From an uncultured Methylococcaceae bacterium (GTDB lineage Bacteria; Pseudomonadota; Gammaproteobacteria; Methylococcales; Methylomonadaceae): a DNA stretch of 32,000 nt. A model generated the notes under the pieces. The model did no database searches and was not told the origin of the DNA. It saw only the letters and a list, made by a program, of their open reading frames with translations. Location of the stretch: assembly GCA_903945605.1 (NCBI GenBank), contig CAJAWH010000093.1, forward strand, positions 7,186 to 39,185, read 5' to 3'. Positions within the stretch are counted from its first letter, which is position 1; each line of letters opens with the position of its first letter. The position numbers were made by a program, and so were the translations under genes. Below, one piece after another: positions 1 through 32,000 of this stretch.

Positions 1-1124
1 AGCGTTAGGTCGGTATCGACAAACGCTTCTCCAGGCCCCATGAATTGCAATTTTTTCGCCATAGACGGTATATCAAATAATTTGATTGATCGTGTCATGC
101 CTTGGCTATTTTTATATAAATAGATAACGCCTTTTTTTGCAACCTCATCCTCTAAATAATTTAATATCATAGGGCTATGTGTTGTAACTAGTATCTGATG
201 ATGAGCCTGTACTAGATAGTCAATCAAATATTCAATAACCTCGGGATTAATGCCATTTTCTATCTCATCAAATAACAGAAAGGCAGGATCACTTTCGAGT
301 TGTGAAATAATTGCCATTAGCCTTAACATGCCATCATTGATATGACGTGCTGTTGATGTAATTTTATGTTCACCAAATTGCTCAACTATATCTAACTCTT
401 TCCATCCTGAACGTAGTGAGCGTGTTTCAATTGATTTTAATTGACCATAGATATGATTTAGCATCTCACACAATTTTTCCTGACCATTCTTACCTGACTC
501 ATGGATAAAAGCTGACAGTCTTTCTCCACCCAACCCTAATTTTCCATCGGCAGATTTAGCCCTGTTACGCAACAACTCTGGTGTCAACAAGTCGAGTGAA
601 ATTATATTTAGAATAATCGACTTAGAATCCTTTAAAGCTTTATTTATTTGATCATCTCTCAGGGATGAAATAATTGAGCCTTAATAGTCCCATACAACTT
701 TATACGATTTTGGTAGTTCATTGTACTTAAAAAGACCAGTTAAAAATAAATAACCTTCTTCCACCCTAAGAAAGCACGTTCCGCGAATTGTAATTTCTTC
801 TTGTGTGCACCTCAATTTACTACGATTTAAACTTCCGCTCCAAATTATTTCACCCAAAGGGCCAGACTCAATAACAACTTTAAACTCAATATTGCTTTTC
901 CTTGTTAATTTAGAGCTAATATCATCCTTGGCCCAATGACGTACTTTAAGCCATTCGTCTAAGTTACCTCTCATTAGTTGTGACAAAAAATCTAAGGCGT
1001 GAAGTACTGTAGACTTACCGGAGCCATTAAGCCCAACCAAACAATTGAAAGCGGTAAATTCCAACTTAAAATCAACTAACGATTTAAAGTTATCAATCCA
1101 AATTGATTTAATTTTAGTCATCAT
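1..1124 (-). pseudogene. ABC/AAA_21-like ATPase gene, 3' end off-window, interrupted by in-frame TAA (681-683) and TAG (537-539)
   Basis: One minus-strand frame is open from 1124 to the window edge except for TAA at 681-683 and TAG at 537-539. The N-part (track ORF 681..1124) has Walker A GLNGSGKST. My translation of 1..536 gives ...HINDGMLRLMAIISQLESDPAFLLFDEIENGINPEVIEYLIDYLVQAHHQILVTTHSPMIL..., i.e. an ABC-signature-like motif, Walker B and H-loop. The ATG overlaps the pglX stop (TAATG, 1122-1126). Sampled 60-nt lines are 28-38% GC versus 48-63% in the pglX 5' part. Confidence 0.7.
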
Positions 1125-4100
1125 TAATCTCCCGTTCCACCGGTCACCGCCTTAACCTCAGCGAGCAAATCACCAAATTTGCCGTAATTGACTTTAACAC
1201 CATCGTCCAAATCGATTTTGATCCACCTATCGGCATAATGTTTAAGTTTGTCGTCGAACTGGCGGAGTTCGGTTTGTTTTTTCTCCAGGGCTTGGATATC
1301 TTTTTTGATGCGCGTAGCCTCGGCGCTGCTGGCGTCTTGCAATTGTTGGTTTAACTGATCGGCATAAGCGCTGTATTTGCCCAGTAAGGGCGTGACGTAT
1401 TCGGTACGCATTCTGGCGAGGGTGCTGTCGTTGTAGCGGTGCAGGTAAACCAGACATTCGAAGGCTTTTTGCTTGCCGGTGCTGAACAGCCAGTAGATCG
1501 GGCGTTTTTTATAGGTTTGCAGGTGGTCTTTGTAAAACTGGTTGGACAGGTAGCGGCGCACGGTGTCCAAGCTGTTTTCGCCTTTTTTGGGTTTAAAGCT
1601 GCTCAAGGTCAGGCTTTCGGCGACGAATTCCAGGTTTTGCTGCAAAGTGTCTTCGCCCCACACTGTCACCAAGAACTCGCGGAAGCGGTTAGTGGCGTCA
1701 TCTTTGAACCATTCCTGATCGGTCAGCGGCAAAATGCCGTCTTCGTCAGCGGGAAAGCTTGGGTAACGGGACGGATCGAAATCGACATTGCCGGCATTTG
1801 CGTAGATCAAGCCTGGTTCATCCAGACTGTAGCGTCCCATCATACAGCCGATGGCATAGGAAATCAGACGTTGGATGTCTTTTTCTTGGTCGGCGCGGGT
1901 TAGGGTGATTTGGTCTTCGGGGACTTCGGGCGTGAGTTCATCTTGTAGGCCGTAGGCTTCAATGAATAGTCGGTTGTTTTCTTCTTCGAGCTGTTTCATC
2001 TGCGCGTATGCGGCACGGTTTTGGGTTTGCCATTTGGAGTAGGCGGTTGCCAGGTTTTTTTCTTTTGTGGCGATGAGTGGATTGGTTGCAAAATCCCATG
2101 AGGTTTCGTAGTTGTCCCAGTCGGTTTTTGCAATTTCAATTGCTTTCTTAACAAATTCATCAACTTCAGCATCAATAAATGGCAGAGCTATAACATTACC
2201 AACTTGAAAATTTAAAGTTGGGTTTAATGTATTCATTAGTGTTGGAGCGATTGCAGAACATAAAAAACCTGTAACCTTCAAAATTTTTTGCTGTTCAGGA
2301 AATAAAGATGAACCTGCTACGTCAAAAATAAAACCTGCTGAATAATAACGACCCCCAAAATATGATGAGCTTATAAACGACCAACTTACACTGGATTTAA
2401 AATATGAATCTCTGCCATCGTGACGAAATCCTGTATTGCTTCCGTTTTTTGCCCCTTCCAACATATCAAAACCATCATTTTGGTAATTGACTACAAAATC
2501 GTAATTGCCATGCCATTTTCTAAAAGCACCTCCTTTGTTATAAGGGAACCACTTTAGTTTCGATTGCTCTGCATCTTTTCTTGTAGAAAAGCCAATACCA
2601 AGATTTTTTGTATTAACTTCATGCCATAAGCGAACAAATTTATTGTTGTTTCCCGATGACATACCATGCTTCCCAACTGCAACATCACCCAACGCCGGAC
2701 TATTTGCAAAAATATCCCGAACTTTATCACTCACCCAATAGGCAATCGGACTACCTGAAATTTTTTTGAAATCGTCTTGAACGGTGGCATCAAAACGGTT
2801 TTGATTTGCTCGTAAAACGGCGGCTTTTTGCTCTTCGTTACCATCAATCAAGCGAAAAAAAGCAGGTTTGTAGCCGTTCATCTTTTTCTGATGAAACACA
2901 AATGCAGTTGTTTGCACCACTTCCCCTGAAATTTCCGCAAAGGCTCGTGCACCTAAATGCGCCATAGTGCATATCGTTCTGTTTGCTAACAACTTCTCCC
3001 GCAAAGTTTCATAAGACGACAAAAACATCCAACTTTGCATATTAACTTGAGCGTTAAATCCCGATAGATTGCAAAATTCAAAACCACGTTCTATAAACAT
3101 CGCAAACAAATCCGACTTGCTATCGGGAAACTGCTTTTTGGCAAACTCTTTCAATGCGGTATTCATGCCTTTACCGCCCATATACGGCGGATTAGCCACC
3201 ACAGCATCGTATTGCTGCGCCAATAACCAAGCCTGCTGCACATACGGCAACAAGGTCGTTGCCGCAAACTTTTGCATGTTGTCGCCTTGCTCAATCAGCT
3301 CCTGTAACTGGCTGGTCAAATTCCGCAAAAACTCCGCCTGCTCATGCGGTACTTGAATCAATGAACCCAAGGTTTTCGCTTGTTCGAATAAGACCAAGAT
3401 AGCCCGCAGTTGCTTAAACTCGATGTCGTCTAACGTATTTGCCAGGTTGCTTTGTATCTCTTCGTCGATAAGAGTATTAGTTCTACCGCGTTTGTCGCCT
3501 TCGTTTAACCCCAACTTTTGCCATAAATCCAGCAGATCGAGATTTTGCGTGGATTGAATCGCCAACACGTTGAGTTTGATGTCGCGGGTAAAAATGCGGC
3601 GGTCGTCTTCGCGGGCTTTCATCATCAAGGCAAAACCGGACAGTTGCGCGGCGCGGTCGTCGATGTCCAGGCCGTAGAGATTCTTTTCCAGAATCAGTTT
3701 GGGAATGTCGCGGACACGGTAGCCGCGCTCAATGTAAATGGCTTTGAGGATGTCGTAGGTTTCGACCAGGATATGGCCGGAACCGCAGGCGGGATCGAGC
3801 ACTTTGAGGGTTTCGGGATCGATGCTGGGCGGGGTGATCGCGGCTAGTGCTTCGACCACCGACGGTTCCTGTTCGGCGGGTTCGATGTAGTAGTCCATCT
3901 GCGCCTTCAGGCCGGAATCGGGATAGGTCATCAGCCATTGGCGACCGACGGAGTTTTGCACCAGGTATTTGACGATCCAGTTGGGGGTGAATAACTGGGT
4001 GGCGGCGGGGATGTCTTCGCTTTTGACCACGTTGCCTATGACTTGGTCTTTCTTTTCGGAGATATAAAACTGGTACAGCCAGCCGATAATTTCGACGGGT

Positions 4101-4723
4101 TGCCAGTCGTGTTCGGGGATGCTGTCCACCAGACCGCGCAGGATCGAATCGGTGCGGGTCAGATTGTCGGGCAGCAGCAGTTCGGTTTCATCATCCAGGG
4201 CTTCGAACAAAAACGGCATGGCTTGATGCAGTTGATGACATTGGCCCAACAGTAAGGTGCGATAGAGGTCTTCGTCTTTATTGCCCGCCAGTTTCAGTTC
4301 GACTATGCGGTTGCGATCCAGGCCCAGATCGGCGGCAACATCTTGGGCGTGGGCTAGGATTTCGAATGTTCCGGCTTTTTCAGGATGCGATAACACCCGC
4401 AGGTTATGCTCCAAATAGCCATGCAATTCCATGAAGCGAATGGCGGACAAGCGGTTGAACCAGGTGTAAGCCATCTGTTCTACTAATGCTTCAAAGCCCA
4501 TCTGCTCGGCCCGCTGAACCAGTCTCTCACGGGCACGCGCTAAACTGGCATCAAAACTCAAGCCTTCGATCTGCATCACCGAGCCGGAAATGACGGGTGT
4601 GTTGATGGTGAGCTGGCCTTTGCTGGTTGCATGAATACCAAACTGGTTAAGCCGTTGGCGGACAGCTGCTATGAAGTCGCGGCGGGCTTGCGGGGCGTAT
4701 TTTTTGAGGTTGTTGGTGTTCAT
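1124..4723 (-). CDS. pglX: BREX adenine-specific DNA methyltransferase PglX
   Basis: 1199-aa ORF of typical PglX size. SAM-binding motif LDPACGSGHIL and catalytic NPPYMGG (encoded about 3165-3195). Sits in the brxA-brxB-brxC-...-pglX gene order. ATG at 4721-4723. Confidence 0.9.
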   Translation of the reverse strand: MNTNNLKKYAPQARRDFIAAVRQRLNQFGIHATSKGQLTINTPVISGSVMQIEGLSFDASLARARERLVQRAEQMGFEALVEQMAYTWFNRLSAIRFMELHGYLEHNLRVLSHPEKAGTFEILAHAQDVAADLGLDRNRIVELKLAGNKDEDLYRTLLLGQCHQLHQAMPFLFEALDDETELLLPDNLTRTDSILRGLVDSIPEHDWQPVEIIGWLYQFYISEKKDQVIGNVVKSEDIPAATQLFTPNWIVKYLVQNSVGRQWLMTYPDSGLKAQMDYYIEPAEQEPSVVEALAAITPPSIDPETLKVLDPACGSGHILVETYDILKAIYIERGYRVRDIPKLILEKNLYGLDIDDRAAQLSGFALMMKAREDDRRIFTRDIKLNVLAIQSTQNLDLLDLWQKLGLNEGDKRGRTNTLIDEEIQSNLANTLDDIEFKQLRAILVLFEQAKTLGSLIQVPHEQAEFLRNLTSQLQELIEQGDNMQKFAATTLLPYVQQAWLLAQQYDAVVANPPYMGGKGMNTALKEFAKKQFPDSKSDLFAMFIERGFEFCNLSGFNAQVNMQSWMFLSSYETLREKLLANRTICTMAHLGARAFAEISGEVVQTTAFVFHQKKMNGYKPAFFRLIDGNEEQKAAVLRANQNRFDATVQDDFKKISGSPIAYWVSDKVRDIFANSPALGDVAVGKHGMSSGNNNKFVRLWHEVNTKNLGIGFSTRKDAEQSKLKWFPYNKGGAFRKWHGNYDFVVNYQNDGFDMLEGAKNGSNTGFRHDGRDSYFKSSVSWSFISSSYFGGRYYSAGFIFDVAGSSLFPEQQKILKVTGFLCSAIAPTLMNTLNPTLNFQVGNVIALPFIDAEVDEFVKKAIEIAKTDWDNYETSWDFATNPLIATKEKNLATAYSKWQTQNRAAYAQMKQLEEENNRLFIEAYGLQDELTPEVPEDQITLTRADQEKDIQRLISYAIGCMMGRYSLDEPGLIYANAGNVDFDPSRYPSFPADEDGILPLTDQEWFKDDATNRFREFLVTVWGEDTLQQNLEFVAESLTLSSFKPKKGENSLDTVRRYLSNQFYKDHLQTYKKRPIYWLFSTGKQKAFECLVYLHRYNDSTLARMRTEYVTPLLGKYSAYADQLNQQLQDASSAEATRIKKDIQALEKKQTELRQFDDKLKHYADRWIKIDLDDGVKVNYGKFGDLLAEVKAVTGGTGD

Positions 4724-4753
4724 TCTGTATTGCTGCCGTTTATTTTTATTTGG

Positions 4754-7700
4754 TTAAGCCGCAATGGTGCGGATACTGCTGCCATTTTTCGAGCTAATCA
4801 CGTCCAGCCGTAAGGCCATTTGTTCTTTCAATTCCGAGACATGCGAAATAATGCCGATCATGCGGCCACTGGCTTGCAGGTCGATTAGGGTTCTGATGGC
4901 CAAGTCCAGCGATTCAGGATCGAGACTGCCAAAGCCTTCATCGATAAACAAGGCGTCGAGTTTAATGCCGCCAGCGTAAGATTGGACGACATCCGACAAT
5001 CCCAGCGCCAAGGACAAGGCGGCCATGAAGGATTCGCCGCCGGATAGTGTAGCAACAGGGCGGTTTTTGCCTGTGTAGCCATCTTCCACTTCCAGATCGA
5101 GACCGGATGCCTTATTGCCTTTGGTTCGATCTTCCTTGCGTACCAACTGGTAGCGACCATTGCTCATGATATGCAGCCGTTGTGAGGCTTGGATCAATAC
5201 ATCGTCCAATAGCACGCTGAGCACAAAGCGTTGCAGACTGATGCGATTGCCGGTTTGGCCGTTGGCGACATCGCTTAAGGTGCCGACAATCCGGTATTGG
5301 GCTTCCAACTCTGCGTTCTTTTCATGGGCTTTGGCAAGCTTGTTTTTTACGCCTTGCAACTGATTATGGCGTTCTTGCAGTTTGCGCCAAGCTGCATCAT
5401 AGGCATTGAAGGCGTTCGTTTTGTCGGTAAGCTCCAAATCGAGTTTTTCCAAATCGGGTATGGCTTGATCCGCCAATTCGGTTTGCAGTTGTTCAACTGC
5501 GCCTTTCAGGGTAGCCCGTTCAGTTTGATAGGTTTCGATTTGTTTTTTTAGGTCTTGTCGTTGCTCATCACCGAGTAACGCAAGCAGGAAAGCATCAAGG
5601 TCTTCGAAAGGACTGTTGGTTAGCCCATCGTTCCAAGCGGCTTCAGTTTGACTGAATGCCAGTTGCAAGGCATCACGTTGCTGGCCTAGGGTTTGTAAAC
5701 TGGATTGTGCGCTGGCGAGAGCGTTGGATTTCTCGTTAAAGGCGGTCTGTGCGTTGCTGACGGCATCGGTCAGCGTTTTGATTTTGGTAGCCACATCGCT
5801 GATAGCTTTGCTTAATATCTGAGCGTCGCGATACGCTTCCGGTACCAGTTCTTCCAATTGTCCAACACGTGCACGGGCGGTTAGCACTTGGTCGTTATCG
5901 GATTTTGCTTGGGCTTCCAATGCGGCAATGTTTTCAGCCAGTTTAGCGAGTTGCTGGTTAAATTCGGCATTGCTTTGGGTCAGTTGTCTTTGTTGGGATT
6001 GTTGCTGTAACAAGCCTTGGACTTCGGATTGTTTGGTCTGGTAAGTTTGTTCGACTGCATTTAACGGCTGCTGGGCGATGTCTGCCAGTTGCTCGACCAA
6101 TTGGTTAATTTCTTTGATGACACCAGCCGTTTCCAGATGGGCAGTATCGTACTTGTCCTTGGCTATGTCCAAGGTTTTACGCGCCTGATCTTCCTGCGCT
6201 CTGGCATTTTCCACTTGCTGCTTGGTGACTAATTTGGCATCGTTGACGGCATGAGCCGGTGCTGGATGTTCCTTGCTGCCGCACACAGGACAAGGCTCAT
6301 CAATTTTGAGCTCTTGAGCGAGCAATGCGGCTTGGCCAGTGTGCCAAGCCAATTCTGTTTGACGAGCTTTTCGCTGAGCCGCTTCAAAGTCGCTTTGTTT
6401 GCTTCGGAAAGTCGCCAGCAATTGAGCTTCGAGCTGCTCTAATTCGATTTGTTTAGCGCGTTTTTGTTCGAGCAGTTTGCGCTGTTCGAACTGAACACGA
6501 CAGGCTTCCAATTCAATTTGTTTGGGAGCCAATGCTTCCAAGGCCAGAGCAATTTGATCGATTTGGACGGTGTTAGATTTCAGCGTAGTGGATAAGGAAT
6601 CGCTGGTTGTTAACTGCTTATCCAGATTGTCCTGACTGGTTTTGAGCTGTTGTTCGGCAGTAGCCAAGATAGACTTAGCTTGAGTTAACTCGATGACACG
6701 ATCCTGATATTGGTTAAGTTCAACCTGCTGTATGTTTAATTGATCCACTTCGACAAAAGCGGCCTGGGCTGCCTGCAATCGTTGTTCGGCTGCGTTTTTA
6801 TCTTCAGTCGCCTGTTCCAGTGTTTTTTCGCTGCTGGCAATTTGGGAAACCAGCTTTTGTAGTGCTGACGATTTTTCCTGATAAGAACGGTAAACCGGTT
6901 GAATCTTCTGGGCGTTGAGGGCGTGGTCGAGCTGGCGTTGTTTAGCCTGGATTTGTGGTTGCAGAGCGGTTTTTTGATTCAGTTCTTCTTGCTTGCCAGT
7001 CAATGTGTCGAAACGTTGTTTGACTGCCAAGGCAGTTTCTTTGGCCTTGGTTACTCGTAATTGGGCTTCGTGAGCTTGTTCTTTGTCTTGAGCAGCCGCT
7101 GTCAATTCCGGTTCAAGATGAGTCAGCTCATTGTCAATGTCCGCCTCAGAATGAACTTCAACACTTTGCAAAATACCTTTGATCTGGTGTTGATGTTGCT
7201 CAACCGCTTGTTTAATACCGGTAGCCTGGGCTTTGAGTTGATCTTCGATACGCTTGTAGATTTGGGTTTGGAATAATTGGCTGAAGATTTTTTCCCTTTC
7301 ACTCGAACCCGCCATCAACAGTTCGCGAAACTTACCCTGTGGCAAGACCATGACCTGACGGAATTGTTCGACATCCAGACCGATGCGTTTACGGATTTCA
7401 TCGCTGGCATCGCCGACGCTTTTGGCGACAATCAATGAGCCGTCCTCAGAACCATCGAGCAGCCACAATTGTGCTTCAGCTTGTTGGGTCGTAGTGCCTT
7501 CTCCGCGACTTTTCGGGCGCTCTTGAGTCGGAATTCGCCGTACACGGTAGCCAGTTTGGCCTAATTGAAAATCCAGTATAACTTCCGTCAAAAGGGCTGG
7601 AGCGGCATAATCACAACGCATTTGTGCCGGTTCGCGTTCCGCGCCCGTAGTTTGTCCGTAAAGGGCAAAACAGATGGCATCCAGAATTGAGCTTTTACCC

Positions 7701-7816
7701 GCACCCGTCGCTCCGTTAATCAGGAACAGCGGATTGGATCCCAGTCGCGTGAAATCGATGGTTTCACGGCTGGCGAACGGGCCAAATGCTTGCAGGGTCA
7801 GATTCAATGGCTTCAT
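4754..7816 (-). CDS. sbcC: SbcC/Rad50-family SMC-like ATPase (nuclease subunit C)
   Basis: 1020 aa. N-terminal Walker A INGATGAGKSS, very long Q/E/A/L-rich coiled coil, central zinc hook CPVCGSKEHP (about 6266-6300), C-terminal signature LSGGESF, Walker B LFIDEGFGSLD, H-loop IISHV. Start overlaps the sbcD stop by 4 nt (7813-7816). Confidence 0.85.
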   Translation of the reverse strand: MKPLNLTLQAFGPFASRETIDFTRLGSNPLFLINGATGAGKSSILDAICFALYGQTTGAEREPAQMRCDYAAPALLTEVILDFQLGQTGYRVRRIPTQERPKSRGEGTTTQQAEAQLWLLDGSEDGSLIVAKSVGDASDEIRKRIGLDVEQFRQVMVLPQGKFRELLMAGSSEREKIFSQLFQTQIYKRIEDQLKAQATGIKQAVEQHQHQIKGILQSVEVHSEADIDNELTHLEPELTAAAQDKEQAHEAQLRVTKAKETALAVKQRFDTLTGKQEELNQKTALQPQIQAKQRQLDHALNAQKIQPVYRSYQEKSSALQKLVSQIASSEKTLEQATEDKNAAEQRLQAAQAAFVEVDQLNIQQVELNQYQDRVIELTQAKSILATAEQQLKTSQDNLDKQLTTSDSLSTTLKSNTVQIDQIALALEALAPKQIELEACRVQFEQRKLLEQKRAKQIELEQLEAQLLATFRSKQSDFEAAQRKARQTELAWHTGQAALLAQELKIDEPCPVCGSKEHPAPAHAVNDAKLVTKQQVENARAQEDQARKTLDIAKDKYDTAHLETAGVIKEINQLVEQLADIAQQPLNAVEQTYQTKQSEVQGLLQQQSQQRQLTQSNAEFNQQLAKLAENIAALEAQAKSDNDQVLTARARVGQLEELVPEAYRDAQILSKAISDVATKIKTLTDAVSNAQTAFNEKSNALASAQSSLQTLGQQRDALQLAFSQTEAAWNDGLTNSPFEDLDAFLLALLGDEQRQDLKKQIETYQTERATLKGAVEQLQTELADQAIPDLEKLDLELTDKTNAFNAYDAAWRKLQERHNQLQGVKNKLAKAHEKNAELEAQYRIVGTLSDVANGQTGNRISLQRFVLSVLLDDVLIQASQRLHIMSNGRYQLVRKEDRTKGNKASGLDLEVEDGYTGKNRPVATLSGGESFMAALSLALGLSDVVQSYAGGIKLDALFIDEGFGSLDPESLDLAIRTLIDLQASGRMIGIISHVSELKEQMALRLDVISSKNGSSIRTIAA

Positions 7817-8958
7817 GCCCGCTCCCCCTCAAGCTTATGAATTTCAGCAATGGTGGTTTTAATGGCTTGGTCTTGTTCCGGTGTTAAGTCGTCGCCATGC
7901 ACTTGTTTGAAGAAGTCGCGGAACATATCCAATTCACCGCGTTTTAACTTATCCCGATTGATGGGCTGATCCGACATATCCAACATGCCTGGTTTTTCGA
8001 TGTGCAAAACATTGGGATAAACTTGGCGCAATTTACCCATTGGATCGAGTATCGCGTGCTTGTCAGTTAAGCGAACCAGGAGGTAATCTTCGTTTTGGCG
8101 ATCTGTCTTGCCTTGTTCGAGCAGTGTATCCAATTCGCCTTCCAAGATGCGCATGTCTCGCAACGGATGCAGTGGCAAATGGGTGGCGGATTGCATACCG
8201 TTGGCGGCCATTTCGACCAAGGTGATGCCCTTGCGTTGGTTTTGCTCGGAGAAGCTGTATTTCAAGATCGAGCCTGAATAGCGGATGTGTTGCTCGCCTT
8301 TATGCTGCGGACTGTGCAGATGACCTAGTGCGACATAGTCAAACGCGGTAAACGCTTCGTAACTGATTCGGTCAGCACCACCAATGGACAGCGGACGTTC
8401 GGAATCCGATTCGTCACAACCATTGATAAAGCAATGGCTGATTAAGATAGTGGGCGAGTCATCCGATTTTGAGCTGATGATTTGCTCGACCAGATAGCGG
8501 TGCGCTTCGTCGTGGGTAGAAACGTCGACGCCAAAATGATTGCGGACCGATTCGGGATCATTGTAAGGAATGCCGTAGAAATTGACTTCGAGCAAGTTTC
8601 CACGAATTTTCACCGGTTGGTTAATTTGACCTAACTCGCCGATAATATGCAGGCCAGTCTGTCGTAATTGCCTGGAAGCGAAACGTAGCCGTTCGGCACT
8701 GTCGTGGTTGCCTGGAATGAGCAACACGGGGATGCCAAGTTCGGCACAAATTTTATTGAGCACATCGTCCAACAACTCTACCGCCGCCGCTGGTGGAACC
8801 GAGCGATCATAAACATCGCCCGCAATCACCACGGCATCGACGGCCTCACGTTCTATATGTTCGATTAACTGCTCCAGAACGTGGCGCTGGTCTTCCAATA
8901 ATGAAACATTATGGAATTGCCGCCCAATATGCCAATCCGAGGTGTGGATGAATTTCAT
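7813..8958 (-). CDS. sbcD: SbcD/Mre11-family metallophosphoesterase nuclease subunit
   Basis: Track ORF 7813..9063 trimmed to MKFIHTSDWHIG (ATG 8956-8958), with AAGGA 7 nt upstream overlapping the brxC TAA. All phosphoesterase motifs are present: DWH, GDVYD, GNHD, SHCF, GHLH. SbcD-type C-terminal region. 381 aa. Confidence 0.85.
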   Translation of the reverse strand: MKFIHTSDWHIGRQFHNVSLLEDQRHVLEQLIEHIEREAVDAVVIAGDVYDRSVPPAAAVELLDDVLNKICAELGIPVLLIPGNHDSAERLRFASRQLRQTGLHIIGELGQINQPVKIRGNLLEVNFYGIPYNDPESVRNHFGVDVSTHDEAHRYLVEQIISSKSDDSPTILISHCFINGCDESDSERPLSIGGADRISYEAFTAFDYVALGHLHSPQHKGEQHIRYSGSILKYSFSEQNQRKGITLVEMAANGMQSATHLPLHPLRDMRILEGELDTLLEQGKTDRQNEDYLLVRLTDKHAILDPMGKLRQVYPNVLHIEKPGMLDMSDQPINRDKLKRGELDMFRDFFKQVHGDDLTPEQDQAIKTTIAEIHKLEGERA

Positions 8959-8968
8959 GTTGTTGTCC

Positions 8969-11900
8969 TTAGCGTATTCTGACGCGATCACCGGCGTTAA
9001 CTGCTGTTGCCAAACGCTCACGAAGGGCATGCAAGTAACGGTCAATATCATTTTCGGTTTCAATGAATCCTTTTGGCGACACGGTGTTTAGAACTTCGAC
9101 TTGGTTGATGGTGATAGTCCGTTTAGGGGCGGGGGCGGGTTCGGCCACTTTGTTATCGCCAGGCGTTGGCGTAACTGGTTTTGGCGCTTGCTTTTGCCTA
9201 AGCGATTCGATATGGCGATTGATTAATTCGTAAGCGTCGTCTTCGTAAGCAGCCGCTTCAGATTGGTCACTGACGATTTGCGGAATGGATTCGTTGTGGC
9301 TGATCTCCTGTCTGCATAATTGCAACAGGCGCAACGCTTTGTTTTGGATGTCGTCAGGCGCGCCAGCTTGTTTCAAAGCGGATTGCACGCGCTCGATTCT
9401 TTGATCAAGTTCTGTTTGGGCTAACTGGCGTTTTTCAAGTACCAACTGTTTATTGATCTTCTGGATTTGCTCAATCAGCGGATTAATATGACGCAGTTGG
9501 TCATAGGGCGAAGCCAAGTTGTAGATACGGTCTAATTCGTCCAAGGCATTTTTAGCCTCCGGGCCTTTTTCCAGAGCCGGACGGTTGGCTTTGAACAGAT
9601 CGTTCAGGGCATTGATGAGTGCTTGCCAAGTTTGGAATTGGCTTTTGTAGAAGTCGTCCAGGTCTTCAAAATCTTCGGCAAAATCTTCCAAGGCGTTGCT
9701 TTGTTCCAGGCAGCGTTCTATCAGCGCAAAGCTGTTGGACTGTTGGAGCAGATCAGCCAGCAGTGTCAAGCCCTGTTGGATGTGTTGTTTACCTGGAAAA
9801 TGGCCGGTTTGGGCTTTGCTGCTGAAGGATTTAAGGTCGTCATACCATACCCCGATTTCATGTTTCAGTAGCTCTGCCAGTTCTTTTTCGCCTGAGCCGG
9901 TAAAGGTTTTATTGAACAGATTTTTAGCCAACGCCGCTGCATTTTTCAGTTGACGCTCATCGTGCCGCCTAACCTTTTGAACACGGATTTCGCCGTGTTT
10001 ACGCACACTGGTAAACGGATCATAGGCTTTTTTCAGCGGCAGCTCGCTGACACCTAAGGTAAAGCTGATTTTGCCTGCCAGACCCAGTCGGGCAACCAAT
10101 AACAGGATTTCGTTTACCGGCCATCCATAAGGGCGACGGCTGTGGCGATTGATAATGTCACGTAAATAAACCGCTTCATTGCGCTCGATTTTCAAAGTGA
10201 TGAACAACTCGATCTCACGGGTCGCCTGTGGATTGCATTCCATGGCTTCCATGTCGATACCCAGTTGCACAACATCATCAGAGACCATGACCGAGTGAAG
10301 CTCGCGCAACACTTCACCAGGGGTCAGGTGCAGCATGTTGAGCTTGGCAAAGCTGTTTTCAATGACATAACGGTAGGCTTCTTCCAACATTGCCGAGGGC
10401 GAAGCCGTTTTAGGTATCAGCTTGGCACCGATGGCAAACAGCTGGGCTTCGGCAAACAGTTGTTCCAGATCGTGGCGCAGGCGTTTTTCGCGCCCGATGT
10501 TTTCAAGCTGTTTCTCCCGCAACAAATGTTCTTGTTCGGGCCTCTGGCCGGAATTCTGTTTTAAGAATCGGTCGGTTTTCAGGTAACGGGCTAAGTCGCC
10601 ATCCAATCCCTTGTGGCCGAATAACATGGGATGGTCCGGCAATTTGATCAGTACGCAGCCGTCACCTTCCAAGGTGTGGTTCAAACAATATTGGTCACTC
10701 AGAAACGCGTCGTAATGGCTATCTAAAGGCGACGTGATTTTTACAACGAGGTCTTCCAATGTCGATCCGTCTCTGGGGTGGCCATTGCAGAAGCGGCTGA
10801 TATTGAAATCTTGTTTATTGACCGGATAACGGTAAGTGGTTTGCCGCGACAACAGGCCATCGAAGATCAGATTTGAAAGCTTGTTGGTCAACTCCGATGA
10901 CCCAACATCGGTGTGTAGGATTTCGTTTTCGATTTCCTTTTCTTCATTCGTCAGGAATACAAATTCGTCGCCGTTACGGGCAATCAACATTTGCCGTTCC
11001 AGACGGTTCAAGCTTTCTTCAATCTGTATACGCAGGGCGATTTTGTCGGTGTCGATTTGATCAATACACAAGGTAACAATATTATCAAGTGTGCTTTTGA
11101 GGACATCTACGTAACGGATCAGAAATAGGGTTTTCAGCAATTTGCCGTCGAACTCAGTTAAGACATTGAGTTCACACGCTTGGTCGATAGTGCGTTTGAC
11201 AGCAGGTTCCAGAAAGCTTTCGATCGGACTGTAAAAACAATAAAACGGAATCAGTACGCCAATGCCTTGATCCTTGACTTGCTTGGCGGCGGATTGGAAG
11301 GCATCTAATAATGAGCGCTCGCCCATAGCCAAATGCTTGCCAGTAGCGCCTTTGGTGCGAATCGATTCAAAGACTTTTTGCACCAGCGGATAGTGGTAGG
11401 GGATAAACGGATAGTTGTCGATAAATGATGGCGCATCGTTATAACTGTTGAGCGAGGCCGTCGTCGTGGTGTCGAATGCCAGCTGATTGCGCAGGATATC
11501 ACCTTTTTCGGCAAATACATTCGCCAACACTTCAGTAGCGGCTTCGGTTTTTTCCAATAGCCGTTTTTGAATCACTTCCGAGGTATTGGAGCTTGACAGT
11601 TGTAGGCGGGTATAAAACCGGCCCTGAATTTTGGAAAAGTCATCGCCACTGTTTTTGTTCAGCTGGCCGATAGCCGCTTCAATGTCCGCTTGAGACGTCA
11701 CGATAACCCAAGCCCGACCACCGCAAAAAGTGCCTAAGTCTTCGGTAATGGTCTGCAACTTCAACATCATTTGCGTGTTTTGACCGATAAACTGGCCTAC
11801 TTCATCGACGAGGAACAATAGGTTTCGGTCATCATGACTTTCTAAGTAGTCATTGACCCATTTACAGAAGTTGCGGATATCGAGCGGGAAGTTGTTTTCT

Positions 11901-12604
11901 AGCTGCTCGACCCATTGCTTGGTGGATTCAATGGTTTGTTTGCTGGCTGCCGCAAGGCTCTCTGCAAGTTCATCCCGGTAAAAATCGTAGGCATCACGCT
12001 GGGCTTCCCAGCTTGAACCAGTGAGTTCTGCGAATTTGTCTTTGAACGCTTGGTATTGGGTACGTTTGTCCAATTCCCGCTCAAGATGCGCGATATGCGG
12101 GAAGTCGGCGCAATAGCCGACGCGCTCATTGAACACTTTGAGGAAAACTTTCAGGATCGCGTTGTCGCCATCGTCCGTATTAGCACGCGAATCGATGTTA
12201 AACAAAATGACATCGGTGGGTTTTGATACAGCGCTGTGAATATCGCCGAACAGCATCGCATCATTGATTTTGTCTTTGAAAAAATCAATGGCAAGGAGGT
12301 TCTCACCTGCATTTTGCACAACACGGTTTTCGAGCAGGTATGACAGAATCTTGATGAAATGCGATTTGCCGGAACCGAAGAATCCAGAAACCCAGACACC
12401 GATTTTTCCGGCTACCGCAGGATTACGGTTTTTGATTGCTGGGACATACGTTTCGAAAAAATGGCGGAAATGGCGATCCAATTCGTTGGTGATGACGTAT
12501 TCGTCCAACTCAACAAACACACACTCATCATCAAGCTGTTCGGCTTTGACTACGCCGTTAATGTCTCGGTTGAGCTGCTTTGAAAAAATCTGTTCGATGT
12601 TCAC
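8969..12604 (-). CDS. brxC: BREX ATPase BrxC/PglY
   Basis: 1211 aa. P-loop GFFGSGKSHF near the N-terminus (about 12360-12390). Size and position after brxB are typical of BrxC. GVWVSGFFGSGKSH context. GTG start at 12602-12604. Confidence 0.9.
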   Translation of the reverse strand: MNIEQIFSKQLNRDINGVVKAEQLDDECVFVELDEYVITNELDRHFRHFFETYVPAIKNRNPAVAGKIGVWVSGFFGSGKSHFIKILSYLLENRVVQNAGENLLAIDFFKDKINDAMLFGDIHSAVSKPTDVILFNIDSRANTDDGDNAILKVFLKVFNERVGYCADFPHIAHLERELDKRTQYQAFKDKFAELTGSSWEAQRDAYDFYRDELAESLAAASKQTIESTKQWVEQLENNFPLDIRNFCKWVNDYLESHDDRNLLFLVDEVGQFIGQNTQMMLKLQTITEDLGTFCGGRAWVIVTSQADIEAAIGQLNKNSGDDFSKIQGRFYTRLQLSSSNTSEVIQKRLLEKTEAATEVLANVFAEKGDILRNQLAFDTTTTASLNSYNDAPSFIDNYPFIPYHYPLVQKVFESIRTKGATGKHLAMGERSLLDAFQSAAKQVKDQGIGVLIPFYCFYSPIESFLEPAVKRTIDQACELNVLTEFDGKLLKTLFLIRYVDVLKSTLDNIVTLCIDQIDTDKIALRIQIEESLNRLERQMLIARNGDEFVFLTNEEKEIENEILHTDVGSSELTNKLSNLIFDGLLSRQTTYRYPVNKQDFNISRFCNGHPRDGSTLEDLVVKITSPLDSHYDAFLSDQYCLNHTLEGDGCVLIKLPDHPMLFGHKGLDGDLARYLKTDRFLKQNSGQRPEQEHLLREKQLENIGREKRLRHDLEQLFAEAQLFAIGAKLIPKTASPSAMLEEAYRYVIENSFAKLNMLHLTPGEVLRELHSVMVSDDVVQLGIDMEAMECNPQATREIELFITLKIERNEAVYLRDIINRHSRRPYGWPVNEILLLVARLGLAGKISFTLGVSELPLKKAYDPFTSVRKHGEIRVQKVRRHDERQLKNAAALAKNLFNKTFTGSGEKELAELLKHEIGVWYDDLKSFSSKAQTGHFPGKQHIQQGLTLLADLLQQSNSFALIERCLEQSNALEDFAEDFEDLDDFYKSQFQTWQALINALNDLFKANRPALEKGPEAKNALDELDRIYNLASPYDQLRHINPLIEQIQKINKQLVLEKRQLAQTELDQRIERVQSALKQAGAPDDIQNKALRLLQLCRQEISHNESIPQIVSDQSEAAAYEDDAYELINRHIESLRQKQAPKPVTPTPGDNKVAEPAPAPKRTITINQVEVLNTVSPKGFIETENDIDRYLHALRERLATAVNAGDRVRIR

Positions 12605-12622
12605 GAATGGCTGCCTGCTGAC

Positions 12623-13204
12623 TTATTTATTAAATGATTCGGGCACAAGTTTGAACGCACGATAATAATTTTTTGAATCGATCCGGCCAAACGGGTGTAG
12701 GTCTTGGCCACTATATTCGCCAGGGTAGAACAGCACCAACGGCGTTTTACCCATCACGTCTTGCAGCGCACTCAATAACTCATGACCTCGCACTAACGGC
12801 CAAGCATTGCCCAGACCTGTCAGTAAAACAAAATCCAAGGTTTCTGGCTGAATATCCGCCGCAATAAATTCAGCCACTTTTTTCTGGTTAAGTGGGCCGG
12901 CCAATGTCGATTTTATGGCGTTTACGCCGACCTGTTTTTCACGGGCAAAGGTACGTTCTAAAAGCCCCCTTGAATTGAGCATGTCGATCAGGGTTTGGAA
13001 CAGGTTTACATGCCTAAATTTGAAGCCACGTTTTTCCAACTTTTCGGTTAGATATTTAACATAGTCTCTGACGATGAGCTCATGATTTGCGGAATAGTCG
13101 AAAATCCAAAAGCCAATATCATTACCCAAGCCATCATTGTTTAAAAACTGCGGGTTATCGATACGCTCAAGGATGAGATCGAGTCGGTTTTGTAGCGATT
13201 TCAT
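12623..13204 (-). CDS. brxB: BREX protein BrxB (DUF1788-like)
   Basis: Track ORF 12623..13435 trimmed to MKSLQNRLDLILERI... The ATG at 13202-13204 overlaps the brxA TGA (ATGA); an alternative ATG lies at 13211-13213. ~193 aa, positioned between brxA and brxC. Family assignment by size, position and remembered similarity only. Confidence 0.75.
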   Translation of the reverse strand: MKSLQNRLDLILERIDNPQFLNNDGLGNDIGFWIFDYSANHELIVRDYVKYLTEKLEKRGFKFRHVNLFQTLIDMLNSRGLLERTFAREKQVGVNAIKSTLAGPLNQKKVAEFIAADIQPETLDFVLLTGLGNAWPLVRGHELLSALQDVMGKTPLVLFYPGEYSGQDLHPFGRIDSKNYYRAFKLVPESFNK

Positions 13205-13818
13205 AAGGTGCATTTCATGATCGGCTCGAGGTCTTCGCGATTTAATTGCTGCAACCATGATTTTGTCTCCGGTAGCAAGTAAACGGGCTGTAGGCGGCGG
13301 CTTTTGTTGTTGTCCAGATATCCCGCTTCGACCAAAGCCCGGATGACATTGGTGCCTGTTTTTTGTAGCGTAGCCTCTGACAGTTGGGACAAACCAGATA
13401 GTGTGCGAATGCGATCCAATAAAAAAATGCCCCACGCATCCGCAGCCAAATTGGGTTTATAAACACGTTTGGTTTCGGCAACGACGTGATTCATGAAATC
13501 GGCGACTACCGGTGTGTAAATCAGTAAAGCCAGCATCAAAAGCTGTGTATATAACGGATCGGCGGCATCGATAACAGCCTCCGAAAATGGCGTACCTAGG
13601 GGTAACAACCGCCGCTTTATCGTCCGTGCATATCGGATAGCGGTGTTCGGCGATTTTTTTCGTAGCACGTTATCTTGGGTAATGAGTTGTACCCAATCGA
13701 CTTCAGAGCAATCCAATAACAGGCTTTGGGCAACGGTTTTGCTTTCAGCAAGAAACAAACTCCCGCTGACTAAGTCGCGGATGTAGTGCTTGGCTTTATC
13801 AAGTTCTTGTTTACTCAA
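13201..13818 (-). CDS. brxA: BREX protein BrxA (DUF1819-like)
   Basis: 205 aa, first gene of the brxABC block. Start is TTG (13816-13818) overlapping the brxR TGA as TTGA. The next in-frame Met is about 95 codons in, so the TTG is the only sensible start. Confidence 0.7.
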   Translation of the reverse strand: MSKQELDKAKHYIRDLVSGSLFLAESKTVAQSLLLDCSEVDWVQLITQDNVLRKKSPNTAIRYARTIKRRLLPLGTPFSEAVIDAADPLYTQLLMLALLIYTPVVADFMNHVVAETKRVYKPNLAADAWGIFLLDRIRTLSGLSQLSEATLQKTGTNVIRALVEAGYLDNNKSRRLQPVYLLPETKSWLQQLNREDLEPIMKCTL

Positions 13819-14717
13819 AGCCCAGTTTCCTTATGGGGTAGGCAATAACCAGGTGCTAAGATAAGATTTTCTATAGACGTTAGTTCTTGGCGATTTGTGA
13901 GCCAGAGGTGGTATTCAGGGCCAACGAGCGCATGGTTTTCTGAGCAGTCCACATTCCACCGTCTTAACAAATAACCAGCAACAGCGGCACGTACCGAAAG
14001 CGTCAGTTTGCCATTTTCAATACCATATTCATGAGCTATGGTCTCAGGATAACCCAGTGAAGGATGGGGAACTAATTGAAGCTTTACGAATTGATTCCAT
14101 TGTTGATCGGCAGCCTTCGTTTCTGTATCTGAAACAGTCCGATTTTCAGCCAAACAAGGTTGTTCGATACGATTTATTACAAAATCGGAAAAGTGCTGTT
14201 TACGCCGGTCAAACGCCCTGACATGCCAACGCAAACCGTTATCGACCAGTGAGTGCGGGATGATTTCACGATGTGTTAAACCACTGGAAAGCGATCGATA
14301 AGCAATTGAGATTGCTTGCTTGCAGTAGATGGCGCGGGTAACGGACGCCAAAATATAACAGGCCGGAAAATGTAATTGAGTTGGCGCTTCGGCGGCATCG
14401 AAGGTACGGCTTGTAGATACAAAGTCATCACCATAGCCGTGGAGTAACGCTGCCAATGCTTGATGACTGGAATAGCTGAATAGTGGTGAAAAACTATCAC
14501 GCTGGATGTACGCTTTAGCTTTGGTGTCGTATTCCAGATTTTTTGGCGTTAATTCTTTGTAGAGTGTAATGTCCCTGGTTGCGGCGGCTTCTTTAATGCC
14601 AAAGCGTGCAACAAGGTCATTACGATTGACCGATCCAAGAAAAAACAAGCGGAAGTCTATATGCAACAGACGCTCCTTCTGGGTTTGACTTAAATTCTCA
14701 AGTAGCTGTTGTTGCAT
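13815..14717 (-). CDS. brxR: WYL-domain transcriptional regulator, BrxR-like
   Basis: 300 aa. N-terminus LSQTQKERLLHIDFRLFFLGSVNRNDLVARFGIKEAAATRDITLYKEL matches the winged-HTH start of BrxR/CapW-type regulators as I remember them. Lies immediately upstream of and coupled to brxA. Confidence 0.7.
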   Translation of the reverse strand: MQQQLLENLSQTQKERLLHIDFRLFFLGSVNRNDLVARFGIKEAAATRDITLYKELTPKNLEYDTKAKAYIQRDSFSPLFSYSSHQALAALLHGYGDDFVSTSRTFDAAEAPTQLHFPACYILASVTRAIYCKQAISIAYRSLSSGLTHREIIPHSLVDNGLRWHVRAFDRRKQHFSDFVINRIEQPCLAENRTVSDTETKAADQQWNQFVKLQLVPHPSLGYPETIAHEYGIENGKLTLSVRAAVAGYLLRRWNVDCSENHALVGPEYHLWLTNRQELTSIENLILAPGYCLPHKETGL

Positions 14718-14764
14718 GATGCGCTAAAAATAATCTAAGAAACCAACAAACAAAATGATGATCA

Positions 14765-14794
14765 ATTATATGACCACGATGATATTTATATCAA
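14765..14794 (-). promoter_or_regulatory. Candidate sigma70 promoter of the brxR-BREX operon with overlapping palindromic operator
   Basis: Minus strand: -35 TTGATA (14794-14789), 18-nt spacer, -10 TATAAT (14770-14765), about 47 nt upstream of the brxR ATG. A perfect palindrome TGATAT-nn-ATATCA (14780-14793) overlaps the -35. Confidence 0.4.
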
Positions 14795-15072
14795 CCAAAA
14801 CTTTGTCGAGGCAACTCACTTAGAGAGGTGACTTCACGAAACGGAAAAAATTGTACGCTAAGCTTCCACTGCGTTTAAGTTTTGAGCTGCCCCGCCCTAA
14901 TCCAAAGGCCGGTATCCGTCCTTGGCCTTCCGCAACTGCCACTGTTTCGCCGCCAACACGGCATCGGTTTCCAATCTGAAACAGGAACTCTTGACGGTGT
15001 CGGGCGAACCGGTCCGACCCCATGCCCGCACCACCGACCTCACAACCACTCAAGAACGAGATCATTCAACAC

Positions 15073-16260
15073 TTAGAGAATTATTTCGTTATTTGACAAT
15101 CCCAATAAAATTTCCTTAAGCTTTTCCCAATACTCCACTGCCACAGATTTCATGATTGCGGAAAATATTTCATGCGCGAATTTTGTCTCAAACCCGAGCC
15201 ATTTTTCGCTCATCAAGATTCGCGTTCGAGAAGAATTTAGGTCTAAATCCATTGATCCGCAAATATCAATAACTAAAAGAATGGGCAATGGCCAGAAAAG
15301 ACGTACTTGGTTTTTCTGCATTGACCATGATTCAGGGAACGGGCTTGAAGGAACTTCAAAGCCATGCAAGGAAATCCGAGATTTAGAGTGTGGGTAGCCC
15401 TCAAATGTGGCTTGATCGTCATCAAAACTTTTTTCATCAGCTTAAGCATATCCTGAGATATGCCCTGAGTTATCAGGACTAGCTATTGTCGCTTTGTTAT
15501 CTCTGCTGAGTATCCGCATAGTGATTACAATCAAAATGATCCACAACCACAGGTTGATTTTATTGTTTTCGACCTCATAGTTCTGTTGAATTTCTTTTTT
15601 ATGCTCTCGTTTTATAGCCTAAGTTGTTGGTTTGATTTCCTCATGAATACCATCGGGCTTTAAGAAGCCCTGTCTATTTCCTTGGTCTTTACGAACCCAT
15701 CCTTGTTCGAGCATACATTTTTCAAGTTGCCCCTTAAAACGCGTTCTTCGGTCTTGTGTGGTTCGAAGGACTTGTTCAGGAATAATTTTACCGATATTTA
15801 TAATGACGTAATCCCGATTGCCTTTCCAAGTCAATGTAGGGTCGTCTAGACCTGAGAGGATTTTATTCGCTGTTTCCAAAGCTTTTGCTTGCGTATCCAT
15901 CCTTGGTGACATTTTATCAACCTGACGGTGTCCATTTTTCACAATAGCAGCGGTTTCTCGATCAAGATTGATTTCCCAGTGGTGGACATCAGCTCTGCTT
16001 GAACCATTGATCAGTGCTCCGTGGCGTTCCAGTTCAAAACATAACACAGGAGGTTTCCACTTTAAGTTTTCTGCTCGACAAACTTTCTCCGGGAAAGTCT
16101 TGTGCTGATCGCTGCCTTTTAGAGACTGCCAGCATTCTGCCAATAACATGAGAATGTCCGATTTAGGCTTATCAACTATCGCCGCTTTGCCATCAGGCAG
16201 GGCTATTAAATAATCGTGTAAGGCTCGAATTGTATTTTTTGAGTGTCCCATTGCTTCCAA
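15073..16260 (-). pseudogene. Decayed gene: unknown N-domain, TM helix, truncated vWA-like start; two in-frame stops
   Basis: Track ORFs 15619..16260 and 15073..15369 share one frame (both low coordinates are 1 mod 3). The 15370-15618 interval is open in that frame except for TAA at 15442-15444, and the first ORF ends with TAG at 15619-15621. The middle piece encodes a hydrophobic helix INLWLWIILIVITMRIL. The last piece has PILLVIDICGSM, resembling a vWA beta1/MIDAS DxSGSM start, but ends about 55 aa later. Confidence 0.45.
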
Positions 16261-16644
16261 TTGCCTCGACTCTGTTGCGGGGTTAATAGAAACTGCGCTA
16301 AAAATTTACACCAAAAATTCAAACGATGCATAATTTATGACAAGGATGCTGGTTTGTAGGTATTGCTACAGGGCAAAGACGTGAGCCGATACGGCAATCG
16401 CTTCAACAGAAACAACTTGGTGGTCATTAAAAAATGGGTGTTTGACTGGACGGCGCACTGGCTAAGGCCGGTGTGCTGTTTGGCCGCTGTGCCGGTGTTT
16501 TTTAGAGTTGGCATAAGCGGTGGCGGTGGGTGGTTCGCTTGAAATTGGCAGGTTGTTAGCGCAAGGGGATAGCAATTAGGCATCATACATAGTAGTAAAT
16601 GGCCTAATTGGATATGGCTAAAATTTGTTGTACCGAGAGTTGTA

Positions 16645-16748
16645 CCGAAACGCCATTTTTACGATTCACGCCAAAGAGCCAATTCATAACCCCTTGAAAA
16701 AGTTGGTCGGGACGACAGGATTTGAACCTGCTACCACTTGTCCCCCAG
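16645..16748. repeat. Left direct repeat (att site) containing a displaced 3' fragment of tRNA-Pro (16704-16748)
   Basis: Matches 22457-22560 at 100 of 104 positions by my alignment. The last 45 nt equal the tRNA-Pro 3' part from anticodon-loop position 32 to CCA, with one mismatch (ctgcTacc vs ctgcGacc). Confidence 0.85.
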
Positions 16749-16886
16749 TTAGGTGAAGCACAGTAAACCGGCCTTGCCACCACAGGCCAACCACAAAGCC
16801 ACCAACAAAAAAACTACAAAAAACCAAACAGTTGTAAAAATAATTTGTTCAACCAAAGCCAATAGAGTACCATTAAATTCAACCGG

Positions 16887-16911
16887 AAAGTGTACCCGCT
16901 AGTGTACCCGA
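16887..16911. promoter_or_regulatory. Candidate integrase arm-type binding site (tandem AGTGTACCCG x2), int-proximal copy
   Basis: The 25-nt aaagtgtacccgctagtgtacccga is identical to 22436-22460 at the other end of the element. In the excised circle the two copies would flank the att core. Confidence 0.5.
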
Positions 16912-16978
16912 TAAAATGCAGCTAAGTGCCTGATATTTTCAACCCGCAACCTATTGTCAGTTTGACAAGTTCACCCGT

Positions 16979-18289
16979 ATGGCTACCAAAAAAATAACCC
17001 CGCTGGAATTTCAGCACTTCAAGAAAGCCACCGACAAAGAACGGGCGTTAAACGATGGTGGCGGCCTTTATGTGCGCGTTCGGTCGATAGCCGAGGGGGG
17101 CGGGGTAAGTTTTCGATACCGGTTTAAGCTTGAAGGTAAGCAACAATGGCTAACCTTTGAGGCTGAAGGCCTGAAGGAAGCGAGGGCAAAGGCTGAGGGG
17201 TACCAAAAGCAGGTCAACAAGGGTATCAACCCTGCACTAGAACTGAAACTTGAAAAGACCCGAAACAAACAAGCACAGCTTGCCGAACAAGCAGCACTAG
17301 CCAAGCTTAACGCACGGCTAACTGTCACCGACCTGTTCACACAGTGGTATGACATCCGCCTAACCAACCGCAAGGACAAGGAAGAGGTCAAACACACGTT
17401 TTATAGGCACGTGTTGCCTGTTATTGGTGGCCTATTTGTGGAAGAGGTCAGAAAGCTGCACATCACACAAGTCACAAACCCATTAGTGCAGCGCGGGGTT
17501 AATGTGATGGCTAACCGTGTGTTTGGCATGGTCAGACAGATGTTCCAGTTTGCAGTCGATCAGGACATCATCACCGCCAACCCCACGGCAGGCTTGAGCA
17601 AAGCCAAGATAGGCGGTAAGGAGGTGGAACGTGACAGGGTATTGTGTGAGGACGAGATAAAGGCGTTGGCAAGGCAAATGCCTGATGCAGGCCTTTTGAA
17701 GCCCACAGAGTGTGCTATTTGGCTTGCATTAAGCACATTGTGCCGTATCGGTGAGTTGAGCAGAGCCAAGTGGGCTGATGTGGATATTGAGGGCAGCAAG
17801 TGGCGGATACCTGAAGCCAACAGCAAAAACGGCAAAGCCCACACAATACACTTAAGCGGCTTTGCCAAAGCACAGCTCAGGGTGCTGAAGGATTGTGCGG
17901 CCAGCGACACTTGGTTATACCCAAACCGTGACGATAGCGGGCATGTGTGCGAGAAGTCTATCACCAAGCAGATACAAGGGCGGCAAACCGATAAGGTGCT
18001 AAGCGGCCGTTCACGATGCAATCAGGCATTGGTTTTGCAGGGCGGCAAGTGGACACCGCACGATCTGAGACGCACAGGCGCAACCCTGATGGGCAACCTT
18101 GGCGTTAGGCCTGATGTGATTGAGAAATGCCTGAACCACACAGAAGAGAACAAGGTTAAACGTATCTACCAGAGGCAAGAACTGAAAGCTGAACAAGCGG
18201 CGGCGTGGCAATTGTTGGGTGACAGACTTAACCTATTGGTTCGCACGGACAACGAAAATATTTTGGTTTTTCATAAAAAAATTGTTTGA
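16979..18289 (+). CDS. int: Tyrosine recombinase, P4-type integrase
   Basis: 436 aa. N-terminal arm-binding-like region (GGLYVRVRS...VSFRYRFKLEGKQQW). Catalytic residues in RIGELSRAKW, HDLRRTGAT and the Tyr in VKRIYQRQE. Adjacent to the att repeat. Confidence 0.9.
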   Translation: MATKKITPLEFQHFKKATDKERALNDGGGLYVRVRSIAEGGGVSFRYRFKLEGKQQWLTFEAEGLKEARAKAEGYQKQVNKGINPALELKLEKTRNKQAQLAEQAALAKLNARLTVTDLFTQWYDIRLTNRKDKEEVKHTFYRHVLPVIGGLFVEEVRKLHITQVTNPLVQRGVNVMANRVFGMVRQMFQFAVDQDIITANPTAGLSKAKIGGKEVERDRVLCEDEIKALARQMPDAGLLKPTECAIWLALSTLCRIGELSRAKWADVDIEGSKWRIPEANSKNGKAHTIHLSGFAKAQLRVLKDCAASDTWLYPNRDDSGHVCEKSITKQIQGRQTDKVLSGRSRCNQALVLQGGKWTPHDLRRTGATLMGNLGVRPDVIEKCLNHTEENKVKRIYQRQELKAEQAAAWQLLGDRLNLLVRTDNENILVFHKKIV

Positions 18290-18356
18290 CAAGGTGCGAT
18301 AGAGTTCGATACGATAGCCCCGTACCAAGGACGCTAGCCATTCAAAGGAGATTATC

Positions 18357-18539
18357 ATGGCCACATTGCTGCGATTGCCGCAAGCATTGGAATTTTCAGG
18401 TTTGAAACGCACCACTTTTTTAACGATGGTCAAGGCGGGCCACCTGCCTGCACCTGTTCAAATATCCGCCAAATGCGTGGCGTGGCGGCGCGAGGAGCTG
18501 GAAGCATGGGCGGCCAACCTGCCCAAAAAACTACATTAA
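18357..18539 (+). CDS. alpA: AlpA-family HTH regulator/excisionase-like protein
   Basis: 60 aa. LLRLPQALEFSGLKRTTFLTMVKAGHLPAPVQISAKCVAWRREELEAW is the classic AlpA/HTH_17 pattern. AAGGAG lies 6 nt upstream of the ATG. Confidence 0.8.
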   Translation: MATLLRLPQALEFSGLKRTTFLTMVKAGHLPAPVQISAKCVAWRREELEAWAANLPKKLH

Positions 18540-18563
18540 CCGGCGGCTAACCGGAGACAACAA

Positions 18564-18645
18564 CCCCGTCATCAACACAATGGCGGGTGTCCCCCACAGT
18601 AATGCGGGGGTTTTGTGAAGCCCCGTCATCAGCACAATGGCGGGG
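18564..18645 (+). promoter_or_regulatory. Three consecutive GC-rich hairpins: two near-identical 24-25-nt repeats flanking a terminator-like hairpin
   Basis: R1 18564-18587 is ccccgtcatcaacacaatggcggg and R2 18621-18645 is ccccgtcatcagcacaatggcgggg. Each folds as an 8-9-bp stem (one G-U pair) with a 7-nt loop. Between them, ccccc(18591-95)/ggggg(18606-10) is followed by TTTT. Confidence 0.4.
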
Positions 18646-18706
18646 CAACCAACCCAAGCCATAGGATTTTGGCTTTTTAAGCAATAAGTTGAAAGGATTC
18701 AACATC

Positions 18707-20968
18707 ATGGCATACCCCGAAAACATACCCCAAATTTTAAAGGACGCACCACATTGGTGCTGTTACAAGCTAGAAGCCGACCCCGATGGCGGCAAGCCCC
18801 GCAAAATACCCTACAACCCGATAACCCGCCATAAAGCCAAGGTCAACGACCCCGACACGTTTTGCAGCTTTGAGTCTGCGATTGCTGGCTTAGGTGCAGG
18901 GTATGACGGCCTAAACTACGCGTTTGGTTACGACGATCTGATAGGTGTTGATATTGACAAGTGCCGCGACCCTGATACCGGACAATTGACACACGAAGCA
19001 CAGGTTATTGTGGCGGCGTTCGCTGGCACATACCAAGAAATCAGCCCCAGCGGCACAGGGCTGAGAATTGTCACACACGGGACGCTACCCCATTTTGGCA
19101 AGGGGCGTGGGGAGTTCCACCACTTTGAAATTTATGGCAGAGGCCCTAAGGGACTGCACTTCCTAAGCATCACGGGCAATACTCTTCACAACGAGGTGCT
19201 GCGCGGCAACACACTAAAAACCTGCCAGACCGGCCTAGATTGGTTTTTTCGCCAATACATACAACAGCATCAGCGCCCACCCGAACCCCAACCCAAGTGG
19301 GAACAATCCCCAGAATTGACCGATGCTGAAGTTCTTGAAAAATGTCGTAGGTCTAAACGCGGCCCTGAATTTTCAAAACTCTTTGACGATGGCAGCTTGA
19401 CGGGTGACCACTCAACCGATGATCTAACGCTTTGTTCTATAGTAGCTTTTTACACACAAGACCCTGACCAGATAGACGGCTTGTTGCGGGCTTCAAAACT
19501 GTACCGCACCAAGTGGGAACGGCCGGATTACCGAGAAGCCACCATCAGCAAAGCCTTGGCAGGATTAATGAGTGCGTGGCAACCCAGAGGTACAGCAGAG
19601 GAGGCGGAAACGGCACAGCCTGGACAAACCTACGGGGTTACTGAGAAGGAGGCTGCTAGACGCTTTCTGGAGTCACCGGCTGCGGCAAAGTTCCGGACCC
19701 TGAGACAGAGCCGTGCCGCTAGAGTCATGCGGTACAGGGCTGGTATTTGGGTCGAGGATTATCACCAGCACAGCTTGATGAAGGAGGTCGGGGCGTTGGC
19801 TAAAGTGATTCTTGCCGAAATGGCCGAAGAGCCAGCACCGGCACGGCGCGATGCTTTGTATGGCCTAACCAAAAAGTTGGAGACCCAGCGAGGTTTGCGA
19901 GACATAACTACCTTTGTGGTGCAAGGTTTGCCTGAGTTTAAACCTGAAAAATCAGATAGTTATAATGACTTGCTATGTGTCCGCAATGGCGTTATCAACT
20001 TAGGCGGCGGTGGCGAAATTTTGCCACACAGTCCAGCCCACCAATTTACCCGCAAGGCGGATATTGCCTTTGACGCACAGGCCGCCTGCCCCATGTGGTT
20101 GAAATTCATGGATGATTTTTGTGTAGGCGACCAAGAACTTGTCAAGTTCCTGCAAGTTTGGTTTGGCTATTGTTTAACGGGGTACACTTCAGAACACAAA
20201 GCGTTAGTGTTGTTCGGTGGCGGGTCCAACGGAAAATCCGTGCTATTGGCGGTGATATCCCATGTATTGGGTGCGTTTGCGGCCGTGACCCCAGCCGATA
20301 CTCTGCTACAACGAAAGTCCGAACAATCCAACGATATCGCGGCCTTGGACGGCATACGGCTGGCCGTGGCCACTGAGACCGAGGAAGGCCAGGCCCTTGC
20401 TGAAGGACGCTTAAAGGCGATTACGGGTGGTGACCGCGTAGTGTGCCGCGAACTTTATGAAAACTTCAAGACCTTTACACCAAAATTCAAACTGGTGTTG
20501 GCAACGAACTGCAAGCCCAGGGTGTCCGGCACAGATAATGGAATTTGGCGGCGGTTATTGTTAGTACCATGCCGGGCGAATGTGATGAATCCTGACAAGA
20601 ACCTGACCGAGAAGCTTAAAGCGGAAAGCTCAGGGATATTGAATTGGGCGGTTGAAGGTTGCCGTATCTGGAAACGTGACGGCTTGGTGATACCTTCAGC
20701 GGTGGCGGCGGCGACGGAAGAATACCGTACCGAAAATGACACAATCGGACGCTTCTTGGATGAAATATGCAACCCGTACACGGGTGGCCTGAAGGCACGG
20801 GAAATTTACCAAGCGTATCAAAAGTGGGCCACTGAAGAGGGTATGCACCCACTGTCTAACCCAAAATTCGGGCAAAAAATGGCAGATAAAGGCTTTCCAT
20901 CGAAACGCGACAAGACTGGCAACACGTACCCGCCCACCTTATCACGGCCCAGACCCCAAAAGACGTAA
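18707..20968 (+). CDS. Primase-helicase (Prim-Pol N-domain plus D5/P4-alpha-type P-loop helicase)
   Basis: Track ORF starts at TTG 18689. The ATG at 18707 (MAYPENIP) has AAGGA 9 nt upstream. Acidic motif IGVDIDKC in the N-part; P-loop GGGSNGKS and KLVLATN in the C-part; 753 aa. Confidence 0.85.
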   Translation: MAYPENIPQILKDAPHWCCYKLEADPDGGKPRKIPYNPITRHKAKVNDPDTFCSFESAIAGLGAGYDGLNYAFGYDDLIGVDIDKCRDPDTGQLTHEAQVIVAAFAGTYQEISPSGTGLRIVTHGTLPHFGKGRGEFHHFEIYGRGPKGLHFLSITGNTLHNEVLRGNTLKTCQTGLDWFFRQYIQQHQRPPEPQPKWEQSPELTDAEVLEKCRRSKRGPEFSKLFDDGSLTGDHSTDDLTLCSIVAFYTQDPDQIDGLLRASKLYRTKWERPDYREATISKALAGLMSAWQPRGTAEEAETAQPGQTYGVTEKEAARRFLESPAAAKFRTLRQSRAARVMRYRAGIWVEDYHQHSLMKEVGALAKVILAEMAEEPAPARRDALYGLTKKLETQRGLRDITTFVVQGLPEFKPEKSDSYNDLLCVRNGVINLGGGGEILPHSPAHQFTRKADIAFDAQAACPMWLKFMDDFCVGDQELVKFLQVWFGYCLTGYTSEHKALVLFGGGSNGKSVLLAVISHVLGAFAAVTPADTLLQRKSEQSNDIAALDGIRLAVATETEEGQALAEGRLKAITGGDRVVCRELYENFKTFTPKFKLVLATNCKPRVSGTDNGIWRRLLLVPCRANVMNPDKNLTEKLKAESSGILNWAVEGCRIWKRDGLVIPSAVAAATEEYRTENDTIGRFLDEICNPYTGGLKAREIYQAYQKWATEEGMHPLSNPKFGQKMADKGFPSKRDKTGNTYPPTLSRPRPQKT

Positions 20969-20972
20969 CAAC

Positions 20973-21125
20973 GGTGTAGTAGGCACAAAAAAATTTCAAT
21001 TAAAAATCAACAATATAACAACACGGGTGTATAAGGTGTAGTAGCTGTGCATTACTAATGGTTTACAAAGGTTTTCTATAGGGGATTTTACCAAAAACCA
21101 CTACACCTTATACACCTTATACACC
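20973..21125. repeat. Cluster of GGTGTA hexamers arranged as an inverted repeat around a ~55-bp spacer
   Basis: ggtgtagtag at 20973-20982. ggtgtataaggtgtagtag at 21026-21044. A 16-nt inverted match ctacaccttatacacc at 21101-21116. TACACC at 21102, 21111 and 21120, i.e. 9-bp phasing. Confidence 0.55.
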
Positions 21126-21149
21126 TATAAATCATAAGGGAATTACATT

Positions 21150-21512
21150 ATGTCAACTGGGGACAACTTAAACCCACGGCAACGGCGGCTTTTAGCGAGG
21201 CTAGCGGCAGGACATAAACTGACTGAAGCGGCGGCCGATGCAAATTATAGTTTGCACCATGCGTGCAGATTGCAGCATTCTGACAGAGGCCAAGCAGAAA
21301 TAGCCCGCCTGACCCTACAGGCTCAAGAAGTGTTGGCGGCAGCATTGCCTAAGCTGGTGGCCGACGCATTGCTGGTGCTGCAAGCCGAGCTGGAACACCC
21401 TATTGCTGATAGGCGGCTAAGCGCCGCACAATTTGTTTTGAAGAATTTGGCCGCTCCACTGGTGGCGGCCAATGCCAAAAAGGCCAAAGACGAAGAAAAA
21501 ATCGTAAATTAA
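21150..21512 (+). CDS. Small HTH protein; N-terminus resembles terminase small-subunit HTH
   Basis: 120 aa. AAGGGA 8 nt upstream of the ATG. LNPRQRRLLARLAAGHKLTEAAADANYS follows the L.pkQ..F...Y..g.n.t.AA..AGYS pattern of TerS N-termini as I remember it. The functional call is tentative. Confidence 0.4.
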   Translation: MSTGDNLNPRQRRLLARLAAGHKLTEAAADANYSLHHACRLQHSDRGQAEIARLTLQAQEVLAAALPKLVADALLVLQAELEHPIADRRLSAAQFVLKNLAAPLVAANAKKAKDEEKIVN

Positions 21513-21535
21513 CACCGCCAAGGTTCGGCGAAATT

Positions 21536-21931
21536 ATGACCAAGGAAGTCACTATGCAAAAATTACACAAGTTCGACCCCACTTACTACCACCCTGAGCT
21601 GCACCAGATACCGGCAATTACCGCGACACAGGCGGCGGCGAGGCTGCACCACCTAGCCGCATTATTCCCTGAAATTGCAGGCATGACTGCACACAATGCA
21701 AAATTGTGGTTGAGGGGTAGGTTCACGCCGCCCTACCCCACAGATGAGCGTATAGGCGCGCTGAGTACCCGCCTTGCAGCGGCGGGAATGATGTGCTTTA
21801 GGTCTCAAGCGCGGCTGGAGTGTCGCAAATATGGTATCAACCCCAATTCACCGCTTAGCCGGTTTGCAGCGGAGTTTCCCGCAAATGTGGCGGATGATGA
21901 CTGCTTCATCCTACCTAGGAGGCACTGCTAA
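21536..21931 (+). CDS. Hypothetical protein
   Basis: 131-aa ORF with element-like composition. The internal ATG at 21554 has a better SD (AAGGAAG 7 nt upstream) and may be the true start. Followed by a strong terminator. Confidence 0.45.
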   Translation: MTKEVTMQKLHKFDPTYYHPELHQIPAITATQAAARLHHLAALFPEIAGMTAHNAKLWLRGRFTPPYPTDERIGALSTRLAAAGMMCFRSQARLECRKYGINPNSPLSRFAAEFPANVADDDCFILPRRHC

Positions 21932-21963
21932 CATTGTGGTTTTGAGGCTGTAAAAATTTGCGT

Positions 21964-21991
21964 AAAGGGGCTGTGAAGCCCCTTTATTTTT
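21964..21991 (+). terminator. Rho-independent terminator
   Basis: aaaggggc(21964-71) / gccccttt(21978-85) form an 8-bp stem with loop tgtgaa, followed by aTTTTT. Confidence 0.65.
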
Positions 21992-22080
21992 GGGCTGCAA
22001 TTGGGAGGGGTGGGGTCATGTTCGGCACACTGGCACGGTGTATGCTATGCCCACGGCATAGCAGGCTGGCACACACTTTA

Positions 22081-22301
22081 AGCAATAAACATGCCAAGTA
22101 ATACAATGAACGCCACAACTTAGCAAGACCCGTGCCAGTTTGCACAGTGGGGCTAAATCCTAGCAAAGGTCATGCCAACCATCAGCGTATGCCTGAAGCC
22201 TTAGCAATGACCATGCCAAGCCGTTCAGTAAAGCCCAACACCTAGCAAGGCCTATGCCAATCGGCACAGGGAAGCCTAAGCACAGCAAGACCTATGCCAA
22301 G
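22081..22301. repeat. Iteron array: six imperfect 17-18-bp AGCAAnnnnCnTGCCAA repeats at 40-41-bp phasing
   Basis: Copies start at 22081, 22122, 22162, 22203, 22244 and 22284. Sequences are agcaataaacatgccaag, agcaagacccgtgccag, agcaaaggtcatgccaac, agcaatgaccatgccaag, agcaaggcctatgccaa and agcaagacctatgccaag. Confidence 0.75.
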
Positions 22302-22435
22302 CCACAAGGCGGCCGTGAACAGCCACCCGCATAGACAGAAGCCCGTGGCAACCTGTCATGGGCGGCGTTATGTGTGGGCAGGTTAAGCCAGTGAAGCGGC
22401 GGGCGACAAGGCCAAAAAGGCGGCAATCAACCGCC

Positions 22436-22460
22436 AAAGTGTACCCGCTAGTGTACCCGA
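22436..22460. promoter_or_regulatory. Candidate integrase arm-type site, int-distal copy
   Basis: Identical 25-mer to 16887-16911; abuts and overlaps the start of the right direct repeat. Confidence 0.5.
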
Positions 22461-22560
22461 AACGCCATTTTTAAGATTTTCGCCAAAGAGCCAATTCATA
22501 ACCCCTTGAAAAAGTTGGTCGGGACGACAGGATTTGAACCTGCGACCACTTGTCCCCCAG
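22457..22560. repeat. Right direct repeat (att site) overlapping the 3' 45 nt of the intact tRNA-Pro
   Basis: Matches 16645-16748 at 100 of 104 positions. Homology stops exactly at 22560 and 16748 (cccccag|acaag vs cccccag|ttagg). Confidence 0.85.
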
Positions 22561-22592
22561 ACAAGTACGCTACCAAGCTGCGCTACGCCCCG
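22516..22592 (-). tRNA. tRNA-Pro (anticodon GGG)
   Basis: The reverse complement CGGGGCGTAGCGCAGCTTGGTAGCGTACTTGTCTGGGGGACAAGTGGTCGCAGGTTCAAATCCTGTCGTCCCGACCA folds as a cloverleaf. Acceptor stem 7 bp, anticodon stem CTTGT/ACAAG, loop CTGGGGG (GGG at positions 34-36, G37), T-loop TTCAAAT, encoded CCA. Confidence 0.9.
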
Positions 22593-22727
22593 ATAATAGA
22601 TGGTGGCTTGGTAAGATTTACCAGCCTAAGATGTTAAACGGTTAATTATACAACAGTTGAATTGTAATCGGGTTAAATATTTAAAGCCGTTCCTTGGCTT
22701 TGTTGCTGTTCCCTTAGTGAAGTTTTG

Positions 22728-23027
22728 TTATTGCTCTGCACCGGAATAGTTTTCTACCCGAGCCTTGAGTTTTTGGCCTGAGCGGAAAGTGACGACGCGT
22801 CTGGCTGTAATAGGGATTTCTTCGCCTGTTTTTGGGTTCCTTCCTGGGCGGCTGTTTTTGTCGCGCAGCTCAAACTTGCCAAAACCGGATATTTTGACCT
22901 GTTCACCCTGTTCCAAACAGCTTTTTATTTCCTCAAAGAACAACTCTACAACTTCTTTGGCTTCCCGTTTGTTCAGGCCCAGTTCTTCAAATAAGGTTTC
23001 AGCGAAATCCGCTTTGGTTAATGCCAT
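22728..23027 (-). CDS. ihfA: Integration host factor alpha subunit
   Basis: 99 aa. [34 protein letters not shown]...[35 protein letters not shown] is canonical IHF-alpha. Downstream of pheT as in other gammaproteobacteria. Confidence 0.95.
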
Positions 23028-23030
23028 GGT

Positions 23031-25406
23031 TTAATCCCTCAGTTTTGCATTAATGGTAATGGTCAGTTTTGCTAAGATTCTGCTTAGTATAGCCTCAACT
23101 TCAGAATCGGTGAGCGTTTGCGTGTCGTCTTGTAAATTTAGGCTTAGCGCGATGCTTTTGCAGCCCTCTTCAACCCCTTTGCCGCGATAAATATCAAACA
23201 GGGTGATCCCTTTCAAGGTGGCTTCATGGCTGCTTTTTATACAGTCGATGATGTCATCGGCGGTGACGTTTTCGGCAACAATCAAGGCCCAATCACGGTT
23301 GACCGCCGGATATTTGGAGAGTGCTTTAAATGCCGGTATGCTTTTGTCCAACAACAGGTTTTGGTCAAGTTCGTACAAGTAAACCTGACAGTCAAAGCCT
23401 AGTTGGTTTTCCAATAACGGGTGCAACATGCCCAGCCAACCAATGCGCTGACCGGAGGCGGACAAGATTTCCGCACTTTGCCCGGGATGTAAGGCAGATA
23501 ACGTGGCGGGGACAAAGCTGGGGGTTTGTCCGGTAAGTTTGAACAGGGCTTCGATGTCGGCCTTAATGTCAAAAAAATCAACTTTACGGCTAGCCTCACC
23601 CCATTGCCCTGGGTAGGCGCTGCCCAAAGCTAAGCCAGCGAGCATTTTTTGTTGTTGCAATTGCCCGTTTTCTTTGACAAAGCGCAAGCCGGTTTCAAAC
23701 AGGCGCACACGGGTTTGTTGGCGGTTGGTGTTGTGCAATGCCGCTTTTAACAGGCCACACCATAAAGTAGTTCGCATAACCGCCAATTCTGATGAAATGG
23801 GATTTTTTAGGCGCACAACCTCATCATTGGGGGCAATGGCTTGTTGGATGTCTTCGTCAACAAAGCTGTAGGTGATGGCTTCTTGATAGCCCCTATCAAC
23901 CAGCAAATCCTTAACCCGCTCCAGATCGGCAACCGTTTCGGTGGCCAAACCCAGCGGGGCGTGTAACAGCAGACGGCTGTTAGGCAGGTTATTGTAACCG
24001 TGGATGCGGGCAATTTCTTCGACCAGATCGGCTTCGATGCTGATGTCAAAACGAAAACCGGGCGGTGTGACTTGCCAGCCGTCAGCTTGCGGTTCAAGCA
24101 CCATGCCCAGCCGTTGCAAAATACCGGAGATGATCGGGTCGTCAAAAGTCACACCCAATAGCTTGCTGATGCGTTGTTTTCTTAAATGGATGGCGGGGCG
24201 TTGCGGCAAGTGTTCAGCTGAGGTGTGGCTGCTAAGCGGACCGGCTGCGCCGCCCGTTATATCCAAGATCAGTTGGGTGGCCCGTTCAATGGCGCGTTCT
24301 TGCAAAGTGGCATCCACGCCGCGTTCAAAGCGGTGTGATGAGTCGGTATGCAAGCCATAGCGGCGGGCTTTGCCAGCAATGTTGCGCGGCGTGAAAAAGG
24401 CACATTCCAAAAATACGTTGCGGGTGCTGTCCGATACTGCGGATGCACTGCCGCCCATTACGCCAGCAAAGGCCAAGGCTTGTTGGTCGTCGGCGATAAC
24501 CAAGGTGTCAGGGTCTAATTGGATGGTTTGCCCGTTCAATAAGGCCAGCGGTTCAGCGGCATGGGCATAGCGCACGGTGATGCCGCCTTTGAGCTGGTCG
24601 GCATCAAATGCGTGTAACGGTTGGCCCAGCTCCATCAGTACATAGTTGGTCACATCGACAATCGGCCCTAAGCTACGGATGCCGGAACGGCGCAGACGTT
24701 CTTTCATCCATGACGGCGTTTCGGCAAGAACATTGACGTTGTTGATCAGGCGACCCAAATAACGCGGACATGCGGCAGGTTCGGTTACATTTACCACAAG
24801 GGTTTCGTTATGGCTGACCGGAGGTGTTGCTATTGCCTGTGCCGTCCAAGGCAGTTGGTTCAGCACCGCCACTTCGCGGGCTATTCCTTCCACGCTTAAA
24901 CAGTCGGCGCGGTTGGGGGTCAGGTCAACTTCGATCAGTGAATCGTTTAAGGCAAGATAATCACGGATGTCCACACCAACCGGTGCGTCGTCGGGCAATT
25001 CCATTAGCCCATTGGCTTCGGTAGCCAAGCCCAACTCTTTTTCGGAACAGAGCATCCCTAACGATTCCACGCCGCGCAATTTGGATTTTTTGATGTTGAA
25101 ATCGCCGGGCAATTTGGCACCCACCAAGGCGGCAGGTATTTTTAGGCCAACACGGACATTGCTGGCCCCACAAACAATTTGTAGCGCTTCGGCAGCGCCC
25201 ACCGCCACTTGGCAAACGCGCAGGCGGTCGGCATCGGGGTGCTGTTCCAGTGCCAACACTTGCCCGACCACCACGCCGCTAAAAAGGGCGGCGGCAGGTT
25301 CGACCGAATCGACTTCCAAACCTGCCATGGTCAGTTGGGCCACCAATTGTTCGGTGTCGATGGGAGGGTTAACGGATTCCCGTAGCCAAGCTTCGCTAAT
25401 TTGCAT
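23031..25406 (-). CDS. pheT: Phenylalanine--tRNA ligase beta subunit
   Basis: 791 aa. N-terminal MQISEAWLRE...tRNA-binding domain pattern. pheS-pheT-ihfA synteny. Confidence 0.95.
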   Translation of the reverse strand: MQISEAWLRESVNPPIDTEQLVAQLTMAGLEVDSVEPAAALFSGVVVGQVLALEQHPDADRLRVCQVAVGAAEALQIVCGASNVRVGLKIPAALVGAKLPGDFNIKKSKLRGVESLGMLCSEKELGLATEANGLMELPDDAPVGVDIRDYLALNDSLIEVDLTPNRADCLSVEGIAREVAVLNQLPWTAQAIATPPVSHNETLVVNVTEPAACPRYLGRLINNVNVLAETPSWMKERLRRSGIRSLGPIVDVTNYVLMELGQPLHAFDADQLKGGITVRYAHAAEPLALLNGQTIQLDPDTLVIADDQQALAFAGVMGGSASAVSDSTRNVFLECAFFTPRNIAGKARRYGLHTDSSHRFERGVDATLQERAIERATQLILDITGGAAGPLSSHTSAEHLPQRPAIHLRKQRISKLLGVTFDDPIISGILQRLGMVLEPQADGWQVTPPGFRFDISIEADLVEEIARIHGYNNLPNSRLLLHAPLGLATETVADLERVKDLLVDRGYQEAITYSFVDEDIQQAIAPNDEVVRLKNPISSELAVMRTTLWCGLLKAALHNTNRQQTRVRLFETGLRFVKENGQLQQQKMLAGLALGSAYPGQWGEASRKVDFFDIKADIEALFKLTGQTPSFVPATLSALHPGQSAEILSASGQRIGWLGMLHPLLENQLGFDCQVYLYELDQNLLLDKSIPAFKALSKYPAVNRDWALIVAENVTADDIIDCIKSSHEATLKGITLFDIYRGKGVEEGCKSIALSLNLQDDTQTLTDSEVEAILSRILAKLTITINAKLRD

Positions 25407-25422
25407 GTTCCAATTTTCCGGC

Positions 25423-26454
<1,032 letters not shown>

Positions 26455-26473
26455 TTAAGTTTAAATTGGAAAG

Positions 26474-26631
26474 GGCGGTGGTTAGGCTACTTGCCTAGCA
26501 AAAATTTGCATTTGCAGTAAGTGCCAACAGTAAGACTAGGCAAATGATCCGGGCATACTTTTATGCTGCCGACAGGGAGCTTTTGCCTAGTCTTGCTGGG
26601 CTGTTAGCCCAGCAAGATGAAAACCACCGGT
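26474..26631 (-). promoter_or_regulatory. Structured rplT-pheS intergenic leader with nested and alternative pairings
   Basis: Perfect 11-bp hairpin at 26591-26617. Three copies of a CTAGGCAA core: 26582-26592 and 26490-26500 in one orientation, 26534-26544 inverted. Outer pairing between 26621-26631 and 26474-26483. I found no Phe-rich leader ORF. Confidence 0.3.
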
Positions 26632-26661
26632 CTTAGGGCCGATGATTCTTTATAGTGCGTA

Positions 26662-27027
26662 TTATTGCAATGGGCTTTGGTTAGCTTTGGCAATCTCGGC
26701 GATTTTACCAAATGCTTCAATATCACGCACGGCAATATCGGCCAACACCTTACGGTCAATGGCCACATTGGCGTTACTTAAGCCATTGATCAAACGGCTG
26801 TAAGAAATGCCAAATTGACGGGCTGCCGCATTGATACGGACAATCCATAAGGCACGGAATTGGCGTTTTCTTTGTTTGCGGTCGCGGTACGCATACTGAC
26901 CGGCTTTGATGACGGCTTGTTTGGCAACGCGATAAACGCGGCTACGCGCCCCATAATAGCCTTTGGCTTGTTTTAATATTTTTTTGTGCCGCGCCCTAGC
27001 GGTGACACCACGTTTTACTCTAGGCAT
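26662..27027 (-). CDS. rplT: 50S ribosomal protein L20
   Basis: [58 protein letters not shown] is canonical L20. Confidence 0.95.
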
Positions 27028-27040
27028 GATTGCTCCCTAA

Positions 27041-27238
27041 TCAACTGTAAGGCATCATGCGTAAGGCCATACGCACGTCAGATGGATGAATCGACATTGG
27101 CTTGCGCAGCTGTCTTTTTCTTTTGGTGGATTTCTTGGTCAAAATATGACGCTTGAATGAGTGTCCACACTTAAAACCGCCGTTGCCAGTGCGTCTGAAA
27201 CGCTTGGCAGCACCACGGTTGGTCTTTATTTTAGGCAT
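27041..27238 (-). CDS. rpmI: 50S ribosomal protein L35
   Basis: Track ORF 27041..27349 trimmed to [36 protein letters not shown] (65 aa). ATG at 27236-27238 with GGAG upstream. Confidence 0.9.
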
Positions 27239-27385
27239 TTGTTTGCTCCAACGAATAATAAAAAAATCCCTGAGAAAAACCTGGCAAGGCAAAATGCATG
27301 GCCTTGAAAGATTAGCGGCACGGTGGTTTTGCCAGCGTGCTACAGCCACATCCTGTGCTGTGCGTTTAAAGGCGGCTTGCCGCCT

Positions 27386-27910
27386 TTATTTTTTCTTTTT
27401 GGGGGCCATGACCATGACCATTTGCCGCCCTTCCAATTTGGGGAATTGCTCAACAATGGCAATTTCTTCCAAATCTTTTTCGATACGTTTTAGCTGATCC
27501 ATGCCCAAGTCCTTATGGGCCATTTCCCGACCACGATAGCGCACGGTGATTTTGGTTTTGTCACCGTCATTAAGGAATTTGATAAGGCTTCTGAGCTTGA
27601 CCTGATAATCGCCTTCGTCGGTGCCCGGTCTGAACTTGATTTCCTTGACTTGGATTTGCTTCTGTTTCTTTTTGGCAATTTGCAGTTTCTTGTTCAATTC
27701 AAACTGGTATTTGCCATAATTCATCACCCGACAAACCGGAGGGTCTGCATTGGGCGATATTTCCACTAAATCCAAATCGGCAGCATAGGCAATTTGCTTG
27801 GCTTCGTCCAACGACATAATGCCTAATGATTCCCCTTCTGCGCCTGTTACCCTCACCCGTCTTGCCGTGATGGTGTCGTTCAGACGAACTTCATCTTTTT
27901 TTGCAGCGAT
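27386..27910 (-). CDS. infC: Translation initiation factor IF-3, probable non-AUG (ATC) start
   Basis: The track ORF starts at an internal GTG (27856). The same frame stays open up to the thrS TGA and encodes [33 protein letters not shown], the normal IF3 N-terminus. The only start-like codon after the TGA is ATC (27908-27910), 7 nt downstream of GGAGGA. Length 174 aa, typical for IF3. Confidence 0.8.
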
Positions 27911-27913
27911 ATC

Positions 27914-29839
27914 TCAATCCTCCAATGCTTGTTGTTTTCTGTCTGCAATCTCTTGTTTTATCAGGTGGGTAAACTCAGTGATTGACAGGCTACCTAAATC
28001 TTGGCCTTTTTGGGTGCGCACGGTGATGCGTTGGCCTTCCAGTTCCTTATCGCCAACCAATAGCAGATAAGGTACACGCAACATAGAATGCTCGCGGATT
28101 TTAAACCCGATTTTTTCATTTCTCAAGTCGATTCTTGCCCTGATGCCAGCCACTTCCAGTTCGCGCAGAATGGTGCTGGCATAATCGGCATGGCGGTCGG
28201 CAATGGTCATGACCATAACTTGCACAGGTGCCAACCAAACAGGGAAAGTACCGGCAAATTGTTCGATCAATATCCCGATAAAGCGCTCCAACGAACCCAA
28301 GATGGCGCGGTGCAACATCACCGGCACTTGTTTGGAACCGTCTTCAGCAATATAAGTGGCGCCCAAGCGGCCTGGCATGGAAAAATCCACTTGGATAGTG
28401 CCACATTGCCAAACCCGTCCGATACAGTCTTTTAACGAAAATTCTATTTTGGGGCCATAAAACGCACCTTCGCCCGGTTGCAAGTCCCATTTCAGGCCTT
28501 TGGTGTCCAAGGCCAGTTGCAGTGCGCTTTCTGCCTTGTCCCAAACGGCATCATCACCAACGCGGTTTTCAGGCCGGGTGGACAGCTTGATGATAATGTC
28601 ATCAAAGCCAAAATCTTTGTAAACATCAAACAGCAAATCAATAAAAGTGGCCACTTCCTCTTGGATTTGCCCTTCGGTACAGAAAATATGGGCATCGTCT
28701 TGGACGAAATTTCTGACCCGCATCAGGCCATGCAACGTGCCGGATGGCTCATTGCGGTGGCAAGAACCAAATTCCGCCAAACGGATGGGCAAGTCGCGGT
28801 AACTTTTGATGCCTTGGTTATAAATTTGGATATGGCAGGGGCAGTTCATTGGCTTGATGGCATAATCCCGATTTTCCGAATGGGTCGTGAAAATCATGCT
28901 GCCGAACTTGTCCCAATGCCCTGATTTTTCCCATAACGAACGGTCAACCACTTGTGGGGTTTTAACCTCGCCGTAGCCATTAAGGCGCAATTTTTCGCGG
29001 ATGTACTGCTCCACTTGTTGGTAGATGACCCAACCTTTTTCGTGCCAGAACACCATGCCCGGCGCTTCTTCTTGGGTGTGGAACAAGTCCAAAGTTTTAG
29101 CCAATTTGCGGTGGTCGCGTTTTTCCGCTTCTTCCAAGCGGTGCAAATACTCCTGCAACTCTTTTTTGTCGCCCCAAGCCGTGCCATAAATGCGTTGCAA
29201 CATTTCGTTCTTGGCATCGCCACGCCAATAAGCCCCGGCTATTTTCATCAGCTTGAAGGCTTTTAGCTTACCGGTGCTGGGCACATGCGGGCCACGGCAC
29301 AGGTCGGTGAAACCGCCTTGTTCATATAAGGACAGGTCTTCATTGGCGGGGATGGAGGCAATAATTTCTGCCTTGTAATGTTCGCCCAAATCTTGGAAAA
29401 ACTTTACTGCGGCATCCCGAGACAGCAACGAACGCTTAATGGCAAGGTCTTCGTCCGCCAGCTGCTGCATTTTTTTTTCAATGACAGTCAGGTCATCAGG
29501 GGTGAACGGCCGATGGTAGGAGAAGTCATAAAAAAAGCCGTTGTCGATGACCGGGCCAATAGTGACTTGTGCGTCGGGGAACAGCTGCTTGACCGCTTGG
29601 GCCAAAAGATGGGCAGTGGAATGGCGGATAATATCCACACCTTCGGCATCTTTTGCGGTAATTACCTGTAGATGGGCATCGCCTTCAATGACGGTGCTGG
29701 CATCCACCACACGACCATCCACCTTACCTGCCAAGGTGGCTTTAGCCAAGCCTGTGCCAATGGATTGGGCAATTTCCATCACAGTGACAGCATGGGCGAA
29801 TTCGCGCTGCGAACCATCGGGCAGGGTAATTTGCGGCAT
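27914..29839 (-). CDS. thrS: Threonine--tRNA ligase
   Basis: 641 aa. [14 protein letters not shown] start plus TGS, editing and class II catalytic regions. thrS-infC-rpmI-rplT synteny. Confidence 0.95.
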
Positions 29840-29868
29840 GGGCTTTTAGTGTTCTTGGGTTAATAGAA

Positions 29869-29899
29869 TAAAAAAAGCACTGGCTAGCCAGTGCTTTTG
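29869..29899 (-). terminator. Rho-independent terminator downstream of tRNA-Val (palindromic, potentially bidirectional)
   Basis: 20-nt perfect palindrome agcactggctagccagtgct (29876-29895), flanked by A7 on the plus strand (T7 on the minus strand) and by TTTT. Confidence 0.55.
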
Positions 29900-29904
29900 A
29901 AATC

Positions 29905-29981
29905 TGGTAGGCACGATTGGACTCGAACCAACGACCCCCACCATGTCAAGGTGGTGCTCTAACCAACTGAGCTACGTGCCT
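29905..29981 (-). tRNA. tRNA-Val (anticodon GAC)
   Basis: The reverse complement AGGCACGTAGCTCAGTTGGTTAGAGCACCACCTTGACATGGTGGGGGTCGTTGGTTCGAGTCCAATCGTGCCTACCA has anticodon loop TTGACAT. The core is near-identical to E. coli tRNA-Val(GAC) as I remember it. Encoded CCA. Confidence 0.9.
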
Positions 29982-30056
29982 GCAAACTTGATCTACTATT
30001 ATAGCAATTGATTTGGTTTGTGCAATACCAATGATTATTTTTATCAGCAGTACAGG

Positions 30057-30398
30057 TCAGGGCCCCTTGGGGGTGATGCGGTTCAGATGCTTTTTAGTCC
30101 GCTCCATCAGCATCTTTTGGCGTTCAACCGCCCACATTTCCAGTCCCACGTACAGCGGGATTTGGTGCTTGCCAATCATATCGCACAAGCCTTGCCGGAT
30201 GGCGATCAGCCGAATGATGCCCTTATCTTTGGGGTGTTTGGCGAGCAGATCGGCAAATTCTTGTTGTTCGCTTGGGTTGAGGCAAAAATTCAGGGGACGG
30301 GTGATGGTTTGTGCAGGTGCGGGGAGGGATAGGCAGCACAAAAGCCATAGCGGCCCGATTAGTTTGTGTTTCATGCTTTGGAGGCTCTTATTTGTCAT
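30057..30398 (-). CDS. Small secreted/periplasmic hypothetical protein
   Basis: 113-aa ORF. The internal start MKHKLIGPLWLLCCLSLPAPAQT (ATG 30372-30374) gives a classic signal peptide with an APA-Q cleavage site. Start choice is uncertain. Confidence 0.5.
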   Translation of the reverse strand: MTNKSLQSMKHKLIGPLWLLCCLSLPAPAQTITRPLNFCLNPSEQQEFADLLAKHPKDKGIIRLIAIRQGLCDMIGKHQIPLYVGLEMWAVERQKMLMERTKKHLNRITPKGP

Positions 30399-30478
30399 GT
30401 ACAGGGAAGCACTATAAACTATATTGTTGCCGTTTATTGTAAATTGCAGCGGATAGCCTAATTTTAAAGAGAACCCTC

Positions 30479-30850
30479 ATGAAAACCCCAAGCCTGATCA
30501 CTTTAACCTTAATGTTGGCATCCAGCCAAGCATGGCCTTACGGCAGCGACAGCAGCAGCAAAGCCTGCGAAAAGCCCAAATTCAGCCATTTTGAACCGGC
30601 CAATAACAGCACCGTAGCCCCCCATGCCACTTTTAGTTTTATTGCCTCGCAACAAACCCTTCCGGATAGCTTACAGGTTACGGTTAAAGGGCAACCGGTG
30701 GAACTGACCATCACCGCTAAAAACCAAGTGTTTTATGTGCAAGGGCAACTGCCGGACAGCCTTAACAATGAATTTGTGCGCATCAATATAGCCGCAGACA
30801 GTACGCATAAATGTAGGGGAGCGGATGGCTGGTTATTGAAAATTGAGTAA
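30479..30850 (+). CDS. Secreted hypothetical protein
   Basis: 123 aa. Signal-peptide-like N-terminus MKTPSLITLTLMLASSQAWP. No recognisable domain. Confidence 0.55.
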   Translation: MKTPSLITLTLMLASSQAWPYGSDSSSKACEKPKFSHFEPANNSTVAPHATFSFIASQQTLPDSLQVTVKGQPVELTITAKNQVFYVQGQLPDSLNNEFVRINIAADSTHKCRGADGWLLKIE

Positions 30851-31025
30851 AACCAGGTGATCTGGATGGCGCATAGCGCAATCCAGGGCTGCGTGGCACA
30901 GTTACCCCGTATTACCCTACGGGCTACATAGCGACAATAAGCTTTAAAATATTAATGGAATAGGTTATAAAGATGCTGCCCGTTAGGGTAAACCCATTGT
31001 TTTTAAAAATTTTTTGAGGCCACTT

Positions 31026-32000
31026 ATGAAGCAAAACACCGCGCGACTAAACCCCATCACCCGCCTAGCCGCTACGCTGTTGCTGGTGGTTTTCAACCTG
31101 ACCGCCGCCGTGGCGGCAACACCCATCGGCACGCCGGTCTACCCGGCATTCAGCAAGCTGCAGACCGTCGAACTGGTCGGCGGCAGCCCCGGCAACGTCA
31201 GTTGGACAGCCCCTAAAGCTGGCACTTACCAACTGTGGGTACAAATACCCGCCAGCAGCAGCTCGACCAACGCTATCTATAATGTTTACCCCAAAGGCAA
31301 TGCCGTGGGCAACACCAGCTGCTCCAGCACCGACCCCACTTACCCTTGTTTTCAAGTGACCGTTGACCAAACCATGGCAACTAACGGTTGGGTACAGCTG
31401 ATGCTCAACAACCTGGCCAGCACCCGCTGGGTGTTCACTAAAACCGGCCTGGTCAGCACCAACGCCAGCGGCATCCCCAACAGCCAGCAACTGGGCGTCG
31501 GCGAAGTGGTTTTCGCAAGTTACACCGCTTCCAAATTGACCCTTGGCCAAAGCTACCAAGGCGGCAAAATTGCCTATATTGACAGCACGGGCAAACACGG
31601 CCTGATTGCTGCGCCGTACGACCAAACCGGAGCTTATCCGAATGACATCCAATGGTATAACGGCAGTTACATCACCACCGGCGCGATCGGCACCGCCATT
31701 GGCACGGGTCAGGCCAACACCACCGCCATTGTCACAGCCCAAGGGCCGGGCAGCTACGCCGCCAAGCTATGCGACGACCTGGTGCTAAACGGTTACAGCG
31801 ACTGGTATTTGCCGTCCAAGGATGAGCTGAACCAACTGTACCTCAACCAAGCCGTTGTGGGTGGTTTTGCTTATTACATTTACTGGAGTTCTAGTGAGGG
31901 CGACTACGGCAGCGCGTGGGGCCAGGCCTTTGGCTATGGCGGCCAGAACGGCATCAATAAGTTCAGCACGCTGGCAGTGCGCGCTGTTAGGGCTTTTTAA
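31026..32000 (+). CDS. Secreted DUF1566 (Lcl C-terminal domain)-like protein
   Basis: Track ORF starts at TTG 31014. The ATG at 31026 has GAGG upstream. Signal-like LAATLLLVVFNLTAAVAA. The C-terminal DWYLPSKDELNQLY...YWSSSE...AW...VRAVRAF pattern is typical of DUF1566. Confidence 0.7.
   Translation: MKQNTARLNPITRLAATLLLVVFNLTAAVAATPIGTPVYPAFSKLQTVELVGGSPGNVSWTAPKAGTYQLWVQIPASSSSTNAIYNVYPKGNAVGNTSCSSTDPTYPCFQVTVDQTMATNGWVQLMLNNLASTRWVFTKTGLVSTNASGIPNSQQLGVGEVVFASYTASKLTLGQSYQGGKIAYIDSTGKHGLIAAPYDQTGAYPNDIQWYNGSYITTGAIGTAIGTGQANTTAIVTAQGPGSYAAKLCDDLVLNGYSDWYLPSKDELNQLYLNQAVVGGFAYYIYWSSSEGDYGSAWGQAFGYGGQNGINKFSTLAVRAVRAF

Follow-up and report, generated by a model that had tools for sequence, protein, structure and literature searches.

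Results

Gene content of the BREX locus

The window, by which we mean the whole 32,000-nt stretch of DNA analysed here, carries on its minus strand most of a type 1 BREX operon. Its first 1,124 nt hold an ATPase gene that directly follows pglX. To the right of this gene, the following features were annotated:

1124 to 4723, minus strand: pglX, BREX-1 methyltransferase, 1199 aa, intact (PADLOC PglX, E 0; Pfam Eco57I, N6_Mtase and MmeI_Mtase; TAA stop at 1126-1124)
4754 to 7816, minus strand: SbcC-like ATPase, 1020 aa, intact, between brxC and pglX (Pfam AAA_23 and SbcC_Walker_B; NCBIfam sbcc below cut-offs)
7813 to 8958, minus strand: SbcD-like nuclease, 381 aa, intact (Pfam Metallophos and SbcD_C; L018 gene call; NCBIfam sbcd subfamily, 203 bits against a cut-off of 77.65)
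8969 to 12604, minus strand: brxC, 1211 aa, intact (PADLOC BrxC, E 0)
12623 to 13258, minus strand: brxB, 211 aa (PADLOC BrxB, 2.9e-68; gene call)
13201 to 13818, minus strand: brxA (PADLOC BrxA, 2.1e-67)
13815 to 14717, minus strand: brxR, WYL-domain regulator (PADLOC WYL, 1e-16; Pfam WHD_BrxR, WYL and BrxR_CTD on the identical L018 gene)

The same contig is present in a public, apparently metagenomic assembly under the MEGAHIT-style name k141_76057 (hereafter L018), where it reaches 8.9 kb further left. L018 is 100% identical to window positions 1-14723 and runs on through a partner gene, a Fic gene, pglZ and brxL; being the same sequence as the window, it is therefore not independent evidence. 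The operon thus reads brxR-brxA-brxB-brxC-sbcD-sbcC-pglX-ATPase-partner-Fic-pglZ-brxL, with sbcD-sbcC and the trio of ATPase, putatively Toprim-like partner and Fic as insertions. The type 1 BREX system is complete, since PADLOC and Pfam support intact copies of all six genes brxA, brxB, brxC, pglX, pglZ and brxL. The BREX genes have lengths equal to, or inside the range of, those of relatives, and all nine BREX and SbcCD genes are intact. A literature search on SbcCD within BREX yielded nothing relevant.

An earlier note on this DNA, made from the window alone, had expected pglZ directly after pglX and had placed pglZ, brxL and any partner effector outside the window. The leftward extension indeed shows all three there; pglZ is neither displaced nor missing and lies 2.9 kb further on, past two more embedded genes. 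A promoter and terminator scan of the cassette formed by these embedded genes and the ATPase gave counts no better than shuffled sequence (6 promoter-like sites, 6.5 expected).

The ATPase gene and its premature stop

1 to 1124, minus strand: pseudogene of a PDC-M25A-family ABC ATPase (Pfam, PADLOC, homologues, AF2 model)
1008 to 1034, minus strand: Walker A/P-loop GLNGSGKST, residues 31-39, columns invariant in the homologue alignment
282 to 1022, minus strand: divergent mosaic centre, presumed sensor inserts, residues 34-280, from Walker A to Walker B, containing the stop codon
681 to 683, minus strand: premature TAA, codon 148, the sole in-frame stop in 374 codons
243 to 281, minus strand: Walker B and D-loop FLLFDEIENGINP, residues 282-294
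171 to 191, minus strand: H-loop region LVTTHSP, residues 312-318

The open reading frame starts at ATG 1124-1122, with a second ATG at 1121-1119, and continues on the minus strand to the window edge; its last 11 codons and TAG stop lie outside the window (L018 14724-14757). Counted from the ATG at 1124, the gene has 385 codons; the ATG at 1121, which is the conserved one, gives 384. In agreement with the earlier note, the first ATG and the pglX stop share one base in TAATG (1126-1122), and the four ATPase motifs, including FLLFDEIENGINP and INDGMLRLMAI (309-341), all fall in one frame. Pfam assigns the protein to AAA_21 (1.6e-21) and AAA_15 (7.8e-16), and the AF2 model of the intact orthologue P0003 (pLDDT 83) matches PtuA, SMC head, Rad50 and OLD folds with E values of 4e-12 to 4e-11 and probability 1.00. 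With Walker A, Walker B/D-loop, H-loop and an ABC-head fold, the protein belongs to the SMC/Rad50/OLD/PtuA clade of the ABC superfamily. The profile search placed it in PDC-M25A with E 1.7e-154 and 512.5 bits, residues 4-374 covering model positions 1-363 of 380; the second-best PADLOC family reached 112 bits. In the E. coli genomes searched, no relative of the ATPase was found, only pglX at ~70%.

The premature TAA was correctly identified in the earlier note. Codon 148 aligns with a near-invariant Gln (18 of 19 homologues), and intact orthologues carry CAA or CAG there; the stop is therefore a single C-to-T change. Since Walker B and the D-loop lie 3' of it, they are not translated together with the P-loop. 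Conservation is otherwise almost complete: 163 of 171 highly conserved sites are kept, the differences being conservative, and so are 88 of the 90 invariant residues 3' of the stop. The same TAA base occurs in an independent assembly, that of SRR8496331 in Logan, whose contig is possibly from the same sample as the window, so that read-level confirmation is indirect. Two further claims did not hold. A second stop, TAG at 537-539, had been reported, but codon 539-537 of the gene reads TTA (Leu), and the TAG, at 538-536, is out of frame. Likewise, the peptide LGLGGERLSAFIHESGKNGQ (480-539), taken for an alternative +1 reading, is in the gene's own frame, and hence there are no compensating indels in the ATPase.

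We also considered an alternative genetic code with stop reassignment and rejected it, because TAA, TAG and TGA all terminate conserved genes of the operon; pglX, for instance, normally ends in TAA and the ATPase gene itself in TAG. Altogether, the gene after pglX encodes an ABC/AAA_21-type ATPase of a defence-associated clade, is tightly coupled to pglX and has been knocked out.

The mosaic centre of the ATPase gene

The ATPase gene is AT-rich, as the earlier note had observed, with 35.4% GC (GC3 30.6%) as compared with 54-55% in the 5' bins of pglX and 44-52% in neighbouring genes. The note had concluded from this that the gene is of separate, foreign origin. For the gene as a whole this does not stand: its orthologues in four related methanotroph-type BREX loci (L019-L022) are AT-rich too (38.7-39.6% GC), and there the same three genes occupy, intact, the same junction between pglX and pglZ. 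What stands is confined to the centre of the gene. Over most of this region nucleotide identity to the relatives is 55-67%, whereas the flanks reach 82-95%; among the relatives themselves, identity stays at 83-93%. Synonymous differences are saturated in the centre (pS 0.76-0.87; 0.32-0.58 in the flanks), and among the best 120 homologues the best amino acid identity is at most 65% for the centre but 92% for the C-terminal third. By mosaic identity and saturated synonymous sites, only the central ~740 nt is thus a foreign allele. Its pN/pS of ~0.3/0.77 implies that it evolved under constraint as part of a working gene.

The partner and Fic genes

In L018, a partner gene follows the ATPase gene after at most 16 nt. 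It was reconstructed at L018 14767-15516 and matches PDC-M25B (E 1.3e-96), its residues 1-242 covering model positions 1-244 of 248, as do the partners in loci L002, L009 and L012 (E 1e-88 to 3e-82). An in-frame TAG after codon 207 of 249, where relatives show CAG, CGG or CAT, removes the conserved last 42 residues; the shortened 207-aa protein is also recorded from Logan. All 67 highly conserved sites are kept, and the predicted catalytic residues are still present in the shortened protein. Pairwise dN/dS revealed no clear relaxed selection: omega is 0.15-0.22 against relatives and 0.10-0.11 among relatives, a difference too small to interpret.

As to its family, E8, D120 and D122 are invariant among 32 partner sequences, and in the model, which shows alternating strands and helices (pLDDT 86.7), E8 and D120-x-D122 follow strand 1 (2-7) and strand 3 (113-118). 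The only recurrent Pfam signal is DUF4276, with weak matches in 10 of the 32 members (best E 0.0044), and HEC-01B weakly matches the DxD region (E 0.0013). DUF4276 has been placed in the Toprim superfamily (PMC12065111). Foldseek with the confident partner model gave no significant match in the PDB (best E 0.033; OLD nuclease E 0.18), and a profile search of PDB sequences gave nothing relevant. The Toprim call thus rests on motifs and weak profile matches, and the partner may weakly be assigned as Toprim/DUF4276-like. No match to DUF4435/AriB was found in Pfam or PADLOC at E up to 1, nor did either library detect an HNH (PtuB) or helicase (GajB) signature.

The next gene encodes a Fic protein and is followed by the intact pglZ and brxL. 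In relatives it comprises Fic and Fic-like_C domains. It matches the PADLOC SoFic model both here (E 3.4e-39, broken copy) and in an intact relative (E 2.6e-41), while the NCBIfam SoFic equivalog scores 59.9 bits, far under the cut-off of 550. Two lesions have broken the gene, a 1-nt A insertion and a deletion of 32 bp flanked by GGC microhomology, so that its reading ends after ~256 of 345 residues and the C-terminal domain is gone. The broken product (262 aa) retains the HPFxxGNGR core and might, to judge from this motif, still be active.

Conservation and decay of the cassette

In the four related loci the intact genes encode 382 aa (ATPase), 248 or 249 aa (partner) and 345 aa (Fic), and a Halomonas locus has the same trio in the order pglX-A-B-Fic-pglZ. 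Because the trio occupies the same junction in the four relatives and in Halomonas, the ATPase-partner-Fic cassette is to be regarded as resident in this lineage of BREX loci. Measured against the intact relatives L019, L020 and L022, the cassette has four lesions:

683 in the window (L018 14041): TAA of the ATPase gene
L018 15388: TAG of the partner gene
L018 16289
L018 16453

All four fall within the 2.9 kb of the cassette and none within the 18.3 kb of BREX and SbcCD coding sequence (chance if randomly placed, 3.6e-4). The survival of nearly all conserved residues marks them as recent. The knock-out described in the earlier note is therefore real for the ATPase, which one nonsense codon has disabled, but it is not confined to that gene, since partner and Fic are broken too.

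Discussion

With a probability of about 0.8, window positions 1-1124 hold the leading gene of an accessory cassette of three genes that is nested in a type 1 BREX system and is dead here, having been broken recently while BREX stayed intact. The ATPase is a recently decayed member of the already catalogued candidate family PDC-M25, a putative anti-phage pair frequently found in BREX loci, and the loss of ATPase, partner and Fic is ordinary accessory-gene decay.

By analogy with related systems, intact copies may work as follows. The ABC ATPase would act as a sensor and hold the small Toprim/DUF4276-like nuclease in check; the central inserts between Walker A and Walker B would sense a cue from the phage, for which an anti-BREX or anti-restriction protein is a plausible candidate; and an ATP-dependent rearrangement would free the nuclease, which would cut tRNA or DNA and abort the infection. 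The pair would thereby form a back-up layer behind BREX. What is proposed here for PDC-M25 as to trigger, nuclease substrate and interaction of A with B is all drawn from such analogy. In the lineage studied here, recombination brought a distant, unsampled allele into the central region, probably before the knock-out. In this genome the CAA-to-TAA change at residue 148 disables the ATPase by cutting Walker B and the H-loop off from the P-loop, the in-frame TAG disables the partner, and the Fic protein has lost its C-terminal domain.

Allele swapping was restricted to the stretch between Walker A and Walker B, which therefore is the likely specificity determinant. One speculation is that the trio serves type 1 BREX as a dedicated guard module, with a sensor insert that is swapped by recombination, as the target-recognition regions of pglX appear to be; its concerted knock-out would then reflect selection against autoimmune misfire after a swap instead of neutral decay. 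We consider this highly improbable. Very unlikely, too, is the proposal that a mismatched, recombined sensor region misfired, so that knock-outs of ATPase and partner were favoured. The stop does fall within the imported segment, and ATPase and partner each carry an independent nonsense codon and no other decay. Yet the pN/pS of the segment indicates constraint as a working gene, and the damage extends to the unrelated Fic gene, as expected if selection was relaxed across the cassette as a whole.

The stops and indels could also be sequencing or assembly errors, the ATPase and its neighbours being intact in the living cell. Consensus errors occur in metagenomic assemblies, which the source of k141_76057 seems to be, and lesions aside the ATPase and partner have kept nearly all conserved residues. 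Against this, the lesions are of three kinds (two C-to-T changes at non-homopolymer sites, the deletion with microhomology and the 1-nt insertion), they are limited to the cassette with clean flanking genes, and Logan repeats both the TAA and the shortened partner, albeit possibly from a shared sample. We thus regard errors as a very unlikely explanation.

Still less probable is that the ATPase remains functional, either in two pieces (a 147-aa P-loop fragment and a C-terminal fragment from an in-frame TTG at L018 14134) or through UAA read-through or suppression. The retention of invariant residues 3' of the stop would suit such a scheme, as would the TTG itself, which lies 30 codons past the stop and was called as the start of a 207-aa gene. 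But no Shine-Dalgarno sequence is evident ahead of the TTG, and a restart there would cost the protein 30 conserved residues, G149 and S150, both invariant, among them. Furthermore, those listed of the 2943 ATPase homologues are all contiguous single chains of 371-403 aa, UAA and UAG are real terminators of pglX and of the ATPase gene, and the damage to partner and Fic fits loss, not regulation.

The direct value of this copy is small: it is inactivated, and it belongs to a catalogued candidate pair in a setting from which such pairs have been described before. For tests, the intact orthologues in L019-L022 are the better choice. Of wider use to those who work on BREX-embedded systems is the limitation of allele exchange to the Walker A-Walker B interval, as is the finding that, in two BREX lineages distant from each other, PDC-M25 and a SoFic-like gene occur together between pglX and pglZ. 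The putative back-up layer can be lost one gene at a time while the BREX core persists, as would be expected if abortive modules are costly or dispensable.

Comparison with known systems

The earlier note had likened the ATPase to PARIS AriA, Septu PtuA and OLD- and Gabija-like proteins. That it is the sensor of one of these validated systems is scarcely credible. The ABC ATPase fold is indeed common to all, the best structural matches include PtuA and OLD (E ~1e-11), and weak sequence matches exist to AriA (E 1.8e-22), GajA (2.2e-18) and Old (2.4e-15). However, PDC-M25A scores 512 bits, whereas AriA reaches at most 79, GajA 64 and Old 54; neither Pfam nor PADLOC shows a DUF4435, HNH or helicase signature in the partner; the ATPase carries no fused Toprim domain; and SMC and Rad50 heads fit its fold as well as PtuA does.

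The likeness to Septu PtuA is at fold level only (TM 0.45-0.49, 11-15% identity), and the partner here is without HNH. In OLD and GajA, Toprim is fused C-terminally, whereas the ATPase here, of ~385 aa, has nothing after the ABC head; the GajA and Old models cover it partially (E 2e-18 and 2e-15).

PARIS resembles the pair in being made of two genes, the first for an ABC ATPase sensor and the second for a small protein with Toprim-type acidic motifs. It differs in that the AriA models reach 78.7 and 71.8 bits, as against 512.5 for PDC-M25A, and in the lack of DUF4435 in the partner; no PARIS entry is among the best 50 structural matches of the ATPase orthologue model. A paper on Salmonella BREX reportedly discusses PARIS. 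AriA is also of a different size, ~55 kDa (PMC11464382) as compared with ~385 aa here. An insertion in the PARIS ATPase is predicted to recognise the trigger, and AriA/AriB provide the mechanistic analogy (PMC11464382). In a survey of BREX, PARIS-like modules and OLD-ABC plus Toprim dyads were described as embedded in BREX loci (PMC12839542).

MADS Mad3/Mad4 and Menshen NsnB/NsnC combine an ABC ATPase with a DUF4276 Toprim effector, DUF4276 being the Mad4 family. PADLOC matches the ATPase to mad3 (E 8.6e-22) and NsnB (E 1.2e-17), and the best NCBIfam match of an intact orthologue is MAD3 (E 9.7e-22; 77.7 bits, cut-off 420). These scores are nevertheless far under the family cut-offs, and no other MADS or Menshen genes are present here. 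HEC-01 pairs an ABC ATPase with a Toprim-like protein, an architecture that the pair here would share, and is embedded as well, and HEC-01A models match the ATPase with E down to 1.9e-27, but it is a separate family with scores about five times lower than those of PDC-M25. HEC-01 is located in Hma systems and showed no defence in published assays (bioRxiv 10.1101/2024.01.29.577857). The third cassette gene, broken in this copy, matches the PADLOC model of SoFic, a single-gene Fic-domain defence.

The closest relation is to PDC-M25 (PADLOC-DB v2). Payne et al. described 145 phage defence candidates (PDCs) as untested; their models were built from embedded contexts such as BREX loci, for which the same work gives the rationale (bioRxiv 10.1101/2024.01.29.577857). 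A literature search for 'PDC-M25' found no mention. Both genes here match the PDC-M25 models nearly end to end, A then B, within BREX. Unlike intact members, both carry premature stops, and the ATPase centre represents an unsampled variant. A Fic gene accompanies the pair both in Halomonas and in this BREX lineage.

Results

The ATPase gene that follows pglX runs on the minus strand from an ATG at 1124-1122 to the window edge, with a second ATG at 1121-1119. The pglX stop (TAA, 1126-1124) overlaps the first ATG as TAATG, as the earlier note had described; the second ATG is the conserved start in four related loci, 2-3 nt past the pglX stop, and the ENA gene call likewise begins there. With either start, the two genes are tightly packed. 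Directly after the start codon of the ATPase, 6 nt are inserted, adding the codons Thr-Lys (window 1108-1118, positions 13606-13611 of L018, a public contig covering the same sequence and more to the left) compared with all three aligned relatives.

A single frame carries all four motifs read from the sequence (GLNGSGKST, INDGMLRLMAI, FLLFDEIENGINP and LVTTHSP), and its 374 translated codons hold exactly one stop, the TAA at 681-683, which aligns with a near-invariant Gln in an alignment with 19 homologues. A second stop claimed at 537-539 proved to be a misreading: the in-frame codon 539-537 is TTA, and the TAG sits at 538-536 in another frame. Nor are two compensating indels needed, because the peptide offered as an alternative, LGLGGERLSAFIHESGKNGQ, already is the main frame of the ATPase.

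Pfam matches (AAA_21, AAA_15, SMC_N), the PADLOC-DB phage defence candidate family PDC-M25A (E 1.7e-154, 512 bits, model positions 1-363 of 380), the homologues (2943 at E ≤ 1e-10 among 5.8 billion proteins searched, the best 120 being single chains of 371-403 aa with a top identity of 71%) and the fold (P0003, an intact orthologue modelled by AlphaFold with pLDDT 83, resembles the ABC heads of PtuA, SMC, Rad50 and OLD at E about 1e-11) together identify an ABC ATPase of a defence-associated clade, as had been proposed. The more specific guesses of AriA, PtuA, GajA or OLD were rejected. In the profile search PDC-M25A is by far the best family, followed by PDC-M07A (112 bits), HEC-01A (94), AbiLi (80), AriA (79), mad3 (76), GajA (64) and Old (54). 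A literature search found no paper mentioning PDC-M25, and the 145 phage defence candidates are described as untested by their source (bioRxiv 10.1101/2024.01.29.577857).

An exact-protein look-up of PglX led to ENA contig k141_76057 (L018), which matches window 1-14723 at 100% identity and reaches 8.9 kb further left. The partner, a Fic gene, pglZ and brxL were all located there, off-window.

Genes of the BREX locus and its island
Upstream, within the window: brxR, brxA, brxB, brxC, SbcD/SbcC-like pair, pglX
ATPase: ends 34 nt past the window edge, on L018
L018 14767-15516: partner frame, 249 codons, starting ten bases after the ATPase end
L018 15520-16526: Fic gene, TTG start at 15520, matching the PADLOC SoFic model
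After Fic on L018: pglZ, 870 aa, intact, with an ATG that overlaps the ancestral stop of Fic (TAATG)
After pglZ on L018: brxL, 697 aa, intact
Window 16979-18289: P4-type integrase, on the BREX island
Window 18689-20968: P4-family primase, on the BREX island

An integrative island carries the BREX locus and adjoins tRNA-Pro(GGG) at 22516-22592 (integrase to tRNA: window 16979-22592), downstream of thrS-infC-rplT-pheS-pheT, the genes checked there. By its L20 protein, which shares a 90%-identity cluster with those of Methylosoma and Methylovulum, and by the Fic cluster given below, the source is probably a Methylococcales methanotroph. Beyond brxL, a 111-aa zinc-finger/HTH ORF (L018 21734-22069; weak HTH_23 and Terminase_5 matches) looks like an IS1-type InsA fragment; the island may end there on its far side.

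Between brxC and pglX sits an intact, divergent SbcD/SbcC-like pair (window 4754-8958, minus strand; 381 and 1020 aa). The same pair fills this slot in the related loci L020 and L021, while L019 has a 50-aa ORF alone and L022 a DUF4238 gene. PADLOC holds no model for it (best match LmuB, 1.3e-19), the SbcC-like protein falls below every NCBIfam cut-off listed, SbcD passes the broad sbcd subfamily model only, and our BREX literature search found no BREX paper mentioning SbcCD; the pair is possibly a BREX-embedded candidate system not listed so far.

The partner matches PDC-M25B (E 1.3e-96). In its confident AlphaFold model (pLDDT 86.7, pTM 0.88) strands alternate with helices; strand 1 is followed by the invariant Glu8 and strand 3 by the likewise invariant Asp120-x-Asp122, the arrangement of the Toprim signature (PMC12065111). 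Other profile matches are weak, namely DUF4276 in 10 of 32 partner-family members (best E 0.0044) and, for the L018 protein, HEC-01B across its DxD motif region (E 0.0013); Foldseek against the PDB gave no significant match (best E 0.033, OLD nuclease 0.18), and a profile search found nothing relevant among PDB sequences. A Toprim/DUF4276-like nuclease is thus the best reading, but an unproven one.

Close intact partner homologues (249 aa, up to 86% identity) include some named Methylomicrobium or Methylomonas, and their contigs (L019, L020/L021, L022) share the same BREX-1 operon. There, at the same place between pglX and pglZ, all three cassette genes are intact (382-aa ATPase, 248/249-aa partner, 345-aa Fic). 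The Halomonas chromosome L003 has the order pglX-A-B-Fic-pglZ-brxL, with a Fic of 454 aa. Within this BREX lineage the cassette is thus resident and conserved. Linkage of PDC-M25 to BREX is frequent, not obligatory: among 14 full-length genome loci, with contexts given for six, three lie inside BREX-type loci (L003, L012, L014), one comes after a type I restriction-modification operon in L009, one neighbours Avs2 on a TniQ element in L008, and one is close to a Shango gene in L004. In the Aliivibrio locus L009 (11870-13486) the pair follows hsdR-hsdM-hsdS and precedes a larger AAA_21 ATPase (538 aa), which suggests stacked ABC-ATPase systems behind the restriction-modification operon.

Lesions of the cassette, defined against L019, L020 and L022
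ATPase, window 681-683: TAA; CAA or CAG in relatives
Partner, L018 15388-15390: in-frame TAG; CAG, CGG or CAT in relatives
Fic, L018 16289: GGC-flanked 32-bp deletion; sequence present in relatives
Fic, L018 16453: extra A; absent from relatives

All four lesions fall within the 2.9 kb cassette and none within the 18.3 kb that code for BREX and SbcCD (probability under random placement 3.6e-4). Over window 27-1415 the Logan assembly of run SRR8496331 agrees base for base, TAA included, and Logan likewise records the 207-aa truncated partner. The lesion types (substitutions away from homopolymers, a deletion with microhomology flanks) argue against error. Stop-codon recoding was excluded, because TAA and TAG end pglX and the ATPase itself in the same operon. 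The assembled stops thus appear real, with residual doubt at the read level.

Past the partner's TAG, its conserved C-terminus (…IDMPSFNAFK…) resumes in the same frame. The Fic ORF now ends at 262 aa, losing the Fic-like_C domain and keeping the HPFSDGNGR core; its 90%-identity cluster has mostly 345-aa members and takes in Methylomonas, Methylomicrobium and Methylobacter. Highly conserved positions are nearly all kept in the partner (67/67) and the ATPase (163/171, differences conservative only; 88/90 invariant residues downstream of the stop), which marks the lesions as recent. Since the 147-aa N-terminal ATPase product comprises the P-loop only and the conserved last 42 residues of the partner are gone, the pair in this genome is predicted to be unable to work.

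Discussion

The core idea of the earlier note, a knocked-out defence-type ATPase coupled to pglX, holds, with one TAA as the knock-out: the window copy belongs to a candidate family already known, has decayed recently and sits in a setting of a familiar type. Its foreign origin needs qualification. The AT-rich contrast is real (35.4% GC, GC3 30.6%, versus 54-55% at the pglX 5' end and 44-52% in every neighbouring gene), yet the relatives' ATPase genes are AT-rich too (38.7-39.6%), and a wholesale import is at odds with a resident cassette. What stands is a mosaic centre, residues 34-280. Nucleotide identity to relatives is 82-95% over the pglX end and the first ~100 and last ~300 nt of the ATPase gene, compared with 55-67% over most of window 282-1022 (about 72-76% near the 3' boundary), while relatives share 83-93% throughout. 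In the central residues pS reaches 0.76-0.87 (saturated) versus 0.32-0.58 in the flanks, and identity to any of the best 120 homologues is at most 65%, versus up to 92% in the C-terminal third. The sequence comparison thus marks the central segment as imported; as its pN (0.21-0.31) is far below pS, it evolved as a working gene.

The segment takes up the whole interval that separates Walker A from Walker B, a position at which work on PARIS ties insertions to trigger recognition (PMC11464382). In pglX, a mid-gene low-GC patch (window 2300-3500, 38-45% versus 50-55% elsewhere) and an overall identity of 69-76% between loci that share 94-98% in brxL suggest a swapped target-recognition region, a counterpart to the mosaic centre of the ATPase.

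If PARIS (PMC11464382) and the OLD-ABC/Toprim dyads counted in at least 1242 taxa with BREX (PMC12839542) are a guide, the ATPase of an intact pair would probably act as a sensor holding the nuclease; on detecting a phage factor, which may be an anti-BREX protein, it would free the nuclease and so give BREX an abortive back-up (the rationale is set out in bioRxiv 10.1101/2024.01.29.577857).

Follow-up and report, generated by a model that had tools for sequence, protein, structure and literature searches.

An SbcD-SbcC nuclease pair between brxC and pglX in a type 1 BREX operon of Methylococcales

In canonical type 1 BREX operons, brxC is followed directly by pglX. This adjacency is broken in an operon of an uncultured Methylococcaceae bacterium, where 4.2 kb holding sbcD and sbcC lies between the two genes. 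The locus raises the question of what a housekeeping-type repair nuclease is doing inside a defence operon: whether it is a passenger, a part of BREX, a safeguard against BREX, or a defence module of its own. The operon was studied in a stretch of 32,000 nucleotides (the window) of contig CAJAWH010000093.1; positions are those of the window, and all features located below are on the minus strand.

The nuclease pair and its operon

The first gene of the pair, sbcD (7813..8958), encodes an Mre11-type nuclease of 381 aa. The protein matches the Metallophos (70.5 bits, cut-off 21.5), SbcD_C (61.7 bits, cut-off 24.4), and TIGR00619 (203 bits, cut-off 77.65) profiles, and aligns with PDB entries 7DOG (E=4.8e-70) and E. 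coli 6S6V_A (E=9.8e-31). It carries the full set of five phosphoesterase motifs (DWH at residue 8, GDVYD at 47, GNHD at 83, SHCF at 174, and GHLH at 212). The second gene, sbcC (4754..7816), encodes a Rad50-type ABC ATPase of 1020 aa that passes the Pfam cut-offs of 27 bits for both AAA_23 (81.1 bits) and SbcC_Walker_B (34.7 bits) and aligns with 6S6V_C over residues 1-1006 (E=7.4e-43). It has a Walker A motif (GATGAGKSS, residue 35), a signature LSGGE (924), a Walker B/D-loop stretch LFIDEGFG (956), an H-loop ISHV (990), and a zinc-hook motif, CPVC, at residue 509 of 1020. Scores for TIGR00618 (331.3 bits, cut-off 478.5) and NF041751 (445.7 bits, cut-off 920) fall short, but both models align end to end, so SbcC is divergent by score and not different in architecture. 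A long coiled coil is predicted from the full-length 6S6V_C alignment and from composition, residues 201-850 being 61% A/E/K/L/Q/R.

The pair thus resembles the SbcCD repair nuclease (S. aureus SbcD 7DOG; E. coli 6S6V, 6S85) in its two-gene unit with overlapping frames, its domains, every catalytic motif, the long coiled coil with a CxxC zinc hook, and full-length alignment. It differs in genomic setting, being flanked by the brxC and pglX of a BREX operon and not placed at a chromosomal repair locus. By score the Staphylococcus-type model fits it better than the E. coli-type model does (NF041753, 309 bits; NF008206, 162 bits), both scores being below the equivalog cut-offs. The identification of an intact SbcD/SbcC pair in the sequence-only reading is borne out by these profile searches and motifs, and the segment is predicted to encode a complete, active, ATP-dependent nuclease for DNA ends and hairpins.

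The pair is surrounded by a type 1 BREX operon with all six core genes. PADLOC and Pfam searches of the source contig recovered brxA, brxB, brxC, pglX, pglZ, and brxL, together with brxR, as a single cluster of genes in one orientation, in the order brxR-A-B-C-[sbcD-sbcC]-pglX-[ATPase, 207 aa, Fic]-pglZ-brxL. The operon starts with brxR (13815..14717), a WYL-domain regulator (Pfam WYL 40.4 bits; gene call with WHD_BrxR, WYL, and BrxR_CTD), followed by brxA (13201..13818; Pfam BrxA 122.9 bits, PADLOC E=2.1e-67) and brxB (12623..13258; Pfam BrxB 126.8 bits, PADLOC E=2.9e-68). The gene call for brxB is 211 aa, while its longest open reading frame begins at 13435. BrxC (8969..12604, 1211 aa) matches its PADLOC model over the full length (1448.6 bits), and its C-terminus, ending in AGDRVRIR, is native, the identical motif being kept in BREX loci without sbcDC. 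The methyltransferase gene pglX (1124..4723, 1199 aa) scores 1620 bits with PADLOC and matches Pfam Eco57I, N6_Mtase, and MmeI_Mtase. A further cargo slot separates pglX from pglZ; it begins (1..1124) with an AT-rich ABC ATPase resembling PDC-M25A (PADLOC E=7.4e-48), in which one in-frame stop separates 681-1124 from 1-590, the latter part being cut by the window edge. The 207-aa gene, the Fic gene, pglZ (870 aa), and brxL (697 aa, with BrxL_N, BrxL_ATPase, and Lon_C) follow beyond the window.

The pair is fitted tightly into this operon, as had been proposed from the sequence. The brxC stop codon (TAA, 8969-8971) is separated from the sbcD ATG (8958) by 10 nt, ggacaacaac (8959..8968), and an AAGGA ribosome-binding site overlaps the stop; sbcD and sbcC overlap by 4 nt (ATGA, 7813-7816); and 30 nt (4724..4753) lie between the sbcC TAA (4754) and the pglX ATG (4723). 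No terminator-like site was found on the minus strand at the brxC-sbcD or the sbcC-pglX junction. The spacing and this lack of consensus terminators are the grounds on which we infer co-transcription with BREX, most likely from a brxR-proximal promoter. A sigma-70-like candidate upstream of brxR (14765..14794) matches 11 of 12 hexamer positions and is the best in the region; it is defined by consensus only, and such sites are no more numerous there than expected by chance. Translation of sbcD would start from its own ribosome-binding site. The proposed match in composition also stands: GC content is 0.49-0.50 for sbcD and sbcC, 0.44-0.48 for the BREX genes, and 0.45-0.53 for core genes, whereas the ATPase after pglX differs (0.34).

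This placement, with the gene of the ATPase BrxC directly on one side, that of the specificity subunit PglX directly on the other, and translational coupling likely, is what an integrated BREX effector would look like. BrxC, PglX, or PglZ would recruit SbcCD to unmethylated phage DNA, and PglZ nicks or stalled forks would be turned into degraded DNA, making this BREX variant a degradative restriction system. PglZ has been reported to be a metal-dependent nuclease (PMC12205998), and a survey has suggested PglZ nicks as the target of auxiliary effectors (PMC12839542). Against this, no BREX-specific sequence change or interaction domain is visible in the pair, and the BrxC, PglX, and PglZ of this operon are full-length proteins of the ordinary type 1 kind. 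With the evidence from related loci given below, we regard such an integrated effector as improbable.

Recurrence of the pair and other cargo of the gap

The order brxC-sbcD-sbcC-pglX is found in eight other loci (L001, L006, L007, L008, L012, L086, L125, and L158). Carriers include Methylomonas rapida (L001), two Methylobacter MAGs (L006, L007), M. psychrophilus (L008), and further MAGs and metagenome contigs. All carriers seen fall into a single BREX sublineage, mostly in Methylomonadaceae, which is a narrow distribution. The brxC-sbcD junction is homologous and 9-10 nt long in L001, L006, L007, and L008, with a similar 9-nt spacer, ggatactaa, in L125. The sbcC-pglX junction is homologous in L006, L007, and L008 (31-33 nt) and near-identical in sequence in L001 (30 nt). 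The junctions remain operon-tight and co-oriented over ∼20% nucleotide divergence, and the 4-nt sbcD/sbcC overlap is kept. Both genes are under purifying selection, with dN/dS of 0.06-0.13 for sbcD and 0.10-0.18 for sbcC, compared with 0.04-0.05 for brxC and 0.11-0.22 for pglX. The arrangement is therefore neither a recent accident nor a one-off, in agreement with the sequence-only reading, given the eight loci with homologous junctions and this selection. In L006 and L007, which are mosaic, the recombination breakpoint lies mid-brxC and not at the brxC-sbcD junction, and the 3' half of brxC travels with sbcDC as one block of 93-100% identity; inheritance as a single block is a further point for an integrated effector. 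The locus L158 is decaying.

A survey of the gap covered 72 metagenome loci related by BrxC. It is of canonical size (∼50-180 nt) in about 24 of them and holds cargo of 0.9-5 kb in about 21. The cargo includes a GmrSD-like enzyme (HEC-05, E=6.6e-234), Gabija (GajA E=6e-194, GajB E=8e-156), PsyrTA (PsyrT E=9e-267, PsyrA E=6e-113), PDC-M25A/B, AAA_21 with RloB, and PIN_12, the last occurring together with sbcD in L086. In most loci examined the cargo ATG is 3-16 nt past the brxC stop. The brxC-pglX gap thus acts as a slot for cargo, one in which accessory defence modules of this BREX lineage have landed repeatedly. Known anti-phage modules fill the slot in sister operons, so SbcCD, a repair nuclease of housekeeping type, seems to have been taken up here as a defence add-on. 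That self-contained systems working without BREX, such as Gabija and PsyrTA, occupy the same position argues against SbcCD being an integrated effector.

Most of the related BREX loci in the survey lack sbcDC. This weighs against a self-protective role, in which SbcCD would repair or make tolerable the collateral damage that BREX (for instance through PglZ nicking) or neighbouring cargo does to host DNA, and so lower the autoimmune cost of the island. SbcCD is a repair enzyme by family, the pair is tied to the island and not to a fixed chromosomal site, and unbalanced BREX components can be toxic, as reported from StySA genetics (PMC9009780). Yet persistence of the pair after BREX loss, described next, is not what self-protection predicts, and we consider it the least probable of the readings, a long shot.

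Relatives outside BREX

In phylogeny, the embedded SbcCD copies nest among the chromosomal ones of their own order, Methylococcales, and interleave with them. The pair is thus not a separate defence-specific family, and no distinct clade of embedded copies emerged. Its lengths (381 and 1020 aa) equal those of most chromosomal relatives, L009 being slightly different, and no added domain or other BREX-specific specialisation was visible. Of the findings that the sequence-only reading had named as telling against it, grouping with ordinary SbcCD is what we see, and an absence of other BREX loci with the pair is not, as eight were found.

In three non-BREX relatives a decayed 3' remnant of brxC is found upstream of sbcD; the pair therefore outlives BREX. 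It persists without BREX in L009, L160, and L159. In L009 it is intact between a giant adhesin gene and groEL, and in L160, a Methylovulum MAG, it is intact between RND efflux genes and a photolyase gene, near def-fmt-rsmB. Intact pairs in these two BREX-less loci speak for a module that works on its own and against an obligate subunit of BREX, and persistence in all three speaks against an integrated effector. The earlier proposal of a BREX-coupled module is supported in part: the position inside the operon stands, and mechanistic coupling of SbcCD to BREX is hypothetical.

The same observations suit a passenger, that is, repair genes that landed by chance and were kept for ordinary genome maintenance (palindrome or hairpin removal, end processing) in hosts without another copy, with no role in defence. 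The pair nests in the order's chromosomal SbcCD with unchanged architecture and stays intact after BREX loss in the core-like chromosomal contexts of L160 and L009. In L001, pglX is split by ISL3, which breaks BREX, and the pair is intact there too; persistence where BREX is lost or broken fits plain repair equally well. Among the best 80 GTDB matches, the only named Methylomonas and Methylobacter genomes are BREX-carrying ones, a hint that these have no second copy of the family. A passenger does not fit easily, however, with a slot that otherwise holds recognised defence systems, with the conserved operon-tight junctions, or with L159 and L004, non-BREX relatives in unrelated defence islands (DISARM-like SNF2/DEAD-MZB genes; GmrSD, NERD-UvrD, and PLD genes). 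We rate a passenger as rather unlikely, though the strongest of the alternatives.

Known systems and a proposed role

Nucleases embedded in BREX operons have been described before. BrxU/GmrSD on pEFER is an accessory nuclease of BREX (PMC8565348), PARIS lies inside the Salmonella StySA BREX (PMC9009780), and a survey lists HNH, HKD, PD-(D/E)XK, TOPRIM/OLD, HEPN, PIN, and Schlafen families (PMC12839542). The present pair shares with these a co-oriented nuclease module between core genes, here with brxC upstream and pglX downstream. It differs in pairing an Mre11 nuclease of the calcineurin type with a Rad50 ATPase, outside all families listed in that survey, and in being a recruited housekeeping-type repair complex instead of a dedicated conflict system. 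SbcC, SbcD, Mre11, and Metallophos are not mentioned in the searched text and supplements of PMC12839542, and SbcCD linked with BREX loci was not found in the literature searched. The suggestion that the arrangement was new thus holds for the nuclease family relative to the survey text searched; as a phenomenon, embedded BREX nucleases were already published. SbcCD in BREX reads as a further kind of embedded nuclease.

Lamassu, Wadjet, and the OLD-type ATPases of Gabija and PARIS likewise pair a coiled-coil ABC/SMC-type ATPase with a nuclease. Here, LmuA, LmuC, and Jet partners are missing; the ATPase is paired with a bona fide SbcD and has its best full-length matches in SbcC and not in LmuB. 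Lamassu was rejected as an assignment: the LmuB match is partial (E=1.3e-19, residues 19-422), SbcD takes the neighbouring position, and neither LmuA nor LmuC is present. SbcC also has weak PADLOC matches to the N-termini of JetC, DndD, and PbeC; no dedicated PADLOC v2 model matched the pair, which had only weak, partial matches to LmuB, DndD, and PbeC.

Judging from family biochemistry and the company kept in the slot, sbcDC is most likely an autonomous accessory nuclease, and an anti-phage role is inferred on the same grounds. By analogy with the family, SbcCD would bind and degrade DNA ends, hairpins, and protein-blocked ends. Protection from this enzyme is a known need of phages, which is in favour of such a role. 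Phage lambda Gam inhibits SbcCD. N15 TelN shields phage hairpin telomeres from Mre11-Rad50/SbcCD (PMC12624138).

The best explanation overall, which we judge to be evenly poised between right and wrong, is that SbcCD was captured into the brxC-pglX slot as an autonomous, co-transcribed add-on nuclease forming an anti-phage layer. Counting against it are the narrow distribution, the lack of visible specialisation, the lack of a matching dedicated PADLOC v2 model, and the persistence of the pair where BREX is lost or broken. By its phylogenetic placement the pair stems from the SbcCD of Methylococcales, the order of the host itself, and it landed in the slot of a type 1 BREX operon. If the explanation is true, these bacteria would possess, beside the methylation-guided replication block of BREX, a second layer that degrades phage genomes or replication intermediates.

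Layout of the operon and its nuclease pair

Between 14717 and 1, the BREX genes occupy the minus strand as a single co-oriented row, as resolved by open reading frames and profile searches against Pfam and PADLOC (a defence-gene profile set). The row comprises brxR, which encodes a WYL regulator (13815-14717), brxA (13201-13818), brxB (12623-13258), brxC (8969-12604), sbcD (7813-8958, 381 aa), sbcC (4754-7816, 1020 aa), pglX (1124-4723) and a PDC-M25A-like ABC ATPase gene (1-1124). Past the edge of the window, the 60.5-kb source contig has a 207-aa gene, then Fic, then pglZ (870 aa) and lastly brxL (697 aa). With brxR and two gaps that carry cargo, the locus is thus a complete type 1 BREX. The brxC TAA lies 10 nt from the sbcD ATG, with an AAGGA overlapping the brxC stop, sbcD and sbcC overlap by 4 nt (ATGA), and the sbcC stop is 30 nt from the pglX ATG. 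These coordinates and spacings had been given in a sequence-only reading that proposed a BREX-coupled SbcCD nuclease module, and were exact on re-measurement. By consensus matching only, no terminator-like site was found on the coding strand at either sbcDC junction, and the top promoter-like match was located upstream of brxR. The sbcDC composition, previously described as resembling that of the BREX neighbours, is indistinguishable from that of the BREX genes and of pheST and thrS, core genes on the flank; the AT-rich ATPase after pglX, cited as a compositional contrast, is clearly foreign (GC 0.34).

SbcD matches Metallophos and SbcD_C in Pfam, and its score against TIGR00619 (203 bits) is over the curated cut-off of 77.65. 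SbcC passes AAA_23 and SbcC_Walker_B; its alignment with TIGR00618 is also end to end but scores 331 bits, under the 478.5 cut-off. The proposed family assignments were borne out to this extent, and every catalytic motif listed as intact was found, including the CPVC hook of SbcC at residue 509. Against known structures, SbcD matched 7DOG, an S. aureus-type SbcD, at E=4.8e-70 and 6S6V, the E. coli SbcCD, at E=9.8e-31, and SbcC matched 6S6V across residues 1-1006 (E=7.4e-43). Judged by these features, both proteins are genuine and look active. The nearest SbcD proteins are those of Methylomonas, with 90% identity for M. rapida, and of Methylobacter, with 78-79%. A scan of viral contigs found no SbcD relatives, and nothing in 5,426 E. 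coli genomes matched the segment by megablast. The host is non-enteric, and is assigned to Methylomonas by its protein matches.

The remaining genes of the window are thrS-infC-rplT-pheS-pheT and tRNA-Pro. Direct repeats of 104 nt (16645-16748 and 22457-22560, 96% identical), which take in the 3' part of tRNA-Pro, lie on either side of a ∼5.8-kb integrative element (16749-22456) that encodes a tyrosine integrase (16979-18289), a D5/NrS-1-type primase (18689-20968) and, between them, an AlpA-like gene. This unit, inserted at tRNA-Pro, is a small element of P4-like or satellite-like type and distinct from the BREX locus; the repeats delimiting it rule out the integrase, AlpA and primase genes as members of a BREX island. 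Just upstream of the primase gene (18564-18644), the 24-nt sequence CCCCGTCATCA[A/G]CACAATGGCGGG occurs in two copies 57 nt apart, which may be iterons or operator sites. A 213-aa ORF between brxR and the tRNA-Pro repeat (15619-16260, minus strand) has no match in Pfam, NCBIfam or PADLOC.

Cargo slots and recurrence of the embedded pair

Scanning metagenomes with a BrxC alignment yielded 72 loci. About 24 have the canonical brxC-pglX gap of ∼50-180 nt, and extra genes occupy the gap, over 0.9-5 kb, in about 21. The brxC-pglX gap is a cargo slot, and all cargo that could be identified there is defence-related: a GmrSD-like enzyme (PADLOC HEC-05) in a group with 70% BrxC identity, Gabija GajA and GajB, PsyrT and PsyrA with a PDC-M72B-like gene, PDC-M25A and PDC-M25B, AAA_21 with RloB, and PIN_12. 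Cargo start codons lie 3-16 nt past the brxC stop in most of the loci examined, which makes the operon-tight spacing of sbcD a general property of the slot. In locus L154 (13635-17795), the slot holds a 192-aa ORF together with genes for a GMT-wHTH protein, a DUF5131 protein and an ATPase that is histidine-kinase-like and has a DUF4325/STAS-like domain; this cargo may be an undescribed defence system. The junction is open to mining for new defence genes.

The ATPase gene between pglX and pglZ in the window has one in-frame stop near 681. Its product has no tblastn match to the M. rapida ATPase in the equivalent position and only ∼36-40% identity to that of M. psychrophilus; the pglX-pglZ gap is thus a second variable cargo slot.

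The order brxC-sbcD-sbcC-pglX recurs in M. rapida (L001, CP113517.1), two Methylobacter MAGs (L006 and L007), M. psychrophilus (L008), a gammaproteobacterial MAG (L012; BrxC 64.5% identical) and a metagenome contig (L125; BrxC 62%, SbcD 56%). A PIN_12 gene intervenes between brxC and sbcD on another metagenome contig (L086), and a decaying locus (L158) has a fragmented brxC and a truncated sbcC. Junction alignments show that the sbcDC junctions of the recurring loci are homologous. The dN/dS ratios of sbcD (0.06-0.13) and sbcC (0.10-0.18) are comparable with those of brxC and pglX, and the window differs from the M. rapida locus by ∼15-25% of nucleotides, evenly from brxR to pglX. The two Methylobacter loci are mosaic, with a breakpoint in mid-brxC, and the 3' half of brxC together with sbcDC constitutes one moving block of 93-100% identity. 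Together, these observations show that the association of sbcDC with BREX is old and maintained. Plain co-divergence of sbcDC with BREX is ruled out for this Methylobacter pair by the mosaic structure.

Two observations concern pglX in these loci. An ISL3 transposase splits the M. rapida gene (L001, 14236-19214) and has probably inactivated BREX in this locus, where sbcD and sbcC are still intact. Between the two Methylobacter MAGs, central pglX (∼15800-17300), presumably the target-recognition region, has only 39-55% nucleotide identity, while sbcDC is 93-100% and the downstream sequence 94-99% identical, a pattern consistent with specificity-domain swapping in PglX.

Origin of the pair and probable traces of brxC

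Relatives with 70-73% SbcD identity occupy ordinary chromosomal contexts in Methylotuvimicrobium and Halopseudomonas. Neighbour-joining trees of 71-78 sequences broadly track taxonomy (Methylococcales, then Cellvibrionales and Alteromonadales, then Vibrio), and the embedded copies fall within the Methylococcales group. The sequence-only reading had suggested examining whether embedded pairs cluster apart from housekeeping SbcCD, and a clade of their own was expected. With added taxa this was ruled out: the embedded copies form two well-supported subclades, both with non-BREX members. One (100% bootstrap) unites the window and M. rapida with L160, from a core-like context in a Methylovulum MAG, and L009, flanked by a giant adhesin gene and groEL; the other (95.5%) unites L006-L008 with L159, from a DISARM-like island. 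L012 and L125, which may or may not be independent captures, fall outside the main clade in the SbcD-only tree, with weak support (54% and 52-58%), and the junction spacer of L125 is similar to the main one. In L159 (1-21146), sbcDC follows genes for SNF2, a 2138-aa DEAD/MZB(DUF1998) helicase and a UvrD helicase. Another non-BREX relative, from Dasania marina (L004, 1-21146), likewise lies in a defence-type island: one flank has genes for GmrSD, for a PglZ-like protein and for a NERD-UvrD helicase, and the other has PLD and SNF2 genes.

The three non-BREX loci were compared with the end of brxC in register, anchored at the sbcD ATG. Identities in this set were 0.565, 0.565 and 0.50, against a background of 78 other non-BREX loci with a mean of 0.376 (sd 0.034, maximum 0.457), and the comparison was significant for all three; position-free local alignment for a brxC scar in the same loci was not significant (z=0.5-1.9). 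The remnants translate as AITA[G/S]D and HAGDQAR, compared with ...AGDRVRIR* in native BrxC, and loci that lack sbcDC have this same native BrxC C-terminus. The case that decayed last codons of brxC lie directly upstream of sbcD in L009, L160 and L159 is good but not conclusive. The simplest reading, which we infer from these traces, would be a single event that brought a local sbcDC into BREX, followed by BREX loss or sbcDC relocation, with the pair surviving each time.

Possible function and significance

No DNA-destroying step is agreed on for BREX, which blocks phage replication; PglZ nicking and auxiliary nucleases have reportedly been implicated in recent work. Its family makes SbcCD an ATP-dependent nuclease with DNA ends, hairpins and protein-blocked ends as its targets. 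Phages need shielding from it, and lambda Gam gives such protection. TelN of phage N15 also protects against SbcCD (PMC12624138). Accessory nucleases embedded in BREX operons are already established, as with BrxU/GmrSD (PMC8565348) and PARIS inside the StySA BREX (PMC9009780). A large survey gives HNH, HKD, PD-(D/E)XK, TOPRIM/OLD, HEPN, PIN and Schlafen as BREX-embedded families; SbcCD/Mre11-Rad50 does not appear in the portions of its text and supplements searched (PMC12839542). Full-text searches of an incomplete literature collection found no publication tying SbcCD to BREX loci, which is absence of evidence only. Of the earlier suggestion that the pair belongs to no defined BREX subtype, the SbcCD-BREX combination thus stands as unreported in the literature searched, and nuclease embedding as such is already published.

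Given the company it keeps in the slot, its conserved coupling and its survival without BREX, we favour, at roughly even confidence, an autonomous accessory nuclease: SbcCD would be expressed together with BREX, work on its own and add a degradative layer beside it. That the pair is a mere passenger providing ordinary repair is a rather unlikely reading. Mechanistic integration, in which PglX, BrxC and PglZ would mark or nick unmethylated phage DNA for degradation by the co-encoded SbcCD, accords with the reported nuclease activity of PglZ (PMC12205998) and with the layered-effector model of the survey (PMC12839542); SbcCD shows no visible specialisation and the pair persists without BREX, both of which speak against obligate coupling, and we consider integration improbable. 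Least credible, and very unlikely, is a role in shielding the host from BREX collateral damage.

A conserved, lineage-restricted BREX variant with a recruited housekeeping-type repair nuclease as cargo is real. The finding by itself does not show that BREX acquired its missing nuclease. If SbcCD were an integrated effector, this would be a natural degradative BREX providing the long-missing executioner step, and would demonstrate the domestication of a core repair complex as an immune effector. The putative brxC remnants suggest that a housekeeping-type pair can enter a defence operon and later return to ordinary chromosomal contexts. A conserved BREX sublineage with an unmodified Mre11-Rad50-type nuclease offers a natural, clonable test of whether a general repair nuclease can act as a BREX auxiliary or executioner, and raises the question whether phage SbcCD inhibitors (Gam-like, TelN-like) double as anti-BREX factors.
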